Shown here: one piece after another, positions 1 to 64,000 of the stretch | Position numbering within the stretch: the stretch's first letter is position 1 | How the letters are laid out: every line of letters starts with the position of its first letter | From: Desulfovibrionaceae bacterium | Lineage (GTDB): Bacteria > Desulfobacterota > Desulfovibrionia > Desulfovibrionales > Desulfovibrionaceae | Direction: 5' to 3' | Assembly (NCBI GenBank): GCA_031551515.1 | Contig: JAVBNL010000023.1 | Coordinates: 23,048-87,047 of the forward strand | Length of the DNA stretch: 64,000 bases | Notes under the pieces: generated by a model | The model's input: only the letters and a program-made list of their open reading frames with translations | What the model was told of the DNA's origin: nothing | Database searches by the model: none | Program-made: the position numbers and the translations under genes

Positions 1-1
1 C

Positions 2-2920
<2,919 letters not shown>

Positions 2921-2987
2921 AGGCAACCTCTGCGCGCACGGCGCGCGTTCCGGGCGGCTGTCAACCGCCGGATTGGAGAAACTCTGT

Positions 2988-5900
2988 ATGAAAAAGTTAC
3001 TGCAAGCCGCCATTTTGGGCACCATTGCATTTTTGCTCTGCGGATTTTTCACCGCGGAGCAGGCATCATGGGGCCCTTTGCCCGGCATCCTGGCGGCCGC
3101 GTTTTTGGCGGCGCTTGCAACCGGCGGTTTTTTCTTTTTCCAGAATAAAAAACTGAAACGCGAAATAAACGCGCTCTCTGCCCATACGGAAGCGCTTGAG
3201 ACGCGCAACGCCACGCTCAAAACGATAGTTGTCGCCAGCCCGGATATTATTTTTGTCAAGGACTTGCAGGGAACATTCATAGAGTGCAGCGAAAAATTCG
3301 CGGAGTGGGTCAATGTGCCGCGCCATGAAATAATCGGCCAGAATGACGAAACCCTGTTCGGCCTCAGCACGGACATCTACAAGGCGTATCTGGAGGCCGA
3401 TCTGGAAGTCGCCAACTCGCGCCGGCCGAAAAAGATCGAAGAAAGCATCTATTCGCCGCATTTCGGAATATCAAGACTGTTTGAAACCGCAAAGGTTCCG
3501 TTGCTGAAAGGCGACGAGGTTATCGGCGTCATGGGCTTCTCTCGGGATATTACGGAGAGAGTCGCCACGCGCAAGACCCTGGAAAACATCCTGGACGGCA
3601 TGGATGCCTACCTCTACGTTTCAGACGCGGAAACCGACGATATTCTGTTTATCAATCAAAAAATGGCCGCCCACTTCGGGCTGCCGGAAGACCACATCGG
3701 ACAGAAATGCTGGAAGCTTTTGCAATCGGGCTTTTCCGAACGCTGTTCATTCTGCCCTATGCACAAACTCTCCGCCGCCCCTGATGAGGTCATCGTCTGG
3801 GAAGAGCACAATACGGTGACCGGCCGGATATACAAAAACACCGATTGCCTGATCGAATGGACGGACGGCAAAAGAGCCCACCTGCAGCACTCCGTGGATA
3901 TTACCGAGCTGAAGCAGCGCCTTGCGCAGCAAGAATTCATGAGCGCCATGTCGCAGAATTTCATCTCCAACGACGATATCAAGCCGCTGGTGGAAAAGGC
4001 GCTGCAAATGACAGGGCAATTCACCGATGTTTCGCGCATCCGCATCGCCGTTCCGGACTTCGAGTCCGGCAAATTTCAGTTCCCCTTTGAATGGCTGCAT
4101 CCTGATCAGCCGAAGACGCCGCCCGTCTCTTTGATCAGCGAAATTTTGGGACCGGCCGGCCTTGCCGGTCTGTTCACCGGATCAAGCGAGATCTGCCTGG
4201 CGGTGGAAGACACCTCGGCCGACGCGCGGTTTTCCTCTCTTGCGAAGAGCGGAATCAGGGCCCTTCTTTGGGTGCCGCTCTATATCGACGAAGAACTGCG
4301 CGGCGTGCTCAGCTTTGAAGATTGCCGGGAAGCGCGCGCCTGGACGGAAAGCGAAAAACAACTGTTCCGGCTTGTGGGCAACGTGATCGCGGGCGCCATC
4401 AACCGCAGCCACACCGAAGAAGATTTGCTGCGCATGTCCGCCATCGTCGACAGTTCGCCACATTTTATTTGCTACCTGCGGGCGGACGGTTCGCTGGCTT
4501 ACGCCAACGAAGGCGTGTCCAAGATGTCCGGGTATTCGCATGAGGAAATCATGCGGGAAGGCATCAAGCTGCTCTGCGATCACAAAACCATGCGGTACAT
4601 ACGGCGTAAAATGATGCCGAAGGTGCTGGCGGAAAAACGCATCGAATTTACCGTGCCCCTGACGCGCAAGGACGGCCGGGTGCGCATGCTCAAGATCTCC
4701 GGCTTTACCATCGGGGGAGAGGAAAAAGGCCTTGGGGCCATCGGCCAGGACGTCACGGCGCAGATGGAGCTGGAACGGGCCTTGCTTGAGGCCAAAGAGC
4801 AGGCTGAACTGTCCAGCCGCGCCAAGGGGGATTTCCTTTCGCGCATGAGCCATGAAATGCGCACGCCCATGAACGCGATCATCGGCATGACCAGCATCGG
4901 CAAAGCTTCCGGCGAGCTGGAACGCAAGGACTATTGCCTTGATAAAATCGACGGCGCATCCAAACACCTGCTTGGCGTCATCAACGACGTGCTCGACATG
5001 AGCAAGATCGAAGCCGGAAAATTCGAACTCTTCCACGCCGAATTTCAATTTGAACGGATGCTGCAGAAAATCGTGGACGTAATCAGCTTTCGCGTTGATG
5101 AAAAAAAGCAGCACCTTACTGTACACGTAGACAAAAAAATCCCGTGGTCCATCGTTTCCGATGAACAGCACCTGGCCCAGGTGATAACAAACCTGCTCTC
5201 CAACGCGGTGAAATTCACGGCGGATCACGGAACGGTATCACTCGCCGCCGATCTCGTGAAAGAACAAGGCGATAGCTGCGTGCTGCGCATCACGATTACG
5301 GATACCGGCATCGGCATTTCCGAGGAACAGCAAAAGCGGTTGTTCAACTCTTTCGAGCAGGCGGACGGGGGCATCTCCCGGCGGTTCGGCGGCACCGGGC
5401 TGGGGCTTGTCATCTCCAAGAACATCGTGGAGTTGATGGGCGGGGAAATATGGGTTGAGTCGGAAGAAGGCCAGGGTTCTTCATTCATTTTCACGGTGCA
5501 AGTCCAAAAAGGCACGCTGACGCCGAAAAGAATGACGCATACCGGTATCGACTGGGAAGCGTTGCGCATTTTGGCTGTCGACGACGCCGGGGATGTTCTG
5601 GAATATTTCCGCAATTTGAGCGAACTGACCGGCTTTCGTTGCGACACGGCGAAAGGCGGCATGCAGGCCCTTGAGCTGTTCGCGGCCGGGAAACAATATG
5701 ACATCGTTTTTGTCGACTGGAAGATGCCCGGAATGGACGGCATCGAACTGGCCGGGCGGATTAAACAGCTCTTCGGCGAGCATACCGTTGTCGTGATGAT
5801 CTCGGCGTTCGAATGGAGCCAGATAGAATCCGCCGCGTCCCTTGCCGGAGTCAAACGCTTCATACCCAAACCGTTGTTCAGTTCCGCGATAGTCGACTGC

Positions 5901-6371
5901 ATTACCGAATGCGCCGGCGGACGCGCATGCGAGGAGGCCTCCGCAGGCTCGGCCGCGAACAACCGGTATGCGGAAAAAACAGTGCTGCTCGCGGAAGATG
6001 TCGACATCAACCGCGAAATCGTGATCACCATGCTGGCCGATACCGGCGTCACCATCGAATGCGCGGAAAACGGCCGCCAAGCGTTCCATATGTTCCAAAA
6101 CGCGCCCGGCCGCTACGATCTGATTTTGATGGATATCCATATGCCCGAAGTGGACGGGCTGGAAGCCACACGCATGATCCGCGCCCTGGAAACGCCGGAA
6201 GCCCGTTCAGTGCCGATCATAGCCATGACGGCCAATGTGTTCCGCGAAGATGTGGAACGCTGCCTTAAAGCCGGAATGGACAATCATGTGGGGAAACCGA
6301 TCGACATCACAGAAGTGCAAAAAAAGATGGACCTGTATTTGCGCCCCGAAAGCATCCTGAAAACGGCATGA
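2988..6371 (+). CDS. Membrane-anchored hybrid sensor histidine kinase (TM - PAS - GAF - PAS - HisKA - HATPase - two receiver domains)
   Basis: ATG at 2988 lies 8 nt after GGAG; the ORF-track TTG at 2973 is less likely. There are N-terminal hydrophobic segments. The H-box is SHEMRTPMNAIIG and the HATPase motif is GGTGLGLVISK. Two REC-like blocks are present (ILAVDDAGD...FVDWKMPGMDG and VLLAEDVDINREI...LILMDIHMPEVDG). Confidence 0.9.
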   Translation: MKKLLQAAILGTIAFLLCGFFTAEQASWGPLPGILAAAFLAALATGGFFFFQNKKLKREINALSAHTEALETRNATLKTIVVASPDIIFVKDLQGTFIECSEKFAEWVNVPRHEIIGQNDETLFGLSTDIYKAYLEADLEVANSRRPKKIEESIYSPHFGISRLFETAKVPLLKGDEVIGVMGFSRDITERVATRKTLENILDGMDAYLYVSDAETDDILFINQKMAAHFGLPEDHIGQKCWKLLQSGFSERCSFCPMHKLSAAPDEVIVWEEHNTVTGRIYKNTDCLIEWTDGKRAHLQHSVDITELKQRLAQQEFMSAMSQNFISNDDIKPLVEKALQMTGQFTDVSRIRIAVPDFESGKFQFPFEWLHPDQPKTPPVSLISEILGPAGLAGLFTGSSEICLAVEDTSADARFSSLAKSGIRALLWVPLYIDEELRGVLSFEDCREARAWTESEKQLFRLVGNVIAGAINRSHTEEDLLRMSAIVDSSPHFICYLRADGSLAYANEGVSKMSGYSHEEIMREGIKLLCDHKTMRYIRRKMMPKVLAEKRIEFTVPLTRKDGRVRMLKISGFTIGGEEKGLGAIGQDVTAQMELERALLEAKEQAELSSRAKGDFLSRMSHEMRTPMNAIIGMTSIGKASGELERKDYCLDKIDGASKHLLGVINDVLDMSKIEAGKFELFHAEFQFERMLQKIVDVISFRVDEKKQHLTVHVDKKIPWSIVSDEQHLAQVITNLLSNAVKFTADHGTVSLAADLVKEQGDSCVLRITITDTGIGISEEQQKRLFNSFEQADGGISRRFGGTGLGLVISKNIVELMGGEIWVESEEGQGSSFIFTVQVQKGTLTPKRMTHTGIDWEALRILAVDDAGDVLEYFRNLSELTGFRCDTAKGGMQALELFAAGKQYDIVFVDWKMPGMDGIELAGRIKQLFGEHTVVVMISAFEWSQIESAASLAGVKRFIPKPLFSSAIVDCITECAGGRACEEASAGSAANNRYAEKTVLLAEDVDINREIVITMLADTGVTIECAENGRQAFHMFQNAPGRYDLILMDIHMPEVDGLEATRMIRALETPEARSVPIIAMTANVFREDVERCLKAGMDNHVGKPIDITEVQKKMDLYLRPESILKTA

Positions 6372-6535
6372 ACACCCCCCGGCGCACCCGCCGGCCAGGC
6401 GCGGTCGCAGCCGACGCCACCCGGCGCGTAAACGCCTGGTAGGCAAGCCCCCCACTCCGCGCTGGACGGAATTTTAAAAATCTATATACGCAGAGCTGTG
6501 GGCAGTGCCCGCAACACATTTTACCGGAGAATATC

Positions 6536-6991
6536 ATGTCCAAATTACTTCGCGTTCTGGGTTTCTGCTGCATATTGGCTCTGGCCGCCACCTTCGTCGC
6601 CACCCCCGTTCTGGCTGATCCCCCTCCCGGCAAAGGCTGGAAGAAAGACGACTACAAAGGCAAGAAAAAGAACAAGGATGACGACAAGCGCGACCATCGG
6701 CGTGACGACCGCCGCGACGACAAGCGCCATGCCGACAAACGCGACGACCGCCGCCATGACGGCAAACGCGATGACAGACGCGATGACAGACGTGATGACA
6801 GACGTGACCACAAACGCGACGACCGCCGTGACGGCAAGCGCGATGACAGACGCGATGACAGACGCGACCATCGTTATGACGGCAAGCGCGACGACCGCCG
6901 TGGCGACAAACGCGACGACGGCAACCGCGCTATCCTGGAAAAGTACAGCGAAAAACGCGGCCTCAATCAACGGCCCGCTCAGCGCCCGTAA
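6536..6991 (+). CDS. Secreted low-complexity protein built from about 20 tandem (K/R)RD(D/H/G) tetrapeptide units
   Basis: RBS GGAG lies upstream. The signal peptide is MSKLLRVLGFCCILALAATFVATPVLA|DPPP. A 12-nt periodic coding repeat spans about 6670-6920. A rho-independent terminator follows directly. Confidence 0.6.
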   Translation: MSKLLRVLGFCCILALAATFVATPVLADPPPGKGWKKDDYKGKKKNKDDDKRDHRRDDRRDDKRHADKRDDRRHDGKRDDRRDDRRDDRRDHKRDDRRDGKRDDRRDDRRDHRYDGKRDDRRGDKRDDGNRAILEKYSEKRGLNQRPAQRP

Positions 6992-7008
6992 CCTTCCATT
7001 TAAAAAAA

Positions 7009-7045
7009 AGAAAGGCTCTGCAATATAGCGGAGCCTTTCTTTTTT
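7009..7045 (+). terminator. Rho-independent terminator after the repeat-protein gene
   Basis: 10-bp stem: agaaaggctc (7009-7018) pairs with gagcctttct (7031-7040). It runs into a T-tract at 7039-7045. Confidence 0.7.
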
Positions 7046-7052
7046 GGGGAGC

Positions 7053-7742
7053 ATGGTCTACCGTGGCGCGTACGCCATGAAAAAAATAACCGCTCCCGCG
7101 CGCCCGCGCCTTCTCTTCGCCAAAACGCCGCCCGGCAAGGCTGCTCAGGCCGCCATGGCCTCTGGTTATCGCATGCCTTCGCTGATGGCCGAAAAAACGC
7201 CGGGAAACGCCGTCGACGCGGCGGTTCTCGTGCTGCTCAGCCCGCCGGCCGAAGCAAAAACACGGCAAAACCTGCTGGAATGGAACGTGCTGCTCATCCG
7301 CAGGAACGAATACCCCGGCGTTCATTCCGGGCAGATATCTTTCCCCGGCGGCAAGCGCGAAAAGGCGGATGCGGGCCTGTGGGAAACCGCCTGCCGCGAG
7401 GCTTTCGAAGAAATCGGCGTAAACCCGGCGCAGTTGGAAAAAGCCGGACCGCTAACCAGCTTGTATGTGCCGCCCAGTAACTTTCTGATCCATCCTTTTG
7501 TCGCCGCCGCGCATCTGGACGCCATACGGCCCGACCCCAGAGAAGTCGTCGACTATAAAGAAATCGCCATAAAAGCTTTTGACCCCGTGAAAGCTGTCTG
7601 CATGGACTTTGCCGACGCGAGCGGCGCCCTTAAAGCCGCCCCGGCATGGCTGCATGAAGAGTACGTCATCTGGGGGGCGACGGCCATGATTCTGGCGGAA
7701 CTCTACCGTTGCGTCGCCGACGGCGCGCTGGTCATCACCTAA
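7053..7742 (+). CDS. NUDIX hydrolase (CoA pyrophosphatase-like)
   Basis: Nudix box GGKREKADAGLWETACREAFEEIGV. The start is uncertain (ATG 7053 or 7077). Confidence 0.8.
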   Translation: MVYRGAYAMKKITAPARPRLLFAKTPPGKAAQAAMASGYRMPSLMAEKTPGNAVDAAVLVLLSPPAEAKTRQNLLEWNVLLIRRNEYPGVHSGQISFPGGKREKADAGLWETACREAFEEIGVNPAQLEKAGPLTSLYVPPSNFLIHPFVAAAHLDAIRPDPREVVDYKEIAIKAFDPVKAVCMDFADASGALKAAPAWLHEEYVIWGATAMILAELYRCVADGALVIT

Positions 7743-7918
7743 CGCCATATCGGGGCAACCGCCGTATTTACATCGCCCCGGTATCCCATGGCTTCGGGCT
7801 ATATTCTTGAGCGCCGTTGTTTTTTTCGCACCCGCCCGGATGCGCGCCATCCCGCCGCCGCCCTTTTCCTTTTGCTGAATACCGTACTAAATCATTTCAC
7901 CGCAGCACGGCGGCGAAC

Positions 7919-7945
7919 TTGACAATTGATATATATATTTATACT
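7919..7945 (+). promoter_or_regulatory. Candidate sigma-70 promoter for tctCBA-gntR
   Basis: TTGACA (7919-7924), a 15-nt AT-rich spacer, then TATACT (7940-7945). The spacer is shorter than optimal. Confidence 0.4.
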
Positions 7946-7949
7946 AATT
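7924..7949. promoter_or_regulatory. 26-nt AT-rich operator-like element, copy 1 (aattgatatatatatttatactaatt)
   Basis: About 21/26 identical to a second copy at 15383-15408. Both lie in promoter regions flanking the locus that encodes the HutC-type GntR regulator. Confidence 0.45.
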
Positions 7950-8058
7950 ATTCACGTTCGCTAAGCATTATCGTTTAAATCTCTATAGCCGACCCGCGGG
8001 TGGGGCATTTCCGCAGAACCTTTCCATCACCCGGATATCTACCCTCAAGGAGATCGTT

Positions 8059-9030
8059 ATGAAAAAATGCATTGCCTTGTTGTGGACCCTCAGTCTGTCG
8101 CTGACGATATTGGCGTATTCTGGCCATGCCGCGCAGGAGTATCCAACCCGGGCGGTCACCGCGTATATTCCGCTGGGTGCGGGCGACACCTCGGACATTT
8201 TTATCCGCACCATCACCCCATATATGGAAAAATTCCTCGGCCAATCTTTCGTTCTGGTGAACAAACCCGGCGCCGGCGGCGCCACGGCCATTTCGGCCCT
8301 GCAGACGGCCAAGCCGGACGGCTACACCATGTCCTGGGCCAATCTGCCCACCCTGGTAATTCTGCCGCAGATGCGCAAACTGGTTTATGACGCCAAGGCC
8401 TTTTCCTACATCGCAACGCCCATGGAGTTTGAATATATTCTCTTTGTGGCCAAGGATTCGCCCATAAATTCTCTCAAAGATCTCATTGCGGCTGCCCGCA
8501 AGACACCGGATAGCGTCCTTTACGCTGTGCCGGGCCTTGGCTCCACAAATCACCTCGGCGTGGCCTGGCTTGCGCACAAGGAAAAAATCCAGATGCGCGC
8601 CGTGCCCTTTGACGGCAATCCCAAGGCCATCTCCGCCGTGATCGGCAATTCGGCCACGGCGGTGAACACGTCTACGACCGCCGCTGTTTCCGCCTATAAA
8701 GCCGGACAAATCAAACCCTTGGCCGTGATGAGCGGCGACCGTATCCCTCTTGTGCCGAACACGCCCACGCTGAAAGAACTGGGCTATAATTTTTCGCAAT
8801 ACTCCTGTCTCGGGGCCGTGTTCCCCCCCGGCACCCCCGAACCCATACGCAAACGCATGGAAGACGCCATTCGCTATGCGGTTGAACAGCCCGAAGTACA
8901 AAAACAGGTCGCGGAAACCCTGTTCGCGAAAATCGTCTTCCGCCCGGGCAAAGAATACAAAGCGCTTTGCGATTCCTACTGGAAAATCTGGGGCGAGGTC
9001 CTGGATATGGTCGACCTGAGAGCAAAATAG
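8059..9030 (+). CDS. tctC: Tripartite tricarboxylate transporter (TTT) substrate-binding protein, TctC/Bug family
   Basis: RBS AAGGAG, signal peptide, and a Bug-family N-terminus (YPTRAVTAYIPLGAGDTSDIF...LVNKPGAGGATA). Confidence 0.9.
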   Translation: MKKCIALLWTLSLSLTILAYSGHAAQEYPTRAVTAYIPLGAGDTSDIFIRTITPYMEKFLGQSFVLVNKPGAGGATAISALQTAKPDGYTMSWANLPTLVILPQMRKLVYDAKAFSYIATPMEFEYILFVAKDSPINSLKDLIAAARKTPDSVLYAVPGLGSTNHLGVAWLAHKEKIQMRAVPFDGNPKAISAVIGNSATAVNTSTTAAVSAYKAGQIKPLAVMSGDRIPLVPNTPTLKELGYNFSQYSCLGAVFPPGTPEPIRKRMEDAIRYAVEQPEVQKQVAETLFAKIVFRPGKEYKALCDSYWKIWGEVLDMVDLRAK

Positions 9031-9044
9031 CCCGCGGAGGCACT

Positions 9045-9530
9045 ATGCGCACTCTGCACAGAGACTTTTTCGCCGTTGCGGTCCTGGCCGTCGTCGTTCT
9101 TATCAACCAGTTTTACCTCGTCCCCAAGGAGGTGTTGGCCCACGGCACCTCCAGCACATACCCGCAGATGCTCAACGGTCTGCTGGCCGTGTTCACGGTG
9201 TGCTATTTCGTCGAGGCGTTGCGCCAGCGAAAGCGGGGGGCGGACGGCAAAGCGCTGATCCAGGTCAATATCGCGGCCATGGCCAAGCCGGTCAGTCTGC
9301 TGGCCTGTATCTGGCTGTGGGTGGAGGGTGCGCATTACGCGGGTTTTCTCGTACCCACGGCTCTGCTTCTGGTTTCCGCAAGCCTGCTTTACGGCGAACG
9401 GTCCCCCGGCAAAATAGCGGCCCTTTCGCTGATCGCGCCCCTTGCCATTTTCCTCTTTTTCGCGGCGCTCAATTCGGCCCTGCCCGACGGGCCGCTGGAC
9501 ATCTGGCTGCTGACGATGCTGAAGGGATAA
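9045..9530 (+). CDS. tctB: TTT small membrane subunit, TctB family
   Basis: About 160 aa with four hydrophobic segments, positioned between tctC and tctA. I chose the internal ATG at 9045 (MRTLHRDFF). Confidence 0.75.
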   Translation: MRTLHRDFFAVAVLAVVVLINQFYLVPKEVLAHGTSSTYPQMLNGLLAVFTVCYFVEALRQRKRGADGKALIQVNIAAMAKPVSLLACIWLWVEGAHYAGFLVPTALLLVSASLLYGERSPGKIAALSLIAPLAIFLFFAALNSALPDGPLDIWLLTMLKG

Positions 9531-9533
9531 TGT

Positions 9534-11087
9534 ATGATGGATATTATATATAACCTTTGGCAAGGCGCGCTGTTTGCCGTCACCCCGGCCAACATCGCGG
9601 GATGTCTTTTCGGCTATTTCATCGGCCTTGTGGCCGGCGCCATACCGGGCATCATGGGCGTCACGGCCATGGCCCTGATGCTGCCCTTCACCTTCACCAT
9701 GAACCCCATGTTCGCCATTTCCGCCATGATGGGCTGTTACAAGGGCGCCTGCTTCGCGGGCTCCGTCACAGCCACGCTCTTCAACATACCGGGCACGCCG
9801 GAAGCAGCGGCCACGGTTTTAGACAGTTACCCCATGGGCCAGAGGGGTGAACAGGCAAGAGCCCTGGAACTGGCCCTTTGGGCTTCACTCATCGGCGGCA
9901 TGGTCAGCAATTTTCTGCTGATCTTCACCGCCCCCCCCCTGGCCAAGATCGCTGTGCGCGTCGGCCCGCCCGAAACGGCCGCCCTCATACTTTTTTCACT
10001 CACGGCGGTCATCAGCCTGATGGGCACATCGCGCATAGACATATGGAAAGGCCTCATTTCCGTGGTCATCGGCCTTTCTTTGGCCATGGTCGGCCTTGAC
10101 CCCATGACATCCACCAGACGCTACGGTTTCGGCCTGACAGAGCTTGACAGCGGCATCACCTTTGTTGTCGCCGTCATTTCTTTTCTGGCCTTTGTGGAAA
10201 TTCTGGAACAGGTGGGCAAAACCAACAGGGTCAGGGCCGGGCAGGATCTGGAACGCAAACAGCAACTGCCCTACCCCTGGGATCAGCGCTGGGCTGATTT
10301 GAAGTTCTGCGCCAAGGATTTGACCCGTTCTTCCCTTCTTGGATCCTTTTTTGGGGCCATGCCCGGCATCGGGGCGGCTCCGGCCGCCTTTGTCTGCTAC
10401 GGCGAGGCCAAACGCGCCGCCGGAGACGGCGGCATGTTCGGCCGGGGTGACCCCAGGGGGATTGCCGCCCCGGAATCGGGCAACAACGCCGTTGCGGCTT
10501 CATCCCTTATTCCGCTGATCACCCTCGGCGTTCCGGGCAGCGTCGCGGCCGCCGTGCTTGGCGGAACGTTCATGGTCCACGGCATGATACCCGGCCCCAT
10601 GCTCATGCACGACCACCCCCAGGTCATATACGGCCTTTTCGTCCTGTTCATCGTCACAGACCTTTTGGGCGCCTTCTTTGTGGCGCTGCCCTTTTTGCAC
10701 ATCGTCCGGAAAATGTTTCTGGGCCTGAACCTCAACTTGCTTTTTCCGGCGGTCATCGTGTGTTGCGCCGTCGGGGTGTATACTGAAGAATTCGACCTTT
10801 TCGCGGTCAAGCTGCTGGTCATTCTGGGCGGGTTCGGTTTTGTGCTGCACAAATTGGGCTTCAGCCTCTCCGCTCTGGTGCTGGCCTTTATTCTGGGCCC
10901 CATACTTGAGCGCGAAACACGCACCGCCCTGCTTATGTCCGGCGGCAGTTTCTCCATTTTTTTCACCAGCCCGGCGGCCTGCATTCTGCTGGTTCTCTCC
11001 GCATTGGCGCTCGTCTGGTCGCTATGGCAAAAAATCAAGGCTGAAAGAGGAGGAAAGGCCAGCGTTATGCTTGAAGAAATGGAGTAA
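9534..11087 (+). CDS. tctA: TTT large permease, TctA family
   Basis: 517-aa polytopic protein with a TctA-like N-terminus (GCLFGYFIGLVAGAIPGIMGVTAMALMLPFTF). Confidence 0.9.
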   Translation: MMDIIYNLWQGALFAVTPANIAGCLFGYFIGLVAGAIPGIMGVTAMALMLPFTFTMNPMFAISAMMGCYKGACFAGSVTATLFNIPGTPEAAATVLDSYPMGQRGEQARALELALWASLIGGMVSNFLLIFTAPPLAKIAVRVGPPETAALILFSLTAVISLMGTSRIDIWKGLISVVIGLSLAMVGLDPMTSTRRYGFGLTELDSGITFVVAVISFLAFVEILEQVGKTNRVRAGQDLERKQQLPYPWDQRWADLKFCAKDLTRSSLLGSFFGAMPGIGAAPAAFVCYGEAKRAAGDGGMFGRGDPRGIAAPESGNNAVAASSLIPLITLGVPGSVAAAVLGGTFMVHGMIPGPMLMHDHPQVIYGLFVLFIVTDLLGAFFVALPFLHIVRKMFLGLNLNLLFPAVIVCCAVGVYTEEFDLFAVKLLVILGGFGFVLHKLGFSLSALVLAFILGPILERETRTALLMSGGSFSIFFTSPAACILLVLSALALVWSLWQKIKAERGGKASVMLEEME

Positions 11088-11156
11088 TAATTGCCTTTCA
11101 GGCAGGATGACTGTATGGCTCGGGTGTTTGACCTTTAGCGCGCACCGGAGTTTCAC

Positions 11157-11927
11157 ATGGACGCGATCAGGCAATTTTTTGCCGAACAAAGCCGGCTTTT
11201 GCCCAATGCCGCGCACATGCCTTCGTACAAGGTGCTGGAACTTGTCATCACGGCGGGCATAGACCGGGGGCTGTGGAAAGCCGGCGACGCCCTCTTGCCC
11301 GAGCGCAAGCTGGCCGAGCTTTGCCAGCTAAGCGTGGGCACGGTGAAAAGGGCCATGCTTGAGCTTGTCCATCAAGGCAAACTCTATCGCCGCCAGGGCA
11401 GCGGCACCTATGTGGCCGGCCCTTCGTTCACCCGGCAGAACCGCCGCTATTACCTTTTTTTACGTGACTTCGGCGCGGAAGCCTCACCCAACGCCGTGAC
11501 CCTGCATTCCGTCAACCGCGTTCCCGCCGCCCCGGAAATGGCCGCTCATCTGCAACTCTCCGCCGGCGAAGAATTGTTTGAGGTCGTGCGCCTGTTCGCC
11601 GAAGACGGTGCGGCCTGCGTGCTCGGCCGTTCTTATTTCTCCGCTTCCCGCTTCGCCCGCCTTGACGCCGTTCCCCGCAAGCGTTTTGAAAACGTGCCTC
11701 TTTTTCTTATCCTTGAAGACGACTACAACGTGTCTTCAGGCAAAGCGGATGAACTTTTCGGGGTGGCGGCCGCGCGCGAAGAGGATGCGGAGCTTCTTGC
11801 CGTGCCCGTGGGCGCGCCGCTTCTTTTGATCCAATCCCTTGTCTACACAAGCGGCGGCCAACCCTTTGAATACCGCCGCAGCCTTTGCCGCACGGACAAA
11901 AAATACATCTACCGCTCCATGGGCTGA
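11157..11927 (+). CDS. GntR-family transcriptional regulator, HutC subfamily (wHTH + UTRA-like effector domain)
   Basis: LPERKLAELCQLSVGTVKRAMLELVHQGKLYRRQGSGTYV, followed by a C-terminal domain of about 170 aa. Confidence 0.85.
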   Translation: MDAIRQFFAEQSRLLPNAAHMPSYKVLELVITAGIDRGLWKAGDALLPERKLAELCQLSVGTVKRAMLELVHQGKLYRRQGSGTYVAGPSFTRQNRRYYLFLRDFGAEASPNAVTLHSVNRVPAAPEMAAHLQLSAGEELFEVVRLFAEDGAACVLGRSYFSASRFARLDAVPRKRFENVPLFLILEDDYNVSSGKADELFGVAAAREEDAELLAVPVGAPLLLIQSLVYTSGGQPFEYRRSLCRTDKKYIYRSMG

Positions 11928-11957
11928 AGCGCCGGGATGTCTTCCTTCACATAAAAA

Positions 11958-11988
11958 GCCGCCGGGGGGAATTTTTCTCCCCGGCGGC
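11958..11988 (-). terminator. GC-rich hairpin terminator downstream of the oxidoreductase operon
   Basis: gccgccgggg (11958-11967) pairs with ccccggcggc (11979-11988). A T-run follows on the minus strand (plus-strand A-run 11953-11957). Confidence 0.5.
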
Positions 11989-12014
11989 ATGTCAGAAATG
12001 GCGCTCTTGTTTTT

Positions 12015-13616
12015 CTATCTGATCAGATAGGGTATATCCACCCACAGGGCTTCTTGCGGGCAGGAAACCTCGCAGGGCAGGCAGAACCAGCAGGTGCGGT
12101 GATGGCCGCAGGGTCCGCCGCAGGAATGGCAGCGCGCCGCTTCCGCGCGGGCCTGTTCTTCGGTCATGACCTGTTCCAGCACCGCGTAATCGCCTTTGCC
12201 CTTCATGGGCCGCACCGAGGGTTTTCCGCGTTTGTCGGCCGTTCCTTTGGAATGGTCGATGGGGAAACCGGTGATCACAGGACCGGGATAGGCCCGTTCA
12301 AAAGAAAGGTGTTCGCCCAGAACGTGGCGGCTGGCGGATTCCGCGGCCGCGCGCCCGGCGGCCATGGCTTTGATGACCGAGCCGGCGCTGCCCGCGAAGT
12401 CGCCGGCGGCAAAGACGTTGCTCTCTCCAAGTTGCAGGGTGAGCGGATCCGCCTGCGAAACGTCGCGCATGCTCAAGTGACTGCCCTGCAGCACGCTTTG
12501 ATCGCGTTCAAGGCCGATGGCGATGATCAGGGCATCGGCGGCGATGGAGTCAAGGGCGCTGTCAAAGCTGGGGGCAAAATTGCCGTTTTCGTCGAACACA
12601 GCCACGCAGCGGCTGAGGGCAACGCCGGTTATTGCGCCGTTTTTGCCTTCAATGCGCTCAATGCCGCAAGAATGCCTGAAGATGACGCCTTCGTCTTTCG
12701 CCTGCCGCACTTCGTCCGCAAATGCGGGCAGTTCGTCTTCTCCTTCCAGAGTCAGAACGATGACCTTGTCCGCGCCCTGGCGCAGGGCGGTCAGGGCCGC
12801 GTCCATGGCCATGTTGCCGCCGCCGGCGACAAGCACGGCGCCTGAAAGATCCGGCCCTTTGCCCGCCCGGGAAGCGGCAAGGAAATCAAGGCCTGGGTGC
12901 ACGTTCGCGAGTTCTTCGCCATCCACGCGCAGAGCCTTGTTTTTCCACAACCCGGTGGCCAGCACCACGGCATCGTAAGAGCCGGCTATTTCCCGCATTT
13001 TCGCGCCGTCCACGCGGACGCCGTACTGAAAAGAAACGCCTAGCCGCGGCAAGATGGCAAGCTCTTGCTCCACCACAGCATCGGGCAAGCGAAATGCCGG
13101 AATGCCGCCCACAAGCATGCCGCCGGGTTTGGGGCCGGCTTCAAACACGGTCACGGCATGGCCCTTAAGCGCAAGGTCATAGGCGGCCACAAGGCCCGCG
13201 GGACCGGCGCCGATGACCGCAATGCGCTTGTTTGTGGCGGGTGCCGGGGCGGGCAGATCCGCATCGCCGGCCGCTTCAAATAGAAAGCGCTTCAAAACCC
13301 GCACAGCCACGGGAGCGTCGCTGGACCGGCCTTTTTCGCAGGACGTTTCACAAGGATGGTCGCACACCATGCACATGATACGCGGGAAGGGCAGTTTTTC
13401 GCGCACCACTTCACGGGCCTTGTCGTATTCACCCCTGGCGATGAGCTGCACATACCCCTGGACGTTGACGCCCATGGGACAGGCTTCGCGGCAAGGGGAA
13501 AGACGCATGCGGATATTGTCCAGAATGCACCTGTCCGCGCATTTGCCGCAAAAAATGCATTTGTCTTTGTCGATCTTTATGTTGTCTTCATAACTTTCGA
13601 GGTAGCTCGGGCTCAT
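12015..13616 (-). CDS. Fe-S flavoprotein, GltD/DsrL-like NAD(P)H-dependent oxidoreductase with N- and C-terminal Cys clusters
   Basis: N-terminal CIFCGKCADRC...CREACP and MCMVCDHPCETSC. Two dinucleotide folds are present (IAVIGAGPAGL; VLVAGGGNMAMDAA). There is a C-terminal CHSCGGPCGHHRTCWFCLPCEVSCP. A 4-nt start/stop overlap links it to the upstream gene. Confidence 0.85.
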   Translation of the reverse strand: MSPSYLESYEDNIKIDKDKCIFCGKCADRCILDNIRMRLSPCREACPMGVNVQGYVQLIARGEYDKAREVVREKLPFPRIMCMVCDHPCETSCEKGRSSDAPVAVRVLKRFLFEAAGDADLPAPAPATNKRIAVIGAGPAGLVAAYDLALKGHAVTVFEAGPKPGGMLVGGIPAFRLPDAVVEQELAILPRLGVSFQYGVRVDGAKMREIAGSYDAVVLATGLWKNKALRVDGEELANVHPGLDFLAASRAGKGPDLSGAVLVAGGGNMAMDAALTALRQGADKVIVLTLEGEDELPAFADEVRQAKDEGVIFRHSCGIERIEGKNGAITGVALSRCVAVFDENGNFAPSFDSALDSIAADALIIAIGLERDQSVLQGSHLSMRDVSQADPLTLQLGESNVFAAGDFAGSAGSVIKAMAAGRAAAESASRHVLGEHLSFERAYPGPVITGFPIDHSKGTADKRGKPSVRPMKGKGDYAVLEQVMTEEQARAEAARCHSCGGPCGHHRTCWFCLPCEVSCPQEALWVDIPYLIR

Positions 13617-15280
13617 GCGTTCCCCCTTTCGCCCATGCGAATGACGTCCTTGTGGCTGACCTTCACGTCAGCAGGGTTGTCGCCCATGGTCAGGACGATG
13701 TGCTTCAGCCATTTCTCGTCGTTGCGCTCCGGGTAGTCCGTACGGGCGTGCCAGGGGTACCAGCGGGTTTCCGTCCTTTCTTTCGAGGCAATGGCGCTCA
13801 GCATCGCGCAGTTAATGATGTTCTCCACTTCAAGGCACTTGAACAGGTCGTGCATGCTGGCGACGCGCACCAGGGTGGAAAGCTCTTCGCGAAAACGGTT
13901 CATCCACCAGATGGCTCGATCGCATTTATATTCGTTCTTGGGCGGTTTCAAATAGTCGCCGATGATCCGGCGCACTTTATATTCGAATTCCTCAATGCCG
14001 ATGGGGTTGTCCTTTTGCGCCAAGCGCGCGTCAAGACGATCCAACACGGAATCGACGAAAGCCGTGTCCAGACTTTTAAGTGTGACGCCTTTTGCCCGCT
14101 CTGTGGCATTTTCCGCGCTGATTTCACCGTAAACAAAGGCGCCGGAAAGATGGCCACGCGCACAAAGCGAGGTATCGCCCGCGGCATAGAGGCCGGGCAC
14201 GCATGTTTCGCCGTTTTCGTTGATGCGCACACCCGTCAGGCCATGCCCGCCGCACAAGAATACTTCCGTGGGCCACAGTTCAATATGACCGGTACGGAAA
14301 TCATTGTCTCTGCCGGCGTGGAAACGTTCGCAAGCCGGGCGTTCCGTGGTGAAAAGGATATCCTCAATGCTTTTGATGGTTTCTTCGGGCAGATGCTTAA
14401 GTTCAATGCGCAGCGGCCCCTTGTTGTCCAGATGTTCGGCGAACATGCTTTTTATGGAGGGGTGCGCCTTATCCCGGCGTTCGCCGAAGGCGTTGAACAG
14501 GCGGGCGCCCCTGGTGAGAGTGATGTACAAAAGCGGCGCGTTGATATCCTTGGTGATGTAATAGACAAGTGTGTACTCAAAACCGGAAAGTTCCGCACCG
14601 GCCTTGTAGGCAAGCATGTAGCCGTCGCCGGTGTTGCCGGGAAAGTCATAGATGCCGTAAAGGTGCCCGTTGTCGGGCAGGCCGAAGCGGGCCGTGCCGC
14701 CGGCGCTCAAGATGACAGCCTTGGCCCGGATGACGGAAGGTTCCCCGGTTCGCACGTTCACGGCGACGGCGCCGCAGACCTCGCCATCCTGTTTAAGCAA
14801 CTGTACGGCCATGGTGCGGTTCATGACCTTGACGCCAAGGGCGGTTGCTCTGTCGGCGATGATTTTTTTGAGTTCGGGTTCTTTCATGGTCACGCAAAAA
14901 CGCCCTTTCGCGTGCACCTGCAGAACTTCATATTCGCCGTCGTACTTGGGGAAGCAGACGCCCCAGTCAACAAGCCGCTGCATGGTTTCGTAACTGCGCT
15001 CGGCCATGCGGTAGTTTACCGGCTCGTCCATAATGCCCTCACAGGCCGCGCCGTTGCCTTCCAGATATTCCTCCGGCGTGCTGATGCCTGGAATGGCTAC
15101 AATATTCATGGCGTCCATGCCGCGCGCTATGCAGCCCGAATATTCGATATCGCCCTTTTCAAGAACAAGCACCTTTTGCCCGGGGTTTTGCTCTTTGGCG
15201 CGGATAGCCGCCATGGCCCCCGCGCTGCCGCCTCCGATAATCAGAATATCGGTGTCGATAACAGGATATCTGTGTTTCAT
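13613..15280 (-). CDS. FAD flavoprotein of the succinate dehydrogenase/fumarate reductase/AprA superfamily
   Basis: RBS GGGAG precedes ATG 15280. Motifs are DILIIGGGSAGAMAA, GLYAAGDTS, and a C-terminal RWYPWHARTDYPERNDEKW. The N-terminus shows an AprA-like spacing (SGCIARGMDAMN). Confidence 0.85.
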   Translation of the reverse strand: MKHRYPVIDTDILIIGGGSAGAMAAIRAKEQNPGQKVLVLEKGDIEYSGCIARGMDAMNIVAIPGISTPEEYLEGNGAACEGIMDEPVNYRMAERSYETMQRLVDWGVCFPKYDGEYEVLQVHAKGRFCVTMKEPELKKIIADRATALGVKVMNRTMAVQLLKQDGEVCGAVAVNVRTGEPSVIRAKAVILSAGGTARFGLPDNGHLYGIYDFPGNTGDGYMLAYKAGAELSGFEYTLVYYITKDINAPLLYITLTRGARLFNAFGERRDKAHPSIKSMFAEHLDNKGPLRIELKHLPEETIKSIEDILFTTERPACERFHAGRDNDFRTGHIELWPTEVFLCGGHGLTGVRINENGETCVPGLYAAGDTSLCARGHLSGAFVYGEISAENATERAKGVTLKSLDTAFVDSVLDRLDARLAQKDNPIGIEEFEYKVRRIIGDYLKPPKNEYKCDRAIWWMNRFREELSTLVRVASMHDLFKCLEVENIINCAMLSAIASKERTETRWYPWHARTDYPERNDEKWLKHIVLTMGDNPADVKVSHKDVIRMGERGNA

Positions 15281-15382
15281 GTAAACTCCCTGGCTGTTGC
15301 ACAATTCTCCGCAGCCCGTGTTGCGGAACCCCTGTCGTGATGACGGGAAGTGATCGGCATACCCGTTCAGGCATATTCACGA

Positions 15383-15408
15383 AATTGATGTATATGTTTA
15401 TATCAATA
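15383..15408. promoter_or_regulatory. 26-nt AT-rich operator-like element, copy 2 (aattgatgtatatgtttatatcaata)
   Basis: Near-palindromic (ATTGAT...ATCAAT) and about 21/26 identical to 7924-7949. It lies upstream of the minus-strand flavoprotein operon. Confidence 0.45.
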
Positions 15409-15645
15409 GCGTCAAGCCCTTTCCCGCAACCGGCTGTGGGCATCTGTGCCCGCCTGCGCCGACTGCCGCGGCACTGAAAAGCCGCAAAAAAGCGGTTGTG
15501 ATTTTCACCGCAACCGCTTGGTTCCACCAGGCACTACGCAGTATTTCTTTTTGCGCGAAAAGATACTATAGGCTCCACTATACTGCACACTACAGGGACA
15601 CCCCATACAGCGCCATTAGCGCGTCTTTTGACATAAGGAGTTTTC

Positions 15646-17910
15646 ATGGCCGCTCCGTCCGATTTTATCTGGAAATTTCACCGCATCGGCGGCCTGGATC
15701 AGGTCACGCTGCGCACCGCAGACGAGCTTCGCCACCTGGCGGAACTGGACCCCAAACTCTGGGGGGCGCTCAGCTGCCCCGCCTCCAACCTGGAATTTGA
15801 CCAGCGCACCCTGGATCTTGTCGATGCGGACAGGGACGGCCGCATTCGCATACCCGAAGTGATCGCGGCCGTGGAATGGGCCTGCGCGCGCCTGGCCGAC
15901 CCCGCCGCCATGGTGGATCCGCCGGAAGCCATGCCCCTTGCGCATATCCGCACCGATACGGAGGAAGGCAGCCGCATGGCGGCGTCGGCCAGGGCCGTTC
16001 TTGAAAATATAGGCAAGGCGGGCGCGGAAGAAATCACCCGTGAAGACGTGGCCGAAGCCGCGGCCAAAGCGGCGCAAAACCTCTTTAACGGCGATGGCGT
16101 GGTGCCCCCCCACCCGGATCTTGACCCCGGCATGCAGCGTTTTATCCGTGACGCCATTGCGGTTACCGGCGGCGTTGCCGATTCCGGCGGCGATGTCGGC
16201 ATAGGCCGCCCCATTGCCGACGCGTTCATGGCCACCCTAAAAAACTGGCGTGAATGGAAGCAGTCGCTTACCCGCACGGCGGCCCCCCTGGGCGCGGACA
16301 CGGTGGCGGCCTGGGAGATGCTGCAAGAGCTGCGGGTCAAGATTGACGATTATTTTCTGCGCTGCGACCTGGCGGATTTCGCCCCGCAAAACCCGGACAG
16401 CTGCGGCCAGGATGAAAAAGCCCCCCTGCCCGCCGAACGCGGTTTGCTTGACGCGCAAAGCCTGGCTGACCTGCCCCTGGGCAGGGTTGAGGCAGGCCGC
16501 GCCCTCAGCGCATCTTCCGGCCTGAACCCGGCCTGGCGCGGCCGCATGGAAACATTCTTGCGCCTGGTGCGGCCGCTTCTGGCCCAGCCCGACGTGATGA
16601 CGCGCACCGACTGGCGCGCCGTGTGCGACAGCTTCACCGCCCTTGAAGCCACCCTGGCGGAAAAACCCGCTCCAATCACGGCGGAAGTTACCGTTCCCCC
16701 CACTGCAACGCCCGACAGCCTCGGGCCGGACAGGGTGAACGAACTGCTGAACGGCGATTTGGCCGCGCGTTTCGCCGAACTAGCGGACAAAGACGCCTCC
16801 GCCCCGGCAGACCCCAACGGTGTGGCCGCTGTGGAGCGCCTGGTGCTGTATCATCGCAACCTGCACCGGCTGCTGATGAACTTCGTTTCTTTCTATGATT
16901 TTTATTCGCTGCGCCGCAGCGCGACCTTTCAATCCGGCACCTTGTTCCTTGACGGCCGCAGTTGCCGCCTTTGCCTGCCCGTGGCGGATATAGCCAAACA
17001 CTCCACCCTGGCCGCATTCAGCCAGCTTTGCCTTGTCTATTGCGAATGCCGCCGCCCCGGCAACGGAACCGACGCCGCCAAAAGCATGACCATCGTGGCC
17101 GCCATGACCGCCGGTGATTCCGACCTGTTGCTGGAAGGGCGTAACGGCGTTTTTGTGGACAGTCTGGGCAACGACTGGGACGCCACCCTGATCAAAATCG
17201 TCAGCAACCCCATAAGCTTGCGCCAGGCCCTGTGGGATCCTTACAAACGCCTGGGCCGTATCGTTACGGAGCAGATAAGTAAGTTCGCCTCCGCCCGGCA
17301 GGCCGCGCAAACGGCGGCCATGACGCAAAAGGTCGTGGCAGGGCCCGCCGCAGCGCCCGCTGCCGCGCCCGGTTTCGACATCGGCAAAAACGTCGGCATT
17401 CTCGCCGCCGTGGGTTTGGCTTTGGGCGCGTTGGGCACGGCTGTGGCGGGCATTGCCAACGCGCTTTTTTCACTGGCCTGGTGGCAGTTTCCGCTGCTTT
17501 TCATCGGGCTCTTTCTGGCCATTTCCGGCCCTTCCTTCATCATGGCCTGGCTGAAACTGCGCAAACGCACCCTGGGGCCGTTGCTTGAAGCTTCCGGCTG
17601 GGCGGTCAACAGCCGCATCCCTGTCAACCTGACGCTGGGCGGCAAGCTGACCGACACCGCCGCCCTGCCCGGCAACGCCACCCGCAGCTTCAGAGACCCC
17701 CTGGCCAAGCCCAACCGCTGGCCGCTGGCCGTCGCCGCCATAACGGCGCTGATCGTCGCCGCCCTGGGGGCTTGGCTGTGGTTCGGCCCCGGCAAAACGT
17801 ACATCCGCGAGTTCCGCTCTTTCGTGGCCCAGCAAAAGAACGCCACGGCGGTGAAACAAAGCGCCCCGGCCAAAGCCCCGGCGGCGAAAAACGCCACCAC
17901 CGCGCCGTAG
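15646..17910 (+). CDS. Large conserved-hypothetical protein with one canonical EF-hand loop and C-terminal transmembrane segments
   Basis: RBS AAGGAG. EF-hand loop DADRDGRIRIPE at nt 15823-15858. Hydrophobic segments lie near aa 590-650 and 700-725, and the tail is Ala/Pro/Lys-rich. Confidence 0.75.
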   Translation: MAAPSDFIWKFHRIGGLDQVTLRTADELRHLAELDPKLWGALSCPASNLEFDQRTLDLVDADRDGRIRIPEVIAAVEWACARLADPAAMVDPPEAMPLAHIRTDTEEGSRMAASARAVLENIGKAGAEEITREDVAEAAAKAAQNLFNGDGVVPPHPDLDPGMQRFIRDAIAVTGGVADSGGDVGIGRPIADAFMATLKNWREWKQSLTRTAAPLGADTVAAWEMLQELRVKIDDYFLRCDLADFAPQNPDSCGQDEKAPLPAERGLLDAQSLADLPLGRVEAGRALSASSGLNPAWRGRMETFLRLVRPLLAQPDVMTRTDWRAVCDSFTALEATLAEKPAPITAEVTVPPTATPDSLGPDRVNELLNGDLAARFAELADKDASAPADPNGVAAVERLVLYHRNLHRLLMNFVSFYDFYSLRRSATFQSGTLFLDGRSCRLCLPVADIAKHSTLAAFSQLCLVYCECRRPGNGTDAAKSMTIVAAMTAGDSDLLLEGRNGVFVDSLGNDWDATLIKIVSNPISLRQALWDPYKRLGRIVTEQISKFASARQAAQTAAMTQKVVAGPAAAPAAAPGFDIGKNVGILAAVGLALGALGTAVAGIANALFSLAWWQFPLLFIGLFLAISGPSFIMAWLKLRKRTLGPLLEASGWAVNSRIPVNLTLGGKLTDTAALPGNATRSFRDPLAKPNRWPLAVAAITALIVAALGAWLWFGPGKTYIREFRSFVAQQKNATAVKQSAPAKAPAAKNATTAP

Positions 17911-17955
17911 AACAGAGCGGCCAAAGACAACGAGATCTCGGGGCTCCGCCCCGTA

Positions 17956-18006
17956 CCCCGCAATAACCAGAAACGGCGCTCAGCGCCGTTTCTGGTTATT
18001 GCGGGG
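17956..18006. repeat. Perfect 25-bp-stem palindrome (51 nt)
   Basis: ccccgcaataaccagaaacggcgct / c / agcgccgtttctggttattgcgggg. It shares the core AGAAACGGCGC-N3-GCGCCGTTTCT with the hairpin at 19231-19267. Confidence 0.8.
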
Positions 18007-18339
18007 GTGCAGGGACTCAGTCCCGTGGGCCGTTGCGTGGATTTCAACCTGGTCCACCGGCCGGGCTGGCAAGGCCGCATTGAAGCCATAACGCGGCCCG
18101 GCGTCCTGCCTTTCGCCGCCGGCGCCCTTACCGGCATTTTCGCCCGTATCGACGGTCTGGCCGTGGAAGGCGCGACAAAAGACGGGCAGCGCTTTACCGC
18201 AACGCTGCAAAACGGCGATTTTCTCGCGCTGCGGCCGGAAACGGTCGTGCCGGGCGCGCTGACGCTTGCCGCGTCCGCCGCCGCGGCGGGCAAGGTGCTC
18301 GGCATCCTTGCGGTTGCGGAACGGCTTGCGGTAAAATAG
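18007..18339 (+). CDS. Hypothetical small protein (weak call)
   Basis: The ORF has coding-like third-position GC, but it has a GTG start inside the palindrome and no recognisable motif. Confidence 0.3.
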   Translation: MQGLSPVGRCVDFNLVHRPGWQGRIEAITRPGVLPFAAGALTGIFARIDGLAVEGATKDGQRFTATLQNGDFLALRPETVVPGALTLAASAAAAGKVLGILAVAERLAVK

Positions 18340-18460
18340 CCAGCAAGCCCGACGCAAAACCACACCACCACGGCGTTTACCCCTGACGGCATGCCGTATG
18401 TAAAACGGACGCTTGCCGGGCCTGCGCATCCGGAGTACAGCAAGCCGCTGGAGACCTGCC

Positions 18461-19222
18461 GTGGAACTTGACCTCACCATCATCTTCATGCTGTGCCTGG
18501 TCTATCTCTGTACCGGCTGCATGGACGGCATCGCCGGCGGCGGAGGGTTGATCACCGTGCCCGCGCTCCTCTTGGCGGGCGTTCCGCCGGATATGGCGCT
18601 CGGCACCAATAAACTGGCCGTGGTTTTCGGCTGCGGCGCGTCTTTCGGCACGTACGCCAGAAGCGGCATGGTCTTCTGGCCGCTGGCCCGCATGAGCCTG
18701 CCCCTTTCCCTTATCGCCGCCTTTGCCGGGACCTGGTCCATTTTGCTTTTCAACAGCGAAGACATAGGCCGCGTTATCGTCTTTTTGCTGCCCCTGGCTT
18801 TCGCCGCGACGCTGATGCCCCAAAAAGACCGGGGCATCACGGAGTTTCCGCCTCCGCCCCAAGGCTTTGCGCCCCTTGCGATCTGCGCGGCCCTGGGCTT
18901 TTATGACGGGTTTTTCGGCCCGGGCAGCGGCGCTTTTTATATCCTGTCCTTCCACCTCATTCTCAACCTGGGCCTGCTGCACGCTTCGGCCACGTCCAAG
19001 CTGTTCAGCCTCGTCACCATAACCGCGAGCTTTCTGGTCTTCGCCTGGCATGGCAAGGTGTTGTATCTTTTGGCGATTCCTATAAGTCTGGCCAATATCG
19101 CGGGCAACATTCTGGGCGCCAAAATGGCCATGCGCGTCGGCCCCGGCATCGTGCGCAAGGCGCTGGCCGTTTCCATCACCCTGCTTTTCATCTCTTTGCT
19201 CTGGAAATTCTATCTGGCCTGA
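18461..19222 (+). CDS. TSUP-family (TauE/SafE, YfcA-like) anion exporter/permease
   Basis: GIAGGGGLITVPALLLAGVPPDMALGTNKL, with 7-8 hydrophobic segments. I chose the GTG at 18461, which is 7 nt after GGAG. Confidence 0.8.
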   Translation: MELDLTIIFMLCLVYLCTGCMDGIAGGGGLITVPALLLAGVPPDMALGTNKLAVVFGCGASFGTYARSGMVFWPLARMSLPLSLIAAFAGTWSILLFNSEDIGRVIVFLLPLAFAATLMPQKDRGITEFPPPPQGFAPLAICAALGFYDGFFGPGSGAFYILSFHLILNLGLLHASATSKLFSLVTITASFLVFAWHGKVLYLLAIPISLANIAGNILGAKMAMRVGPGIVRKALAVSITLLFISLLWKFYLA

Positions 19223-19230
19223 ACCGCCCG

Positions 19231-19267
19231 GTACAAGAAACGGCGCAAAGCGCCGTTTCTTGTTATA
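19231..19267. repeat. Hairpin related to the 17956-18006 palindrome
   Basis: acaagaaacggcgc / aaa / gcgccgtttcttgt, with the same AGAAACGGCGC core. Confidence 0.7.
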
Positions 19268-19335
19268 CGGGTGCGGGGTCCGCGCCCCTGCCGGAGGGCA
19301 GCGGGAAGGGCAGCCCTCCCCGCGGCCTTCCTCTT

Positions 19336-20295
19336 CTACTTCTTCGTGCGGTACTGCGGCACGTCCTTCTTGTAGACCAGAGACAGGGGCAGATACTGCA
19401 CCGGCGGCACTTTATAGCCGTTGAGGGCCAAATAGCAGGCGCTCATGGCCAGCGCGATCTGGCTGCGTTCGTTCTGGGCGCCGGTCAGCAGAATGCTGCC
19501 GTTTTCCAGCGCGTCCAGGGCGTCGTTATCCACGTCAAAGGTGATCTGCACCATTTCTTTGTCACGGCCGACCAGCTTGGCCGCTTCAACCGCGCCCATG
19601 GTCATATCTTTGTTGATGGAGCCGACCGCGTCGATTTTCTTATACTTCTGCAGCCAGTTTTCCATCAGCTGCATGCCCTTTTCCCGGTTGAAGTTGGCCG
19701 GCTGCGAGTCGAGCAGCTTGATACCGGGGTACTTTTTAAACGCGTCCTTATAGCCCTGCACGCGCTCTTCGGACGTGGAGTTGCCCGGAGTGCCTTCGAT
19801 AAGCAGCACGTTGCCCTTGCCTTTGATGGTTTCGCAAAGCGCGGTGCCCAGTTCAAAGCCGACCTGGTAGTTGTCGACCCCGGTCCAGGTCAGAATCTTG
19901 CCGCCATAGGCTTTGGTATTGGGAGTGGCCACCAGAATGCCGGCCTTGTTGGCCTTTTCAATGGCCGGCACGATGGCCTTAGAATCCGCCGGAGCGATGA
20001 GGATGGCGTCCACGCCGTCGGTAATGGCCTGTTCCATAAGCTGCATCTGCTCTTCAACGGAATAGGGCGTTTCCGGCCCGACGCATTTCAGGCTGACGTT
20101 GGGCATCAGCTTCACCGCTTCTTCGGCCCCTTCGATCATGTTCAGGAAAAACGGGAACTGCATGCTTTTGACGATAAACACGAATTTGTACTGCTTTTTC
20201 TTGGCCTCAGCCGCAAAGCCGTCTTTTGTCATGCCCACGCAAAACGACGCCAAAAGTAAGAACACGATAGTCAGAAACGTCATTCTCCTTTTCAT
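19336..20295 (-). CDS. Sugar-type ABC transporter periplasmic substrate-binding protein (RbsB-like)
   Basis: Signal peptide plus a type I periplasmic-binding fold pattern (YKFVFIVKSMQFPFF...DAILIAPADS...). Confidence 0.9.
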   Translation of the reverse strand: MKRRMTFLTIVFLLLASFCVGMTKDGFAAEAKKKQYKFVFIVKSMQFPFFLNMIEGAEEAVKLMPNVSLKCVGPETPYSVEEQMQLMEQAITDGVDAILIAPADSKAIVPAIEKANKAGILVATPNTKAYGGKILTWTGVDNYQVGFELGTALCETIKGKGNVLLIEGTPGNSTSEERVQGYKDAFKKYPGIKLLDSQPANFNREKGMQLMENWLQKYKKIDAVGSINKDMTMGAVEAAKLVGRDKEMVQITFDVDNDALDALENGSILLTGAQNERSQIALAMSACYLALNGYKVPPVQYLPLSLVYKKDVPQYRTKK

Positions 20296-20340
20296 GGTCC
20301 TCGCTCCTTTTGTTGTGCTGCGACAATACTGTTTGTTGGA

Positions 20341-21171
20341 TTATTTGACCGCCTTGAACTTTTTTACCGTGGCCGCGATGGCCTGTTCCGTGGGGATGCG
20401 TTCCATGCTCGACGCGCCGACAAAGCCGTCAATTTGGGGCAGATACTTCAAGAATTTTTTGAAATCTTCCGGCGCGGCCAGCGGGCCGCCGTGGGCCAGC
20501 CAGAGGGCGTCCTTTTTCTTTTTGGCCCCCGCGGCCATGATCTTTTTGGTCAGGGCCGCACTGTCCTCAATGGACAGGGCCTTGGTCGTGCCCACCGCGC
20601 CGCCCACGGTCAGCCCCACGTGGGCCACGATGCAGTCGGCCCCGGCCTCGGCCATGCTCTTCGCCTCTTTTTCGTTGAACACGTAGACGATGGTGAAGAT
20701 GTTCTTCTTGGCCGCCAGGCGCACCATTTCCACTTCTTTGTCATAGCCCAGGCCCGTCAGTTCCAACTGTTCGCGGAAGTTGCCGTCAACCAGGCCCATG
20801 GTGGGGAAGTTGTTGACGCCCGAAAACCCTTCGGTCATGACCTTGTCCAGATGTTTGCCGATGACGCGGGTGCCGTCCTGGGCAAAAACGCTGCACACCA
20901 CGGGGATCTTTTTCACCACGGGCAGCACGTATTTGGTCCCCAGTTCAAGGGCGATTTCGTTGGCGTTGCCGAAAGCCAGCAGGCCGGAAAAACTGCCGTG
21001 CCCGTGCATGCGGTAATAGCCGGAGTTGAAGACCAGCAGCAGATCGCCTCCGCCGCTTTCAATGGATTTTGCCGACAGGCCCGAACCCGCGCCGCCCGCG
21101 ATTATGTACTTGCCCGCTTTTCTGATCTTTTTTAAATTCGCCAGCATTTCTGCCCGTGTATACTGCTGCAT
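20341..21171 (-). CDS. Phosphoenolpyruvate hydrolase-like TIM-barrel protein (Tm-1 C-terminal-domain homologue)
   Basis: The N-terminus RAEMLANLKKIRKAGKYIIAGGAGSGLSAKSIESGGGDLLLVFNSGYYRM is typical of this family. Confidence 0.8.
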   Translation of the reverse strand: MQQYTRAEMLANLKKIRKAGKYIIAGGAGSGLSAKSIESGGGDLLLVFNSGYYRMHGHGSFSGLLAFGNANEIALELGTKYVLPVVKKIPVVCSVFAQDGTRVIGKHLDKVMTEGFSGVNNFPTMGLVDGNFREQLELTGLGYDKEVEMVRLAAKKNIFTIVYVFNEKEAKSMAEAGADCIVAHVGLTVGGAVGTTKALSIEDSAALTKKIMAAGAKKKKDALWLAHGGPLAAPEDFKKFLKYLPQIDGFVGASSMERIPTEQAIAATVKKFKAVK

Positions 21172-21210
21172 GACCCGTTCTCTCCTTTTCTTGGTACCGC
21201 GTTATTGCAT

Positions 21211-22455
21211 TCAGCGTTTGTTCATCATGGCAATGAGCAATTCCGCCGCGTCCTCGCCGAATCCTTCGTCGTACAGATGCCTGTCGTCTTCGATGACTTC
21301 GATGTTGGGCTGCCCGGCCAGCCCCGATTTCAGCGTTTCGAACAGGGCTTCGTTAGCCTCCGGCAGATAAAAGATCTCGCCCGGCCGGTCGATGGAGCTC
21401 AGCCCGCCCTTGGGCAAAAGCACTTTCACGGGCGATGCCGCCCCCTTCAGTTTGCGCACCAGAAATTCGCCTATGGCCGCGCATTCTTCGACATTGGTGC
21501 GCATGGTGGTCATGGTCGGGTTGTGAAAATTCAGGATTCTGCCCGTCTTGAACTTGTCCGGCAGGGCGGACATGGGCGGCAGAACCACGGTATCGGCCGC
21601 GCCGGGCACGATGACCTGCGGTACGCGCATGGTGACCGCCGCCTCCATGCGGTCCGGCCCGGCGTCGTGCAGCCCGCCCACAAGGTGCGCGCCGATTTCC
21701 GCCAGGGTCATGTCCAGAACGCCCTGCACCATGCCGTCTCTGATGAAGCCTTCCATTGACCTGCCGCCCGCGCCGGAAGCGTGAAAGACCAGCGTTTCGA
21801 AACCCTTCTCTTCAAGGCGGACCCTGGCCCGCGTGACCCCGGCGGTCGTCGTGCCGTACATGGTCTGCGAGACGCGCCGGATGGAAGGATCTTCCATCCG
21901 GCGGCGGAAGTCCCCGAACTCGTTTCTGTACCAGGCAGCGCCCTGGGCCGCGTATGCCGCAAGGCGGCTGAAAACGGGTTCCGTGATGCCGTTGAGGCCC
22001 GCCACGTCGGCTATGGAGGGCAGCATGGCTATGTCGCTGTCTTGCACGTACCAGCGCGTGTTGCCGGAAGCCAGCGTGCTGAGCATCAGTTTCGGCAGCC
22101 CGAAGGGCAGGGTGCGCATGGTCTGGGTGACGATCTGCGTGCCGCCGGCTCCGCCTATGCCGATGATGCAGTCCATCTTCCCGGCCTGGTACAGCCGGCG
22201 CACGTAAGCCTCAAGCAAGGCGGACACCGCCTCCACCGCTTCTCCGCGTTTCATGGCCCGTATGCTTTCCGCCGTGTGCGCGCCGCCCGCGCACAGATCG
22301 GCAAGCGTGACGTCGGCGGCCACGGGCGGGCTTTTGCCCACGCCCGCGTCTATGGTCAGGCAATGAACGCCTTGCGCGAGAATCTTCTGCTTGATGTACT
22401 CGGATTCGATCCCTTTGGTGTCATACGTGGCGACAAACACGACGGTCGGTTTCAT
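21211..22455 (-). CDS. UPF0261 / Tm-1-like ATP-binding protein
   Basis: The N-terminus PTVVFVATYDTKGIESEYIKQKI and its length of about 410 aa fit the family. A 4-nt overlap links it to the upstream permease gene. Confidence 0.8.
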   Translation of the reverse strand: MKPTVVFVATYDTKGIESEYIKQKILAQGVHCLTIDAGVGKSPPVAADVTLADLCAGGAHTAESIRAMKRGEAVEAVSALLEAYVRRLYQAGKMDCIIGIGGAGGTQIVTQTMRTLPFGLPKLMLSTLASGNTRWYVQDSDIAMLPSIADVAGLNGITEPVFSRLAAYAAQGAAWYRNEFGDFRRRMEDPSIRRVSQTMYGTTTAGVTRARVRLEEKGFETLVFHASGAGGRSMEGFIRDGMVQGVLDMTLAEIGAHLVGGLHDAGPDRMEAAVTMRVPQVIVPGAADTVVLPPMSALPDKFKTGRILNFHNPTMTTMRTNVEECAAIGEFLVRKLKGAASPVKVLLPKGGLSSIDRPGEIFYLPEANEALFETLKSGLAGQPNIEVIEDDRHLYDEGFGEDAAELLIAMMNKR

Positions 22456-23519
22456 GCTCCGCCCTCCGCGGCTGTTTCATGGCTGTCCGAAGAGACACGC
22501 TCATCCAGTTCGTTTCTGAGTTCCATATTCCACTTGATCAGCAACTGGTTGAAGGCCACCGCGAAAATAATCAGAGCGCCCATGACCAGAGTTTGCAATT
22601 CCGAAGGCACGCTGAGGCTGTTCATGCCGTTATAGATGGCGGCCACGATGATGGAACCGCACAGCACGCCCCAAATGTTGCCGAAGCCGCCGCTCATGGC
22701 GATGCCCCCGATCAGGGCCACGGTGATGGCCTCAAAGGGCGCGTGCACCGCCATGCCCGGCTCGAATGAATTGAGCCGCGCGCCGTACAGCAGCCCGGCG
22801 AAAGCCGAAATACCGGTGCTGATCACGTACACCCAGATGATGATCCTGTCTGTGGGTATGCCCGAGAATTTGGCCGCCACGGGGTTCGCCCCCGTGAAAT
22901 AGATTTTGCGGCCGAAATTGGTGCGCGTCAGCATAAAGGCCGTGGCCGCCAGCATCAGCAGGGTTATCACCATGGGCACGGTCAGGGTGAAGCCGCCGAC
23001 GCGGGTGATGACGCCGGTGCCGAACCAGCGGAAATCGGGGTTGAGGTTGTAAATGACCCGTTTGCCCAGCGCCAGCCAGGCCAGGCCCCGGCAGGCGTAC
23101 ATGGTGGCGAAGGTGGCGATGAAGGGCGGCATTTTCAGTTTGGTGATCAAGAGGCCGTTGACCAGGCCGATCAGCATGCCCGCGCCCACGATGATGAGCA
23201 TGGGTATGAGATAGTGCACGTCGGGGTTTGCGCCCACCAGCATTCTGCCCCACATGACCGTGGTAAAGGCCATAACCGACCCGATGGCCAGGTTCAGGCC
23301 GCCCGTCAAAATGGCCAGCGCCTGGCCTATGCCGATGATGGTCAGAAAGCAGGCCTGGTTGATCATCACCGACAGGTTGGACATGCTCAGATAGCTGCCG
23401 CCTTGCAGCATGTTGGCGATTTCGAAAAAAGCCAGCACGCCGATCAGGATGAACAGCGAAGACAGATCCGTAAGGCTTTTCAGCGCCCTTTTGCGCGCGA
23501 CGTTCGGTTGTCCGGACAT
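22452..23519 (-). CDS. Sugar ABC transporter permease (RbsC/AraH-like)
   Basis: Polytopic protein belonging to the BPD_transp_2-type family. Confidence 0.9.
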   Translation of the reverse strand: MSGQPNVARKRALKSLTDLSSLFILIGVLAFFEIANMLQGGSYLSMSNLSVMINQACFLTIIGIGQALAILTGGLNLAIGSVMAFTTVMWGRMLVGANPDVHYLIPMLIIVGAGMLIGLVNGLLITKLKMPPFIATFATMYACRGLAWLALGKRVIYNLNPDFRWFGTGVITRVGGFTLTVPMVITLLMLAATAFMLTRTNFGRKIYFTGANPVAAKFSGIPTDRIIIWVYVISTGISAFAGLLYGARLNSFEPGMAVHAPFEAITVALIGGIAMSGGFGNIWGVLCGSIIVAAIYNGMNSLSVPSELQTLVMGALIIFAVAFNQLLIKWNMELRNELDERVSSDSHETAAEGGA

Positions 23520-23531
23520 GACGGCGCCTCC

Positions 23532-24554
23532 TTACGCTTTTCCCAAAAGTTTTTTCTCGTGCCGCGCGGCCAGTTCGTTCAGAATCATGCCTACGACCAG
23601 CACCGCGCCAATGACCACCATGGTCGCCGAGGTGTCGATGCCTTTCAGCGACAAGGCGCTACGCACCGTATACAAGGTCAGCGCGCCGAAAATCGCGCCG
23701 TACAGGCTGCCTTTGCCGCCCTCAAGGGCGTTGCCGCCCAGCACCGCGGCCACCACGGCCTGAAACTCCAGCCATTCACCGGATGTGGGCTGCATGCTGT
23801 TGGTGCGGATCAACACCAAGAGCGACGCCAAAGACGCCAGCATGCCCGAAAGCACATACAGCAGCACGGTCCAGGTGCGCGTGGCTATGCCGCACAGGCG
23901 GGCCGTTTCCTCATTTTCGCCGATGGCGTAGGTATACGCGCCCAGCACCGTGCGCTTGAACATGAAGATGACGACGCCCACCGCCACCGCGGTCAGCAGC
24001 ACCAAAAAAGGCACGTAAAAAATGGTGCTTGCCTCCGTTCCGAACTGGATGCGAATGACGTTGCCGCCCAAAAAATCCAGAATGGCGCTGTGGCTGCCCT
24101 CTTCCCAATAGATGGTCCGTTTGCCGGACAGCGTGTTGGCGATGCTCTGAGCGATGCCCATGGACCCGAATGTGGCGATGAAAGGCGGCACCTTCATGCG
24201 GGTTACGAACAACCCGTTCAGCAGCCCGAAGAGCGCCCCGCTCACCACGCCGATCAAAATGGCCGCGAAAACGTGCAGGCCGCTGCGCAGGCAGAGCGCC
24301 ATGACCACCCCGCACATGGACAGCACGCCGCCCATGGAAAGGTCGATGCCGCCCGAAATGATCACCAGCGACATGGCGATGCTGAGGATGATGAGAATGC
24401 ACGCCTGCAGCAGCAGAGTGGAAAGGTTGCCGGGCGAAAAGAAGCGCGGCACCCATACGGAGGCCAGGATAAACACCAGCAGAAAAGCGAACACCGAATT
24501 GGGCAGGCTGGAAAGCCAGGTCCGGCCTTCCCCTGTTTTTTTCACGGCACTCAT
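23532..24554 (-). CDS. Sugar ABC transporter permease (RbsC/AraH-like)
   Basis: Polytopic paralogue of the adjacent permease, with a 4-nt overlap with the ATPase gene. Confidence 0.9.
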   Translation of the reverse strand: MSAVKKTGEGRTWLSSLPNSVFAFLLVFILASVWVPRFFSPGNLSTLLLQACILIILSIAMSLVIISGGIDLSMGGVLSMCGVVMALCLRSGLHVFAAILIGVVSGALFGLLNGLFVTRMKVPPFIATFGSMGIAQSIANTLSGKRTIYWEEGSHSAILDFLGGNVIRIQFGTEASTIFYVPFLVLLTAVAVGVVIFMFKRTVLGAYTYAIGENEETARLCGIATRTWTVLLYVLSGMLASLASLLVLIRTNSMQPTSGEWLEFQAVVAAVLGGNALEGGKGSLYGAIFGALTLYTVRSALSLKGIDTSATMVVIGAVLVVGMILNELAARHEKKLLGKA

Positions 24555-26068
24555 GCTGCGCCTCCTTCTTCCTCCGCCGTTTCCGGGTGGGAAAACGCCA
24601 GTTGAATGATCTTCATCTGGTCCGCCTCTTCCCTGGCCAGTTCGCCCGCGATGCGCCCCTGGGCCATGACATAGATTCTGTCGCTCATGCCCAGCACCTC
24701 GGGCAGTTCGGAAGAGATCATGAGAATGCCCGCGCCCCGGCCCACCAGCTCATCCATCAGGCTGTAAATGCTGGTTTTGGAACCCACGTCGATGCCCCGC
24801 GTGGGTTCGTCGAAAATGAAGGTATGGGCTCGGGTCACAAGCCATTTGGCCAGCACCACTTTCTGCTGGGTGCCGCCGCTGAGATAGTTCGTCAGCTTTT
24901 CGATGGTGGGGGTGCTGATTTCCAATGTGTCCACATAACGCTGCACCGTGGCCCGTTCTTTGCGCCGCCCGATCACGCCGCCGGGGTTGAGCAGGCCCAG
25001 AGCGGAAATAACCGCGTTTTCACGTATGGGCAGCGACAGGGCCAGCCCCTCCCGCTTGCGGTTTTCCGGCAGAAAGGCGACGCCCGCAGTGCTCATGCGC
25101 TGCGGGTTCCCCTTGGGCATCTTCTCGCCTTTTACGAAAACCTCGCCTTGGTCATAAGAGTCTATGCCGTAGGCGGCTTTGGCCACTTCGCTGCGGCCCG
25201 CCCCCACAAGGCCCGCCAGGCCCACTATTTCGCCCGCCCGGACCTCTATATCAATGCTTTTGAAGCGCTCGCCGCTCAGCTTTTTGATCGCCAGCACCAC
25301 CTCGCCTTTTTCGGGGTAGCTTCGCGCATAGACCTTGTCGATCTTGCGGCCGGCGATGCCCTCGACGATCTGGTCCATGGTGCTGTCCGCTATATTCGCG
25401 GTGGTGATCTTTTTGCCGTCGCGCATGATGGTGACCCGGTCGCCTATTGCAAAAATCTCTTCCAGCCGGTGCGAGATGTAGAACATGCCCACGCCTTTTT
25501 CCTTCAGCGCGGCGATAATGCGGAAAAGCTCGTCTATCTCGGTGTTGGTCAGCGAACTTGTGGGCTCGTCAAAGACGATGATTTTCGCGTTTTTGGACAG
25601 GGCCTTGGTAATCTCGATCATTTGCTGGTTGGCGATGGAGAGGTTCTTGACCAGCGTGCGGGGCGAAACCTTCACCCCAATGGAGGCCAGAAGCTCTTCC
25701 GTCCGCTCTTCCATGGCCTTGCGGTTCAAGAAAAGCCCCTGTCTGATCTCGTGCCCCAGAAACATGTTGTCCGCCACGGAAAGCTCGGGAACGATGGTCA
25801 GTTCCTGATAAATCATGGCCACGCCGAGCTGTTCGGAAAGCTGCGGGTTGTTGTTCACGATGGGTTTGCCGTCAAGCAGCATCGTGCCGCCGTCGGCCGT
25901 GTACGCGCCGGAAAGAAGCTTCATCAGGGTGGATTTGCCCGCCCCGTTCTCGCCGACAATGACGTGGACTTCGCCGGCGTTCAGGTCCACGGACACGTCG
26001 TCCAGGGCTTTCACGCCGGGAAAGTTTTTGGATACGTTCTGAAACTCCAAGAGCTTGGCCATCGGCAT
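24551..26068 (-). CDS. Sugar ABC transporter ATP-binding protein with duplicated ABC domains (RbsA-like)
   Basis: Walker A motifs GENGAGKST and GLVGAGRSE, and signature motif LSGGTQQK. Confidence 0.9.
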   Translation of the reverse strand: MPMAKLLEFQNVSKNFPGVKALDDVSVDLNAGEVHVIVGENGAGKSTLMKLLSGAYTADGGTMLLDGKPIVNNNPQLSEQLGVAMIYQELTIVPELSVADNMFLGHEIRQGLFLNRKAMEERTEELLASIGVKVSPRTLVKNLSIANQQMIEITKALSKNAKIIVFDEPTSSLTNTEIDELFRIIAALKEKGVGMFYISHRLEEIFAIGDRVTIMRDGKKITTANIADSTMDQIVEGIAGRKIDKVYARSYPEKGEVVLAIKKLSGERFKSIDIEVRAGEIVGLAGLVGAGRSEVAKAAYGIDSYDQGEVFVKGEKMPKGNPQRMSTAGVAFLPENRKREGLALSLPIRENAVISALGLLNPGGVIGRRKERATVQRYVDTLEISTPTIEKLTNYLSGGTQQKVVLAKWLVTRAHTFIFDEPTRGIDVGSKTSIYSLMDELVGRGAGILMISSELPEVLGMSDRIYVMAQGRIAGELAREEADQMKIIQLAFSHPETAEEEGGAA

Positions 26069-26135
26069 TCACCCCTTTACGCTGGATGTAAAAACCGCAA
26101 CCTTGAATCTTGATAGCCGCCCCGGCACGTGCCGG

Positions 26136-26858
26136 CTATGCGACGGCGTTTTCGTCGGGCTGGGATTTCGGCTTTTTAGCCGCGTCGATCCGCACTTTGC
26201 ACAGAACGTCCGTCAAATGCGCGGTCATGGCAGCGCGTGCCTCCCCCGAGTCACGTTGCCGGATCGCTTCGAATATCTGATGGTGGAACTCGTTGCTGCG
26301 CATGTTGCCGTGCACCCGCACGAAACTGCGCAACCACACGGTATACAGGGCTTTCAACATTTCTATGGACCGGTAAATGATGCTGTTGCCGGAGGCTTTG
26401 GCTATGGCCAGATGAAAATCCATGTCGTACAGAGCAAAACGCTCTTTATCCTCCATATGGCGCCGTGACAAAACCAGTGCGCGGTCCATGCATTCCAGAT
26501 CTTCGTCCGTGGCCTTCATGGCGGCCAGGGCGGCGCCCTGCGACTCCACGCCGATGCGGAACTCCGTCAGCGTTTCCAGGTTGGAATGCGCCTCAAGAAG
26601 AATGGGAAGCTGCAGATTGGTGAAGACGTCGACATTGATGTCTTTGAGAAAATAGCCTTCGCCGTGCCGCACCTCAAGAATGCCCAGGGCGTTGAGGCGG
26701 TTCAGCGCGGTGCGCACCGTGTTGCGGCTGACGCCGATGGAAATGACCAGCTCGTTTTCCGAAGGGATTTTGGTCCCCGGTTCGTAGCCTTGGGCGGCGA
26801 TGATCGCCAGGATGTGATTGAAGGTCTCGTTGGCCAGGTTGATCTTTTCTATGGACAT
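26136..26858 (-). CDS. GntR-family regulator, FadR subfamily (FCD domain)
   Basis: IPSENELVISIGVSRNTVRTALNRLNALGILEVRHGEGYF plus a helical C-terminal domain. I chose the start at MSIEK. Confidence 0.85.
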   Translation of the reverse strand: MSIEKINLANETFNHILAIIAAQGYEPGTKIPSENELVISIGVSRNTVRTALNRLNALGILEVRHGEGYFLKDINVDVFTNLQLPILLEAHSNLETLTEFRIGVESQGAALAAMKATDEDLECMDRALVLSRRHMEDKERFALYDMDFHLAIAKASGNSIIYRSIEMLKALYTVWLRSFVRVHGNMRSNEFHHQIFEAIRQRDSGEARAAMTAHLTDVLCKVRIDAAKKPKSQPDENAVA

Positions 26859-27041
26859 CAAGGCCTCCTGGTCTCGTGGGAGGTGACATATCACTTGTGC
26901 TACAAGTTTAACTTACCGATAACGCCCCCCTCTGTCAAGATGGCTGCCCCCCCCCTTGCCACGCCGCACCACATTCACTACATTGCCCACCGTAAAGCAT
27001 TTTCGCTTTGCAATGCTGTTTCGCTGTGCAGAGGAAACGTC

Positions 27042-27809
27042 ATGCGACCGGAAACATTGTGGTTTGTTTTTTACGGATCGTCCTTGCTGCTGCGGCGCGG
27101 CGCGGGCGACACAAGCGCTTTGCCGCGTGGGGATGCGCCGCCCCAGCCCCCGGCGGGCGCGCTGCACCCCTTGGGCACGCATCAGGGCTTGCCATGCGTG
27201 GGCTATGTCACGGCGCACGCGCCGGACCCCAAAGAATGGGCCGCGCCCGACCTGCGCGCGGCTTACGGCATCCTCGGCCTTGAGCTGCACCCTTTGGCCA
27301 ACAAGGCGTATGAGCTTATTTACTGGGACGGGCAGACGCAATACTGCTCGGTCTGCGGCGCGGCCACACAGCCGGCCACCGCCATTTCCAAAACCTGCAC
27401 CGGCTGCGGCCGCGAGATTTTTCCCGTCCTCACCCCGGCGGTGCTGATTCTGGTGCGCAAGGAAAAGAGCATTCTGCTGGCCCACGCCCGCACCTTCAAA
27501 GGTCCGTTTTACAGTATTCTGGCGGGCTTTCTCGAACCCGGCGAAACGCTGGAAGAATGCGCCCGCCGCGAAGTGCTGGAAGAAACGAACATCAACGTCG
27601 GCAACGTGCGCTATTTCGGTTCGCAGGCCTGGCCCTTTCCCAGCAACCTGATGGTCGGATTCGTCGCTGACTATGAAAGCGGCGAGCTGAAATTGCAGGA
27701 GAGCGAGCTTGAATCCGGCGCGTTCTACACCAGGGACAAACTGCCGGAACTGCCGCGCCCCTACAGCCTTTCGCGCCGCATGATCGACTGGTGGATAGAA
27801 AAAGGCTGA
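27042..27809 (+). CDS. nudC: NADH pyrophosphatase (NudC-type NUDIX hydrolase)
   Basis: Zinc ribbon CSVCGAATQP...CTGCG, then Nudix box GFLEPGETLEECARREVLEETN and the NudC-type SQAWPFP motif. The upstream part of ORF 26586.. overlaps the GntR gene, so I discarded it. Confidence 0.85.
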   Translation: MRPETLWFVFYGSSLLLRRGAGDTSALPRGDAPPQPPAGALHPLGTHQGLPCVGYVTAHAPDPKEWAAPDLRAAYGILGLELHPLANKAYELIYWDGQTQYCSVCGAATQPATAISKTCTGCGREIFPVLTPAVLILVRKEKSILLAHARTFKGPFYSILAGFLEPGETLEECARREVLEETNINVGNVRYFGSQAWPFPSNLMVGFVADYESGELKLQESELESGAFYTRDKLPELPRPYSLSRRMIDWWIEKG

Positions 27810-27821
27810 GGCTTTCACGCA

Positions 27822-27859
27822 AACGAGAAAAGCCCGCCGCATGGCGGGCTTTTCTCGTT
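27822..27859. terminator. Bidirectional terminator hairpin between convergent genes
   Basis: Perfect 17-bp stem: aacgagaaaagcccgcc / gcat / ggcgggcttttctcgtt. Confidence 0.7.
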
Positions 27860-27875
27860 ATAATACGCCGTTTTT

Positions 27876-28502
27876 TCAGGATTTAGTCAAACGTATGAAA
27901 CTCCAGCTGACGTCGCCGCGCCCGCGCAAATCGCCGCGCACGACCCGCTCGACCAGCGAGAGGCCGCATCGTTTCGCAAGATCCGCCGTCTCTTCCGGCG
28001 TGATGTCGAACATACGCCGCCCTTCCGGCACGGGACCGTGCCGGAGCGAAAGCAACAGCCCTCCGCCATCGGCCAGCAGGCCCGCCACACGGCGCATGGA
28101 AGACGCGCGCTCATCTTCCGTCAGGTGCATCCACACGGCCTGAATCAAGATGAAGTCATAGGGCCCGGCGTATGGGCCCCGCAACGCCGTCAAATCGGGC
28201 AGCGCGTCATCCACCCAATCCACGGATACGTCGCTGTGCAATGCCCTTCCCGCGTCCCGCATGGCGTCCGTGGGTTCCACGGCCACCACCGCATGCCCGC
28301 GTTTGGCCAGCGCCGCAGCATCACGGCCGCTGCCCGCGCCGACATCCAGCACCCGGCAGGGGGATGCGGGGAAAAGGCGCAGAAGGGTTCCGAACATCTC
28401 TTCAAAAGGGATGCTTTCGTACTGTTTCACCAGTTTGGCCGCGTCGCGGTCATACCCCGCCGCTGAAGGACAAAACACCATTTGACCCTCCGTGTCTCGC
28501 AC
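27876..28502 (-). CDS. Class I SAM-dependent methyltransferase (small-molecule type)
   Basis: Motif I VLDVGAGSGRDAAALA. There are no DNA-methyltransferase motifs. Confidence 0.8.
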   Translation of the reverse strand: MRDTEGQMVFCPSAAGYDRDAAKLVKQYESIPFEEMFGTLLRLFPASPCRVLDVGAGSGRDAAALAKRGHAVVAVEPTDAMRDAGRALHSDVSVDWVDDALPDLTALRGPYAGPYDFILIQAVWMHLTEDERASSMRRVAGLLADGGGLLLSLRHGPVPEGRRMFDITPEETADLAKRCGLSLVERVVRGDLRGRGDVSWSFIRLTKS

Positions 28503-28533
28503 CCGTTTGGAGCCGCCGTTTCTTTCGCGGGCC

Positions 28534-29754
28534 TCAGCCCGCCCATTTGCCGGAAACGGCCGCGTCGATGCAGTGTTTCATGGACCCGAACCAGGTTTGC
28601 AACTTGTTGGAGCCCGGCGCGTAAAAGGCCATTTTGGCCGAGTTGGTGGCCAGCGACTTGAAGCCCAGAGCCTCCGGTATGCTGAGAATGGTGCACAAAT
28701 CCTGGGTTAGCACCGCGCCCGCCTTTTCAATGGCCTGCATGTAGCCAAGCTGCTTGGCCATGCCCTTGACCGCCGTGTTCACGTGAACCCAGCAGGTCAC
28801 GTCTTTGTTGATCTTCTTGCCTTCCAGGTAGGCCGCTATTTCGGCCACCTGGTTCAGGGTCAGATGCGGGCAGCCCAGCGCCACGTAATCCACCACCCGG
28901 TTCTTGTTGCTTGTAAGGCGTTCATAGCCCGCCTGCAACTCTTTGGGCCCCAACTCAACCTCTTGCCAGCCGGGAGCCAGCACGCGTTCACCCAGGGCCA
29001 ACGCGTCGGGCGTCTGCCCCAGCACGTGATACAGGGCCACGCCCCCGCTGGAAGCCAGCGCCGCGCCGAGATAGCAGTGCTCTTCCATGCTCATGCGATG
29101 CAGGCCGTCAAAGGCCGGGTTGTTGGTGCCGATGACGCTGCCCACATAGGCGCCCATGGCCCCGATATCCGCCAGGTCCTTGATGGGCGCGGTCACGCGG
29201 AATTTTATCTGCGCGCGGCGGTTTTCATCCAGGTGAAAGCCGTAGTACGGCGTTTTGCCGATCAACGCGGCGGCGAAAGCGCTGGGGCCGCCTTCGCGGT
29301 TGTCGCGCGCCCCCAGGGCGGAGTTGGTGAAGACCACGGCGGAAGATTCCGCCCAGGCGATATGTTCTCTGAATTGCGGCACAAAGCCGTAGAAATAGGG
29401 AGTACAGGAGGAGACGCCGTAACAGCCCGTGCGCTCATAACCCAGCCCGATGCGCAGCTGCTTGTCGCACCAGTCTTTGGGCAGGCCCAGATCGCGCGAA
29501 CGGTCGACGCCGATAACGTTCAAGGTGGTGGGCACCTTGACCCTGGCCCCGGCGGCGGCCGTTTCTTCTATCCATTCCATGCCCGCGACCCCGTGCGAAC
29601 GCAAAGAGAGGCCCGCCACATGCGCGCTGCGCACGGGAATGAGCTTTTCCGCCCCGTAGATCTTGCCGAGACCCACCAGCATTTCCATAGCCATGCGATA
29701 GGTCGGCCCCTCGGCCCCGTCCAGAATGCGCTTGTCAGCGTCGTCCAGTTTCAT
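28534..29754 (-). CDS. Aconitase X large (catalytic, DUF521) subunit
   Basis: The N-terminus MKLDDADKRILDGAEGPTYRMAMEMLVGLGKIYGAEKLIPVRSAHV is typical of DUF521. Confidence 0.85.
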   Translation of the reverse strand: MKLDDADKRILDGAEGPTYRMAMEMLVGLGKIYGAEKLIPVRSAHVAGLSLRSHGVAGMEWIEETAAAGARVKVPTTLNVIGVDRSRDLGLPKDWCDKQLRIGLGYERTGCYGVSSCTPYFYGFVPQFREHIAWAESSAVVFTNSALGARDNREGGPSAFAAALIGKTPYYGFHLDENRRAQIKFRVTAPIKDLADIGAMGAYVGSVIGTNNPAFDGLHRMSMEEHCYLGAALASSGGVALYHVLGQTPDALALGERVLAPGWQEVELGPKELQAGYERLTSNKNRVVDYVALGCPHLTLNQVAEIAAYLEGKKINKDVTCWVHVNTAVKGMAKQLGYMQAIEKAGAVLTQDLCTILSIPEALGFKSLATNSAKMAFYAPGSNKLQTWFGSMKHCIDAAVSGKWAG

Positions 29755-30170
29755 GAGCGGCCTCCTTCTTCAATGACCACCACTTGCTTGTCCGCGTCCA
29801 CTGTGACGATGTCGCCGTTTTTCAACGCCGTGAAGGGGTCTTCCTGCAGGCTGTCCACCACCGGCAGGCCGCTCATGATGGCTCCGCAGGCGATGATGGT
29901 TTCCGTCACCCTGTTAATGATGGCTTTGGGACCGGTGCCCATTTTCGCCAGTTGATAGACCACGTACGAGCCGCCCGTGCTGCCCTTGCCGTACGGAAAG
30001 ACGAGGATCTTGCCGGTGATGGAAACGCCGTTCAACTCGTGGTTGTGCTCAATGACGGTTCCGGTCTCGCAGTCAAAGCCGAAGTTGAACCCGATGGGCT
30101 GGCTGCACAGCAGCACTTCGCCCGTCGCGCGGCCCGGGCTGATGCCCCGGCAGGAAATGGTCCGTTTCAT
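29751..30170 (-). CDS. Aconitase X small (swivel, DUF126) subunit
   Basis: 139 aa with GRATGEVLLCSQPIGFNFGFD...GKILVFPYGKGSTGGS, and a 4-nt overlap with the large subunit gene. Confidence 0.85.
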   Translation of the reverse strand: MKRTISCRGISPGRATGEVLLCSQPIGFNFGFDCETGTVIEHNHELNGVSITGKILVFPYGKGSTGGSYVVYQLAKMGTGPKAIINRVTETIIACGAIMSGLPVVDSLQEDPFTALKNGDIVTVDADKQVVVIEEGGRS

Positions 30171-30198
30171 CGCTCGCTCCTTGGGTAACGGTAACGCC

Positions 30199-30696
30199 TC
30201 AGCGGCTTTTGATCTTTTCTTTCAGCGCTTCGATAAGCCCGCCCTTTTGCACCAGTTCCAGAATGTGCGCGGGCAGTTTGCTGCACGAATAGGTCGTGTT
30301 CTGCGTTTCGTTGCGGATGGCCCCCGCCGTAAAATCCAGCAGCAGAACGTCGCCCGGCTTGATTTTACCCGCATCGTCGCATTCCACCACGGGCAGCCCC
30401 AGGTTGATGGCGTTGCGGTAAAAAATGCGGGCGAAACTTTTGGCGATGACCGCGCCCAGGCCCAGATGTTTCAGGGCCAGCGGCGCAAGTTCGCGGCTGG
30501 AGCCGGAACCGAAGTTGTCGCCCGCAACAATCATATCACCAGACCGCACGCGGGCCGCGAAACCGGGGTCCACGCTGCTCATGGCGAACTTCGCCCCTTC
30601 TTCGACCGAAAGTTCCATGTACTGCGGGGGCGAGATGATGTCCGTATTGATGTTGTCGCCGAAAACGTGAGCTTTGCCCTTGCGTGTACTTTGCAT
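30199..30696 (-). CDS. Aconitase-family small subunit (LeuD/HacB-like)
   Basis: 165 aa with [14 protein letters not shown]...[10 protein letters not shown]. Confidence 0.85.
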
Positions 30697-30706
30697 GCGC
30701 GCCTCC

Positions 30707-31972
30707 TTACAGCAGCTCTCTGGGGTCGATGATTTCCCCGGCCACGGCGGCCGCGGCCACGCTGAGGGGCGAACCCAGATAGGTGAAGGCCTTTTTGCTG
30801 CCCATGCGCCCCAAAAAGTTGCGGTTGGTGGAAGAGATGCAGACTTCGCCGTCCGCCAGCGCGCCGGAGTGCAGGCCCACGCACACGCCGCAGGTGGGCG
30901 CGAGAATCACCGCGCCCGCTTCAGACAGGGTTTGCAAAATGCCGCTCGCCGCCGCCTTCTCCCAGATGCTTTTGGATGAAGGCGACACCAGCAGCCTGCG
31001 TCCGGCCTTGACTTTTTTGCCCTTCAAAAGCCGCGCCGCCAGCAAGAGGTCCGTATAGCGGCCGCCCGTGCAGGAGCCGATATAGGCCTGGTCGATACGC
31101 ACGCCCTTGCCCAGCTCGCGAATGGAGCTGACGTTGTCCACCTCGTGCGGGCAAGAGACCATAGGTTCCAGCGCGGTGGCGTCAAAGTCCAGCTCCCGGC
31201 AGAAACGCGCGTCCTTGTCGCTGCGCAGGGGCTCGAAATTCGCCGCTTTGCCGCGTTCTTTCAAAAAGGCCTTGGTCGTCGCGTCCGTGTTCATCAGACC
31301 CGCTTTGGCGCCCATTTCAACCGCCATGTTGGCGATGCAGAAGCGTTCGTCCATGCACAGGCCGTCAATGGCGGAACCCACATATTCCACGGTTTTATAG
31401 GTCGCCCCGGCGTGGCCTATGGCGCCGATGGTAGCCAGCGAAATGTCTTTGGCCATAACGCCCGCGGTGAGCGCGCCCCGCCATTCCACGCGAATGGTTT
31501 CAGGCACGCGCAGCCAGATCTGCCCGGTCACCAGAATGCCGACCATCTCGGTGGAGCCGATGCCGCTGGCGAACGCGCCCAGCGCGCCGCCCATGCAGGT
31601 GTGCGAATCGGTGCCCATGACCACGGCCCCCGGCAGCACGTGGCCGTGTTCCGCCATGATCTGGTGGCAGGGGCCCACGAACTCGTAATAGCGGTTCACG
31701 CCGTTTTCCGAGGCCCACTCCCGCGTGAACTTCACGATGGCGGCCTGCGCGGCGTTGGCCGGCGGAGTGTAGTGGTCGGAAATGACCACCACCTTTTCAG
31801 GGTCCCAGACCCTTGCCCCCAGCTCTTTCATGCGGTCGGCTATTTCGACCCGGGGGCCGAGAATGTCGTCCATCATGGCCACATCCACATTGGCCCACAC
31901 GATGTCGCCCGCCTGTACCGACTCTTTGCCCGCCGCGCGGGCGATGATCTTTTCAGACAGCGTTTTGCCCAT
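30707..31972 (-). CDS. Aconitase-family large subunit (LeuC/HacA-like, short archaeal-type)
   Basis: MGKTLSEKIIARAAGK...; Fe-S ligand contexts GTDSHT, GSCTGGR and PTCGVCVG. Confidence 0.85.
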   Translation of the reverse strand: MGKTLSEKIIARAAGKESVQAGDIVWANVDVAMMDDILGPRVEIADRMKELGARVWDPEKVVVISDHYTPPANAAQAAIVKFTREWASENGVNRYYEFVGPCHQIMAEHGHVLPGAVVMGTDSHTCMGGALGAFASGIGSTEMVGILVTGQIWLRVPETIRVEWRGALTAGVMAKDISLATIGAIGHAGATYKTVEYVGSAIDGLCMDERFCIANMAVEMGAKAGLMNTDATTKAFLKERGKAANFEPLRSDKDARFCRELDFDATALEPMVSCPHEVDNVSSIRELGKGVRIDQAYIGSCTGGRYTDLLLAARLLKGKKVKAGRRLLVSPSSKSIWEKAAASGILQTLSEAGAVILAPTCGVCVGLHSGALADGEVCISSTNRNFLGRMGSKKAFTYLGSPLSVAAAAVAGEIIDPRELL

Positions 31973-32041
31973 ATCGTACCTTCCTTTTCCGCTTGGACAG
32001 TTTACGCCGCGTGACCGCAAGAGTCACGCGGCGCTAAAGCC

Positions 32042-33406
32042 TTACGCGGCGCCGATTTCCTCAAGGGATTTGCCCTTGGTTTCAATCCCCAGGAAGTACA
32101 CCAGGGCCACGGCTATCCAGAAAAATACGGCCATGGTGATATAAATGCCGTAGTACATCTGGTTGGCCATGAAATATCCGAAGACCACGGGGCTTAGAGC
32201 GGAACTCACGCGCCCCGCGCCGGTGGACCAGCAGGTGGCCGTCGCGCGCACCTTTGAGGGATACAGCTCGGCCGTCCAGACCACGGTGCCCGCGACGCCC
32301 TGCTCATACAGATACGAAAGCAGGCAGGCTCCCCAGACCAGATAGGCGGGGTCGTTCAGCTTGCCGAAAACCAGGGCCGCAACGCCGCCCAGGCCGAAGC
32401 CCACGTAAAACAGCTGCTTTCTGCCGAATTTTTCAATGGTGTAAAAGGCGGTCAAACGGCCCAGAATGGCGGCGAGCGCCACATACAACGTATAGGTGAA
32501 GGTCTTGGCCATGCTCAGGCCGTAAACCATCGACAAAATGGAGGGCAGCCAGAGCACGAAGCCGTAATAGCCGAAATAGGCGAAGAAATAGTAGCCCGCC
32601 GTCAGGATGAAGCGCCGCAGGTACTCCTTTTGAAACAGCACGAAGACGGAGACTTTTTCGGCGGTGGCGTCCGATTGCAAGCCCACCACGTCCTCTTCTT
32701 TCGCCCCCAGCTTTTTCAGCACGGCGGCGGCCTCTTCCGTGCGCCCCTGCGCCGCCAGCCAACGGGGAGATTCAGGCACCCTGAAGGCCACGATGATGGC
32801 CAAAAGGGCCGGGGTCACGCCGATATAGAAGAGCACGCGCCAGCCGTATTCCGTCACCAGCAGCAAAGAGGCCACGGCCGCCACAAGCAGGCCGAAAGGC
32901 CAGAGCACGGTCAGCACGGCGACGAAGCGCCCCCGGTACCCGGCGGAGACGTATTCGGAAACAAGCGCGGTGTTGATGGGTATCATGCCGCCCAGGCACA
33001 TGCCGGTGACGAAGCGGATGATGCCGAATTCCATGACGTCGCGGGCGAACGCGGTCATGCCGGTCAGCAGACTGAAGCCCACAATGGTGCCGATGAACCC
33101 GACCTTGCGGCCGAATTTGTCGGAAACCGGACCCCAGATGACCGCGCCCAGAAACATGCCCCAAATGCCCGCCGAGGTCAGCATGCCGTTGACCACGGGC
33201 GTGATCGACCACTCTTTGATGATCGAAGGCATGGCGTAGGAGACGATATACGTGTCGAAAGAGTCGAACATGAAGCCCAAAGCCGCCGTGATCACTATGA
33301 AGTAGTGGATGCTTGAAAGCGAAAGTTTTTCCACCACGCTGCTGACCGTGGGTCTTGCCGCGCCCGGGCCGCCAAGGGTGTTAATGCCGTTCATCGTGCT
33401 CTGCAT
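32042..33406 (-). CDS. MFS transporter (metabolite:H+ symporter / sugar-porter-like)
   Basis: RBS AAGGAGAG and 12 predicted TM segments. GPVSDKFGRKV and PESPRWL motifs are present. Confidence 0.9.
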   Translation of the reverse strand: MQSTMNGINTLGGPGAARPTVSSVVEKLSLSSIHYFIVITAALGFMFDSFDTYIVSYAMPSIIKEWSITPVVNGMLTSAGIWGMFLGAVIWGPVSDKFGRKVGFIGTIVGFSLLTGMTAFARDVMEFGIIRFVTGMCLGGMIPINTALVSEYVSAGYRGRFVAVLTVLWPFGLLVAAVASLLLVTEYGWRVLFYIGVTPALLAIIVAFRVPESPRWLAAQGRTEEAAAVLKKLGAKEEDVVGLQSDATAEKVSVFVLFQKEYLRRFILTAGYYFFAYFGYYGFVLWLPSILSMVYGLSMAKTFTYTLYVALAAILGRLTAFYTIEKFGRKQLFYVGFGLGGVAALVFGKLNDPAYLVWGACLLSYLYEQGVAGTVVWTAELYPSKVRATATCWSTGAGRVSSALSPVVFGYFMANQMYYGIYITMAVFFWIAVALVYFLGIETKGKSLEEIGAA

Positions 33407-33433
33407 AGTCTGCTCTCCTTGTTGTGGTCGCGG

Positions 33434-34192
33434 TTACACGGGATAGGTGTCGTGTTCGAAGGCTTTGGGGTCATGGCCGGGAAGGATGAAGTCGCAAATC
33501 TTCTCCATCTTCGCGTAGGTGGCGTAATAGTCGTCCAGGCGGCAGTGAATGCCGGAAGGAATGTGCTTGTACATCGCGTTGCCTTCCCAGTTTTCAAACA
33601 GAGCGCAGCAGTCGCTGGCGACCAGGCCGCGCCCCTTGGCGGTATTGACCAGAACGCCCTGAAAACCGGGCGTGTGCCCGGGCAGGGTCACAAGGTCGAT
33701 GCCGGGGCACAGCGAAAAATCGCCGTCCACCGCGACGATCTGGCTGTATGCTTTGAACCAGCGCGGCGTCAGGCCCACCTGGTGCGATTCGTAATACACC
33801 CAGTGCGCGGGCAGCGGGTCCACGGCGTATTCCATCTCGCGTTTCTGCACGTAGATTTTGGCGTTGGGAAACAGGTCGTTGTTAAAACAGTGGTCCCAGT
33901 GCAGGTGCGTGTTGACCACCACGTCCACGTCTTTGGCTTCAACCCCGAACCGCTTCAGCCCTTCAAGCGGGTGCATGCCGGGGGAACGGAGCAGACCGTG
34001 GTGATGCTTGGCGGCCCAATCTTCGTCGGAACAGCCGGTATCGACCAGAACCACCCGATCGGGCCCCTTGATCAGGTACATGATGATCGGGGCCACAAGC
34101 TTGGTGCCCGGATCTACCTGGTAGGTAAAATTCGATTTTTCGGCCGCTTTGAACACGCCTGTCTTGATGGGGTGGATCGTATACTCTCGCAT
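33434..34192 (-). CDS. MBL-fold hydrolase, N-acyl-homoserine-lactonase-like
   Basis: RBS AAAGGAG and metal motif NTHLHWDH (HxHxDH), about 250 aa. Confidence 0.85.
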   Translation of the reverse strand: MREYTIHPIKTGVFKAAEKSNFTYQVDPGTKLVAPIIMYLIKGPDRVVLVDTGCSDEDWAAKHHHGLLRSPGMHPLEGLKRFGVEAKDVDVVVNTHLHWDHCFNNDLFPNAKIYVQKREMEYAVDPLPAHWVYYESHQVGLTPRWFKAYSQIVAVDGDFSLCPGIDLVTLPGHTPGFQGVLVNTAKGRGLVASDCCALFENWEGNAMYKHIPSGIHCRLDDYYATYAKMEKICDFILPGHDPKAFEHDTYPV

Positions 34193-34329
34193 GGTCGCTC
34201 CTTTTATATCGTCTGTTCCGCGCGCCGCCGCGCCTGAAAAAGGGTGTCGAGCAAGATGCCCGCTGTGAAACCGCAGGCGGCGTCCCGTTTCGGGACCGTT
34301 CCGAGTGGGGGATAAAGCGGCGCTAGCCG

Positions 34330-35484
34330 CTAATAAACCGATTTACGCACATATGCATACCCATCCATGATTTTACGCGCCGTGCGGTATACGCCGATGC
34401 GTTTCATGACGGTTTCGCCGTTCTTCGTTTCCGCTTCCGCCTCAACGGGTATGATCCCGCCGGGGTGGCCTATCTGCACGGTCATTCTGCTCTTCGCCTC
34501 TTCGCGCAGCACGTCCCAGGCCACGGTGCCGGGTATGCGCACGGCCGCGCCCGTGCAGACCGTGCCGGTAACCGGGTAGGTCTTGTGCATCTTGAGCATA
34601 AACAAGAGGCGGGAGACCAGATCCACTTCCTTCGCCTTCACCGTGCCGCCGCTGATGGTCGTGTAATCAGCGGGTTCGCTGACGATGGCGAAAAACGGCG
34701 TGTAGGGGCTTTTGGTGGCCGCGTCTTCGGGTTTGTCGACCAGGCCGCACCAGACGGCCGCCTGCCCCCGGATTTTTTCGATCAGCGCCATGAGGTTCTT
34801 GTCCGCTTCGATGGCGGCCGGGCTTTCCGTGCCTTTCAGGCCCAGCGAACGCGCGTGGATGAAGACCAGCGGGTTGCCCGCGTCCACCAGGGATATGGTG
34901 TAGTCTTTGCCATCGACGCTGATGACGTCTTTGACGTTGCCCGTGGGCAACAGCTTGCCCGTGGTCGGGCCGGTGACGTCCGACCAGTCCAGGGTAATCC
35001 GCGCGCCGGTGCCTGGGCAACCGTCAATGGCGTAGTCGCCGCAGACGGAAGCTTTGCCGTTTTTGACCGGCACTTCGGCGATCAGGATATGATTGCTGTT
35101 GGTCAGGTGAATGCGCACGGTGGTAACGGGTTCCACCGGTTCCACCAGGCCTTCGTCAATGGCGAAAGGGCCCACGGCGGCGGAGATGTTGCCGCAGTTG
35201 CCCTGGTAATCGATGAATTCCGTCTCGAAGCTGACCTGGCCGAAGGTGTAATCCACATCCGCATCCGGCCGGGAAGCGGGTGAGATGATGGCCAGCTTGC
35301 TGGTCAGCACGTCCGCGCCGCCGAGGCCGTCTATCTGGCGCACGTCGGGGCTGCCGTATATGGCGCGAATGACCGCGTCACGTTTTTGCGGGTCTTTGGG
35401 CAGTTCGTTCTTCATGATGAAAACGCCCTTGCTGGTGCCGCCCCGCACGATGGAACACCGTACCATTTCCATTTCAGGATGCAT
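34330..35484 (-). CDS. PrpF-family isomerase (2-methylaconitate / oxalomesaconate / methylitaconate isomerase family)
   Basis: RBS GGGAGGAAG precedes ATG 35484. The N-terminus is MVRCSIVRGGTSKGVFI. Confidence 0.85.
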   Translation of the reverse strand: MHPEMEMVRCSIVRGGTSKGVFIMKNELPKDPQKRDAVIRAIYGSPDVRQIDGLGGADVLTSKLAIISPASRPDADVDYTFGQVSFETEFIDYQGNCGNISAAVGPFAIDEGLVEPVEPVTTVRIHLTNSNHILIAEVPVKNGKASVCGDYAIDGCPGTGARITLDWSDVTGPTTGKLLPTGNVKDVISVDGKDYTISLVDAGNPLVFIHARSLGLKGTESPAAIEADKNLMALIEKIRGQAAVWCGLVDKPEDAATKSPYTPFFAIVSEPADYTTISGGTVKAKEVDLVSRLLFMLKMHKTYPVTGTVCTGAAVRIPGTVAWDVLREEAKSRMTVQIGHPGGIIPVEAEAETKNGETVMKRIGVYRTARKIMDGYAYVRKSVY

Positions 35485-35500
35485 GCTCTTCCTCCCGGCT

Positions 35501-36496
35501 TTAGCGCGCTTGAGAAACCGCGACGGCAAGGGCGACCGTGGCCCCCACCATGGGGTTGTTGCCCATACCCAGAAAACCCATCATTTCCACGTGAGCGGGC
35601 ACCGAAGAAGACCCCGCGAACTGCGCGTCACAGTACATGCGGCCCACAGTGTCGGTCAAACCATACGAGGCCGGGCCCGCGCCGTTGTCGTCCGGGTGCA
35701 CGGTGCGGCCCGTGCCGCCGCCGGAAGCCACGGCGAAAAAGTTCCGTCCGTTGTCGCCGCACCATTTTTTATAGGTGCCCGCCACGGGGTGCTGAAAGCG
35801 GGTCATGTTGGTGGAGTTGCCGGTGATGCAGACGTCCACTTTTTCACTGACCATAACGGCCACGCCTTCCGGCACGTCGTCCGCGCCATAGCAGCGCACC
35901 GCCGCCCTGGGCCCGGCAGAGAAAGCCCGCTCCTCTTTGATGGCCAGTGTTTCGGCGGCGTAGTCGTATTCTGTGCGCACGTAGGTGAAGCCGTTGATGC
36001 GCGAGATGATGTACGCCGCGTCTTTGCCCAGGCCGTTCAAGATGACCCGCAGGGGGGTTTTGCGCACTTTGTTGGCCGATTGCGCGATGCCGATGGCCCC
36101 TTCGGCCGCGGCGAACGATTCATGCCCGGCCAGAAAGGCAAAACAGCCCGTCTCTTCGTGCAGCAGCCGGGCGGCGAGGCGCCCGTGCCCCAGGCCCACT
36201 TTGCGGTGATCGGCCACGGAACCGGGCAGGCAAAACGCCTGCAAGGCTTCGCCTATAGCTTCCGCAATGGCCGGGGCTTCTTTTTCGCCCCGCGCGACGG
36301 CGACGGCCGCCCCCAAGGTGTAGGCCCAGCAAGCGTCGTCAAAACAGATGGCCTGAATGCCCCGCACCAGGGCGAAAGGGTCCACGCCCCGGGCCTGAAC
36401 CCGCGCGCGGGCGTCTTCCAGCGAAGCTATGCCGTTCGCCTGCAAACAGGCCGTTATCGCGGGCATGCGCAGTTCTTTGTTTTCAAATGCGGTCAT
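35501..36496 (-). CDS. GGGtGRT-family protein (function unknown)
   Basis: Contains the eponymous ASGGGTGRTVHPDDNG motif. RBS GGAGG is present. Confidence 0.8.
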   Translation of the reverse strand: MTAFENKELRMPAITACLQANGIASLEDARARVQARGVDPFALVRGIQAICFDDACWAYTLGAAVAVARGEKEAPAIAEAIGEALQAFCLPGSVADHRKVGLGHGRLAARLLHEETGCFAFLAGHESFAAAEGAIGIAQSANKVRKTPLRVILNGLGKDAAYIISRINGFTYVRTEYDYAAETLAIKEERAFSAGPRAAVRCYGADDVPEGVAVMVSEKVDVCITGNSTNMTRFQHPVAGTYKKWCGDNGRNFFAVASGGGTGRTVHPDDNGAGPASYGLTDTVGRMYCDAQFAGSSSVPAHVEMMGFLGMGNNPMVGATVALAVAVSQAR

Positions 36497-36510
36497 GGTC
36501 GCCTCCGGCC

Positions 36511-37188
36511 CTATTCCCTACGGGGGTCAATGGTTCTGACGGCTTCGCCGAAGCGGCCGTAAACGCCCTTTGCCGCATCGTACGCCTGGTCGGGGCTTTG
36601 CCCCGCCGCGATCTGGTTCATCATCTTGCCCAAGTTGACGAATTCGTACCCGATGATTTCGCTGTTTTCGTCCAGCGCCAGGCGGGTCACATAGCCTTCC
36701 GTCATTTCAAGATAGCGCGGCCCGTTGGCCACAGTGCCGTACGAGGTGCCCACCTGGCTGCGGCAGCTGGAGCCGAGATCTTCCATGGCCGCGCCGATAG
36801 GCAGGCCGCCGTCGGAATACGAACTTTGCGTGCGGCCGTACGCGATGGTGGTGAACAGCGATTTCATGGCGCTGTTGGTGGCGTCGCAGACAAGGTCGGT
36901 GTTAAGAGCCTCAAGCAGCGTTTTGCCCGGCAGAATCTCTGCGGCCATGGCCGCGGAATGACTCATGCCGGAACAGCCGATATGCTCAATGAGCGCTTCG
37001 TGCACGATGCCGTCTTTGACGTTCAGCGTCAGTTTGCAGGTGCCCATTTGCGGCGCGCACGTACCACAGCCGTGGGCGAAACCGGATATATCCGCGACTT
37101 GCTTTACGCGCGTCCATTTACCTTCCTGAGGAATGGGCGACGGGCCGTGATTGGGCCCCTGCCGGACGATACAGAGGGTTTCAGACAT
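36511..37188 (-). CDS. NifU/IscU-N-terminal-like Cys-containing protein
   Basis: FAHGCGTCAPQMGTC...HIGCSGMSHSAAMAAEILPGKTLLEA resembles the IscU scaffold fold. It is the first gene of the operon. Confidence 0.7.
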   Translation of the reverse strand: MSETLCIVRQGPNHGPSPIPQEGKWTRVKQVADISGFAHGCGTCAPQMGTCKLTLNVKDGIVHEALIEHIGCSGMSHSAAMAAEILPGKTLLEALNTDLVCDATNSAMKSLFTTIAYGRTQSSYSDGGLPIGAAMEDLGSSCRSQVGTSYGTVANGPRYLEMTEGYVTRLALDENSEIIGYEFVNLGKMMNQIAAGQSPDQAYDAAKGVYGRFGEAVRTIDPRRE

Positions 37189-37244
37189 GAACGACGCCCC
37201 TTTGCTGAAAATTACGAAATGGATGCATGTGCCGCTCTCCTAAT

Positions 37245-37260
37245 AACAAGAAGCATGCCA
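37245..37260 (-). promoter_or_regulatory. Candidate sigma-54 (-24/-12) promoter for the nine-gene operon
   Basis: The minus strand reads TGGCATGcttcTTGTT against the consensus TGGCACG-N4-TTGCW. The spacing is correct with one mismatch in the -12 GC. It lies about 57 nt upstream of ATG 37188. Confidence 0.45.
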
Positions 37261-37481
37261 AGTGCCCGGGCAGCCCCTATCCACGCCTTTCGGCCGCAGC
37301 CGCCTCGGCGCGCGGAACACGGCCCACCCCTTTTGGTGTTTCATTTTCATCCGGCTTGTTGCCGGGCAGAAATAAAAACAGCGATTTTGCAACGGCGCGC
37401 GCAAGAATTTTTGCAGTGAACTTGGTGGAATAGCAGCATAATATGTGATTTTTTCAGTAATTAAACAACAATTTCCATTTA

Positions 37482-37497
37482 TGGAACATTGCTTGCT
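37482..37497 (+). promoter_or_regulatory. Candidate sigma-54 (-24/-12) promoter upstream of the activator gene
   Basis: TGGAACAttgcTTGCT with correct GG-N10-GC spacing, about 54 nt upstream of ATG 37551. Confidence 0.45.
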
Positions 37498-37550
37498 AAA
37501 AACCGCCGCCTCCGGTAGCTTCCACAAACACCCTGCCAAGGAGTCGACTC

Positions 37551-39458
37551 ATGAACGCCCCGGTCCGCATCGCGCTTATCGCTACCTACCCCGACATCGC
37601 CCAGCTGTTTCGCGACCTGGCGCAGGACAGGCCGGATATCGTGGCGCGGGATGTTTACGCCTCTTTTGACGACGCCATTAAGACCGCAAAAAAGCTGGAA
37701 CGCGAAACAGACGTCATTCTCAGCCGGGGGGGCACGGGCGAGTTCATACGCCGTAGCGTGGGCATACCCGTGGTGCAGTTGGCCATCACCCCGTTCGACG
37801 TGGTGCTGGCCATGCAAAAGCTGCCGCCGGGGGTTACGGAATTCGCTCTTTCCCACTACAACTCGCCCATTTACGGGCTGGAAGAAATACAGAAAATCTA
37901 CGGCGTCACCATTCACGAATATACGTTTGAAACACTGCGCGACATAGAAGAGAGCGTTGTCGACATTCAGCGGCGCGGCATCAGAAACGTGCTGGGCGGC
38001 CACGTCATAACCAACTTGCTGCGCGACCACGGCATATTCGGGGTGACCCTCAGCGCGGGGCTTGATACCGTAAACCGGGCGCTGAACGAAGCCATGTCCA
38101 TCGTTTTTGAAGCGCGCAAAGAACGCAACAGAACGGCCAGGCTGGCCGCCGCCTTCAACTCCATCACCACCGGGCTGGTGCTGACGGACGACAAAAACAA
38201 GGTACTTGCCTGCAACCCCGTGGCAAGCAAGCTTTTTGGCCGGCAACACCCCGTGGGCAGCAGCTTCACGGACGACGCGGCCGACCCCATGCTGCGCGAG
38301 GCGCTGCGAACCCGCACGGCCCGCACCAACTATATCTGCAACATCCGCGACACCCTCATCAACGCCGGGCACATGCCCGTGTATCTGGATAACAATTTCA
38401 TCGGCTTCGTGCACACCTTTGAAGACGTCACGAAAATCCAGACGCTTGAGCAGGCCATACGCAAACAGATGCACGACAAGGGTTTTGTGGCGCGGTACCG
38501 CTTTTCCGACATTTTCACCACGGACCCCACCCTGGAAATGCTCAAACGCACGGCCCAATCATACGCGCGCAGCAAATCGACCGTGCTGATAGAGGGCGAA
38601 TCGGGCACGGGCAAGGAACTTTTCGCCCAAAGCCTGCACAACGCCAGCCCCAGGGCGGATATGCCCTTTGTGGCGGTCAACTGCGCGGCCATACCGGCCA
38701 ATCTGCTGGAAAGCGAACTCTTCGGATACGAAGCCGGGGCCTTTACCGGCGCGAAAAAAGAAGGCAAACCCGGCCTTTTTGAAATAGCCCACAACGGCAC
38801 CATTTTTCTGGACGAAATCGGGGATTTGCCCAGGGAGTTTCAAGCGCGGCTGCTGCGCGTGCTGCAAGAAAAAGAGTTCATGCGCGTGGGCGGCGGCAAG
38901 GTCATGCCCGTGGATGTCAGGGTCATCAGCGCCACCAACAAGAACCTGCGCGAACTGGCCGCCAAAGGGGAATTCAGAGAGGACCTCTTTTACCGGCTGG
39001 GCGTATTCACCCTGACCCTGCCGCCTTTGCGGGAACGGGCTTGCGACATAGACCCCCTGTGCCGCAAATTTTTGGCCGACCAGGGACTGACGCAGGATAC
39101 GGGGATCGTGCGCCGGTTGCTGCCCCGGCTGCTGGCGCATAGCTGGCCCGGCAACATACGCGAACTGCGGAATATTTCCGAACGCATGGCCCACCTCGTC
39201 AATACCGGCGGCGACTATTCGCCGGAAGAGCTCGACCTGACTCTGGGCCTCGGCTCGCCCAAACACAACGGTGATTTTTACGCGCGCATCGACCTGGAAC
39301 AGCAGCGCGGCCTGAAGAGCATTGTGGATACAGTTGAAAAGCAGGTCATCGGCCACTTGCTGCGGCTGCACGACAACAAATACGCGGATGTGGCCAAACG
39401 CCTGGGCATAGGCCGCACCACGCTCTGGCGCAAACACAACCACGCGGACGCGCCCTGA
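37551..39458 (+). CDS. Sigma-54-dependent transcriptional activator with PrpR-type N-terminal sensor domain, PAS, AAA+ and Fis-type HTH
   Basis: RBS AAGGAG. PrpR_N-like block VILSRGGTGEFIRRSVGIPVVQLAITPFDVV. AAA+ motif GESGTGKE and sigma-54 contact motif GAFTGA. C-terminal HTH VAKRLGIGRTTLWRK. Confidence 0.9.
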   Translation: MNAPVRIALIATYPDIAQLFRDLAQDRPDIVARDVYASFDDAIKTAKKLERETDVILSRGGTGEFIRRSVGIPVVQLAITPFDVVLAMQKLPPGVTEFALSHYNSPIYGLEEIQKIYGVTIHEYTFETLRDIEESVVDIQRRGIRNVLGGHVITNLLRDHGIFGVTLSAGLDTVNRALNEAMSIVFEARKERNRTARLAAAFNSITTGLVLTDDKNKVLACNPVASKLFGRQHPVGSSFTDDAADPMLREALRTRTARTNYICNIRDTLINAGHMPVYLDNNFIGFVHTFEDVTKIQTLEQAIRKQMHDKGFVARYRFSDIFTTDPTLEMLKRTAQSYARSKSTVLIEGESGTGKELFAQSLHNASPRADMPFVAVNCAAIPANLLESELFGYEAGAFTGAKKEGKPGLFEIAHNGTIFLDEIGDLPREFQARLLRVLQEKEFMRVGGGKVMPVDVRVISATNKNLRELAAKGEFREDLFYRLGVFTLTLPPLRERACDIDPLCRKFLADQGLTQDTGIVRRLLPRLLAHSWPGNIRELRNISERMAHLVNTGGDYSPEELDLTLGLGSPKHNGDFYARIDLEQQRGLKSIVDTVEKQVIGHLLRLHDNKYADVAKRLGIGRTTLWRKHNHADAP

Positions 39459-39468
39459 GGCCTTTGTC

Positions 39469-40731
39469 ATGATTCTTTTCATCCTCGCCACGCTGTTGTT
39501 TCTGTACCTGCTGTTCCGGCTGGTCCTGCCCTCCTCCCGGGGGCGCAGAGGCAAAGCGGCGATGGCCGTTCTGCTCTTTATCGTCGCGCATGAGCATCTG
39601 CTGAAACGCCTTTTTTTCGGCAGCCTGCCCTCGCCGGAGTTGCCCGCTCTTGTGCTCATGCTGCAAGGCTGGCTGTTCACCAGCCTGATTCTGCTCTTTC
39701 TGCTGGTGCTGCTCAGGGATATATGTCGCCTGGCTGGCCGGCTCTGCGAATGGTTTAGCGTTCGGCTTCAGACCCGGCTGCGCGCCCGGTTCCCCGAACG
39801 GAGCGCGCGCACCCCGCAACCGGCTCTGCCCGGCGCCGAACCGGAAGAGCCCCCCGCTTTCGGCCGCAGGCGCTTTCTGACCGCCAGCCTGGGCGCCATA
39901 CCCGCGGCATACGGCGCCCAACGGGCTCTTCTCTCCGGCCTGGTCATGCTGCCCACAGCCTACGGTGTGCGCGAAGCCGTACAGATTCCTGAAATCCACG
40001 AAACGGAAGTGTTCCTGCCCAAACTGCCTAAAGAGCTGGACGGCCTGACCCTGGCGCAGATCAGCGACATGCACGTCAGCCCGCTGCTGCGCGAAGATTG
40101 GGTCAAAGGTCTGGTGGAACGGGTCAACAGCCTTGATCCCGACCTGATCGTGTTCACCGGCGACATGGTGGACGGCCTGCCCGCCAGGCGGGCGGAGAGC
40201 ATGGCCCCGCTGCGAAACCTGCGCGCCCGACACGGCATCTTCGCCTGCGCGGGCAACCACGAATATTACAGCGATTACAAAAGCTGGATGGAGCGTTTTC
40301 CGGATCTCGGCATCACCATGCTGCTGAACAGCCACGCAAGCCTTGCCATTAACGGCCGAGAGCTGATCCTGGCCGGGCTGACGGATATGGCGGCGGCCCG
40401 CTTCGGCCTGCCGGAACCCGACCTTGCCGCCGCGCTGCGCGGCGCGCCCGAACAGGCTCCGCGCATTTTACTGGACCACAGGCCCGGCAACGCCCCGGTC
40501 AACGCCCTCTCCGGCGTGGATTTACAGCTTTCAGGACACACGCACGGCGGACACGCCTACGGCATGACCCGCTTGGTGGCCGCCTTCAACCGGGGTTACG
40601 TACACGGCTGGTACAGAGCCGAGGGCATGCCGCTGTATGTCAGCGCGGGCGCGGGGCTGTGGAACGGCTTTCCCATCCGTGTGGGAGTTCCGCCGGAAAT
40701 AGCGCGCATCACCCTGCGGGCCGGGGCCTGA
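39469..40731 (+). CDS. Membrane-anchored metallophosphoesterase (YkuE/calcineurin-like)
   Basis: N-terminal TM segments plus motifs DMHVSP, GDMVDG, GNHEYY and SGHTHGG. Confidence 0.85.
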   Translation: MILFILATLLFLYLLFRLVLPSSRGRRGKAAMAVLLFIVAHEHLLKRLFFGSLPSPELPALVLMLQGWLFTSLILLFLLVLLRDICRLAGRLCEWFSVRLQTRLRARFPERSARTPQPALPGAEPEEPPAFGRRRFLTASLGAIPAAYGAQRALLSGLVMLPTAYGVREAVQIPEIHETEVFLPKLPKELDGLTLAQISDMHVSPLLREDWVKGLVERVNSLDPDLIVFTGDMVDGLPARRAESMAPLRNLRARHGIFACAGNHEYYSDYKSWMERFPDLGITMLLNSHASLAINGRELILAGLTDMAAARFGLPEPDLAAALRGAPEQAPRILLDHRPGNAPVNALSGVDLQLSGHTHGGHAYGMTRLVAAFNRGYVHGWYRAEGMPLYVSAGAGLWNGFPIRVGVPPEIARITLRAGA

Positions 40732-40801
40732 ACAAAACCGCAATCCATGCCTTTGCATCAATCCGAGCCAATAAAAAAACCCTGCAAAAATAAGAATGCA
40801 T

Positions 40802-40826
40802 CTGGATTCCCGCTTGCGCGGGAATG
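40802..40826. repeat. Palindromic intergenic repeat unit (ctggattcccgc-ttgc-gcgggaat)
   Basis: 8-bp stem, 4-nt loop. An inverted, near-identical copy lies at 40877-40901. Confidence 0.7.
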
Positions 40827-40876
40827 GCGGATGCTAATCTGAAGCTTGCGGTACAGGGCTTTGCGCTCTCGAACGT

Positions 40877-40901
40877 CATCCCCGCGCAGGCGGGGATCCA
40901 G
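40877..40901. repeat. Palindromic intergenic repeat unit, inverted copy (atccccgc-gcag-gcggggatccag)
   Basis: Its reverse complement, ctggatccccgc-ctgc-gcggggat, matches the first unit at about 22/25 positions. Translation gives the junk peptide IPAQAGIQ. Confidence 0.7.
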
Positions 40902-40931
40902 TGCTTTGGATTTTGTCAACTGTCTCAATGT

Positions 40932-40962
40932 AAAAGCCGGGCTTTCACCCGGCTTTTCTTTT
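40932..40962. terminator. Bidirectional rho-independent terminator
   Basis: aagccggg / ctttca / cccggctt, flanked by an A-run upstream and a T-run downstream. It sits between convergent genes. Confidence 0.7.
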
Positions 40963-40982
40963 CAAACTCTTTCCCTGCTCAA

Positions 40983-41597
40983 TTACTTAATGAAGCCGAC
41001 CTGCTTGCTGATCTCGGCAATGGCCTTCTCTTTTTTCTTGTTGTAGACGACCTTGTTTTCTTCAAACAAATTGCGGCCCTTGGTGTCGATGGAAACGATC
41101 AGCGGGCCGAACTCTTTCACCCGGCAGACCCACAGGGTTTCGGGCATGCCCAGGTCGCGCCACTGGGCGTCTTCGATCTCTTCAACCTGGGTCGCGGCCA
41201 CAACGCCGCAGCCCGCGGGAAAAACCAGGTGCAGGGCTTTGTTCCTCACGCAGCCTTCCACCGTGCCCGCGCCCATGCCGCCTTTGCCGACCACCAGTTT
41301 GACGCCGGTCTGGGCGATGAATTCCTTTTCAAACTTTTCCATGCGCATGCTGGTGGTGGGGCCGATGGAGACCATCTCGAACTTGTCGCCCCCGATGGGC
41401 CGCACGATGGGGCCGGCGTGGAAAATGGCCAGGCCCTTCAGGTCCACGGGCAGGGGGCGTTTTTCTTCGATCAGGCGCCGGTGCGCCACGTCGCGGCACG
41501 TTATCAGGTACCCGTTCAGATAGACGATGTCGCCCACGTTGATATCGGCAATATCCGCGTCCTTGACGGGCGTGGTCAGAATCTTCTTCGCGCTCAT
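40983..41597 (-). CDS. Fe-S hydro-lyase beta subunit (class I fumarate hydratase / L(+)-tartrate dehydratase family)
   Basis: [21 protein letters not shown]...GAGPIV...VVGKGGMG, with a 4-nt overlap with the alpha subunit gene. Confidence 0.85.
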
Positions 41598-42499
41598 ATG
41601 ACGGCCCCCTTGTGGGATTTGATGACGTGCTTCAGGTCTTTGTCAAACACGATGTGGCCCCGGCGGTGGGACCAGCAGCCGACGTTCACGGCCACCCCGA
41701 TGGTGGAGGGGTGCCGGGCGGTGTTTTCAATATGCACGCCCATGACCGAATTCACGCCGGACATGCCCTGGGGACCCAGGCCGATGCTGTTGATGCCGTC
41801 TTCAAGCAGTTTTTCCATGCCCGCCGCGCGCGCGTTGGCGTTATGCGTGCCGATGGGCCGCATCAGCGCTTTTTTGGACAGCAGCGCCGCCGTTTCCACG
41901 GATGTGGCCACGCCCACGCCCACCAGCAGCGGAGGACAGGCGTTGAGGCCGTAGGTAGTCATGATGTCCAGCACAAACTCGGTCACGCCTTCGTACCCGG
42001 CGCCGGGCATCAGCACCATGGCCTTGCCGGGCAGGGTACAGCCGCCGCCAGCCATGTAGGTGTAAATTTCAACGTCATCGCGGCCGGGCACGATTTCCCA
42101 GAACAACGTGGGCGTGCCCGTGCCGATGTTTTTGCCGGTGTTGAATTCGTCAAAAGTTTCCACGCTGTTGTGGCGCAGGGGGGCTTTGACCGTGGCGTCA
42201 AGCACGGCTTCGGTCAGGATAGCTTCCAGGTTGGCCAGCAGGGGGAAATTCGAGCCGCACTTGACCCAGAATTGCAGCACCCCGGTATCCTGGCAACAGG
42301 GGCGGTTCAGCTCCATGGCCAGTCGCTGGTTCTCGGCCATGGTGTCGTAAATGGTTTTGGCCAGCGCACTGGTCTCTTCGGCCCGCAGGTCGGCCAGCTT
42401 TTTTTCAACGTCGTCAGGCAGTTTCTTGCCGACCAGGGCGACGAACTTGCTCATCACGCCGGTCATCTCGCGGACATGCTGTTCACTTGCCATCTGCAA
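41594..42499 (-). CDS. Fe-S hydro-lyase alpha subunit (class I fumarate hydratase / L(+)-tartrate dehydratase family)
   Basis: [16 protein letters not shown] and [11 protein letters not shown] are motifs typical of the alpha-type catalytic domain. Confidence 0.85.
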
Positions 42500-42695
42500 C
42501 CCTCCAATAGATTCGGCTGTTGTCTGAAAAAATAGACGGGACGCTGCGGACGAAGGCCGCTGTTATCCGTTCTATAGGATCAAGCTCGCCATTCGTAAAA
42601 TGAATTGATGTGATGGATGGAATAACTACCGGCTATGCCAATGCATAATCCGAGCAGGTAAACTATTTCAAGAGAAACTCTAGGGTACTGTTTTT

Positions 42696-43592
42696 CTAAG
42701 CTTGAGGAAGCAATTCTGCCATAAAGGTTCTTGCCGCGCGGGAAAGCTGAATGCCCTTGGCCGTGACCACGCAGACCGTGCGCGGGGGAACGGGTTCGGG
42801 CGTTTTCACCACAAAGGCCCTGCCCGCCGCTATGCTTTCTTCGGCAAAGGCGCTGATGACCAGGCCCACCCCCATGCCGCGCTCCACACAGGGAATGATC
42901 AGCACCGTGGTTGACAGCTCGATCATGGGGCTGAATTCAAGCCCCCGCTCGTGGAAAAAAGCCCCCTGAAAGCGCCGCGTGGCCGTGCCCTGCCCCAGCG
43001 CGATAAGGGGCAGGCCGAGCAGTTCGTCCCAGGGCACCACCCTGCCCTGCAAATGCGCATATTGCGGCCCGGCGATAAAGGCGTCGCGAACCTCGCCTAT
43101 CTCGTGCGCGGTGCAGGCGCCGTCCATTTCCGGGGGCAGCGGCTTCATGACCACGGCCAGGTCAAGGCGTTCTTTGCGGATGTCTTCCAGCAAATGAAAG
43201 GCCTGCGCCGCCCGGGTAGTAATTTTTATCTGCGGGTGCCGCTCGCGGAACGAAGCCAGGCCGGGCAGCAAAAACCGCTGCAGGATCAGGTCGGAAGAGC
43301 CGATGCGCACTTCCCCGCGTTCCAGGTCCAGCAGGCTTTGCAGCTTGTTCTCGCCGGCGGCCAGCGTTTCGCAGGCGCGTTCGGCATAGGGGAAAAGCTC
43401 CTTGCCTTCCGGCGTCAGGGTCATGCCTTTGGGCAGACGGATAAAGAGAGCGCAGCCGAGCAGTTCTTCCATCTGCCGGATGCGCTTGGTCAGGGCGGGC
43501 TGCGAGATGAACAGCGCCTGCGCCGCGTGGGTCAGGTTGCCCGCGCGCGCCACATGGTAAAAGGCCTTGTAATATTCCAGGTCGATTTTCAT
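42696..43592 (-). CDS. LysR-family transcriptional regulator
   Basis: YYKAFYHVARAGNLTHAAQALFISQPALTKRIRQMEELLG plus a substrate-binding domain. Confidence 0.85.
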   Translation of the reverse strand: MKIDLEYYKAFYHVARAGNLTHAAQALFISQPALTKRIRQMEELLGCALFIRLPKGMTLTPEGKELFPYAERACETLAAGENKLQSLLDLERGEVRIGSSDLILQRFLLPGLASFRERHPQIKITTRAAQAFHLLEDIRKERLDLAVVMKPLPPEMDGACTAHEIGEVRDAFIAGPQYAHLQGRVVPWDELLGLPLIALGQGTATRRFQGAFFHERGLEFSPMIELSTTVLIIPCVERGMGVGLVISAFAEESIAAGRAFVVKTPEPVPPRTVCVVTAKGIQLSRAARTFMAELLPQA

Positions 43593-43685
43593 GGGTGCCG
43601 CCCGCAAGAGTCCGTTCCGGCGAAAATGGATGCGCCGCCTTTCGGTCTATGCCAGGAGGGATAATTTCGCAACAGGCAGGCCCGG

Positions 43686-45494
43686 TCAAGGCCGGACAGC
43701 CTGGTCCAGCCAGGAAAGCCGGGCCAGCGCGGAAACGAAATCCGCATCAAAACCCTTGCCTATAAAGACGAGAAAGCGATCCGGGCCGGGCGGCGAAAGG
43801 GGATATTCCAGCAAGAACGCGCCCGCGGCGTATTGAACGATCATCGGGCCGCTTTCTTCCAGGCTGTCCACAATGCCTTTGACGCGGGGGGCCCTGCCCT
43901 GCGCAAGCCGGATAACGGCGTTCAGCTCTTCCACGCTCACAGGGCGCGTGACAGTAAAAGCCAGGGATGCGTAGCCCTCATCCTGGTGTGTCACGCGACG
44001 CGCCGGCCGTGGCCGCAATGCCGCGGCCGCCTGCGAGCCGGGGCCGCCCCGCCGCTCGTGCAGGCCATCCAGAGCGCCAAAGGAAATACGCCCGTGCGTT
44101 GCCGCGAAAACGACGGCTGCCGGGTTCATGCGTTTCAGAACGCCCATGATCCGGGCTGAGCTGTCGCCTGTAACCGTGTCGATCTTGTTGCATACCAGCA
44201 CGTCCGCCCGCCGGATCTGTTCCCCTGCAAGCCCGGCCGGACCTGCCGGGTGTTCCGCCAAAACCCTGTCCATGTCGAGGCAGTCCACCAACGAGATGCA
44301 CAGCCCCGGCCGGACCATGTCGGCCAGATCTGCCAGCGCGTCCGCAACCGCGCCGGGGTTCGCAAGCCCGGTGGTCTCAAGAATGATCTGCTCGGTCGGC
44401 AGCAGATCCATAAGCCGCCGGATGGCTGGGCGCAGGCTGTCCGCCAGCGTGCAGCAAACACACCCCTCATCCAGGGCTTCGCTGAGCGTTTCATGCTGCA
44501 ACAGAAAGGAGTCAAGACTTTTCGCCCCAAGCTCGTTTTGCAGCACCGCGGTATGCCGGTCATGGTTGTGCAGCCAGGCCAGCCATTCGGATACAAACGT
44601 CGTTTTGCCGGACCCCAGAAACCCGGAAACCACGTGCAGCACAGGGCGGGAATCATCCCATTCCGGCTCTTTGACCGCGAACGCGCGGCCGGAAAACGGC
44701 CGGAACGCGGAGCCGCTTTCATGCGGCGGCGAAAGATCCGGCAGGGGCGAGCCGAAAGCGGCGGAAAAAGCGGTTCCGGCAAGCGCCTCTCCTTCCATGA
44801 TCCCCCAATCGCCGTCGGCCGTGAAGGCCGTAACCGGAAATTCTCTGCGCGCCACAGCCCAATGCGGTTTGGTTTCCAGCAGCGACGCCGCCGAAAGCCC
44901 CAAAAGGCGGAAACACGGCAAAGCCAGGCGCAAGGCGGGCACATCGCAAGCCCAGCCGCCTTTCGCGACGCCGAACCCCACGCCGGGGGCCGCGCCCTCC
45001 GCAGGCAGGCCGTCCACCGCGACGACACGCTGCCGCGCCGGGGCTTCCAGGTCAAACGAAAGCCCCGTCAAGTCAAGGCGCGTGTTCAGGCCCAAAAATC
45101 CCAGAAAAAACAGGTTGCTGCTTTCCCGGCGGGTGAATTCCCGGATACCGGCAAAGTAATCCGGCGCGGCCGCGCGTTGCCGCGCATCCGGAAGATAGCG
45201 CGCGAGAACCGCCTCTTCCGGGTCCGGAAAATAGAACAGGCTGAAACGAGAACGCAGGCAGGCCGCGTCCCGCTCTTCCCCAAGAAAGGCAAGGCCGTAC
45301 ACGCCGTCGCGTCCGTTCGCGCGCATGGTCCAGGCGTACCCGGTGCCCATGCACGGGCGCAGACCGCGCCAGCCGATCCGGCGCGCGTTTCGCCTGTCCA
45401 GATGAATCCCGGCGGTCAGAACGGTCAGCGTGTCCGCGCCGACCGAATCATGGCCGGCGCGGATGCCGAAAGGAAAAAGCGCCTGGACGTTCAT
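43686..45494 (-). CDS. COG0523/CobW-family G3E GTPase (metallochaperone-like) with unknown ~290-aa N-terminal domain
   Basis: P-loop GFLGSGKTT, metal motif GCVCCT, ETTGLANP and NKID. CobW_C-like tail. The N-terminal 290 aa carry no motif I recognise. Confidence 0.75.
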   Translation of the reverse strand: MNVQALFPFGIRAGHDSVGADTLTVLTAGIHLDRRNARRIGWRGLRPCMGTGYAWTMRANGRDGVYGLAFLGEERDAACLRSRFSLFYFPDPEEAVLARYLPDARQRAAAPDYFAGIREFTRRESSNLFFLGFLGLNTRLDLTGLSFDLEAPARQRVVAVDGLPAEGAAPGVGFGVAKGGWACDVPALRLALPCFRLLGLSAASLLETKPHWAVARREFPVTAFTADGDWGIMEGEALAGTAFSAAFGSPLPDLSPPHESGSAFRPFSGRAFAVKEPEWDDSRPVLHVVSGFLGSGKTTFVSEWLAWLHNHDRHTAVLQNELGAKSLDSFLLQHETLSEALDEGCVCCTLADSLRPAIRRLMDLLPTEQIILETTGLANPGAVADALADLADMVRPGLCISLVDCLDMDRVLAEHPAGPAGLAGEQIRRADVLVCNKIDTVTGDSSARIMGVLKRMNPAAVVFAATHGRISFGALDGLHERRGGPGSQAAAALRPRPARRVTHQDEGYASLAFTVTRPVSVEELNAVIRLAQGRAPRVKGIVDSLEESGPMIVQYAAGAFLLEYPLSPPGPDRFLVFIGKGFDADFVSALARLSWLDQAVRP

Positions 45495-45512
45495 TTACCG
45501 CCAAGGCTGGGG

Positions 45513-46667
45513 CTAGGCCCCAAAGGTTATGATGTCGCCGTTGCCGAGGTACACGTCGGATTTCGAGCGGAAGCGGGCCGTTCCGTGCACCACGGGATAC
45601 TTGGCGTCCACGAACTTGCGGGCGGTAATAAGGCCGGTGCAGTGGTTGCAGCCGATTTTCTGAATATCCCATTTTTTCAGGCCGATGACCAGATCGTCGT
45701 ATTTGGGATCCCAGTCGTCAAAAGGAGAAATATGCAAGCCGCCATACAGGCCGTAGAACTTGTCCCGCTCGTACTTGAGTTCGCGATAGGCCGTGTCCGC
45801 GAACAGGATGATGCCCTGATGGCAACAGCCGGTCACGCTGAGCAGGCCCAGGTCCTTGATGTTGAAGTACAGGGACATTTCACCGTAGACTTTGAGGATG
45901 ATGGGTATTTCGAACAGATAGAGAGCCATGCCCGGCTGTACGGGGTGCAGTCCCTTGGCCACTTCCGTGACCTTGCCCCGGTGCCCGGCGTCTTTCAGGT
46001 ACTGCCGGCCGGAAGGGAAGAAGGTGTGCGGGTGATACACGTGTATGTCCGGCCTGTATTTCATGGGCACGGGCACGCCCCAGTAGTGGTCCATATGTTC
46101 GTGCGAAATCAGCAGAGCCTTGATTTCGTTGTCGGCCAGCATCTTGTCTATGCCTTCGCGTTTGAAGGACTGATCCATCCACTCATAGGACCAGCCGGTG
46201 TCCAGCAAATATTTGCTGACCTCGCCCTCCAGGGATTCCACCTCGATAAGGCAGGAAAAGCCGCCCAGGTTATCGGGGCTGACAGACAGAGTTTTTGAAA
46301 CCTCCCAGGCTTTTTCCAGATTATTCGGCAAGTATTCCTTGATCTTGGCGATGCCTTCCTGATAGCTGCCCTTACCGACCCCCTTGCCGTTGCCCAGAGG
46401 GCCCCAGTTCAGCGTGTACTGGTCGACGAGCAGGCCGCCGGCTTTGCGCACGTCCTGCATGAATATATCGTTGTAAAACCAGCTGGTTTCAGAAATGTTG
46501 GTTATTTTGACGGATTTGCAAACTCCGAAATCCGTCATCTTTCGTTGCACCTTGGGCAGAAATGTTTCCCGCATGGGTGAATATGAGAAGAGGCCCATGG
46601 CGCCCAGCGCTCCCACGCCGAGGCCCAGCGTCGCTCCTTTAATAAAGTTTCGTCTGCTTATGGACAT
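45513..46667 (-). CDS. Tat-exported MBL-fold metallo-hydrolase (COG1237-like)
   Basis: Twin-arginine signal MSISRRNFIKGATLGLGVGALG; HxHxDH motif ISHEHMDHYWG; C-terminal NHCTG. Confidence 0.85.
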   Translation of the reverse strand: MSISRRNFIKGATLGLGVGALGAMGLFSYSPMRETFLPKVQRKMTDFGVCKSVKITNISETSWFYNDIFMQDVRKAGGLLVDQYTLNWGPLGNGKGVGKGSYQEGIAKIKEYLPNNLEKAWEVSKTLSVSPDNLGGFSCLIEVESLEGEVSKYLLDTGWSYEWMDQSFKREGIDKMLADNEIKALLISHEHMDHYWGVPVPMKYRPDIHVYHPHTFFPSGRQYLKDAGHRGKVTEVAKGLHPVQPGMALYLFEIPIILKVYGEMSLYFNIKDLGLLSVTGCCHQGIILFADTAYRELKYERDKFYGLYGGLHISPFDDWDPKYDDLVIGLKKWDIQKIGCNHCTGLITARKFVDAKYPVVHGTARFRSKSDVYLGNGDIITFGA

Positions 46668-46679
46668 GGGGCGCCTCCG

Positions 46680-48083
46680 TTACGGAATAAGATTGATGCT
46701 TTTGCTGACAACGGGAATAAGCCAGACCGCCAGGAAATAGCCGGCCACGCCCACGGCCACGCCCGTCACCACGCCGGGCACCATGCTCGGCTGCCACAGG
46801 GGTTCAGCGGCAAAGCGGGCGTGTTCGGCTTCTTTTTCTTCGGCGGTTTTGGCTTCCAGCTTCCAGCCGGGCCAGTTGTCCATGAACCAGTGGTTGATGA
46901 TCCAGATGTTGAGCAGCCAGATGGTGGGGATCATGGGGAACTGCTGCGGGTGCGAGAAGCCCTTCTGCGTGCCCAGGAAGTTGTGCGCGGTGGCATAATA
47001 CAGGGCGTAGAGGGCCAAGCCCGCGACAATGACGATGCCGGTGCGGATCAGGATATTGGCTGCCGTGGAATAGCTGCGCGGCCAGTTGTCACAGTAAAAC
47101 TGGAGGAAAATTGCCGGCACCAGGAAGAATATGGCGGTTTCGCCCACATGCAGCCAGCGCCAGTCAGGGGCGGCGTCGCGGCGATGCCCGCGGATGGCCT
47201 CGCCCCAGGCCAGTTCCTGCGCGTACCAGAAAAAGAAGCACAGGGCCAGGGAAATGGCTATGATGCCGAAAAAGAGCGCCCAGCGTCGGGTCCAGGGGCT
47301 TTTGATCAGGCAGAATGGCCAGCGTTCCCAGATGCCTTCCATCAGCCAGACCACCACGGTGCAGCACATGATCCAGGCGATGTGAAAGTTGCCGGAAACG
47401 GTTTTGGCAAAATCTTCCCAATAGGGCGGGGTGATGGATGTGAACGCTTGCCAGGGATAATACAGGATGCCCATGTGCGAGTGCATGGTCAGAAAATAAA
47501 TGATGGTGCTCAAAAAGAAGGTCAGCACCCAAATGCTGAAGCCGCGCACCGGCTGAGGCATGCGCGCCCAGGGTTCGCCTTCCATGGCCACGATCCAGGC
47601 CGGGGAGAGCCAGGAAGCGATGGCCGCGAACATCAGACAGGCTGTGGCCGCATATTCTTCCGCGAAGAACTGGGTTACGCCGGGCAGCTTGGTCAACTGG
47701 TCGGGGTTGAAATAGGCCAGGCCGTAGTTGCCGAGAATGCCTTCAAAAAAACCTTTGATCAGCAGCAGCATGACGGCCACCGCAACCAGGGTCAGCACCA
47801 GCCCTTTGGTCACGGGATGCGCCCGCCGCAGCCAGGCGCGGTTGAACGGCCAGAAATCGAAAATATAGGCCATCCAGATCAGAATGATCAACAGCCAGCG
47901 GCAATAATTGTAGCCCACATAGGGAGTGTACAACCTCATGATGCCGCGCGGGTCCTGAAAAACCCACCAGGTGGCGGCGAAAATGATCAGAGTGAAAACC
48001 AGGTTGACGAGGGCGGGCATGGGACCGCCCCATCGTTTCACGAGCTTGCGCTCTTCAAGGTAGGGGATATTGCCGTTTTCCAT
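46680..48083 (-). CDS. Trp-rich polytopic integral membrane protein, function unknown
   Basis: 467 aa with at least 10 hydrophobic segments. No family recognised by eye. Confidence 0.7.
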   Translation of the reverse strand: MENGNIPYLEERKLVKRWGGPMPALVNLVFTLIIFAATWWVFQDPRGIMRLYTPYVGYNYCRWLLIILIWMAYIFDFWPFNRAWLRRAHPVTKGLVLTLVAVAVMLLLIKGFFEGILGNYGLAYFNPDQLTKLPGVTQFFAEEYAATACLMFAAIASWLSPAWIVAMEGEPWARMPQPVRGFSIWVLTFFLSTIIYFLTMHSHMGILYYPWQAFTSITPPYWEDFAKTVSGNFHIAWIMCCTVVVWLMEGIWERWPFCLIKSPWTRRWALFFGIIAISLALCFFFWYAQELAWGEAIRGHRRDAAPDWRWLHVGETAIFFLVPAIFLQFYCDNWPRSYSTAANILIRTGIVIVAGLALYALYYATAHNFLGTQKGFSHPQQFPMIPTIWLLNIWIINHWFMDNWPGWKLEAKTAEEKEAEHARFAAEPLWQPSMVPGVVTGVAVGVAGYFLAVWLIPVVSKSINLIP

Positions 48084-48188
48084 ACAGCCTCCTTGTCACG
48101 GAAAAAACGACCAACGATATCGCCCGGAATCCGGACGGAACACCCATGATCTGCGGCAGACAAGTCACGCCCCGCGGGGCGGAAGAGT

Positions 48189-48863
48189 CTATGTCGAAGC
48201 GGTTCCCGGCGTCTCAGGAGAGCGGCAGACCCGCAGCAGCAGTTCCGCGTAGCGCATGGCGTGCGCCCCCGCCTCTTCCGGCTGGCCCCGGCGAACGCCG
48301 CCGAGAAGGCCGGCCAGTTCCGCAAACAGCAGTTCCCGGTCGGCCTTGGAGGCCAACCCGATGCATTCGGAAAAGAAACGGCCTTGCGGAATCACCTGCC
48401 CGGCGGCCGCAGCCACGCGCGCGTTGTGCGCCCATTCCGCCACGGCCCGCAGAAAGATCCGCTGCGCCCGCGCGAACTCGGCGGCCGAGCCGGTATGCAC
48501 GGCAAGACCCACATGGCTGAGCTTCGACTCAAGTTCCAGCAGGCCCGCCGGCCGCGCCCAACGGGCGCACAGGGCCGCCACGGGCGGGAACAGGGCCGTC
48601 AGGCCGGCAAGGCGGGCGTGAAAATCCTGGCGCGTATTGAGGCTGAGCTGTCCGGGCACGGCCTGCACAAAGGTGCCGCTACCCCGCCGCGAACCGAGAA
48701 TTCCCCTTCCCTGCAGAACCTGAAGGGCGTTGCGCAAAGTGTTGCGGCTGACCCCGAGGGATTGGGCCAGCTGGCGCTCTGGCGGCAGCCTTTCATACAG
48801 CTTCCACCCGCCGGACCGGATACGTTCTTCTAAAAGAACCTCTATTTCCTGCTGCTTTTCCAT
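48189..48863 (-). CDS. GntR-family regulator (FadR/FCD-like)
   Basis: LPPERQLAQSLGVSRNTLRNALQVLQGRGILGSRRGSGTFV. Confidence 0.8.
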   Translation of the reverse strand: MEKQQEIEVLLEERIRSGGWKLYERLPPERQLAQSLGVSRNTLRNALQVLQGRGILGSRRGSGTFVQAVPGQLSLNTRQDFHARLAGLTALFPPVAALCARWARPAGLLELESKLSHVGLAVHTGSAAEFARAQRIFLRAVAEWAHNARVAAAAGQVIPQGRFFSECIGLASKADRELLFAELAGLLGGVRRGQPEEAGAHAMRYAELLLRVCRSPETPGTAST

Positions 48864-48966
48864 AGTTCGCACCAAGAGCGCGACTCGCTCTGCCTGCAGA
48901 ATACGTGAATCACGCTTAATGCCAACAAATAACTGATACCTAGGTTGTAAATTTATATCATGCCAA

Positions 48967-49008
48967 TATAAAAAAACAAAAAAGCCCTATTGGCTCTACC
49001 AATAGGGC
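48967..49008 (-). terminator. Rho-independent terminator of the PAS/GAF-like gene
   Basis: gccctattgg / ctcta / ccaatagggc, followed on the minus strand by TTTTTTGTTTTTTT. Confidence 0.75.
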
Positions 49009-49040
49009 AAAATCCCTCGAAACCGAAAAGGGTTGCAGCA

Positions 49041-50291
49041 TCAGGGCCGGGGCCTGCCCCTGAAGACGGCGCCCGCGAATGCCGGAGCGAGCACCTCATA
49101 ATGCTCGGCGGCCGCCAGAGAGAAAGCGCCGGGGTGCACGGAGCAGAGGATGAGCACGGCCCGCAGCCGGTTGTGGCGATAGAACGGACGCGCGAAATAC
49201 GACCTGATTCCGCGGGGTACGAAAAGAACCCAATCAATGGATTTAATGCTGTCCAAGGTATCGTCCACCACAAGATAATTCAGGCCGTGGCGCTCGATAT
49301 TCTGGGCAATGGTCCCTTCATAGGCGAAGGTCTGGCCCCACATGTCCGCGCAGGGTTTTCCCGCGCCGTATACGGTCACATGGCCCTTGTCCGCGTGGAT
49401 GTCGGAATAGATGATGCCGTCGTAGGCGTGCGGCTCATGGCTGGCCAGCATGCATTCCAGGGCTTCGCGCAGGGAAGAGGCGCGAGAAACCTCGCGCACG
49501 AGCGCGTCCGCGGGAGTACCGGGAGAGGGACGGCGACCGCCGCCGGGCGGGCGCTTCTGCCCCGCGACGTTCAGAAAAGAAAGCCGCAGCAGGCGTCTGC
49601 TGCCGGCGGAAGCGGCGGTCAGGCGCATTTCGCTGTTGACCGTCAGGCCGCTGGGCAATTTCAGGGTCAGCGCCCCGCCCCATACCCCTTCGGCAACGGC
49701 GGTTTCCAGCGCTTGCCGCACCGTGGCGGCCGCGCCGCGAGGCACCAGAGACTCGAAAGGCAAGCCGTTTTTCACAAGGTCGCCGCCCAGCAGAATGGCC
49801 GCTTCCTGGTTTCGGGCGACCACGGTTCCGCTTGCGGGGTCGATCAGCAGCACGGGGTAATTAGCTACCGAACGGCATTGCGGCCAATGGTTGCCGTCGA
49901 GGCCTTCCGCCTCCGGCAGTATGTATTCCGGGGCGAGTTGCAGGGTTCCGTGGTAGAACCAATTTTCTCCGGAACCGGGCCAGCCTTGCAGAAAAAGCCA
50001 GCCGCGAGGGTCCGCCGAAAGGCGAAAGAGCGCGCTGGCGGGAATTCCTGCGGCCATGGCTTCCCAGAACTCCGTCAATTGCAGATGGTCTTCCGCCAGA
50101 ATCTGCCTGCGCCGGAAGGAAGCGTCTTTCAGCAGCAGGGCCGTGTTTTCGCCCAGGTCAGGGTGCCGCCAGTCTTTGACGATCTCAAGGCGCGACCGGG
50201 GCACTTCAATGCTCCAGATAAGACCGGGAAAATGCGCGGCCCATGCGGCCGCGCTTTCGGATTTTATGTGGAGAGCCGGTTTCGTGTACAT
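49041..50291 (-). CDS. Cytoplasmic sensory-domain protein (PAS-like + GAF-like), no output domain
   Basis: PAS-like block PVLLIDPASGTVVARNQEAAILLG, and a C-terminal region with a GAF-like pattern. No kinase, cyclase or HTH motif. Confidence 0.6.
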   Translation of the reverse strand: MYTKPALHIKSESAAAWAAHFPGLIWSIEVPRSRLEIVKDWRHPDLGENTALLLKDASFRRRQILAEDHLQLTEFWEAMAAGIPASALFRLSADPRGWLFLQGWPGSGENWFYHGTLQLAPEYILPEAEGLDGNHWPQCRSVANYPVLLIDPASGTVVARNQEAAILLGGDLVKNGLPFESLVPRGAAATVRQALETAVAEGVWGGALTLKLPSGLTVNSEMRLTAASAGSRRLLRLSFLNVAGQKRPPGGGRRPSPGTPADALVREVSRASSLREALECMLASHEPHAYDGIIYSDIHADKGHVTVYGAGKPCADMWGQTFAYEGTIAQNIERHGLNYLVVDDTLDSIKSIDWVLFVPRGIRSYFARPFYRHNRLRAVLILCSVHPGAFSLAAAEHYEVLAPAFAGAVFRGRPRP

Positions 50292-50418
50292 GCAAGTGCT
50301 GCCTGTTCGCGGCCAAACGCCGCGTCATTTAGAACAGTTAACGCTTGAAATATCGCTTGACGGCGAGCAAAGTTCGCCCACGCCTATTTTGCGGCAGGGA
50401 TTTTCAAAAAAATCCTTG

Positions 50419-50934
50419 TTACAAACCGTATTGGTATTTGACGGCCATGACCAGCGAAATATCGTTATGGCCAAGGCTGGCCGGACGCTTCACCACGCCG
50501 CTCGCGCCGCGCAGGGCCGCTTCCGCCGCCCGGTCGAGAATCGCGTTTCCGGAAGAATTGGCCAGCGAAATACCGTGAAAGGTTCCGTCGGGCGACACGG
50601 TGAAAGAAAACCAGGCCATCCCGATCAAACTGTTGTTCGCTTCGGCCGAGATGAACCGCCGCGCATGAATGGCATTGGAAACGGCGTCAAGATAGGCGTT
50701 GCGTTCTTTCCGCCGGTTGTCAGCCCCGTCGCCCGGCGGCAGGGTTTCTGAAATGCTCTCAATGGCCAGGGTGACGGTTTCGCTGAACATGGGAGCGGAC
50801 GAGGTCAATTCCTGGCTGAGGCGCTGCCCCATGCCCGGCCGGGCCGTCGTTTGCGCCCAGTGCGCCTGCAACAGCATGAAGTGCAGAAAAAGAGAGATAC
50901 ACACCGCCGCGCGGAACCGCGCCAGGTCCGTCAT
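50419..50934 (-). CDS. TonB-family C-terminal-domain protein
   Basis: N-terminal TM segment (AAVCISLFLHFMLL). The C-terminus, GMAWFSFTVSPDGTFHGISLANSSGNAILDRAAEAALR, is TonB_C-like. The ATGA overlap with exbD fixes the start at 50934. Confidence 0.7.
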   Translation of the reverse strand: MTDLARFRAAVCISLFLHFMLLQAHWAQTTARPGMGQRLSQELTSSAPMFSETVTLAIESISETLPPGDGADNRRKERNAYLDAVSNAIHARRFISAEANNSLIGMAWFSFTVSPDGTFHGISLANSSGNAILDRAAEAALRGASGVVKRPASLGHNDISLVMAVKYQYGL

Positions 50935-51428
50935 TGCCTGCCCCGCCGCTGCCCTGCTTCGTTTTCTCCGGTTTCGCCCGCGCCTTCCTGCCCCGTGGCG
51001 ATGACCAGTTTGTCTCCGCCCATGGTGCGCACCACGTCGACGATGCGCACAAGCGCGGCCACCGGGGCATTGGGGGCGGCCCGCAGCACGAGGCTTCTGG
51101 GCTCCGTAAACCCGGCTAGCCTGTCGGTCTCCGTCCGGTAGCGCAAAAATTCGCCGAGCCTCTCTGGGGCCAAGGTCTTTCCTTCGCAAGAAAGGCTGCC
51201 GTCCGCGGCCAGACGCAGTTCAAGTATCCGCCCGGCCAGGGGGCGGCTGCTCTTGGCGGGTGGCAGTTCGACATCCATGCCGCGCACGGCGAAAGCGGCC
51301 GCCACGATGAAAAAGATGAGCAGAATGAAAACCACGTCGAGCAGCGGGGTAATATCAGGCCCTTCCGCCTCGTCCTGCGCGAAAAGGCCGGCAGGCCTGA
51401 AAGGGGCGGGGCACGATCTAGGCGGCAC
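50931..51428 (-). CDS. exbD: ExbD/TolR-family protein
   Basis: DITPLLDVVFILLIFFIV motif. GTG start. Confidence 0.85.
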   Translation of the reverse strand: MPPRSCPAPFRPAGLFAQDEAEGPDITPLLDVVFILLIFFIVAAAFAVRGMDVELPPAKSSRPLAGRILELRLAADGSLSCEGKTLAPERLGEFLRYRTETDRLAGFTEPRSLVLRAAPNAPVAALVRIVDVVRTMGGDKLVIATGQEGAGETGENEAGQRRGRQ

Positions 51429-52050
51429 GGCCGTTCTCCCCGGGTTCTTCGCAAAGCGCGAAGAACCCGCTGGTCAGACGGTACAGGGCACTGATGACGA
51501 GCCGCTTGCGGCTGAGAAACCAGTACTGGACCAGCAGCGCCGGAATCGCGATGGTCAACCCGGCCGCCGTGGTTAAAAGCGCCTGCCAGATGCCCTCGGC
51601 CAGCACCATCAGGTCCACGCCGCCCTGGGCCGCGGCAAGGCGGGAAAAAGTGTTGATCATGCCCAGAACCGTACCCAAAAGGCCCAAAAGCGGGGCCGCC
51701 CGGACGATCACGCCGAGCAGCGGCAGGCGGGTATCAAGCCTGCCGTTGATTTCCTGGGCGAAGATATCCAAAACTTCGTGATTCCGAACAGCATCGTCGC
51801 CGCCCCGGCACATCCGCCGGAGCTCTTCGAAATAGGGGCCGAATACCGGGTGAGAAACGGGCAGAACCGCATCAAGGGCTCTCGCGTCCCGGCTGCTCAA
51901 AGCGGCGGTAAGCGCGGCGGCCTGTTTCGCGGACGGAAACCCGAGCCCTGCATAAAACATGGCGCGCTCAATGGTTATGGCCAAAGCCAGAGCCGAAAGG
52001 GCGAGAAGCGGCCACATCACCCATCCGCCCTGTTGCATAATTGTTGCCAT
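51418..52050 (-). CDS. exbB: MotA/TolQ/ExbB proton-channel protein
   Basis: GGWVMWPLLALSALALAITIER... and RAAPLLGLLGTVLGMI. Confidence 0.85.
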   Translation of the reverse strand: MATIMQQGGWVMWPLLALSALALAITIERAMFYAGLGFPSAKQAAALTAALSSRDARALDAVLPVSHPVFGPYFEELRRMCRGGDDAVRNHEVLDIFAQEINGRLDTRLPLLGVIVRAAPLLGLLGTVLGMINTFSRLAAAQGGVDLMVLAEGIWQALLTTAAGLTIAIPALLVQYWFLSRKRLVISALYRLTSGFFALCEEPGENGRAA

Positions 52051-52209
52051 GGCATCTCCGGAAAAAAGGGAGTCGGAAAGAGTTGCCCGAAGCGCCGCGC
52101 AAGACGCCTCCGCGCGTTACAGCCCAGACATAATGGAATTGGAACAGCGCCGCAAGGTGCGGCCCAAAGAAAAGCCCTTACGACTTACATCATAAGAGCT
52201 TGAATTCTT

Positions 52210-52286
<77 letters not shown>

Positions 52287-52314
52287 GCGTTTCCCGCTGA
52301 TAGGCGGGAAGGTG

Positions 52315-52343
52315 TGTGTAGCCTTGCAACGCCGCCGTGTCAA
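52315..52343 (-). promoter_or_regulatory. Candidate promoter of tRNA-Arg
   Basis: The minus strand reads TTGACA-N17-TACACA and ends about 28 nt upstream of the mature 5' end. Confidence 0.4.
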
Positions 52344-52469
52344 GCGAACCCGCAATTCCGCAGCGGCCGCGTCTTGATTCTTCCGGGTGGACGAAGTAGA
52401 TTTTGCCGCGGTGAAGGACGCGGACTCCCAGTTCATAAACCCGATCTACACTCGATGTATTGACGCGAC

Positions 52470-53609
52470 GTGAAAAAAAACGAAGCAGCCATGACCCGAA
52501 CCGCGAAGCCCGGCGCTGTGCAGCGGGCGCGCCTCTACTTCGATCCCGCCGTTCCCGCCTGGCTGGATCTGATTTTTGCCGCGTCGGCCGCCGGGGCTTT
52601 CGCTGCCGCCGGTACTCTTCGCAACCCGCAGAATATGACGCCGCAAGCTCTGGCCTGTATCGGCCTCGCCGCCGTGTGCGCCGTTCTGGCGGCCTCGCTC
52701 CGCTGCTCTGTATTGCGGCGCAAAGAAGGCATGGAGCGCCGCCTGCCGCTTTTTTCCGTCATTCTGGCGCATCTCGCAGGCCTGGCGGTCTGGAAGATGA
52801 CCTCGTTCCAGCACCTGGAAGCGCTTCCTTCGTGGTGGTTTTTTCTGCTGCGCGCAATCTGCATCGGCGCGCTGTGCGCCTGGGCCGCCGCCCACCGGCC
52901 TCTGATGAGCCTCTCGGCCCGCGCCGCCGCCTTTTGCGAAAAACACGTCAACGCGCCCGGCAGCCTTTTCGGCGCGGCTTTGTTGTGCATCGCCCTGTTG
53001 ACCTGCTGGTACACGCCCGCCACGCTGTACGCCTCAAACCCGGACTTTTTTTACGAGCCCCTGCCGCAGCTTGCCGCCCGTCTTAGCCTGCGGGGCCTTG
53101 TGTTTATGGCGTCCGTCTGGCTCTTTTATTGCCTGGCGAACGCCCGTCTTAAACCCTATCTTGCCGCCGTCGCGGCCTGGGCCGCTGTCTCCTGCCTGCT
53201 TTTCACTTTCTTAGCAACAACCGATCACAACGCCATGAACGGTTTTCTGCTGGCCAACCCGGCCTCGCTCAAAACACCGCTGGCCGCTCTGGTGGATATT
53301 GCCGTGCTTTTGACCGCAGCGGCAGCGGTCCGGCTGATTCTGCGCGCCACAAAAGCCGTCGGCAAAGGCTCTTCCGCTCTCGCCACGCTGTTGCAGGCGG
53401 CCTCTCTCGCGCTGATTCTCATGAGCGCATGGCACATCGCGGGCGCGCCCAACACCCCGGCGCCGGGCAAGTCGCTTTCCGCCGCAAGCCGGGCTCCCTT
53501 TCTGGCCGCGACGGGCCTGTTTCGCGCGGCCCCCTGGCTGCTGCGGCCGCATATCTATGACGGCGGCTCCTGGCTGAACACCCAAACCGCGAGCCGCAGC
53601 ACGCATTAA
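52470..53609 (+). CDS. Hypothetical polytopic membrane protein
   Basis: GTG start, at least 8 hydrophobic segments, and a C-terminus that is low-complexity and Ala-rich. No soluble domain. Confidence 0.5.
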   Translation: MKKNEAAMTRTAKPGAVQRARLYFDPAVPAWLDLIFAASAAGAFAAAGTLRNPQNMTPQALACIGLAAVCAVLAASLRCSVLRRKEGMERRLPLFSVILAHLAGLAVWKMTSFQHLEALPSWWFFLLRAICIGALCAWAAAHRPLMSLSARAAAFCEKHVNAPGSLFGAALLCIALLTCWYTPATLYASNPDFFYEPLPQLAARLSLRGLVFMASVWLFYCLANARLKPYLAAVAAWAAVSCLLFTFLATTDHNAMNGFLLANPASLKTPLAALVDIAVLLTAAAAVRLILRATKAVGKGSSALATLLQAASLALILMSAWHIAGAPNTPAPGKSLSAASRAPFLAATGLFRAAPWLLRPHIYDGGSWLNTQTASRSTH

Positions 53610-53727
53610 ACCACAACAAAGCCTCGCCTCTTGATGTTCGCATCGTTTTCTGACACGCTCTTTGGCGTTTTGGAAATGTTTTGCCACTGTTTTGCCGCGG
53701 CGAACCGCCGCTAAAGAAGGCTCCCTC

Positions 53728-54903
53728 ATGCGACGTATCGGCACACAAGCGTTCGGCATACGCCTGCCCATCATCTGCCAGGGCGACGATCTGGCCGGCA
53801 TCGTGGCGGATTCTCTCGCCCAGGCGCTGGATGCGCAAAAACTCAGCCTGCGCCCCACCGACGTGGTGGGCATTACCGAGGCCATGGTGGCCAAGGCGCA
53901 GGGCAATTTCGCTTCCATCGACCATATCGCGGCCGACATCCGCCGCAAATTCCCCGGCGGCGTGGTGGGGCTGGTCTTTCCCATATGCAGCCGCAACCGT
54001 TTTTTGAACATCCTCAAAGGCGTTTCGCGCGGGGCCGACAAAGTCCACGTGCTGCTGCAATATCCTTGCGACGAAGTGGGCAACCCCATCATGAACCCCG
54101 AAGAGGTGGATACGCTGCTCGACTCCGGCGAGAATTTCTTCACCGCCAAACGGTTCAGGGAACTGGCTGGCGAATACGGCCACCCCTTCACCGGCGTGGA
54201 TTATATTTCGCTGTACCAGTCCGTGGGCGCCAATATCGAAGTGCACCTGTCAAACGACCCCCGGCGCATTCTCGAACTGACCCGCGACGTGCTGGTGGGC
54301 GAAATTCATACCCGCGCGCGCACCAAAAACCGCCTGCTGCACGCGGGCGCGAACAGCGTCTATGCCCTTTCCGACATCCTGGCGGAACCGGTAAACGGTA
54401 GCGGGTACAACCCGCAATACGGCATTTTGGGTTCCAACCTTTCCACCAGCGAAGAGTTGAAGCTTTTCCCCCGCGACTGCGAACCGTTCGTGCGTTTGGC
54501 GCGTGAAAAAATCGCGCAACGCTGCGGCGTCGCGCCCGAAGTGCTGATTTACGGCGACGGCGCGTTCAAAGACCCGCTGGCGGGCATTTGGGAACTGGCC
54601 GACCCGGTGGTCTCTCCCGCTTATACCGAGGGCCTGCAGGGACGGCCCAATGAAATCAAGATCAAATACGTGGCGGATACCGAATGCCAGGGCATGAACG
54701 GCGCGGAAAAAACGGCCGCCGTCACCGCCATGATCCGCGAAAAGAACCAAAACGCGGGCAAAGAGATCAGCAGCGAAGGCACCACGCCCCGCAACTATGT
54801 GGATCTGCTCGGCAGCCTGTGTGACCTTATCAGCGGCAGCGGCGACAAGGGCACGCCGGTGGTGCTCATTCAGGGGTATTTCGACAACTACGCGAGCGAA
54901 TAA
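53728..54903 (+). CDS. F420-0:gamma-glutamyl ligase (CofE)-like domain protein with C-terminal extension
   Basis: RBS AAGAAGG. The N-terminus, GIRLPIICQGDDLAGIVADSL...VGITEAMVAKAQGN, is typical of the CofE-like fold. Confidence 0.7.
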   Translation: MRRIGTQAFGIRLPIICQGDDLAGIVADSLAQALDAQKLSLRPTDVVGITEAMVAKAQGNFASIDHIAADIRRKFPGGVVGLVFPICSRNRFLNILKGVSRGADKVHVLLQYPCDEVGNPIMNPEEVDTLLDSGENFFTAKRFRELAGEYGHPFTGVDYISLYQSVGANIEVHLSNDPRRILELTRDVLVGEIHTRARTKNRLLHAGANSVYALSDILAEPVNGSGYNPQYGILGSNLSTSEELKLFPRDCEPFVRLAREKIAQRCGVAPEVLIYGDGAFKDPLAGIWELADPVVSPAYTEGLQGRPNEIKIKYVADTECQGMNGAEKTAAVTAMIREKNQNAGKEISSEGTTPRNYVDLLGSLCDLISGSGDKGTPVVLIQGYFDNYASE

Positions 54904-54918
54904 GTGAACAGATGAAGG

Positions 54919-54945
54919 GCCCCGGCGAAAGCCGGGGCTTTTTTT
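54919..54945 (+). terminator. Rho-independent terminator
   Basis: gccccggc / gaaa / gccggggc followed by TTTTTTT. Confidence 0.8.
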
Positions 54946-54991
54946 GCAAACTATGCTTCCGCCCGCCCGACCGGGGTGATAGAGGTAACGC

Positions 54992-56338
54992 ATGTCCACA
55001 CGCATCATCATTGCCGACGACTTCACCGGGGCGGGCGATTCCGGCATCCACTTCGCCCGGGGCGGCGCAAGCACCGCGCTCTTGCTTGATCCCGCCCATC
55101 TGGAGCGGGATATGGCCGCGTATGACGCCCTTTCGCTCTCTACCGAATCGCGGTTTCTGGCCCCGCCGGATGCGGCCGCCGCCGTGCGCTCTTTGGCCTC
55201 CCGCTGCGTCAAGGCGGGCGGGACCATCGCCTACAAAAAAGTGGATTCCACGCTACGGGGCAACCTGGGCGCGGAAATAGAGGCCACGCTCGCAGTTTCG
55301 GGCCACACGGCGGCGCTGGTCTGCACGGCCATGCCCAAGACCGGCCGCACCTGCGTGAACGGCCTTCTTTACCTGAAGGGCGAGCTTTTGCACACCACCG
55401 AAATCGGCCGCGACCCCTTCAACCCGGTGACCACGTCTTCCGTAACCGGCGTCATCGCGGGGCAAACGGCCCTGCGCGCGGGCAACCTCAGCCTTGCGGA
55501 TCTGCGTTCCGGCCCCGCCGCCCTGCGGGACCGTGTGCGCGGCCTTTTGCGGGAAGGCTGCCGCGTGCTGGCCGCCGACGCGGAAGAAGACGGCGACCTT
55601 GCGGCCCTGGGGACGCTGTTGCGCTTTTCGCTCTCCGGCAACGATCTGCCGCCGCTTTTGCCCGTGGGCGCGGGCGGCCTGGCGGAGGCTTTCACCGGCG
55701 CAAGCGGGCTATCCGGCACTGAAAATATTTCTATTGCGGGTTCCAAGGGGCTCAGCCCCTTGGCCGGGGCGCGGGGGCAGAGCCCCCGCACTTCCCCTCT
55801 TCACCATCCCCCCCGTCCCGTTGGCCGCATGCTGGCCATTGCGGGCAGCCTGACCGGGATCTCGCGGGAGCAGGCCGACCTGGCTCTCACGAGCGGTCTT
55901 TTTCAGCCGCTGGCGCTGGATGTGGCGGCGGGCCTGGCCGACCCGCGAGCTGTCTGCGCCGCCCTGGTGGAACAGGCCGAAGCCGCAGGAGGCGCGAACT
56001 TGCTGCTGCGCGCGTCAAGCGCCCCCGCGGCCCACGACCTGAGCACCGACGAAGGCGTCAAAGTCGCCGCTCTGTTCGGCAAAGCCGCCGCCGCCATCTG
56101 CCGGGCGGCAAACTGCCCGGTGCTGTATGCCACCGGCGGCAGCACGGCCGTGGCCGTGGCCGGGGCTTTGGGCATCACGGCGGTTCGGTTGGAAGAAGAG
56201 TGCATGCCCGGCGTGGTGCTCAGTTCCTGCGCGGATACCGGGTACGGCGTGCGTTGGCTGATTTCCAAGGCGGGCGGTTTTGGCGGGCCCGGCGTGTTGC
56301 GCGATCTGGCTTCCCGGTTTTCACCCGTATCTTCATAA
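54992..56338 (+). CDS. Four-carbon acid-sugar kinase family protein (DUF1537; OtnK/DtnK-like)
   Basis: The N-terminus IIIADDFTGAGDSG is the family hallmark. A C-terminal nucleotide-binding half is present, and a low-complexity insert of about 45 aa lies between the halves. Confidence 0.85.
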   Translation: MSTRIIIADDFTGAGDSGIHFARGGASTALLLDPAHLERDMAAYDALSLSTESRFLAPPDAAAAVRSLASRCVKAGGTIAYKKVDSTLRGNLGAEIEATLAVSGHTAALVCTAMPKTGRTCVNGLLYLKGELLHTTEIGRDPFNPVTTSSVTGVIAGQTALRAGNLSLADLRSGPAALRDRVRGLLREGCRVLAADAEEDGDLAALGTLLRFSLSGNDLPPLLPVGAGGLAEAFTGASGLSGTENISIAGSKGLSPLAGARGQSPRTSPLHHPPRPVGRMLAIAGSLTGISREQADLALTSGLFQPLALDVAAGLADPRAVCAALVEQAEAAGGANLLLRASSAPAAHDLSTDEGVKVAALFGKAAAAICRAANCPVLYATGGSTAVAVAGALGITAVRLEEECMPGVVLSSCADTGYGVRWLISKAGGFGGPGVLRDLASRFSPVSS

Positions 56339-56348
56339 GGAAAAGTGT

Positions 56349-57386
56349 ATGCGTTTCAGACCCAAACTCGGCATCACCATGGGCGACCCGGCGGGCATAG
56401 GCCCGGAAGTGACGGTCAAAGCCCTGATGGAAAAACATATCTACGACATCTGCCTGCCCCTTGTGGCGGCCGTGCCCGCGGTGATGGAGCGGGCCATGCG
56501 CGAGATCGTGAAGACCGATTTCGCCATGAACGTCATCGCCTCTCCCAAAGAGGCCAAAGGCCAATACGGCACCATAGACGTGCTTGATCTCGCGGGCGTG
56601 AAGCTGGGACCGGTGACGCTCGGCAAAGTGGACCCGCGCTGCGGGGAGGCGGCCTTTCGCTCGGTGGAGGCGGTGATACGCCTGGCCATGAACAAGGAAG
56701 TGGACGGCACCGTCACCGCGCCGCTGAACAAAGAAGCCATGAACATGGCCGGGTGCCATTACGACGGGCATACCGAGATTTACGCCGCGCTGACGGGAAC
56801 CAAAAACTACACCATGATGCTGGCCGACGGGAAGCTGCGCGTGGCCCACGTCTGCACCCACGTGCCGTTGGCCAAAGTCAGCTCGCTGATCACTTTCGAG
56901 CGCGTGCTCACGGTCATCCACCTGGCGAACGAAGCGTGCAAAAAGCTGGGCATCGCGGCCCCGCGCATCGGGGTGGCCGGGTTCAACCCGCATGCGGGCG
57001 AAAACGGGCTGTTCGGCATGGAAGAGGTGGAAACCATCAGCCCGGCCGTCAAGGCGGCCCAGGCGGAAGGCATTGACGCGCAGGGCCCCTTCTCGCCGGA
57101 TACCGTGTTCTGCAAGGCGGCGGGCGGCGGCTATGACCTGGTGGTGGCCATGTACCACGACCAGGGGCATATTCCGCTGAAAATGCTGAGCTTCAAATAT
57201 GACGACGCAACCAAAACCTGGTCCGGCATGACCGGGGTGAACGTGACGCTGGGCCTGCCCATCGTGCGGTCATCGGTTGACCACGGCACGGCGTTTGAAG
57301 TTGCGGGCAAGAACGTGGCCTCGCAGCAGAGCATGGTCAACGCCATCGAGTATGGAGCTCTGCTGGCCGGCGGCAGCTCTCAATAG
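56349..57386 (+). CDS. pdxA: PdxA-family NAD(P)-dependent 4-phospho-hydroxyacid dehydrogenase (PdxA or PdxA2)
   Basis: GITMGDPAGIGPEV, GHTEIYA, VDHGTAF. Confidence 0.9.
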   Translation: MRFRPKLGITMGDPAGIGPEVTVKALMEKHIYDICLPLVAAVPAVMERAMREIVKTDFAMNVIASPKEAKGQYGTIDVLDLAGVKLGPVTLGKVDPRCGEAAFRSVEAVIRLAMNKEVDGTVTAPLNKEAMNMAGCHYDGHTEIYAALTGTKNYTMMLADGKLRVAHVCTHVPLAKVSSLITFERVLTVIHLANEACKKLGIAAPRIGVAGFNPHAGENGLFGMEEVETISPAVKAAQAEGIDAQGPFSPDTVFCKAAGGGYDLVVAMYHDQGHIPLKMLSFKYDDATKTWSGMTGVNVTLGLPIVRSSVDHGTAFEVAGKNVASQQSMVNAIEYGALLAGGSSQ

Positions 57387-57417
57387 CCTTTTGCTTTATT
57401 GAGAGAAAAAATGAACG

Positions 57418-58911
57418 TTATTTTTTGCCTTTCTTTACGTGCGTTGACCTGAAATGCACGCGGATGGGCGCGTGCTTGATGCCGAAGGCTTCGCGCAGCG
57501 ACCGCTCCACATAGCGGCCGTATGAAGCCAGCACCCGCTCTTCGTTGTTCACGAAAAAGACGAAGGTCGGGGGCGCGCTTTCCGCCTGGGTCATATAATA
57601 GAACTTCGCCCGCGCCCCTTTGACCAGCGGGGGCTGGTGCCGGGTCAAAATGCCTTCGAAGCTGCGGTTCAGCTCCCCCGTGGGGATGCGGCGGTAGCAT
57701 TCTGTGCGGATGCGCGCCGCCAGGGGCACGATCTTTTTCAAATTCTTGCCGCTCAAGGCGGAAACGAACAGCACCGGCACGTGCGGGCAGAAAACGAGAG
57801 CGTCTTTATAGTCGCGCTCGGCCTCTTTCACGGCCTTGGCGTCCATCAGGTCGCTCTTGTTGACCAGCACGATGAACGGGGTGACCCGTTCGCTCAAAAG
57901 GTCGATCAGGCGTTTGTCCTGCTGGGAAAGCCCCCCCGGGCCGTCGACCACCAGCAGGGTGATGTGGGCCTTGGTGGTGCTTTTGATGGACGAGTTCACG
58001 CTGTACCGCTCAACCGTATCAACAACCCGTGAGGGGCGCCGCACCCCGGCCGTATCCACAAAGGTGCAGGCCACCCCGCCGATCTCGGCGGAAACGTCCA
58101 CGCTGTCGCGGGTGGTGCCCGCGACGTCGCTGACGATCATGCGCGCCTCCCCGGCCAGGGCGTTGACCAGGGACGATTTGCCCGCGTTGGGCCGCCCCAG
58201 GAAGGCCAGGCGCAAGGGAGTATTTTCGTCTTCCGCTTGCAGAACGGACACGCTTTCTTCCGCGTCGGCAGCGGAAACGTCGCCGTCCGCCATATCGAAA
58301 TCTTCGCCCGACGCGTCGTCATCTTCCGGCGGCAGAAATTCGCGCATCTCTTCTTCCAGCAGGCGCACGTTGAAACCGTGCTCCGCGGAGCAGGGAATCA
58401 GCGGCAGCCCCAGAGCGTAAAATTCCGCCAGCATGCGGTCCGCCGTTTCCGGGCCGTCCACCTTGTTCACAGCGATCAGGGCCGGTTTACCGCAGCGCCG
58501 CACATAGGCCGCAAGATGTTCGTCAAAGGGGGTCAGGCCTTCGCGGGCGTCGACCACCAGCACCAGGGCCAGAGATTCGGCGATGGCCGCTTCCGTCTGG
58601 CGCAATATTTCCGCCTCGAACCCGCGCGAAACGGCCGGGCCTTCGGTAACGGCGGCGTGCGCGTCAAGGGTCACCCCGCCGGTGTCGATAATGATGAAAG
58701 GCTGTTTGCCTTTGCCGCGCACGACCCCTTCCATGCGGTCGCGGGTGATGCCGGGCATGTCGTGGGTGATGGCCCGGTTGCTGCGGATCAGCCGGTTGAA
58801 CAGGGTCGATTTGCCCACGTTGGGACGGCCGACCAGCGCTATTTTGGGCGTGCCGGGCGGCAGGCCGGGTCTGTCGATCAAAGATTTACGGGAAGAAGAA
58901 CTTTTTTGCAT
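57418..58911 (-). CDS. der: Ribosome-biogenesis GTPase Der (EngA), two G domains + KH-like domain
   Basis: GRPNVGKST and GRPNAGKSS P-loops, DTGG/DTAG and NKVD/NKSD motifs. An acidic insert lies between the G domains. Confidence 0.92.
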   Translation of the reverse strand: MQKSSSSRKSLIDRPGLPPGTPKIALVGRPNVGKSTLFNRLIRSNRAITHDMPGITRDRMEGVVRGKGKQPFIIIDTGGVTLDAHAAVTEGPAVSRGFEAEILRQTEAAIAESLALVLVVDAREGLTPFDEHLAAYVRRCGKPALIAVNKVDGPETADRMLAEFYALGLPLIPCSAEHGFNVRLLEEEMREFLPPEDDDASGEDFDMADGDVSAADAEESVSVLQAEDENTPLRLAFLGRPNAGKSSLVNALAGEARMIVSDVAGTTRDSVDVSAEIGGVACTFVDTAGVRRPSRVVDTVERYSVNSSIKSTTKAHITLLVVDGPGGLSQQDKRLIDLLSERVTPFIVLVNKSDLMDAKAVKEAERDYKDALVFCPHVPVLFVSALSGKNLKKIVPLAARIRTECYRRIPTGELNRSFEGILTRHQPPLVKGARAKFYYMTQAESAPPTFVFFVNNEERVLASYGRYVERSLREAFGIKHAPIRVHFRSTHVKKGKK

Positions 58912-59029
58912 GCGGGCTATGTACTGTTTCCTTTGTCTGTTGTCTACGCAAGTTCCCGCCCCCCTTGCGCGATCCGTATTCTGATTGTATCAGTAGACAA
59001 TTCGCTCTCACCAAATTCCAGAGGACGTC

Positions 59030-59899
59030 ATGCCCAAACCGCCTTTACTGCAGCGCCTGTCTCAAGCGGAAGATCTGACTCCCAGCGAAAAAAAACTTGC
59101 CACGCTGTTCCGGCGCGAATACCCCCAGCTGGCCTTTGACAACCTGACGGATATCGGCGTCAAAGCGGGCGTGGGCAAGGCCACGGTCACCCGGTTTGTG
59201 CAGCGCCTGGGCTATCTGAACTTCTACGATTTCAGCAAAACCTTGCGGGATGAAGTCGTGCAGCACATGGATTCACCCCTGCACCGGCTTTCACGCATGA
59301 ATCAGGAAGTGACGGAAGCCGCGCCGGACAAGGTTTTTTCAGACTATCTCGACTCAGCCATCCGCAATTTGCAGCGGACCAAAGAACTGCATTCGGGCAA
59401 AGATTTCGCCACCGCCGTTGACCTTCTGGCCGACGACAAACGGCCGCTGTTTTTGATGGGCGCGGTTTCCGCCGAAGGGATAATCAGCTATTTCGGGCAG
59501 CTGCTCTGCTATTTTCGCGACAACGTCACGGTACTGAACGGCGACGTTTCCACCATCGCGCACCGCATCACCAAGGTCGATCCTGAAGCGGTATTGCTGA
59601 CCTTTTCGTATAACCGCTACCCCAAGATCACGGGCAACACCATGCGGGTTTTTCACCAGGCCGGGTGCCAGACCATTTTGATTACCGAACGCCGGTCCTG
59701 CCCGCTCTTGCGCCACACCACGGTGCCCATTTTTGTGGAGGCCGAAGGGCCGGGCATGCTGAAGAGCCGCTGCTCGGGCATTGCCGCGCTGGAGGCGCTT
59801 TTGGCGGCGCTGACGCCGCGCCTGGCCGGGCGTATTTCGCGGCGGCTGGAATCGATGACCCGGCTGTTTACGGAATTTGACGTCTATTTTCATCAGTGA
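59030..59899 (+). CDS. MurR/RpiR-family transcriptional regulator (HTH_6 + SIS)
   Basis: LSPSEKKLATLFRREYPQLAFDNLTDIGVKAGVGKATVTRFVQRLGY plus a SIS-like C-terminal half. Confidence 0.85.
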   Translation: MPKPPLLQRLSQAEDLTPSEKKLATLFRREYPQLAFDNLTDIGVKAGVGKATVTRFVQRLGYLNFYDFSKTLRDEVVQHMDSPLHRLSRMNQEVTEAAPDKVFSDYLDSAIRNLQRTKELHSGKDFATAVDLLADDKRPLFLMGAVSAEGIISYFGQLLCYFRDNVTVLNGDVSTIAHRITKVDPEAVLLTFSYNRYPKITGNTMRVFHQAGCQTILITERRSCPLLRHTTVPIFVEAEGPGMLKSRCSGIAALEALLAALTPRLAGRISRRLESMTRLFTEFDVYFHQ

Positions 59900-59973
59900 A
59901 AGAGCGGTAAAGACCGGCGCTCTCAGTTTTTTGGCGAGAGTGGTTCCGGTGAAAAGATATGTTGGCTTTTTAA

Positions 59974-60551
59974 TTTAGTTGGTCCGCCTCCCCGGCGGGG
60001 GCAAAAGGAGGGTGGCTTCGCAGCCCCCTCCTTTTGAATCCACCCCTGCGGCAAGGGGTGGCTGAGCGCCACCCCCTGCACCCCCGCGTTTCGCATATGG
60101 GCAAAGCAAGCGCCCTCCGGCACGATGCGGCAGATTGAACGACTGCCGAACTAAATGCCCGCCAGCATGATGCGGCAATCAAAGACTATTCTATCTCCGT
60201 CGCGATTGCCGCATATCAACCTTGCGCCAAACCGCCTTCAGTTTGGGCTTTTTCCCCAAACCACTTCCTGAACTTCCGCATATGCCGCCACAAACAGCGT
60301 ATCCGCTTGCCCGAGGCATGGGTGTGTCGCATAACAAACGCGATGCCAGCCGCGAAGGCCGTAACAGAATCAACGACGGTCCCTGCGTGCGAAAAGGCGA
60401 AACTTGAAAGCGGGATAATGAGGCCGGGAGGGAACAACGCTGGAAGAGGCCCGGGGTGCAGGGGCGAAGCCCCTGCCGGGGGGAGTAGTCCAGAAGAGGG
60501 GGCGCCGCCGACCCCTCTTCTGGCCCCCGCCGGGCAGGCGGACCAACTCAA
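59974..60551. mobile_element. MITE-like non-coding element bounded by terminal inverted repeats
   Basis: agttggtccgcctccccggcggggg (59977-60001) against the reverse complement of 60524-60548, agttggtccgcctgcccggcggggg (24/25). Each TIR is followed inward by mirrored GC-rich hairpins. There is no credible ORF inside. Confidence 0.5.
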
Positions 60552-60705
60552 TCAAAAAACAAGATGACTTTTCACCGGAATGGCCTTCGCCAAACAACAG
60601 GGAGTGAAATTCTTATGTAATGGCGGACCAACGACAAAAACAAATCCCTTTTCCCTACACCGGTGTCGCTCCCGCAAAGAACCGGAAGCAAAATTCTTCT
60701 CTTTA

Positions 60706-60740
60706 ACAAAATAAAAACCGGGGGCCTTGCGGCCCCCGGC
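60706..60740 (-). terminator. Rho-independent terminator of the porin gene
   Basis: ccgggggcc / ttgc / ggcccccgg, followed on the minus strand by TTTTTATTTT. Confidence 0.8.
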
Positions 60741-60764
60741 GAAACGTCCGTCTATATCAGGCAA

Positions 60765-62195
60765 TTAGAAAGAATACTGGATGCCCAGCAGAGCGCCGAA
60801 GCTGTCGGTGGTGTTCTTCTGCTGCGGGCCCATATTCATGGTGATGTAGTTCAGGTCCAGACCGACTTCCAGGTTTTGGTTGACTTTGTAGACACTGCGC
60901 AGGTTGAATTCCCAGGCGCTGTCGGAAGACATCAAGAAACCGTCGTGGGTGCCGGCCAGCTGCGAGTTGTTGTAGAAAATGGACTTCTGGCCGAGGGTTT
61001 TGCCGGTGACCCAGCTGTCGCCTTCGTTGGTGCCGCGCATATACATGACGCGGGCCAGGTGGGTCAGGTTCTGCACGAAGCTCACGTCTTTGATCTGGAG
61101 GCCGATGCCCCACATGCCAAGACCGTTGATGCTGATGGCGCCGTCAAGACCGCGGGAGTATTTGCCCTGCATGCCGTAAGAGGTCATGAAGAAGCCGTTG
61201 TCGTCAGAGACGATGGGCATGGTGCGGCGTTTGTCGGCGTCTTTGTCGCCGGAAGAATACCAGCCGATGAAGCTCGGGGTACCCCAGGAGAACTTGTACC
61301 CGATGTCGGTCGACACGAAGTAGCCCCAGGTGTCGCTATCGCTGCTGCCGGTGTCCAGACCGCCGACCATGGCGTCAAGCTTGATGAAGAAGGGGTCGAT
61401 GGCGGGCAGTTCGAAGCTGAAGCCGGCCCACCAGCCGTAACCCTGAGAGTCGGCTTTGTCGTCAAGGAAAGCACGGCCGCGGCCGGTGCCGTCGCCCACG
61501 TTGGTGTGGAAGGCGCTGGCGGCGCCGTTGTTGTAATAGCCGCTGTCACGGCCGATCAGAGCGCCCATGGCCCAGGGGGTGATGCGGATGGCCTGGGTCT
61601 TGATGGGCAGCATGAAGCCGAACATGTCCATTTCGTCGTAAACGTTACGGGTGGTGGCTTCGTTTTCGCCGAAGTTGGCGTCGAACGGACGGGCCCAGAA
61701 CACGGTCAGGCCGACTTCGGGGGTGAACTGGGTGGACACGGTGATACCGGCCACGTCAGCGTCCATGACCGGGTTACCGGCCACAACCCAAGGCAGACGC
61801 AGCCCCTGGATACCCTGGCGGGTTTTGATCTGGGTGCCGGGGATGATCCAGTCGAGGTAAGCGTGCTTCAGTTTGATGCTGTCACGGTCGTCGGCGTCAA
61901 GACCGCCGCCGCTACCGCCGCCGCTGCGGCCGAAGTAGTGGTCACCGAGTTCGAAGTTCAACATGGAGCTCAGGGTTTCAGAAGCGATGAACTGAACCTG
62001 AGTGCGCAGGCGGAAGCGGAACATCAGCGGGTCAACGTGCTGGCCAGTTCTTTCGTTGCTGTACTGGCTGTGGTTGTTGTAGTAGCCGTAAGCGAACTGC
62101 CACTGGCCGTTCACTTTCACGTCGATGGCGGCGGCGGTACCCAGGGAGCCCAGGATGAAGCAGCCGGCCATGATCAGCGTGATCAGTCTTTTCAT
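60765..62195 (-). CDS. Outer-membrane porin (Desulfovibrio-type beta-barrel)
   Basis: Signal peptide MKRLITLIMAGCFILGSLGTAAA. The sequence shows an alternating beta-strand pattern rich in G/Y/F/D/N, with a C-terminal ...GIQYSF. Confidence 0.8.
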   Translation of the reverse strand: MKRLITLIMAGCFILGSLGTAAAIDVKVNGQWQFAYGYYNNHSQYSNERTGQHVDPLMFRFRLRTQVQFIASETLSSMLNFELGDHYFGRSGGGSGGGLDADDRDSIKLKHAYLDWIIPGTQIKTRQGIQGLRLPWVVAGNPVMDADVAGITVSTQFTPEVGLTVFWARPFDANFGENEATTRNVYDEMDMFGFMLPIKTQAIRITPWAMGALIGRDSGYYNNGAASAFHTNVGDGTGRGRAFLDDKADSQGYGWWAGFSFELPAIDPFFIKLDAMVGGLDTGSSDSDTWGYFVSTDIGYKFSWGTPSFIGWYSSGDKDADKRRTMPIVSDDNGFFMTSYGMQGKYSRGLDGAISINGLGMWGIGLQIKDVSFVQNLTHLARVMYMRGTNEGDSWVTGKTLGQKSIFYNNSQLAGTHDGFLMSSDSAWEFNLRSVYKVNQNLEVGLDLNYITMNMGPQQKNTTDSFGALLGIQYSF

Positions 62196-62473
62196 GGTTA
62201 ACTTCCTTTCTTTTGCGAAATGGTGTTCATTGCCTTAGCGGACGTTTCAACGCCTGGCCGGTATCGGCTGAGCGTTATTCAGGGTGTAGCCGCGTCAAAA
62301 TTTTATGTCAACAAAAAGTATAATTATTTTAGCTCTCTTTTGAGAAAATTTTTTATATAACTCATTGATATTATTAATAAATAATTACAAAATTCACAAT
62401 CAAAAAAATTTCTCACCTGACCCACAAAGTAAAAAATTTTAAACCGAATTGCCTTTTTTCGCGATGATATCTT

Positions 62474-62501
62474 TTTACCTTGCCTAAAACTTGCCTATAC
62501 T
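62474..62501 (+). promoter_or_regulatory. Candidate sigma-70 promoter for the c553/cox operon
   Basis: TTTACC-N16-TATACT (-10 at 62496-62501) within the AT-rich region. Confidence 0.35.
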
Positions 62502-62588
62502 GTTATGGGGCATAGTAGCGATATTCCGTTTTTTAGGATAACGGGATGCCCGTACCGCACTGTAACCTTTTGACCTGGGGGCTTACCA

Positions 62589-62888
62589 ATGAAACGCTTT
62601 CTTTGTATCTGCAGCGTCACTCTCTTTATTATTTCAGGCTTTGCCGCCACCGTGTTTTCCGCTGACGCCGCCGCGCTGTACCAGCGTTGCATCGGCTGCC
62701 ACGGCGCCGACGGCGCAAAGCCTCCGCACGTTTTGAAAGGCCAGAAGGCCGATGTGCTTTTGACCAAAATGAAAGGCTATGCCGACGGCTCTTTCGGCGG
62801 GGCGCAAAAAGCCATGATGACCAACATGGTCAAAAATATCTCGCCCGAAGACATGAAAGCGCTGGCTGACCATATCGCCAAGTTCTAA
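62589..62888 (+). CDS. cyf: Monoheme class I cytochrome c553
   Basis: Signal peptide and heme motif CIGCH. AALYQRCIGCHGADG...KMKGYADGSFGG..KAMMTN...LADHIAKF closely parallels Desulfovibrio vulgaris c553 as I remember it. Confidence 0.9.
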   Translation: MKRFLCICSVTLFIISGFAATVFSADAAALYQRCIGCHGADGAKPPHVLKGQKADVLLTKMKGYADGSFGGAQKAMMTNMVKNISPEDMKALADHIAKF

Positions 62889-62892
62889 AGCC

Positions 62893-63846
62893 ATGCGTAC
62901 CACGTTATGCCTTGCCCTGGCCCTGCTCCTCTGCGGTCCGGCCTTTACGGCCGTGGCCGCCGATCTCGCGGATCACGCGGATCACACGGACCACGCGGCG
63001 CAGGAACATGTGGCCCCCACATCCGTCTTGCCCGGCCCCGGGGTGACCACGCCGGAGCTTGTCCGGCGCGCGGCGGAAAAATCCGCCATGGTCAAAGCCC
63101 TGCCCAAAGACCAGGTGGAATATTACGCCGGTGTGGACGAGCACCTGGGTCAGGCCATACCCAAGGGCATCATGGTCCGCGACGAAGACGGCAAGCTCCG
63201 GGACTTCACCGAATTTCTGGACAAGCCCGCGATTTTCACGCCGGTGTATTATTCCTGCCCTGCCACCTGCAACATGCTGCTGGGCATCCTGGCAGGAACC
63301 CTGCCCCGCATGGGCACGCCGGACAAGGACGGCAAGGGCGGCCTTCTGCCTGGCCGCGATTACCGCGTGCTTTCCGTCAGCTTTGACGAGAACGATACGC
63401 CGCAGCTCGCGGCGCACCGCAAGCGCAATTTCATGGCGGCCATGAATTTTGCCTACCCGCCGGAAGGCTGGCGCTTTTTGACCGCCGACAAGGCGGCCAT
63501 TGAAACCCTGATGAACTGCGTGGGTTTTCGCTTCAAACGCGAAGGCCGCGACTTCATTCATCCTTCCGCCATGATGGCGCTGGCGCCCGGCGGCAAGATC
63601 ACCCGCTACCTGTACGGCCAAAGTTTTATGCCTTTCGATCTGACCATGGCCGTCACCGAGGCGGAACAGGGCATCGTCGGCCTATCCGTCAAGCGCCTGA
63701 TCAGTTATTGTTTCACCTATGACCCGGCCGGCCGCAAATATGTGTTCAATTTCATGAAGGTGGCCGGCATCTGCATCGCGGGCGGGGCGGGCCTGTTCCT
63801 GCTGGCCCTGATTTTCGCGCCCAAACGGAAAAAGAAGGGCACATGA
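62893..63846 (+). CDS. SCO1/SenC-family copper chaperone-like protein with His-rich N-terminus and C-terminal TM anchor
   Basis: Signal/anchor sequence. His-rich stretch DHADHTDHAAQEH. CxxxC motif in YYSCPATCN, and a conserved His context FIHPS. ATGA overlap with the next gene. Confidence 0.7.
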   Translation: MRTTLCLALALLLCGPAFTAVAADLADHADHTDHAAQEHVAPTSVLPGPGVTTPELVRRAAEKSAMVKALPKDQVEYYAGVDEHLGQAIPKGIMVRDEDGKLRDFTEFLDKPAIFTPVYYSCPATCNMLLGILAGTLPRMGTPDKDGKGGLLPGRDYRVLSVSFDENDTPQLAAHRKRNFMAAMNFAYPPEGWRFLTADKAAIETLMNCVGFRFKREGRDFIHPSAMMALAPGGKITRYLYGQSFMPFDLTMAVTEAEQGIVGLSVKRLISYCFTYDPAGRKYVFNFMKVAGICIAGGAGLFLLALIFAPKRKKKGT

Positions 63847-64000
63847 GCGAGAACAACTTTTTCAAACCTGCGCCCGGAACGGCCCCCGGCTGGGGGGTAT
63901 GGCGCTCGTGGCTGTTCACCACAGACCATAAGCGCATCGGGATCTTGTATTTGTATTGCATTTTAGCCATGTTTCTGGTGGGTTTGCTGCTGGGTTTCTG
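63843..64000 (+). CDS. Heme-copper oxidase subunit I, N-terminal fragment (runs off the window)
   Basis: Manual translation gives MSENNFFKPAPGTAPGWGVWRSWLFTTDHKRIGILYLYCILAMFLVGLLLGF. WLFTTDHKRIGILYL is the subunit I signature. Confidence 0.85.
   Translation, partial: MSENNFFKPAPGTAPGWGVWRSWLFTTDHKRIGILYLYCILAMFLVGLLLGF

Follow-up and report, generated by a model that had tools for sequence, protein, structure and literature searches.

Organization of the locus

The window analyzed here (the whole 64,000-nucleotide stretch of Desulfovibrionaceae DNA, 64 kb) contains a pair of minus-strand genes for a FAD protein and an NAD(P)H/FAD/Fe-S protein, which are convergent with tctCBA, encoding a TTT transporter, and with a gene for a GntR/HutC-type regulator. 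The features of the region are as follows:

7925-7948, operator-like palindrome upstream of tctC (second copy), ATTGATATATATATTTATACTAAT, two mismatches to the consensus
8059-9030, plus strand, tctC, periplasmic solute-binding protein of the TTT system (Pfam TctC, E 1.5e-48)
9045-9530, plus strand, tctB, small membrane subunit (Pfam TctB)
9534-11087, plus strand, tctA, large membrane subunit of the TTT transporter (Pfam TctA, E 7e-120)
11157-11927, plus strand, GntR/HutC-type regulator with winged-helix and UTRA effector domains (Pfam GntR, UTRA)
11958-11988, between the convergent gntR and Fe-S-gene stop codons, GC-rich inverted repeat with 14-nt arms (93% complementary) and a 3-nt loop
12015-13616, minus strand, NAD(P)H/FAD/Fe-S-subunit gene, 533 aa
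13613-15280, minus strand, FAD-subunit gene, 555 aa, ATG start and AGGGAG ribosome-binding site
15384-15407, operator-like palindrome upstream of the FAD gene, ATTGATGTATATGTTTATATCAAT, one mismatch to the consensus

A preliminary description of this DNA had reported the convergent order and a 4-nt overlap within the pair, and both were confirmed, the order with the Pfam domains given above and the overlap with the junction GCATGAGC, which joins a start ATG and a stop TGA. A longer ORF for the FAD protein, with a TTG start at 15304, was rejected because homologues gave it no support. The stop-to-start gap within the pair was -20 to +28 nt in 63 of 71 loci, both genes were found in every locus with sufficiently long sequence, and the pair is tightly coupled. 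On the transporter side, the tctB start is uncertain because its ORF is open from 8967, and the PDB relatives of the tctC product were Bug and TctC proteins (E ~1e-30). The top NCBIfam matches of the regulator were PhnF-like and below cut-off. The inverted repeat between the convergent genes looks like a bidirectional terminator, which a scan based on T-tracts did not flag.

The results also showed a 24-bp palindrome with the consensus ATTGATATA-N6-TATATCAAT, present once per operon and nowhere else in the 64 kb (two sites with at most three mismatches, against 0.00 expected), in agreement with the operator-like element that had been proposed for both promoter regions. The site upstream of the FAD gene directly follows a TTGACG hexamer (minus strand) and the site upstream of tctC a TTGACA hexamer; the tctC upstream region at 7925-7948 aligns with the FAD-gene promoter region, and a generic sigma-70 scan flagged no promoter at the 15384-15407 site. 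In ~19 related loci the palindrome again precedes gntR or the FAD gene, and it is conserved across orders. A near-identical copy heads a gntR-dctPQM-...-tctCBA operon in an 88%-identical relative (locus L001). Together, these data support a conserved operator-like element that the pair shares with the TTT transporter and the regulator, which is presumably a repressor binding the palindrome.

Conservation of the gene pair

The preliminary description had proposed a search for the pair in other genomes, and this search found it syntenic in ~80 species genomes of Desulfobacterota, Spirochaetota, SAR324 and Acidobacteriota. Most hosts are Desulfobacterota that respire sulfite or sulfate, among them Desulfovibrio piger, a common human gut species. 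Across 82 loci the conserved core consists of the regulator, the pair and the transporter only; a regulator homologue adjoins the pair in 59 of the 82, and in 38 of the 42 with long flanks. A separate gene for an AprB, FrdB or membrane-anchor subunit was absent from the window and was not a conserved neighbour in the 82 loci. As had been suspected, no characterised enzyme with this set of subunits came up in searches of family models, the PDB and the literature, and the literature searches turned up no published characterisation of the pair.

The FAD subunit

The FAD subunit carries the Pfam domains FAD_binding_2 and Succ_DH_flav_C and reached none of the curated family cut-offs: NCBIfam NF006131 gave 537 bits (cut-off 587), the aprA-type NF005331 300 bits (cut-off 557) and TIGR02061 109 bits (cut-off 642), whereas NadB models gave only ~80 bits, compared with 300-537 for the Apr-like models. 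Its top PDB match was 8a8o_A (E 4e-65), and Foldseek returned TM-scores of 0.84 to 8a8o_A and 0.78 to FrdA, so that the solved relatives, nearest first, are an archaeal PAPS reductase alpha subunit, then AprA and FrdA. Judged by these matches, the protein falls in the fumarate-reductase flavoprotein superfamily, on its APS/PAPS-reductase-like branch. In an alignment of 82 sequences, 195 of its 555 positions were at least 97% conserved. N74 and H398 of AprA correspond to the invariant N59 and H346, while the catalytic Arg of AprA and PAPS reductase (R265) is replaced by an invariant Ile, so that the classical Apr reaction cannot be taken for granted. The PAPS-specific K120/R121/S122 are R/F/C in the FAD subunit. 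The proposal of a FrdA-like enoate reductase was weakened, as the fold is nearest to PAPS/APS reductase and the substrate-binding residues of FrdA/SdhA/NadB, which the preliminary description had marked for inspection, were not found: the His(HPT)/Arg/His/Arg set has no aligned counterpart and all four catalytic residues are absent. In the alignments, gaps stand opposite the HPT His and the loop that carries the Arg, and R287 lies opposite N247 or I242; the confidence of the AF2 model is low precisely at the active-site loops.

The nearest solved relative, the alpha subunit of the Methanothermococcus thermolithotrophicus PAPS reductase (PDB 8A8O; PMC10322725), shares with the FAD subunit a non-covalent FAD, a length of ~550 aa, the GGHG His and an Asn beside N5, at only ~27% identity in the Foldseek alignment. 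It differs in its catalytic Arg (ALRVKD), which is Ile in the FAD subunit, and in the PAPS loop residues. It works with a small beta subunit that is AprB-like and has no known electron donor, whereas in the pair the ferredoxin-like module is part of the NAD(P)H-FAD protein itself; the archaeal gene also lies beside sulfate-activation genes rather than a transporter and a repressor. AprAB has in common with the pair the fold, the N74/H398 equivalents and, opposite the flavin subunit, a [4Fe-4S] motif with a Cys-Trp. In contrast, R265 and the adenine-pocket residues of AprAB are not kept in the FAD subunit, AprAB receives its electrons from QmoABC rather than NAD(P)H, and the pair lacks aprB, sat and qmo.

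The Fe-S subunit

The Fe-S subunit carries the Pfam domains Fer4_20 and Pyr_redox_2, gave 392 bits with NF009410 (cut-off 516), and matched 9bov_A, 8oh5_C, 9n5u_A, 4ylf_B and also 5jca_L in the PDB. Its family keeps GxGPAG (FAD), GGGNxAxDAA (NAD(P)H) and 15-16 Cys, which bears out the ferredoxin-type Cys motifs and two dinucleotide-binding folds described earlier. The extra C-terminal Cys cluster is likewise real, but what the family keeps is the pattern C496-x2-C499 ... C509-W-F-C512-L-P-C515-x3-C519-P, without C503, the third Cys of the described cluster. When spliced, the N- and C-termini matched one 2x[4Fe-4S] ferredoxin repeat (domain E 2e-6), and the top single match of the C-terminus was AprB (3gyx_B, E 0.027). 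By these motifs, the core is an NfnB/GltD-like NAD(P)H-FAD protein with Cys sufficient for about four [4Fe-4S] clusters, and its terminal motifs resemble a split 2x[4Fe-4S] ferredoxin domain with an AprB-like Cys-Trp. The statement that no AprB-like, FrdB-like or anchor subunit is present thus held at the gene level but not for the partner protein, whose split module may explain the missing AprB/FrdB gene.

In DsrL and the GltD/NfnB/DPD-type proteins, as in the Fe-S subunit, an NAD(P)H-FAD module and [4Fe-4S] clusters feed the redox centre of a partner, and DsrL, which acts with DsrAB, is reported to have extra ferredoxin-type clusters and a role in sulfur metabolism (PMC7596348). The Fe-S subunit differs from them in its partner, which is an Apr-like flavoprotein instead of DsrAB, GltB or NfnA, in having a ferredoxin-like module divided between the two termini, and in scoring below cut-off with every curated model. 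The pair shows the features of a cytoplasmic, soluble Fe-S flavoenzyme that has two subunits and is linked to NAD(P)H, and we infer that the two proteins form a complex.

Variable neighbours and a possible link to organosulfur acids

In Desulfobacteraceae operons the pair adjoins SucCD and an ACAD-fold protein that scored 497 bits on the 3-sulfinopropanoyl-CoA desulfinase model (next ACAD model, 327) and had 5af7 as its top PDB match (E 8e-104); the Arg aligned with R84 is kept and the catalytic Glu is absent. The operator-headed operon of L001 reads gntR-dctPQM-[sulfolactaldehyde 3-reductase equivalog]-[SSADH/GabD-like aldehyde dehydrogenase]-tctCBA, in which the YihU equivalog scored 350 bits (cut-off 348). 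Spirochaetota-type operons contain an SSADH-like dehydrogenase and a class-III aminotransferase whose top PDB match was taurine:2-oxoglutarate aminotransferase, the combination of enzymes through which homotaurine is reportedly turned into 3-sulfopropionate (PMC11489063). Other neighbours were glycine cleavage, alanine dehydrogenase, 2-oxoacid:ferredoxin oxidoreductase (OFOR), a class-I aminotransferase and a TPP enzyme, which fit ordinary amino-acid or dicarboxylate metabolism equally well. The TPP enzyme is not Xsc.

The surroundings of the pair share TTT binding proteins, SucCD, a desulfinase-like ACAD and a PrpD-family protein with the DTDP/3-sulfinopropionate cluster of Advenella mimigardefordensis (LpdA, Mdo, SucCD, the AcdDPN7 desulfinase, TctC proteins and propionyl-CoA genes; PMC5373536), and the D. 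piger locus adds a dihydrolipoyl-dehydrogenase-like gene. This parallel is one of gene context: the Advenella pathway is aerobic, an O2-dependent dioxygenase makes the sulfinate where the pair would sit, and the pair has no counterpart there (PMC5373536). Taken together, the variable neighbours point weakly to sulfonated or sulfinated C3 acids rather than ordinary tricarboxylates or enoates, the informative ones each occurring in just 2-10 of the 82 loci.

Proposed function and alternatives

The reading that we favour, at a probability of roughly 0.4, is a soluble two-subunit Fe-S flavoenzyme that would carry out a sulfite-releasing redox step on a C3 organosulfur acid imported by the TTT transporter, presumably co-regulated with the pair; we infer both the direction of electron flow and the substrate class. 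The Fe-S subunit would take a hydride from NAD(P)H onto its own FAD, and electrons would travel along its approximately four [4Fe-4S] clusters, the terminal ones in the module formed by its N- and C-termini, which bears the Cys-Trp motif by which AprB reaches its flavin. The FAD subunit, with a non-covalent FAD, would then perform a two-electron reaction on a small anionic acid, while the repressor would sense the substrate and bind the palindrome at both promoters. The substrates would probably be small sulfonated acids, with the succinate- or malate-like 3-sulfolactate, 3-sulfopyruvate and 3-sulfopropionate/3-sulfinopropionate as candidates, and the redox step would probably lie at or beside the sulfur group, releasing sulfite that the host could then respire. 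Two thermodynamic points count against this reading: the step from a sulfonate to a sulfinate should be uphill with NAD(P)H as the direct reductant, and oxidising a succinate-like C-C bond with NAD(P)+ as acceptor should be strongly uphill. Also against the sulfur reading, the pair occurs in MAGs of Spirochaetota, Leptospirales and Acidobacteriota, which are not known sulfite respirers, and among the pair-bearing genomes none is named Bilophila wadsworthia, a 3-sulfopropionate respirer. Of the earlier proposal, an NAD(P)H-linked enzyme for an imported carboxylate, the architecture and the operator shared with the TTT genes stand, but the context points more, though weakly, to sulfonated or sulfinated C3 acids.

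It is possible, if somewhat unlikely, that the pair instead acts on a di- or tricarboxylate without sulfur, as a reductase or dehydrogenase dependent on NAD(P)H; candidates would be fumarate or another enoate, or a hydroxy-dicarboxylate (malate, tartrate, tartronate). Carboxylates are the classical TTT cargo, the TctC subunit is Bug-like, and the FAD subunit lies in the fumarate-reductase superfamily. In Desulfobacteraceae the pair stands beside a 2-oxoglutarate-type OFOR and SucCD, consecutive (reductive) TCA enzymes, and elsewhere beside an SSADH-like dehydrogenase, a TPP decarboxylase-like enzyme and tartronate-semialdehyde-reductase-like dehydrogenases. The precedent would be FrdABCDE of Hydrogenobacter thermophilus, which Miura et al. 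in 2008 reportedly described as a soluble fumarate reductase that uses NADH and has five subunits, FrdB and HdrBC-like proteins among them; it is said to join a Frd-superfamily flavoprotein to a GltD-like NAD(P)H subunit, and the pair would be its two-subunit counterpart. That enzyme has a canonical FrdA active site, however, whereas the pair is Apr-like, without FrdB and without the Frd substrate and catalytic residues, and a non-sulfur substrate leaves unexplained the desulfinase-like neighbour, the YihU equivalog and sulfate-ester reductases as nearest relatives. The chances are slim that the pair is an opine-type amino- or imino-acid dehydrogenase with NadB-like C-N chemistry, converting an acidic or N-carboxyalkyl amino acid to a 2-oxoacid and amine or ammonia with electrons passing to NAD(P)+, as in a reversed second half-reaction of glutamate synthase. 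Its attractions are that an imine-reducing site is the natural partner of GltD-type subunits, that glycine cleavage genes neighbour the pair in six loci (directly downstream in L004) and that alanine dehydrogenase, class-I and class-III aminotransferases, a PLP decarboxylase and a threonine-dehydratase-like PALP enzyme occur nearby. The nearest solved TctC relatives also include BugD and BugE, whose ligands are Asp and Glu, respectively. The NadB catalytic residues are not kept, however, NadB models score poorly, and these neighbours could just as easily be enzymes for taurine, homotaurine or cysteate.

If the pair were a true APS or PAPS reductase that draws on NAD(P)H and serves sulfate assimilation or dissimilation, with a fused AprB-like module and a built-in donor, this would account for the top PDB match, the kept N74/H398 equivalents and the CW motif; we consider it very improbable, given the lost R265 and PAPS residues, aprA scores far under cut-off, and sat, cysC, qmo and dsr not being among the conserved neighbours in the 82 loci. 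A carboxylate importer and a substrate-responsive GntR/HutC repressor would also make no sense for a nucleotide made inside the cell. As a modification of any of these readings, the NfnB-like FAD might be a bifurcating or confurcating site coupling NAD(P)H, ferredoxin and substrate, which would permit an otherwise uphill step such as sulfonate-to-sulfinate reduction. We regard this purely speculative addition as unlikely: the nearest solved relatives of the Fe-S subunit are NfnB-type modules of bifurcating enzymes (8oh5_C, 9n5u_A, 4ylf_B, 5jca_L), the Fe-S clusters outnumber the needs of a simple wire, and a ferredoxin-reducing OFOR lies within the same operon in Desulfobacteraceae, but the same module serves GltD, DPD and DsrL without bifurcation and a ferredoxin gene is not a conserved neighbour.

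If the pair does release sulfite from organosulfur acids, its hosts and ecological role, supplying sulfite to Desulfovibrionaceae, may match those of SuyAB, Xsc, CuyA, the glycyl-radical IslA/IseG and HpsG. These are lyases, TPP or radical enzymes unrelated to it in sequence, whereas the pair would be a flavin/Fe-S redox enzyme; anaerobic desulfonation genes also adjoin TTT or TRAP importers (PMC10413351, PMC10507020). The locus represents a highly conserved flavoenzyme operon of sulfate-reducing bacteria that include D. piger of the human gut.

Organization of the Gene Pair and Its Surroundings

The genes for the 555-aa FAD protein (subunit A) and the 533-aa NAD(P)H/Fe-S protein (subunit B) face the genes of a tripartite tricarboxylate transporter (TTT) and of a regulator, as follows.

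Features around the gene pair in the window (position, strand, description)
7925-7948: palindrome site 1, after TTGACA and before tctC
8059-9030, plus: tctC, converging on the pair
9045-9530, plus: tctB, converging on the pair
9534-11087, plus: tctA, converging on the pair
11157-11927, plus: GntR+UTRA regulator gene, converging on the pair
11958-11988: GC-rich hairpin between the convergent stop codons of the regulator and subunit B genes
12015-13616, minus: subunit B ORF, 533 aa
13613-15280, minus: subunit A ORF, 555 aa, with its ATG at 15280 and an AGGGAG ribosome-binding site
15384-15407: palindrome site 2, after TTGACG and before the subunit A gene

The ORFs, their junction and their domains agree with the preliminary description, which had reported 555-aa and 533-aa reading frames that overlap by 4 nt and converge with tctCBA and a regulator gene. 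The overlap follows from the junction, which reads GCATGAGC, the ATG start codon of subunit B and the TGA stop codon of subunit A sharing 4 nt. The genes for TctC, TctB and TctA are consecutive, as in a TTT system, and the combination of a GntR winged helix, a UTRA domain and palindromic sites at both promoters points to a regulator of the GntR/HutC type. It had also been stated that no gene for an AprB-like, FrdB-like or membrane-anchor subunit accompanies the pair, and none was found in the window or among the conserved neighbors. An exact database look-up of the window's own protein returned no record.

Divergent from the subunit A gene lies a 754-aa ORF (15646-17910, plus) with an AAGGAG ribosome-binding site, which has no Pfam match at E ≤ 1e-4 and no counterpart beside the pair in the other loci. 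Upstream of the operon, a large hybrid sensor kinase with PAS, GAF, HisKA, HATPase and two receiver domains is encoded (2973-6371, plus); after it come a 176-aa ORF with no recognized domain and a gene for a NUDIX hydrolase (7044-7742), with no evident operon link. A sugar-type ABC transporter operon occupies 19336-26068 on the minus strand, with the periplasmic binding protein gene at 19336-20295 and the ATPase gene at 24551-26068.

A Shared Putative Operator Links Enzyme and Importer Genes

The operator-like element noted earlier at both promoter regions proved to be real: it forms the left arm of a palindrome of 24 bp, ATTGATATA-N6-TATATCAAT, that heads both operons. With up to three mismatches allowed, the palindrome occurs at exactly two sites in the 64 kb (expected number, 0.00), and it is found just 5′ of gntR or the subunit A gene in about 19 related loci belonging to several taxonomic orders, as well as in Desulfovibrio piger. 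A third exact copy of ATTGATATA, at 25247-25255, was considered as an operator and set aside as a chance copy, since it lies inside the coding region of the ABC ATPase and does not extend to the palindrome. A generic scan for sigma-70 promoters and terminators flagged neither the promoter regions nor the convergent hairpin, and the promoter assignments are thus based only on the TTGACA and TTGACG hexamers and the operator. Scanning metagenome contigs with the perfect palindrome yielded 120 stretches and no new regulon members; almost all were AT-rich chance matches, one had a weak GltD-like match, and none of the 120 encoded subunit A, the GntR regulator or TTT proteins.

Of the 42 loci that extend at least 4 kb to each side of the pair, 38 have a GntR/UTRA gene and 27 have a TTT system. 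Several other loci encode TAXI-TRAP or DUF819 proteins instead of TTT, and in individual loci an MFS or ABC transporter gene adjoins the pair. Given the shared conserved operator and the recurrent GntR/UTRA and transporter genes, co-regulation of the enzyme and its importer by a ligand-responsive repressor is well supported at the sequence level. The DUF819 membrane protein (about 390 aa) stands in place of TTT 3′ of the pair in the Spirochaetota/Leptospirales loci L049, L052, L061, L073 and L075 (L075:16317-17492); it may be an uncharacterized transporter for the same or a precursor substrate.

Conservation and Distribution of the Pair

When one genome per species was scanned, the subunit A gene turned up in at least 111 stretches, from which 80 loci were kept. 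These belong to Desulfovibrionaceae, Desulfobacterales, Desulfarculales, Desulfatiglandales, Syntrophaceae, SAR324, Spirochaetota/Leptospirales and Acidobacteriota; among the hosts in culture are Desulfospira joergensenii, Dethiosulfatarculus sandiegensis, Desulfofustis glycolicus and Desulfoferula mesophila. The search for the pair in other genomes, proposed in the preliminary description, thus revealed a conserved A-B pair across several phyla: the subunit B gene comes after the subunit A gene in every locus that extends far enough, and in 63 of 71 loci the two lie −20 to +28 nt apart. One third of subunit A is essentially invariant across phyla (195 of 555 positions conserved at ≥97%), and the pair is among the most conserved uncharacterized enzyme systems seen in Desulfobacterota.

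A 90%-identity cluster of 872 sequences includes proteins WP_337391763.1 and WP_304037285.1 of D. piger, which dominates among the sulfate reducers of the human gut. The D. piger locus has the order gntR-A-B-tctCBA, followed by a dihydrolipoyl-dehydrogenase-type gene. On a contig of this type (L083:16500-18256), that gene lies immediately 3′ of tctA on the same strand and encodes a dihydrolipoyl dehydrogenase equivalog (472 bits, cut-off 409) with a CxxxxC disulfide motif; a small SMR/EamA-type membrane protein is also encoded 3′ of tctA, an arrangement that was found only in D. piger among the loci examined. LpdA cleaves dithiodipropionate in the Advenella pathway (PMC5373536).

In a Desulfarculaceae MAG (L047), two paralogous A-B-TTT clusters lie in tandem (L047:397-6796 and L047:7060-14492). 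Their A subunits share 51 and 70% identity with the window protein, and the tandem paralogs suggest a small family of such enzymes with differing substrates.

Subunit A Falls on the APS/PAPS Reductase Side of Its Superfamily

Subunit A contains the Pfam domains FAD_binding_2 and Succ_DH_flav_C, the latter being the fumarate-reductase C-terminal domain. The curated NCBIfam cut-offs were applied to both subunits, a score below the cut-off being taken as non-membership, and subunit A fell below the cut-off of every model that it matched.

Scores of the two subunits against NCBIfam models (bits; curated cut-off)
Subunit A, NF006131 (PRK08275): 537.5; cut-off 587; nearest named model, narrowly missed, its name being no guide to function
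Subunit A, PRK13800: 430; cut-off 1196
Subunit A, aprA-type NF005331: 300; cut-off 557
Subunit A, TfrA model: 146; cut-off 718
Subunit A, SdhA/FrdA model: 119; cut-off 567.3
Subunit A, AprA TIGR02061: 109; cut-off 641.75
Subunit A, NadB model: 82; cut-off 452.75
Subunit A, TcuA model: 60; cut-off 369
Subunit B, NF009410: 392; cut-off 516
Subunit B, TIGR01316: 228; cut-off 472
Subunit B, TIGR01318: 177; cut-off 483

The best PDB match of subunit A was 8a8o_A (E 4e-65), which is the alpha chain of an unusual PAPS reductase from Methanothermococcus thermolithotrophicus, and the next was AprA (E 1e-28). An AlphaFold (AF2) model confirmed the fold (pLDDT 70.5, pTM 0.79), and Foldseek with this model gave the same order (8a8o, TM 0.84; AprA, 0.79-0.80; FrdA, 0.78). 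Since its active-site loops had pLDDT <50, the model was not used for residue-level conclusions.

PAPS/APS reductase is thus the closest likeness of the catalytic subunit, which nevertheless departs from both enzymes at defining positions. N59 and H346 of subunit A, invariant in 82 sequences, align with AprA N74 and H398, which we take to be the active-site residues flanking FAD N5. In contrast, the position of the catalytic Arg265 of AprA, also Arg in the PAPS reductase, is I242 in subunit A (Ile in 81 of the 82 sequences) and sits in an ungapped, firmly anchored 34-residue block (subunit A F234-E267 vs AprA F257-E290). The PAPS-specific loop K120/R121/S122 is not kept either, being aligned with R127/F128/C129 beside a 5-residue insertion, and the cut-offs of both TIGR02061 and NF005331 are missed. 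Unlike AprAB, the pair has no adjacent aprB and no sat/qmo context in the window or among its conserved neighbors.

FrdA, SdhA and NadB share domains and fold with subunit A but not the catalytic residues. In the profile alignment with NadB, the HPT segment and the carboxylate-binding Arg386 loop appear to fall in gaps, and the proton donor R290 and H351 appear to align with N247 and V340, respectively. At the FAD-attachment position the sequence is SGCIARGMD, which lacks a His for a covalent flavin bond, and the FrdB/SdhB and membrane-anchor components of fumarate reductase/succinate dehydrogenase are absent around the pair. The idea of an enoate reductase of the FrdA kind is therefore weakened by these alignments, in which the substrate and catalytic residues of FrdA/SdhA/NadB have no aligned counterpart. 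Invariant polar residues particular to subunit A include R53, H123, R257, R291, R314, R324, R329, R375 and H377. Together, the model scores, structural relatives and residue alignments place subunit A in a clade of its own, on the side of the superfamily where the Apr and PAPS reductases lie.

Subunit B Joins an NAD(P)H Module to a Proposed Split Ferredoxin

Subunit B contains the Pfam domains Fer4_20 and Pyr_redox_2. Its best PDB matches were NfnB-like modules of large Fe-S flavoenzymes (9bov_A, 8oh5_C, 9n5u_A), followed by NfnB, GltD and DPD; 4ylf_B, 5jca_L and 6s6s_G were also among the matches. The family keeps the FAD motif GxGPAG, the NAD(P)H motif GGGNxAxDAA and FxAGD. Subunit B thus has Fer4_20, GxGxxG and GGGNxAxD in common with GltD/NfnB, but differs in its curated scores and in its partner, none of the canonical partner genes (GltB, NfnA, PreA) being present at the loci. 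In 73 sequences, 15-16 Cys are conserved (C20/23/26/30; C42/46/85/89/93; C337; C496/499; C509/512/515/519), which suffices for about four [4Fe-4S] clusters.

When the N-terminal CxxCxxCxxxC and the C-terminal CWFCLPCxxxCP segments were artificially spliced, they matched one complete 2x[4Fe-4S] ferredoxin repeat (domain E 2e-6). The identification of this spliced profile with AprB specifically was rejected, generic 2x[4Fe-4S] ferredoxins matching best; the likeness to AprB therefore rests solely on the CW motif of the C-terminal segment, whose best PDB match by itself (E 0.027) was D. gigas AprB, with CWECYSCIKICPQGA. Electron transfer to the FAD of APS and PAPS reductases has been proposed to run through a Trp of the beta subunit (PMC10322725). 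We infer that the missing AprB-like subunit is supplied by both termini of subunit B, so that, in comparison with AprAB, a ferredoxin-like module with the CW motif would be fused to subunit B instead of being encoded by aprB. DsrL combines a GltD-like core with a C-terminal ferredoxin domain of two clusters and is linked to dsrAB. In subunit B the GltD-like core is present and the C-terminus has one CxxCxxCxxxCP and one CxxC; no dsr genes occur within the loci, and no DsrL model was among the NCBIfam matches.

By curated score or defining residues, the pair appears to belong to none of the families compared. As in DPD, GltBD, DsrL-DsrAB and the Hydrogenobacter NADH-fumarate reductase, an NAD(P)H Fe-S flavoprotein would feed a second catalytic center. 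A literature search on AprA-like proteins, GltD, TTT, Desulfovibrio and sulfonates found no description of the pair.

Variable Neighbors as Clues to the Substrate

Because the constant core gives no direct clue to the substrate, the variable neighbors were examined. In Desulfobacteraceae, the pair forms one operon with genes for a three-subunit 2-oxoacid:ferredoxin oxidoreductase (OFOR), SucCD, a class-I aminotransferase, a TAXI-TRAP transporter and an ACAD-fold protein. The last of these, found in related loci and not in the window, scored 497 bits on the 3-sulfinopropanoyl-CoA desulfinase model NF042439 (cut-off 600; next ACAD model, 327), and its best PDB match was 5af7_A (E 8e-104), which we take to be the Advenella desulfinase. 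It has a conserved Arg aligned with R84 (TARVIVETN), IGGGT where ACADs have YEGT, and no ACAD catalytic Glu; the R84-equivalent Arg and the absent Glu are presumably the features that define desulfinases. The aerobic Advenella cluster for dithiodipropionate/3-sulfinopropionate encodes TTT binding proteins, SucCD, the desulfinase and propionyl-CoA genes, with an O2-dependent dioxygenase where an anaerobe would need another enzyme (PMC5373536).

In an 88%-identical relative (L001), the tct-type operator heads gntR-dctPQM-X-Y-tctCBA, in which X is above the curated cut-off for sulfolactaldehyde 3-reductase (350 vs 348 bits) and Y is an SSADH/GabD-like aldehyde dehydrogenase. X and Y would be expected to convert dihydroxypropanesulfonate to 3-sulfolactate, or 3-hydroxypropanesulfonate to 3-sulfopropionate. 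The β-hydroxyacid dehydrogenases of loci L008, L077 and L207 were dismissed as sulfolactaldehyde-reductase equivalogs, the L001 protein being the only one above the cut-off.

Spirochaetota-type operons include a class-III aminotransferase, whose best PDB match is, by a small margin, taurine:2-oxoglutarate aminotransferase, together with an SSADH-like dehydrogenase or aldehyde:ferredoxin oxidoreductase, a PLP decarboxylase, an ALS-like TPP enzyme and the DUF819 membrane protein. The TPP enzyme was tried as Xsc and rejected, the PDB search giving only acetolactate-synthase-like matches. A GABA-type aminotransferase together with a dehydrogenase is just the combination by which Cupriavidus turns homotaurine into 3-sulfopropionate (as cited in PMC11489063).

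Other genes recur near the pair. PrpD-family proteins are encoded in eight loci, alanine dehydrogenase also recurs, and glycine-cleavage genes occur in six loci (L004 and five Desulfarculaceae). A type-II L-2-haloacid dehalogenase equivalog (145 bits, cut-off 125; L069:4548-5249, also L072, L041 and L033) adjoins the pair or its TTT genes in four loci. In L004, a Desulfovibrionaceae MAG, gcvT-gcvH-gcvPA-gcvPB lie 3′ of the pair on the same strand, followed by a NuoF/GltD-like fusion (625 aa) and a formate-dehydrogenase-like gene in two parts, possibly split by a selenocysteine codon (L004:3520-11867); this set looks like a reductive-glycine-type module. Near the operon of Desulfospira joergensenii are genes for an acyl-CoA dehydrogenase with a C-terminal rubredoxin-like domain (L019:18861-20180), different from the desulfinase-like ACAD of other loci, and for a threonine-dehydratase-like PALP enzyme.

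Discussion

We put at roughly 0.85 the probability that the two subunits make up an Fe-S flavoenzyme that is linked to NAD(P)H and whose genes are co-regulated with those of a TTT importer. Electrons from NAD(P)H would enter at the FAD of subunit B, cross first the GltD-type clusters and then the split ferredoxin module with its W510, and reach the substrate by way of the FAD of subunit A. NAD(P)H-driven reduction is the natural direction for an NfnB/GltD-type module, and NAD(P)+ is not a feasible oxidant for a C-C bond of the succinate type (about +30 mV). A bifurcating role for the NfnB-like flavin of subunit B is possible, as a purely inferential suggestion.

What the enzyme acts on is a separate matter. 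Combined, the neighbor clues point to succinate- or malate-like C3 organosulfur acids; however, each of them occurs in few loci only, and the glycine-cleavage, OFOR/SucCD and aminotransferase genes would fit ordinary amino-acid or TCA metabolism equally well. Bilophila wadsworthia respires 3-sulfopropionate by a mechanism that is not known, and that no member of that name was among those found counts against an organosulfur substrate. The one subunit A from an 'uncultured Bilophila sp.' MAG (L057) is 95% identical to the representative of the cluster that includes the D. piger RefSeq proteins, so the Bilophila label of the contig may be wrong, and the idea of 3-sulfopropionate by way of B. wadsworthia finds no support there. 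On balance, an organosulfur acid as substrate is a tentative proposal to which we give somewhat less than even odds.

With such a substrate, the chemically most comfortable Apr-like reaction would have N5 of the reduced flavin attack the sulfur in an alpha-sulfo carbonyl such as 3-sulfopyruvate, with an enolate as leaving group and pyruvate and sulfite as products. Alternatively, the enzyme might carry out a Frd-like reduction of sulfoacrylate to 3-sulfopropionate, or reduce 3-sulfopropionate and so provide SucCD and the desulfinase with 3-sulfinopropionate. Going directly from a sulfonate to a sulfinate should be uphill, except where the desulfinase pulls the reaction or ferredoxin drives it, and the OFOR in the pair's own operon in Desulfobacteraceae is relevant to the latter. 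We consider it unlikely that the pair is the first of a new class of O2-independent and radical-independent desulfonating (or sulfonate/sulfinate-converting) enzymes, in which an APS-reductase-like flavin, fed with NAD(P)H through an NfnB-like Fe-S subunit, would attack the sulfur of a C3 sulfo-acid (3-sulfopyruvate/3-sulfolactate or 3-sulfopropionate) and either release sulfite or make a labile sulfinate for SucCD and the desulfinase. If this is true, D. piger and many marine sulfate reducers would have a new route from dietary or algal sulfonates to H2S, and the unsolved step of 3-sulfopropionate degradation might be filled.

Known anaerobic sulfonate mineralization uses lyases, TPP enzymes or glycyl-radical enzymes. 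If the NAD(P)H-linked flavoenzyme handles sulfonated acids, its flavin and Fe-S chemistry would be new to this process and would be an additional source of intestinal and sediment H2S. The anaerobic breakdown of 3-sulfopropionate and its C3 sulfonate relatives, whose mechanism was described in January 2026 as still unclear (PMC12890257), would then become directly testable. Even with an ordinary acid as substrate, the use of a split ferredoxin domain to connect an Apr-like flavoprotein with an NfnB-like NAD(P)H module would be a new way of feeding this flavoprotein superfamily, and the conserved 24-bp operator, likewise new, would offer a ready handle for studies of the regulon and its inducer.

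Follow-up and report, generated by a model that had tools for sequence, protein, structure and literature searches.

A cassette of seven genes, all read from the minus strand, occupies positions 19336-26858 of the 64,000-nucleotide stretch of DNA analysed here (the window). All open reading frames were confirmed at these coordinates and their products assigned with Pfam and NCBIfam profiles, which bears out the gene order and identities that an earlier note had proposed. From upstream to downstream, the features are:

26893..26907, unstranded: perfect palindrome ACTTGTGCTACAAGT (ACTTGT-N3-ACAAGT), candidate GntR operator (sequence reading)
26136..26858, minus strand: GntR/FCD-family transcriptional regulator, probable repressor of the cassette (Pfam GntR 3e-16, FCD 1e-24)
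24551..26068, minus strand: CUT2-type ABC ATPase with two nucleotide-binding domains (two Pfam ABC_tran domains)
23532..24554, minus strand: ABC permease 1 (Pfam BPD_transp_2, 5.6e-39)
22452..23519, minus strand: ABC permease 2 (Pfam BPD_transp_2, 2.3e-39)
21211..22455, minus strand: UPF0261 protein, like the N-terminal half of Tm-1, probable ATP-dependent small-molecule kinase (PF06792 and PF23189)
20341..21171, minus strand: PF09370 'PEP hydrolase-like' TIM barrel, like the C-terminal half of Tm-1 (Pfam PEP_hydrolase 5e-102)
19336..20295, minus strand: periplasmic solute-binding protein with signal peptide, ribose/allose-binding-protein-like (Pfam Peripla_BP_4, 8e-58)
19231..19272, unstranded: perfect-stem hairpin, probable bidirectional terminator (sequence reading)

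Genes overlap by 4 nt (ATGA) at the ATPase/permease 1 and permease 2/UPF0261 junctions, as had been noticed before, and the remaining intergenic gaps measure 67, 12, 39 and 45 nt. A Shine-Dalgarno sequence precedes each of the seven genes. The UPF0261 and PF09370 genes, wedged between the permease and binding-protein genes, show translational coupling to the permease gene. The last position of the binding-protein gene, previously described as unusual, has a parallel in E. coli rbsA-rbsC-rbsB; what is unusual is that two cytoplasmic enzyme genes separate it from the permeases. The cassette is flanked by a divergent NUDIX (NudC-like) gene on one side and a convergent TauE gene on the other. The hairpin follows the binding-protein gene and lies between it and TauE. 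Its sub-threshold Rfam match is typical of terminator stems, and a simple terminator scan missed it because it lacks a clear T-tract.

The earlier note had also suggested a survey of neighbourhood conservation. Among loci whose contig is long enough and whose barrel reaches at least 65% identity, 23 further loci show all six core genes on one strand in the order ATPase, permease, permease, UPF0261, barrel, binding protein, and two shorter contigs show the downstream end. The only such locus to depart from this order is L034. The hosts are Desulfovibrio, Alphaproteobacteria, Synergistota, Spirochaetota and many Clostridia. The cassette barrels form one clade (27 rows, SH-aLRT 100, stem 1.34), and so do the cassette UPF0261 proteins (26 rows, support 100, stem 1.2). 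UPF0261, barrel and transporter have diverged together across five phyla, and the ATGA overlap between permease 2 and UPF0261 recurs in L012, L017, L018, L021 and L025. The linkage between transporter and enzymes is far beyond chance, and a second, independent association of the pair with a CUT2 transporter exists in Actinomycetota. Strict synteny in five phyla, joint divergence and conserved translational coupling thus uphold the proposed functional link between the pair and the transporter. The same three observations speak against the pair being an operon passenger unlinked to transport, or a defence system akin to tomato Tm-1, which is antiviral (PMC5028733). As the PADLOC defence models also gave no match, we regard this explanation as barely conceivable.

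PF09370 is patchily distributed: it occurs in 12 of the 301 genomes from the phylum, eight genomes of the same family all lack it, and the nearest cassette relatives are drawn from several phyla. The cassette is therefore horizontally mobile as one block, and has spread among anaerobes of guts and digesters that belong to at least five bacterial phyla. Outside the core, only the GntR regulator, with its palindrome, is conserved across phyla, which argues that the cassette is self-sufficient. A regulator orthologue precedes or follows the core in 19 loci from five phyla, and in at least 11 related loci the first cassette gene has a near-identical palindrome upstream of it. In the window, the palindrome is present as a single perfect copy, between a promoter-like TTGACA/TAAGTT pair and the gntR start. 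We place this start at the ATG at 26858, which has a GGAGG site upstream; the GTG at 26894, given by the open reading frame lister, is less likely. The regulator falls under all NCBIfam equivalog cut-offs, with NanR, LldR and UxuR as the nearest models. Carboxylates are common effectors of FCD regulators.

The importer is of a sugar type but reaches no equivalog cut-off of a named system. The ATPase scores 557 bits with AraG, 521 with RbsA and 518 with XylG, all under the NCBIfam cut-offs, and permease 1 resembles RbsC, GguB and AraH, again under the cut-offs. The best solved relative of the binding protein is the periplasmic sugar-binding protein 2IOY (3e-43). Aligned to RbsB, the binding protein retains F15, R141, F164, N190, D215 and Q235, but has F, A, N and T at N13, N64, D89 and R90, so that 4 of 11 ligand-contact positions are altered. 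The sugar-clamping core of RbsB is thus preserved, which fits a carbohydrate context. Desulfovibrio and Synergistota use few ordinary sugars and, as both are among the hosts, the cargo may not be a conventional sugar.

That hosts include organisms not living on sugars would also be expected if the cassette removed or sensed a signalling molecule, rather than a nutrient. In the Lsr system, autoinducer-2 is taken up by a CUT2 importer, phosphorylated by a kinase and destroyed by a TIM-barrel enzyme. The gene logic of lsrACDB-lsrF plus lsrK, with its two permeases, kinase and barrel, matches that of the cassette, and the old name of the barrel family, 'TIM-barrel signal transduction', points in the same direction (PMC5028733). 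We nevertheless consider this role improbable. The LsrB model reaches 49.9 bits against a cut-off of 384 and LsrA 427 against 586, the binding protein scores higher with the RbsB and AlsB models than with LsrB, and homologues of LsrK, LsrF, LsrG and LsrR are absent. Moreover, the regulator is of the GntR/FCD type, and the class II aldolase added in Clostridia is typical of catabolism.

The UPF0261 protein contains both Pfam domains of its family (N-terminal 3.5e-50, C-terminal 1e-74) and matches the N-terminal fragment of Tm-1 (2e-63). Its closest functional precedent is MarK, which was proven in 2025 to be an ATP-to-ADP kinase and is active without a barrel partner (PMC12624787). This qualifies the previous statement that the bacterial homologues lack a demonstrated function. 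The statement still holds for the pair itself, as our literature search returned no published function for UPF0261 together with PF09370 and MarK is a distant, stand-alone protein. MarK (9MPY) aligns over residues 2-401 (1.9e-59) with at most 40% identity, and in our tree it forms a very long branch as an outgroup to all barrel-paired members. Its D14-T15-K16, G195, H219 and H304 correspond to D12-T13-K14, G201, H225 and H311, which are invariant in 77 of 77 barrel-paired UPF0261 proteins. Judged by these residues, the window protein is probably an ATP-dependent small-molecule kinase. Because MarK is distant, barrel-free and phenol-acting, kinase activity in the cassette clade is something that we infer. 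ATP-dependent phosphorylation, as postulated in the earlier note, is now the best reading, given the MarK precedent and the retained D-T-K, G195, H219 and H304 (PMC12624787).

Phenols are the only substrates proven so far for UPF0261 proteins, and the MarK gene accompanies acvCDEF carboxylase genes (PMC12624787). This raises the question whether the cassette imports a phenolic or lignin-derived aromatic compound that a MarK-like phenol kinase activates for anaerobic conversion. The closest cassette relatives come from termite-gut metagenome bins, and substitutions relative to RbsB (N13 to F, N64 to A, R90 to T) make the binding pocket more hydrophobic. Yet the polar, sugar-clamping R141, N190, D215 and Q235 are kept, the aromatic pocket of MarK (F283, I285, H348) is replaced by T289, V291 and I355, invariantly within the clade, and no acv/hpe-type carboxylase or phosphatase is encoded nearby. 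In addition, other clades of the pair have carbohydrate-type surroundings, adjoining GFO/IDH/MocA, SDR, ThuA, PfkB and ROK genes and sugar transporters. A phenolic cargo thus appears quite improbable.

The barrel is strongly conserved, with 67-92% identity to orthologues from other phyla; about 60 residues are invariant, and many of these are polar. Its AlphaFold model (pLDDT 82) is an eight-stranded barrel, and its best solved match is 2P10 (Mll9387; 9e-75, 45% identity). The glycine-rich β7/β8 loops (HGGP, GASS) may be phosphate binders. The specific suggestion of a PEP-mutase/isocitrate-lyase-type reaction finds no backing. The family profile matched E. coli PanB and PrpB with a probability below 1%, and the fold neighbours are heterogeneous, KPHMT and ICL-type barrels ranking level with IGPS, PdxS and class II FBP aldolase, all at 10-16% identity.

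The barrel appears to depend on UPF0261, since 77 of 80 barrel genes adjoin a UPF0261 gene and, of the 301 genomes from the phylum, 68 have UPF0261 and 12 have the barrel. The two proteins could form a single two-subunit kinase, in which the barrel binds or presents the substrate, or regulates the kinase, but catalyses no separate step; the cassette would then deliver a phospho-sugar usable by existing central pathways. A barrel without UPF0261 is almost never seen, plants and fungi fuse the pair into one Tm-1-like polypeptide (PMC5028733), and the cross-phylum identity of the barrel fits tight protein-protein constraints. The ATP site of MarK also lies ∼25 Å from its substrate site and therefore leaves room for a partner-assisted mechanism. 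On the other hand, MarK needs no barrel for its kinase activity, the phylum's UPF0261 genes mostly come from genomes that lack a barrel gene, and the many polar residues among the invariant ones resemble those of catalytic barrels. We consider a two-subunit kinase unlikely, while giving it some weight.

Taken together, we lean towards the cassette being a self-contained, horizontally mobile uptake-and-conversion unit, comprising an importer, a UPF0261 kinase and a barrel that acts on the phospho-product. In this model, the regulator would hold the operon repressed via the predicted ACTTGT-N3-ACAAGT operator until an effector arrives. The binding protein would catch a small carbohydrate that is ribose-like but less hydroxylated, or possibly anionic, which would enter through the CUT2-type importer. 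UPF0261 would use ATP to phosphorylate this compound or its enol/keto form, as MarK does with phenols, and the barrel would isomerise the phospho-intermediate or cleave a C-C bond in it to yield a common metabolite. An enzyme of the class II aldolase family, encoded by an adjacent gene, may extend the pathway in many Clostridia. Twelve Clostridia loci have such a gene (Aldolase_II) after the cassette, which also favours the enzymatic role put forward earlier. Characterised members of this family act on phosphorylated keto-sugars and keto-acids. The window cassette contains neither an aldolase nor a phosphatase; the genome has three Aldolase_II genes, none of them more than 32% identical to the one linked to the cassette in Clostridia. 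As importer and enzyme pair are joined in one cassette, finding the cargo would be a direct route to the role of the widespread but barely characterised UPF0261/PF09370 pair.

Several known systems resemble parts of the cassette. MarK (Saro_1862, Novosphingobium aromaticivorans, a multiple aromatic kinase) shares the two-domain UPF0261 architecture and the D-T-K ATP motif, including the Lys required for its activity, but differs in its substrate contacts and has carboxylase genes, rather than a sugar-type ABC importer, as neighbours. Plant Tm-1 (tomato; PDB 3WRV-3WRY) fuses UPF0261 to a 'TBST' TIM barrel, whereas the window has two genes; the C-terminal domain of Tm-1-like proteins is reported to belong to the same family as the window barrel (PMC5028733). 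The known activity of Tm-1 is viral replicase binding, while the window pair lies in a bacterial operon with a transporter. Mll9387 of Mesorhizobium loti, a 'putative phosphonopyruvate hydrolase', matches over the full barrel (TM 0.86-0.89), but is a structural-genomics entry without an assigned function and is not part of the cassette clade, in which all proteins share at least 65% identity with the window barrel. The E. coli CUT2 operons rbsDACBK and alsBACEK share the two-domain ATPase, BPD_transp_2 permeases, a Peripla_BP_4 binding protein and a kinase gene; als also has a barrel epimerase gene, and in rbs the binding-protein gene likewise follows the permease gene. In contrast to both, the window cassette misses all equivalog cut-offs, has two permease genes, carries its enzyme genes between permease and binding protein, and uses UPF0261 instead of a PfkB or ROK kinase and a GntR/FCD instead of a LacI regulator. 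Lsr (lsrACDBFG, lsrK, lsrR) comes close in its combination of a two-permease CUT2 importer, phosphorylation and a barrel acting on the phospho-product, but all Lsr models stay under their cut-offs for the window proteins.

The cassette in the Desulfovibrionaceae window comprises seven co-directional minus-strand ORFs at 19336-26858, an arrangement read by the earlier note from the sequence and borne out by the ORF listing and by Pfam and NCBIfam searches. The seven genes and the hairpin that follows them are as follows.

Features of the cassette in the window, in transcription order
26136-26858, minus strand: regulator gene, GntR/FCD (Pfam, NCBIfam), first in transcription order
24551-26068, minus strand: ABC ATPase with two nucleotide-binding domains, AraG/RbsA/XylG-like, under every equivalog cut-off (NCBIfam)
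23532-24554, minus strand: permease 1, BPD_transp_2
22452-23519, minus strand: permease 2, BPD_transp_2
21211-22455, minus strand: UPF0261 protein, PF06792 and PF23189
20341-21171, minus strand: barrel, PF09370 'PEP hydrolase-like', E 5e-102
19336-20295, minus strand: binding protein, Peripla_BP_4, signal peptide present
19231-19272: perfect-stem hairpin ACAAGAAACGGCGC...GCGCCGTTTCTTGT after the binding-protein gene, between convergent genes, without a T-tract

On reading the sequence, each of the seven genes is preceded by a Shine-Dalgarno sequence. The 4-nt overlaps noted before at the ATPase/permease 1 and permease 2/UPF0261 junctions are both ATGA, and the other gaps measure 12-67 nt, with 39 nt between UPF0261 and the barrel on the same strand. 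Promoter- and terminator-like sites inside the cassette did not exceed the counts expected from shuffled sequence, and no riboswitch or leader RNA scored above threshold in the window between 18 and 28 kb. The cassette is flanked by a divergent NUDIX gene on one side and a convergent TauE gene on the other. A plus-strand ORF (26586-27809) runs antisense over gntR and has NUDIX-like domains only from residue 157; the real start of this NudC-like gene is probably near 27000. The minus-strand ORF at 26913-27842 matches no family and is likely to be a shadow frame. The last place of the binding-protein gene had been called unusual. Its position is real, but E. coli rbsACB also has the binding-protein gene after the permease; the odd feature of the cassette order is the pair of enzyme genes between the permeases and the binding-protein gene.

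In Pfam and NCBIfam searches the importer has the hallmarks of a CUT2 system, with a fused ATPase carrying two nucleotide-binding domains, BPD_transp_2 permeases and a Peripla_BP_4 binding protein. None of the NCBIfam equivalogs for ribose, allose, arabinose, xylose, galactose, AI-2, galactofuranose or B6 transporters reached its cut-off (AraG 557 against 689, RbsB 123 against 337, AlsB 130 against 335). A rival reading takes the cassette for an Lsr-like signal-removal system; here, the LsrB model scored 50 against a cut-off of 384. Among solved structures, the binding protein comes closest to 2IOY (E 3e-43), which was deposited as a periplasmic sugar-binding protein. An alignment brought together the window protein, its 25 cassette orthologues and E. 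coli RbsB, in which we take eleven positions to be the ribose contacts; their numbering agrees with the RbsB sequence. F15, R141, F164, N190, D215 and Q235 are kept in all or nearly all cassette binding proteins, and the F16 position holds F or M. The changed positions are N13 (to F), N64 (to A or T), D89 (to N) and R90 (to T), the latter two substitutions being invariant in 26 of 26 proteins. In the cassette pocket the sugar-clamping core of RbsB is retained, but the Asp-Arg pair is gone and one side has become more hydrophobic. Judging from these residues, the cargo is probably ribose-like in size with different hydroxylation or charge, and a deoxy sugar, a small ketose or polyol, and an acid are candidates.

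The window barrel has thousands of homologues, the best 120 of which are 66-92% identical and drawn from different phyla. Annotated contigs of Astrobacterium (Alphaproteobacteria), a spirochaete and Candidatus Ventricola (Clostridia) carry the six core genes (ATPase-permease-permease-UPF0261-barrel-binding protein) with a GntR/FCD gene before or after them. For a wider survey, one genome per species was taken, which gave 80 loci with a PF09370 homologue; ORFs called in them were scored for similarity to each of the seven window proteins. Every locus whose barrel reaches 65% identity and whose contig is long enough, 23 in all, has the six core genes in unchanged order and strand. Two further short contigs with such a barrel show the downstream end of the cassette, and the sole exception to the core gene order is a Lachnospiraceae bin (L034). 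Carriers include Desulfovibrio bins, Astrobacterium, Synergistales, Aminobacteriaceae, Spirochaetota and many Clostridia, among the latter Ruminococcaceae Marseille-P2935. Cultured carriers include [Clostridium] asparagiforme DSM 15981, a Lacrimispora isolate and Astrobacterium formosum, which makes study of the cassette independent of uncultured organisms. Judging by the record titles, the carriers as a whole come from termite gut, rumen, chicken caecum, human gut and anaerobic reactors.

In maximum-likelihood trees, the cassette barrels form one clade (27 sequences, SH-aLRT 100) on a stem of 1.34 substitutions per site, and the cassette UPF0261 proteins form a matching clade (26 sequences, support 100, stem 1.2). 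These phylogenies support a single origin of the cassette. PF09370 occurs in 12 of 301 sampled genomes of the window's phylum and is absent from all eight of the same family; we conclude that horizontal transfer has carried the cassette as one unit. Loci from Desulfovibrio, Clostridia and Spirochaetota share the ATGA overlap of permease 2 with UPF0261. The earlier note had suggested surveying the neighbourhoods of UPF0261 and barrel genes for transporters, and the linkage indeed recurs across five phyla in the same order. This argues against the rival view that the pair has no functional link to the transporter beside it. A defence role, the other variant of that view, found no match in PADLOC. 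We are confident that the cassette is real, functionally coherent and mobile.

The regulator combines an N-terminal GntR winged helix (59.2 bits) with a C-terminal FCD domain (87.8 bits), both above the Pfam cut-offs. Regulators of the FCD type usually have carboxylates as effectors. Upstream of gntR lie a promoter-like TTGACA/TAAGTT pair and a candidate operator, the perfect palindrome ACTTGTGCTACAAGT, whose inverted repeat has a core of the GT-N-AC type. A palindrome of the form ACTTGT-N3-ACAAGT precedes the first cassette gene, whether gntR or the ATPase gene, in at least 11 loci. Clustering of flanking ORFs identified GntR/FCD as the sole extra gene common across phyla, present at 19 loci in five phyla.

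Other additions are confined to certain hosts. Twelve Clostridia loci carry a class II aldolase/adducin-family gene directly after the binding-protein gene; its nearest NCBIfam models, all below cut-off, are L-ribulose-5-P 4-epimerase, 3-oxo-tetronate-4-P decarboxylase, MtnB and FucA. To our knowledge, the characterised members of the class II aldolase family all have phosphorylated keto-sugars or keto-acids as substrates. No candidate kinase other than UPF0261 is encoded in these aldolase-bearing clusters, and since the aldolase family uses phosphorylated substrates, this supports phosphorylation by UPF0261. The rest of the window's genome was searched for a class II aldolase like that of the Clostridial cassettes; its three Aldolase_II genes are only distantly related to the cassette-linked one (at most 32% identical). 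Two Oscillospiraceae-type loci have insertions between the regulator and ATPase genes: L022 (2710-5057) carries M24/creatinase-like and Zn-dependent polyol-type dehydrogenase genes, L023 (3938-5044) a dehydrogenase gene. The models nearest to these dehydrogenases, both below cut-off, are threonine 3-dehydrogenase and scyllo-inosose 3-dehydrogenase. Separately, 11 Clostridia loci (including L020, L024 and L026-L033; e.g. L030:12719-13033) have with the cassette a predicted lipoprotein of ~105 residues, with a signal peptide, a lipobox Cys and a conserved AVNPPVESGE stretch, and no family match beyond the lipid-attachment site. Its gene lies a short way downstream of the binding-protein gene and is usually flanked by genes for a class II aldolase-family protein and a small cupin, the lipoprotein often following the aldolase and, in some loci, the cupin as well.

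The sole solved relative of the barrel found by sequence is Mll9387 (PDB 2P10; E 9e-75, 45% identity), a structural-genomics entry with no assigned function. The AlphaFold model of the barrel (mean pLDDT 82, pTM 0.86) has eight strand-helix units, with low confidence in the loops after strands 2, 4 and 6. A fold search returned 2P10 first and ketopantoate hydroxymethyltransferase (KPHMT) next (E 6e-9, TM 0.56-0.67), followed at similar scores by indole-glycerol-phosphate synthase (IGPS), the PLP synthase PdxS and class II FBP aldolase. Carboxyvinyl-carboxyphosphonate phosphorylmutase (CPPM) and 2-methylisocitrate lyase were also among the neighbours, which after 2P10 span TM 0.52-0.67 at 10-16% identity. 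The PEP-mutase/isocitrate-lyase-type chemistry first proposed for this protein is possible but finds no support here, and profile homology to the PEP-mutase/isocitrate-lyase/KPHMT superfamily was not seen: comparison of a 32-sequence barrel profile with E. coli PanB and PrpB in hhalign detected no homology (probabilities 0.6% and 0.7%). Likewise, a relaxed Pfam scan of barrel homologues gave only sub-threshold matches to nitronate monooxygenase (NMO) and Pantoate_transf, the latter at E 0.052 on one homologue. Some 60 positions do not vary across the barrel family, among them HGGP after strand 7 and GASSxER after strand 8, glycine-rich loops that may form a phosphate site.

UPF0261 and PF09370 proteins have a wide distribution that takes in bacteria, archaea, fungi and all land plants, fused there as Tm-1-like proteins. 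Among the loci examined here, no bacterial UPF0261-barrel fusion was confirmed; apparent fusion ORFs of 709 and 717 aa (L045, L080) proved to be open antisense or alternative frames in high-GC DNA. A UPF0261 gene adjoins the barrel gene in 77 of 80 PF09370 loci, while in the window's phylum UPF0261 occurs in 68 of 301 genomes as against 12 for the barrel. Dependence thus runs from the barrel to UPF0261 and not the other way. There, UPF0261 reaches up to nine copies per genome (genomes G001-G299), often as tandem pairs with no barrel in the genome, which points to large unexplored barrel-independent subfamilies. In the literature, a 2016 study derived the Tm-1-like genes of plants from bacterial genes for UPF0261 and the 'TBST' barrel, took the barrel as the counterpart of the Tm-1 C-terminal domain and proposed that the two proteins interact (PMC5028733). 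For the rival in which UPF0261 and the barrel are two subunits of one kinase, the fusion in plants and fungi speaks in favour and the many genomes with UPF0261 alone speak against. A full-text literature search found no published function for the pair or for the cassette and otherwise only incidental mentions, such as a Brucella signature-tagged mutagenesis match and a Yersinia proteome list. It returned one biochemical report on the UPF0261 family, the study of the kinase MarK. The statement that the bacterial homologues lack a demonstrated function is therefore outdated for the UPF0261 family, where MarK, a distant member, has the only demonstrated activity in either family; for the pair it holds.

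Where the pair belongs to other clades, with barrels no more than 55% identical, genes of carbohydrate type recur next to it: GFO/IDH/MocA oxidoreductases (16 loci), short-chain dehydrogenases (11) and ThuA-cupin proteins (10), further PfkB kinases, ROK regulators, MFS sugar carriers and CUT1 ABC systems. Six actinobacterial loci (L058, L060, L063, L072, L073, L078) show a second CUT2 association in the order binding protein-ATPase-permease-barrel-UPF0261, which is independent of that of the cassette and involves a different importer. In these six loci, a GFO/IDH/MocA gene abuts the pair, and ROK, SDR, MFS and large aldehyde-dehydrogenase fusion genes lie close by.

Taken together, we lean towards a four-step mechanism, read from sequence and gene order, in which we infer the operator role of the palindrome, the phosphate site and the substrate class. 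The regulator would repress the cassette through the palindrome, the importer would bring in a ribose-like compound, UPF0261 would phosphorylate it with ATP, and the barrel would turn the phospho-product into a common metabolite. Of the genomic contexts of the pair found here, that of the cassette is the smallest: a transporter, two enzymes and a regulator, with nothing else shared across phyla. Because the context is minimal, the ligand of the binding protein should be the substrate of the enzyme pair or its immediate precursor. The cassette also marks a nutrient or signal, as yet without a name, that is exchanged within gut and digester communities and that even groups not generally living on sugars take up.

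A bolder extension, which we consider improbable, makes the pair an importer-coupled enzyme module, physically or kinetically tied to the ABC importer, that phosphorylates and converts the cargo on entry and traps it independently of the PTS. In the cassette, a kinase and a phospho-sugar isomerase or lyase would together form a two-enzyme route that handles a deoxy- or acidic sugar. The position of the enzyme genes between permease and binding protein, their translational coupling to the permease, the joint divergence of the block and the independent CUT2 association in Actinomycetota would all fit. If true, the deoxy- or acidic sugar would be a nutrient of gut anaerobes not yet recognised, and the Tm-1-like family as a whole, plant proteins included, would for the first time have a native enzymatic function.

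The family assignment of the UPF0261 protein is firm. The window protein matches PF06792 (170.9 bits) and PF23189 (250.9 bits), both against a cut-off of 27, in Pfam and the NCBIfam subfamily NF002674 (433 bits against 335). It had been likened to the N-terminal half of Tm-1, and it does align with the Tm-1 N-terminal fragment, the only part of Tm-1 in the PDB (E 2e-63). It also aligns across residues 2-401 with MarK (E 1.9e-59), a stand-alone UPF0261 protein that phosphorylates acetovanillone and other phenols with ATP, releasing ADP (PDB 9MPY; PMC12624787). The ATP motif D14-T15-K16 of MarK, in which E16K lifted activity ~1600-fold, corresponds to D12-T13-K14 in the window protein. G195 and H219, which touch the phenolic oxygen, correspond to G201 and H225, and H304, stacked on the substrate, to H311. 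The DTK motif, the glycine (G201) and H225 are invariant in 77 of 77 barrel-paired UPF0261 proteins. The lining of the aromatic pocket is replaced, with T289 for F283 and V291 for I285, as is the ketone-binding H348 (I355); these three residues and H311 are invariant within the cassette clade.

A phenolic substrate is the remaining rival. The shared ATP motif and oxygen-contacting residues recall MarK, but the changed pocket residues, the missing acv/hpe neighbours and the phylogenetic distance do not fit a MarK-type aromatic kinase. In the UPF0261 tree, MarK forms a very long outgroup branch apart from every barrel-paired member, and identity does not exceed 40%.

Desulfobacterales loci of the pair carry a ComB-like phosphatase with an HbpS-like protein. 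More precisely, in Desulfobacterales and Myxococcota bins (L037-L041, L044, L046; L044:799-2257), ComB-like 2-phosphosulfolactate phosphatase and HbpS/GlcG-like genes lie directly upstream of UPF0261/barrel. These loci belong to the pair clade nearest the cassette clade in the UPF0261 tree, and their UPF0261 proteins appear to have T/V/I pocket residues like it. Their kinase-then-phosphatase layout recalls the acetovanillone pathway. The MarK gene itself stands alone beside acvCDEF-type carboxylase and phosphatase genes, whereas no acv or hpe genes lie near the window cassette. The window UPF0261 protein is MarK-like in its ATP motif and its equivalents of G195, H219 and H304, and unlike MarK in lacking the F283, I285 and H348 pocket residues; it is thus a family member whose presumed catalytic core is intact, and no MarK orthologue.

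Follow-up and report, generated by a model that had tools for sequence, protein, structure and literature searches.

Operon layout and control region

The window, the whole 64,000-nucleotide stretch of Desulfovibrionaceae DNA analysed here, carries nine same-strand genes running on the minus strand from 37,188 down to 28,534, as an earlier sequence-only reading had described and as open reading frame calls and family scans bore out. Intergenic spacings from the first gene to AcnX are 14, 16, 137, 27, 69, 10, 28 and −4 nt, the last being an ATGA overlap between the two AcnX subunit genes, and a clear GGAG-type ribosome-binding site precedes eight of the nine. The overlap and the largest gap, 137 nt between the PrpF and MBL genes, were read correctly before, but the MFS–LeuC gap of 69 nt falls a little outside the 10–45 nt then given for most gaps. 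The 137-nt gap (34,193–34,329, no strand assigned) yielded no evidence of a regulatory RNA, with no Rfam match, an unremarkable fold (z-score 0.43) and no −24/−12 site on reading of the sequence.

A SAM-dependent methyltransferase gene (27,876–28,502, minus strand; Methyltransf_25/23/11) starts 31 nt past AcnX on the same strand, and no terminator-like site was found in the interval. A strong hairpin terminator predicted from sequence (27,824–27,857, no strand assigned; 14-bp stem and T run) lies 19 nt past the methyltransferase stop codon and is likely the operon end. Counting the methyltransferase, the transcript probably holds ten genes and extends to 27,876. This probable tenth gene appears lineage-specific, being absent 3' of AcnX in three relatives' loci. 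The hairpin region also gave weak Thr_leader-type matches on two strands.

Divergent from these genes is a 635-aa sigma-54 enhancer-binding activator (37,551–39,458, plus strand). The domains proposed for it were confirmed by a Pfam scan: PrpR_N (PF06506, E = 8.7e-32), PAS_8, Sigma54_activat (PF00158, E = 3e-69) with GESGTGKE and GAFTGA motifs, AAA_lid_14 and a Fis-type HTH (HTH_8, PF02954). It scores 401 bits against the PrpR equivalog, below the 499 cut-off, and shares 67% identity with its positional counterpart in L174, a Desulfovibrionaceae relative. A −24/−12 promoter-like element, TGGCATGCTTCTTGTT (37,245–37,260, minus strand), is present 57 nt 5' of the first start codon, as noted earlier, with two mismatches to the consensus. 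Taken alone, this weak site does not rise above chance, the window having 17 of its kind where ~42 are expected, but conserved sequences in orthologous loci support it. In L174 and two other loci, the orthologous first gene has the same unusual TTGTT −12 element 5' of it, and sites with zero or one mismatch occur in six related loci. A second such element, TGGAACATTGCTTGCT (37,482–37,497, plus strand; one mismatch), lies 54 nt 5' of the activator gene and is a possible candidate for autoregulation. In one relative, a rumen cluster, rpoN itself is located within the cluster. This is a real activator-controlled operon.

Isomerase, hydratases and uptake genes

Profile-HMM searches upheld the proposed family assignments, including PF14057, PF04303 and PF04412, with only a weak NifU match and no Pfam match for the first protein. 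The PrpF-superfamily isomerase (34,330–35,484, minus strand; PF04303, E = 1e-123) falls in the 3-methylitaconate-isomerase (Mii)-like subfamily. Its best PDB match is Eubacterium barkeri Mii (3G7K; 417.7 bits, 53.6% identity), the next match reaching 262 bits, PrpF itself ~260 and LigU ~211, and neither the PrpF nor the OMA-tautomerase equivalog cut-off was reached. Mii, ahead of PrpF or LigU, is the nearest characterised analogue, which the sequence-only reading had overlooked. The native substrate of Mii is C6 3-methylitaconate, not itaconate. The operon enzyme would move an exocyclic methylene double bond into conjugation, turning an itaconate-type into an alkylmaleate-type acid (e.g. itaconate to citraconate).

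The large subunit of an aconitase-superfamily hydratase (30,707–31,972, minus strand, start codon corrected to 31,972) is LeuC/HacA/DmdA-like (PRK00402, 534 bits, cut-off 385) and falls below the LeuC (437 against 611) and HacA (426 against 550) equivalog cut-offs. Its LeuD/DmdB-family small subunit (30,199–30,696, minus strand; TIGR02087, 176.7 bits, cut-off 109) matches best in the PDB to the isopropylmalate/citramalate isomerase MJ1277. The substrate specificity loop reads YMEL, in contrast to YLVY in IPMI and YLRT in homoaconitase; it is invariant in 15 loci, the window counted, with Glu conserved and Arg absent. By its sequence, the window LeuCD is a distinct subfamily, of which we know of no characterised enzyme. 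The enzyme, a putative [4Fe-4S] hydratase, would add water to a cis-alkylmaleate to give an (R)-2-alkylmalate, for example (R)-citramalate. A tricarboxylate, which had been listed among the possible substrates, would suit the PrpR_N sensor and the CitCDEFG and succinyl-CoA-ligase-like genes and citrate-type carriers of some relatives; it is disfavoured, as the absence of Arg from the YMEL loop argues against it.

AcnX comprises a small (swivel) subunit (29,751–30,170, minus strand; PF01989, E = 1.3e-29) and a phosphomevalonate-dehydratase-like large subunit (28,534–29,754, minus strand; PF04412, E = 1e-129). Its closest relative is archaeal phosphomevalonate dehydratase (PMDh), whose three Cys cluster ligands (PMC10040528) align to SSCTPY, GCPH and DLCT, and it scores 257 bits against the C3LHyp equivalog (cut-off 700). 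The substrate of PMDh is a tertiary 3-hydroxy-3-methyl acid and its product is trans (PMC10040528); by analogy, AcnX may interconvert such an acid and a trans, mesaconate-type isomer. LeuCD and AcnX had been called unrelated; the aconitase superfamily includes both (PMC8184944), and the LeuC-like subunit gave a weak PF04412 match in the Pfam scan, hence they are distant relatives.

The MBL-fold hydrolase (33,434–34,192, minus strand; PF00753, Lactamase_B, E = 1.5e-23) is a lactonase-like, dinuclear-metal type in which HxHxDH, H173 and H240 are invariant. Its family profile matched AiiA-type AHL lactonases (~1e-27) and 4-pyridoxolactonase (4.5e-23), and every lactonase equivalog cut-off was missed. 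The MFS carrier (32,042–33,406, minus strand; PF00083 and PF07690) is related to aromatic-acid/H+ symporters (TIGR00895, 278 bits, cut-off 418). The MBL–MFS pairing is kept in five related loci, and across related loci the MBL gene always adjoins a transporter gene. The carrier would take up a carboxylated substrate, of which the MBL enzyme could open a lactone, ester or anhydride form.

The leading IscU-like and GGGtGRT pair

The first gene (36,511–37,188, minus strand) encodes a 225-aa IscU/NifU-like protein with a scaffold-like N-terminal half and a C-terminal domain. It has no Pfam match, and its matches to NifU_clost (E = 1.9e-4, far under the cut-off) and PDB NifU 4eb5 (E = 0.005) are weak. 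Foldseek with its low-confidence AF2 model (pLDDT 61.6) returned IscU/ISCU/SufU as all of the top ~36 matches, and C44, C72 and C101 are invariant. The second gene (35,501–36,496, minus strand) encodes a 331-aa GGGtGRT-family protein (PF14057, E = 1e-171). Its AF2 model (pLDDT 84.2, pTM 0.85) matched no PDB fold at E ≤ 1e-3 (TM at most 0.29), and its sequence matched none in the PDB, so any role for it is guesswork.

The earlier reading counted the pair among the operon's parts. For either protein, more than 8000 homologues are spread over several phyla (at least 66% identity for the IscU-like protein, at least 69% for GGGtGRT). The pair is a highly conserved cross-phylum module, not specific to this pathway. 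It also stands alone beside rnf genes in one gut bacterium, so it may be housekeeping. In related loci it accompanies the Fe-S enzymes LeuCD, AcnX and enoate reductase, and the Bacteroides thetaiotaomicron pair BT0173-74 is repressed 11–13-fold under iron limitation (PMC10434189). Its most likely role is support of Fe-S enzymes, supplying or repairing clusters for the labile dehydratases, at odds we place somewhat short of even.

Related clusters and a putative pathway

The operon is not a one-off, it is one member of a cluster family widespread in anaerobes, with related clusters in Desulfovibrionaceae, Negativicutes, rumen Clostridia and Acidobacteriota, none of them a characterised pathway. 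In a neighbourhood census of 50 loci, each with a Mii-like PrpF, LeuC occurred in 32, MBL in 20, an ICL-type lyase in 16, enoate reductase in 14, a CoA-transferase with HMGL-like lyase in 11 and AcnX in seven; no locus held both lyase modules. Mii-like PrpF, LeuCD and a lyase thus form a recurrent, widespread module. The complete and contiguous L172 reads activator, then MBL, MFS, MCP, OYE, IscU-like, GGGtGRT, PrpF, AcnX, LeuCD, CoA-transferase and HMG-CoA-lyase-like enzyme, and L174 joins the same head as in the window operon to an isocitrate-lyase/PEP-mutase-type lyase. The relatives' HMGL-like proteins exceed the HMG-CoA-lyase subfamily cut-off, and the top scores of their CoA-transferases are to mesaconate and glutarate CoA-transferases. 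The rumen cluster also has a LarA homologue that exceeds the malate-racemase equivalog cut-off, pointing to malate-type 2-hydroxy-dicarboxylate intermediates, and carriers in related loci (TRAP, DASS, CitMHS/MatC and TctABC) are all di- or tricarboxylate types.

The window holds no PrpB/ICL-type, HMGL or CitE homologue, nor any C–C lyase or CoA-transferase, hence the proposed pathway is not complete in this DNA, and the operon represents its family in a truncated or variant form. The last step would have to be encoded elsewhere or done by other metabolism. The judgement that the genes fit no methylcitrate, leucine, hydroxyproline or gallate route was borne out, as all relevant NCBIfam equivalog cut-offs were missed. 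The proposal of an uncharacterised pathway holds in that no characterised pathway matches and no description of this cluster was found in the literature, but the cluster recurs with lyase modules. The enzyme types are known; their combination is new.

From the observed gene families, operon anatomy and cluster-family membership, we infer that the PrpR-type activator would sense an organic acid and switch on the sigma-54-dependent operon. The general scheme first proposed, in which an unsaturated acid is imported, hydrolysed, isomerised and hydrated or dehydrated, is still the best reading. The input would be acids of the itaconate, citraconate or mesaconate type, or a precursor in lactone or ester form that the MBL enzyme opens, and the isomerase and two stereo-complementary Fe-S hydratases would funnel isomeric C5 ene-dioates to citramalate-type 2-alkylmalates. 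A plain itaconate/citraconate route leaves the MBL enzyme no obvious job, and we know of no established natural lactone precursor. It is likely that the operon serves the catabolism of a branched or unsaturated dicarboxylate, and the cluster family probably degrades itaconate-like branched unsaturated acids. The full reading, a sigma-54 catabolic operon with the chemistry described, is the best explanation as a whole and has a nearly even chance; that the substrate belongs specifically to the C5 itaconate/citraconate/mesaconate family is rather doubtful. Itaconate and methylsuccinate are abundant in human faeces according to a report cited in PMC12290011.

In the fuller relatives, the hydroxy acid would be cleaved in one of two ways. 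Cleavage via a family-III CoA-transferase and an HMG-CoA-lyase-like enzyme, as in L172, resembles the (R)-citramalyl-CoA route of Chloroflexus, whereas cleavage via an ICL/PEP-mutase-type lyase, as in L174, resembles Dml in nicotinate fermentation.

The operon, its activator and its flanks

The nine co-directional genes that the sequence-only reading had placed on the minus strand are real, with the open reading frame list and the Pfam and NCBIfam scans in agreement. The first encodes a 225-aa protein with no Pfam hit (36511–37188), followed by a GGGtGRT protein (PF14057, 35501–36496, E 1e-171), a PrpF isomerase (34330–35484, E 1e-123), a Lactamase_B hydrolase (MBL, 33434–34192), an MFS carrier (32042–33406), LeuC-like (30707–31972) and LeuD-like (30199–30696) subunits identified in the family scans, and the small (PF01989, 29751–30170) and large (PF04412, 28534–29754) subunits of AcnX. 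The profile-HMM searches matched the GGGtGRT, PrpF, Lactamase_B, MFS, aconitase-family and AcnX (PF04412 and PF01989) assignments. Intergenic gaps run, in order, 14, 16, 137, 27, 69, 10 and 28 nt and are followed by the 4-nt overlap (ATGA) of the two AcnX genes; this overlap and the position of the widest gap, 137 nt between PrpF and MBL, are as originally read. That gap contained no Rfam match, no unusual fold and no −24/−12 site. A clear GGAG-type ribosome-binding site precedes eight of the nine genes.

A tenth gene on the same strand, encoding a SAM methyltransferase (27876–28502), starts 31 nt past AcnX. No terminator-like site was found between the two and a hairpin terminator with a 14-bp stem (27824–27857) lies 19 nt past the methyltransferase stop, hence the transcript probably comprises ten genes. 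The hairpin could also terminate a convergent NUDIX-like gene. A methyltransferase following AcnX was not seen in the related loci checked.

The divergent gene (37551–39458) encodes a 635-aa enhancer-binding protein which, as proposed, is PrpR-type: PrpR_N (E 8.7e-32), PAS, sigma-54 AAA+ (PF00158, E 3e-69) and HTH domains were all matched by Pfam, along with AAA_lid_14 and HTH_8, and the GESGTGKE (Walker A) and GAFTGA motifs are present in the translation. The protein scores below the PrpR equivalog cut-offs (401 < 499 and 371 < 703).

A −24/−12 site had been suggested in front of the first operon gene, and one is present at 37260–37245 on the minus strand (TGGCATGCTTCTTGTT), with two mismatches to the sigma-54 consensus used (TGGCAC-N5-TTGC, with GG at −24 and GC at −12). 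The GG and the spacing fit, but the −12 element reads TTGT rather than TTGC. Two-mismatch sites were observed 17 times in the window against approximately 42 expected, hence TGGCATGCTTCTTGTT alone is no better than chance. Despite this, conserved sites in related loci from the genome collection and metagenomes make sigma-54 control of the operon appear well supported by comparison. The unusual TTGTT −12 element recurs before the orthologous first gene in the Desulfovibrionaceae-type loci L174 (TGGCACGGTTCTTGTT), L175 (TGGCATGTTTTTTGTT) and L176 (TGGCACAAATTTTGTT), and near-consensus sites were found in at least 10 related loci, with 0–1-mismatch sites preceding the operons of loci with a PrpR-type activator (L082, L085, L012, L017, L010, L014, L008, L172 and L093). 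LysR-regulated acidobacterial versions of the cluster lack such a site. An rpoN gene lies inside one rumen cluster. A second −24/−12-like element, TGGAACATTGCTTGCT (37482–37497, plus strand, one mismatch), was located 54 nt 5′ of the activator start codon, and transcription of the activator gene may likewise depend on sigma-54. Repeats between the two divergent genes, considered as candidate activator sites, were unremarkable.

Genes flanking the operon encode regulators, a class I fumarase, a CobW-like GTPase and sugar ABC transport. A two-gene block, followed by a LysR regulator (40983–42499 and 42696–43607, minus strand), starts 1.5 kb past the activator; in the block, the upstream gene carries a class I fumarase domain (PF05681) and the downstream gene encodes 204 aa. 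Class I fumarases also hydrate mesaconate, and a link between this block and the operon is conceivable. A four-gene minus-strand run (43686–48875) encodes a CobW/HypB/UreG-type GTPase (602 aa), a protein with a weak MBL domain (384 aa), a protein with no Pfam hit (467 aa) and a GntR/FCD regulator, and may represent a cluster linked to a metal chaperone. Close by on the downstream side of the operon (19336–26894) are a sugar-type ABC transporter (periplasmic binding protein and ATPase), a UPF0261-family protein (21211–22455) and a GntR/FCD regulator (26136–26894).

The leading pair and the spread of the cluster

The GGGtGRT protein matches PF14057 over positions 1–327 of 327 (570.7 bits) and carries the motif ASGGGTGRT. 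Its AlphaFold2 model is confident (pLDDT 84.2, pTM 0.85) with the GGGTGRT loop disordered, and searches of the PDB gave no fold match at E ≤ 1e-3 and no sequence match. The first gene had been called NifU-like, and this stands only as a weak match below cut-off (NifU_clost 21.8 vs 187.9, other NifU/IscU matches also weak); Pfam gave none. Three cysteines are invariant among homologues of this 225-aa protein, and the top ~36 Foldseek matches to its AlphaFold2 model, which is of low confidence (pLDDT 61.6), were all IscU/ISCU/SufU with a TM relative to the target of ~0.5; the model is only suggestive of an IscU-like fold. Both proteins have more than 8000 homologues each, and those of the pair are at least 66–69% identical among the matches listed (Desulfovibrionaceae, Negativicutes, Clostridia and Bacteroidales). 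In a common gut bacterium the pair is found on its own next to rnf genes, the B. thetaiotaomicron pair BT0173-74 is down 11–13-fold under iron limitation (PMC10434189), and in the literature the C. pasteurianum GGGtGRT protein is listed among proteins changing with iron availability.

In Desulfovibrionaceae-type loci the activator and the pair form a conserved head, whilst the genes after it vary. The common denominator of this variable cargo is Fe-S enzymes, namely LeuCD, AcnX and enoate reductase. As the downstream genes share Fe-S enzymes, the most economical guess, and only a guess, is that the pair supplies or repairs Fe-S clusters.

Locus searches were seeded with MBL in the genome collection and PrpF in metagenomes, and complemented by neighbourhood look-ups of exact proteins. 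In this gene-neighbourhood comparison the same genes recurred in several phyla at 60–85% identity, and the PrpF, LeuCD, AcnX, MBL and MFS set in four phyla at 60–82%. The fullest contiguous version was found in a Negativicutes MAG (L172), where the activator is set against MBL, MFS, MCP, enoate reductase, IscU-like, GGGtGRT and PrpF genes, followed by the small and large AcnX subunits, LeuC, LeuD, a family III CoA transferase and an HMG-CoA-lyase-like gene (HMGL). L082 resembles L172, and gene order is shuffled among the window and these two loci. Acidobacteriota loci (L083, L005 and L004) encode MBL, PrpF, LeuCD and AcnX, with or without the CoA transferase and HMGL, under a LysR regulator. 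Rumen loci (L012, L017 and L085) carry LeuCD, HMGL, CoA transferase, GGGtGRT, IscU-like, MBL, activator, PrpF and rpoN, together with a LarA homologue scoring above the equivalog cut-off for nickel-dependent malate racemase (LarAH6); the rpoN/LarA stretch lies at 8092–10728 in L085 and is also present in L012 and L017.

The head of a Desulfovibrionaceae MAG locus (L174) is 67% (activator), 84% (IscU-like) and 79% (GGGtGRT) identical to that of the window, and beyond it come a TRAP transporter, an ICL/PEP-mutase-type lyase, AcnX, MBL, a sodium symporter and LeuC. In a Desulfovibrionaceae-type MAG (L176, 9304–17098) the activator and GGGtGRT head precedes an enoate reductase and a pair of TctABC tricarboxylate transporters, with one Amidohydro_2 (LigI/ACMSD-family) gene beside each transporter.

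Among 50 loci (≥8 kb) counted for a PrpF (≥45% identity) of the type of Mii, the E. barkeri 3-methylitaconate isomerase, the census detected LeuC in 32, MBL-family genes in 20, enoate reductase in 14 and AcnX in seven. Lyase modules were of two kinds, a CoA transferase with an HMGL-like enzyme (11/50) or an ICL-type lyase (16/50), and never occurred together. In the window itself tblastn gave no match for CoA-transferase, HMGL, CitE/HpcH or ICL-type lyase.

Other genes were observed in some of these loci. An enolase paralogue is found beside AcnX or elsewhere in PrpF clusters (L004 462–1739, L083 from 20316 to the end, L095 13128–14384, L106 and L112); that of L095 passes the phosphopyruvate hydratase equivalog (366 bits vs 300), and no role for the paralogue is apparent in the pathway proposed below. 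Split N- and C-terminal halves of a transketolase-like protein (L010 15099–16876, L090 4130–5949, also L011, L017, L051 and L130) adjoin CoA-transferase/HMGL or GGGtGRT-PrpF genes, and a D-2-hydroxyacid dehydrogenase adjoins CoA-transferase/HMGL in L010 and in L014, the latter having no transketolase match. The position of the split transketolase and the dehydrogenase beside these genes may point to a ketol or hydroxypyruvate-type intermediate in certain variants. Searches of the window by tblastn returned neither the enolase paralogue nor the split transketolase.

The MBL protein matches the Pfam family model, and its dinuclear-metal ligands (HxHxDH, distal His/Asp) are invariant in 30 homologues. 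By profile it is nearest to AiiA-type lactonases and 4-pyridoxolactonase; no lactonase equivalog was passed, the best scoring 94 against a cut-off of 375. A transporter gene, either MFS, TRAP or sodium symporter, adjoins the MBL gene in almost every locus. The same MBL subfamily (55–57% identity) was also observed in gut Clostridia (L007, L008, L010, L011 and L014), between a TRAP transporter, citrate-/citramalate-lyase-type genes (CitD/E/F throughout, with CitC confirmed in L008 and CitG in L007) and a CoA-transferase/HMGL pair. PrpF, LeuCD and AcnX are absent from these five loci, hence the MBL would have a role of its own, apart from that of the isomerase and hydratases.

Candidate substrates and chemistry

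We infer every chemical step below; enzyme families, operon anatomy and co-occurrence were observed directly. PrpF matches PF04303 over positions 3–370 of 371 (413 bits), and its closest solved relative is the E. barkeri 3-methylitaconate isomerase Mii (3G7K, 417.7 bits, 53.6% identity, 371 residues), in alignment to which the catalytic Lys/Cys motifs SKLAI and GNCGN are kept. The next matches were an uncharacterised PrpF-family protein (~262 bits), PrpF itself (~258) and LigU (~211), and the protein falls below the equivalog cut-offs for prpF (298 vs 440.6) and OMA_tautomer (342 vs 440). The genomic partners of Mii are DmdAB and Dml; in the window a LeuCD partner is present and a Dml-type lyase was not found.

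LeuCD passed three subfamily models (PRK00402 534, cut-off 385; hacA_fam 502, cut-off 386; LEUD_arch 176.7, cut-off 109) and missed the equivalogs LEU2 (437 < 611), leud (170 < 246), HacA (426 < 550) and HacB (160 < 230); no LeuA or LeuB was found in the operon by Pfam and NCBIfam scans. The nearest solved relative of LeuD is the M. jannaschii isopropylmalate/citramalate isomerase. Its substrate-recognition loop reads YMEL, which is invariant in 15 loci from three phyla (window included), and corresponds to YLVY in isopropylmalate isomerase and YLRT in homoaconitase. The Arg of the homoaconitase loop probably binds the extra carboxylate, like the corresponding Arg in aconitase. As YMEL lacks this Arg and has a conserved Glu, the loop argues against a third carboxylate on the LeuCD substrate. 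YMEL-type LeuD occurs with the CoA transferase and HMGL in 10/15 loci and with an ICL-type lyase in none of the 15.

The AcnX models were matched at full length (PF04412 432.9 bits, PF01989 102.3 bits). The large subunit is closest to the phosphomevalonate dehydratase (PMDh) of T. kodakarensis (7CNR, 275 bits), the three [4Fe-4S]-ligand cysteines of which are conserved in the alignment, and it falls below the C3LHyp equivalog (257 vs 700). Pfam and NCBIfam scans detected no hydroxyproline or mevalonate genes in the operon. AcnX types IIc–f were without assigned function as of 2021 (PMC8184944), no later assignment was found in the literature searched, and the window AcnX probably belongs to one of these types.

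A scheme of import, hydrolysis, isomerisation and hydration is the simplest chemistry that would give each enzyme one job. The MBL, encoded next to the carrier, would act on an imported lactone, ester or anhydride and open it, PrpF would convert an itaconate-type methylene acid to an alkylmaleate, and LeuCD would hydrate the cis-alkylmaleate to an (R)-2-alkylmalate (from citraconate, for instance, (R)-citramalate). AcnX may interconvert a tertiary hydroxy acid and its trans isomer, for example citramalate and mesaconate, a step proposed on the model of PMDh, where dehydration of a 3-hydroxy-3-methyl acid gives a trans product. In relatives, the enoate reductase would lead to methylsuccinate-type products and the malate-racemase-like LarA would equilibrate 2-hydroxy-dicarboxylate enantiomers. 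As the window has no lyase, the product would be handled elsewhere. Itaconate and methylsuccinate are reported to be abundant in human faeces (PMC12290011), which makes the scheme ecologically plausible.

This leads to a tentative reading, rather unlikely to hold as a whole, in which strictly anaerobic bacteria from the gut, mouth, rumen and soil use an undescribed CoA-independent route from host- or fungus-derived itaconate, mesaconate, citraconate or a lactone/ester derivative to citramalate, with specific roles for three families. AcnX types IIc–f would gain a first handle as a mesaconate/citramalate-type hydratase, YMEL LeuCD would be a new specificity class, and the IscU-like/GGGtGRT pair would be dedicated to Fe-S delivery or repair for aconitase-superfamily dehydratases.

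The close match to Mii and the placing of the small subunit in the LeuD/DmdB subfamily would also fit a C6 nicotinate-type tail, in which PrpF acts as Mii (3-methylitaconate to 2,3-dimethylmaleate), LeuCD as DmdAB (to 2,3-dimethylmalate), and AcnX and MBL serve upstream steps of another heterocycle or lactone degradation. Dimethylmalate lyase is of the ICL/PEP-mutase type, and a lyase of this type is carried by 16 of the 50 Mii-like loci of the census and in L174 lies beside AcnX and MBL. However, the window has no such lyase, methyleneglutarate mutase and nicotinate genes were not seen among the annotated neighbours of the fetched loci, and YMEL LeuD never co-occurs with the ICL-type lyase, the ICL-linked LeuD having other loops and being only 38–51% identical. 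We consider this reading unlikely, and less probable than the citramalate route.

More doubtful again is a tricarboxylate route, where the MBL would open an isocitrate, hydroxycitrate or homocitrate lactone, PrpF would act as aconitate isomerase on trans-aconitate, and LeuCD and AcnX would (de)hydrate the products to citrate/isocitrate for central metabolism. PrpR itself senses 2-methylcitrate, and the activator has a PrpR_N domain. Some relatives also carry CitCDEFG, citryl-CoA-synthetase-like SucCD and DASS/CitMHS/TctABC carriers, homoaconitase models score 426–502 bits, and a pathway ending in a central metabolite would need no lyase, consistent with its absence from the window. In addition, aconitate isomerases are found within the PrpF superfamily (PMC4720413). 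Against this, Mii is a much nearer relative of the window PrpF than PrpF itself or any other family member, the Arg-free YMEL loop with its conserved Glu differs from homoaconitase YLRT, the HacA and aconitase equivalog cut-offs were missed, and the main partner lyase resembles HMG-CoA lyase rather than citrate lyase.

The least probable of the four readings, and a quite unlikely one, is a mosaic in which the regulated unit consists of the activator and the IscU-like/GGGtGRT pair, the downstream enzymes are interchangeable cargo drawn from several unrelated routes of acid utilisation and the methyltransferase is an accidental passenger. L174, L175 and L176 do keep the head with its TTGTT-type −12 promoter whilst the downstream genes differ. 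The window PrpF is 79–82% identical to Acidobacteriota/Negativicutes copies and 72% to the oral Desulfovibrio copy, which, with the shuffled gene order, suggests that the module moved between phyla by lateral transfer (comparison of window 28534–35484 with L004, L005, L082, L083, L172 and L002). However, the recurrence of the PrpF, LeuCD, AcnX, MBL and MFS set in four phyla, the short gaps, single terminator and one overlap suggesting translational coupling in the window, and the single chemical theme of the variable cargo all speak against a mosaic. Routes through 2-pyrone-4,6-dicarboxylate/gallate, ascorbate/2,3-diketogulonate, mevalonolactone/HMG, pyridoxolactone and tetrapyrrole-derived maleimides were set aside, as they leave conserved enzymes idle or need enzymes that are absent.

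Comparison with known systems

The operon falls outside the methylcitrate, leucine/lysine, hydroxyproline, mevalonate and gallate/protocatechuate systems, since it lacks the defining equivalog scores and partner genes, for which it was tested; the sequence-only reading had argued this for all but the lysine and mevalonate systems. The further proposal of that reading, that the pathway is uncharacterised, agrees with the searchable literature, in which no description of the cluster was found. Even if the substrate differs from that proposed, the cluster family is widespread and likewise undescribed in the searchable literature; it combines a Mii-like isomerase and LeuCD with either of two lyase modules that exclude each other.

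The operon makes orphan components experimentally approachable, namely AcnX beyond types I/IIa/IIb, GGGtGRT (PF14057), a prominent protein of gut metaproteomes, and the IscU-like partner of GGGtGRT; with three families in a single inducible context, their functions are directly testable. Itaconate and its isomers act both as immunometabolites and as antimicrobials, and to our knowledge CoA activation is the first step of every known degradation route. A route in anaerobes built on Fe-S hydratases, if real, would change how the fate of these acids is modelled in gut, rumen and soil.

The methylcitrate cycle (AcnD/PrpF, PrpR) shares with the operon a PrpR_N-type activator, a PrpF-superfamily isomerase and an aconitase-superfamily dehydratase, but the window differs in having no PrpB/ICL-type homologue (tblastn, 64-kb window) and an AcnD score of 73 < 1420. 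The PMDh of T. kodakarensis is likewise a two-subunit AcnX with three Cys ligands; the operon differs from characterised AcnX enzymes in its bacterial catabolic context and in the absence of mevalonate and hydroxyproline genes.

Classical itaconate degradation (Ict, Ich and Ccl in Pseudomonas, Yersinia and Salmonella) resembles our proposal in substrate class and in yielding pyruvate and acetyl-CoA. It is CoA-dependent from the first step, with a MaoC-type hydratase and an HpcH-type lyase, whereas the proposed operon route would use free acids, an isomerase and oxygen-sensitive Fe-S hydratases, with no Ict or Ich homologue. The Pseudomonas itaconate cluster also encodes accessory enzymes for related C5 acids, along with a 2-hydroxyparaconate lactonase (PMC9875883, PMC12290011); it was rejected as a match, its accessory isomerase being MmgE/PrpD and its lactonase of glyoxalase fold, not MBL.

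Two pathways resemble the operon in how it would work. The end of E. barkeri nicotinate degradation (Mii, DmdAB and Dml) also runs from a PrpF-superfamily isomerase to a two-subunit hydratase of LeuD/DmdB type. Dml, the dimethylmalate lyase, belongs to the ICL/PEP-mutase family, and many relatives of the operon add a lyase of this type. The window differs in lacking the lyase, in its additional AcnX, MBL, MFS and IscU-like/GGGtGRT genes, in its sigma-54 PrpR-type control and, with DmdAB compared by description only, in a YMEL LeuD subgroup that pairs with the CoA transferase and HMGL.

In the (R)-citramalate route a LeuCD-type citraconate hydratase leads to two Chloroflexus enzymes that cleave (R)-citramalate. 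These are a succinyl-CoA:(R)-citramalate CoA-transferase (EC 2.8.3.20) and an (R)-citramalyl-CoA lyase (EC 4.1.3.46) (PMC8307300). Likened by enzyme type, fuller relatives of the operon carry a family-III CoA-transferase and an HMG-CoA-lyase-family enzyme, and the nearest solved relative of LeuD is an isopropylmalate/citramalate isomerase. The Chloroflexus (R)-citramalyl-CoA lyase is itself a member of the HMG-CoA-lyase family. The window differs in lacking both enzymes, in a catabolic direction and in an anaerobic context.

The operon is a real, widespread, uncharacterised catabolic cluster of known enzyme families with a putative substrate. It would work like the Mii-DmdAB tail and the (R)-citramalate route, and differs from both in its LeuD class, in the presence of AcnX and MBL, in the alternative lyase modules of its relatives (absent here), in sigma-54 control and in the embedded IscU-like/GGGtGRT pair.
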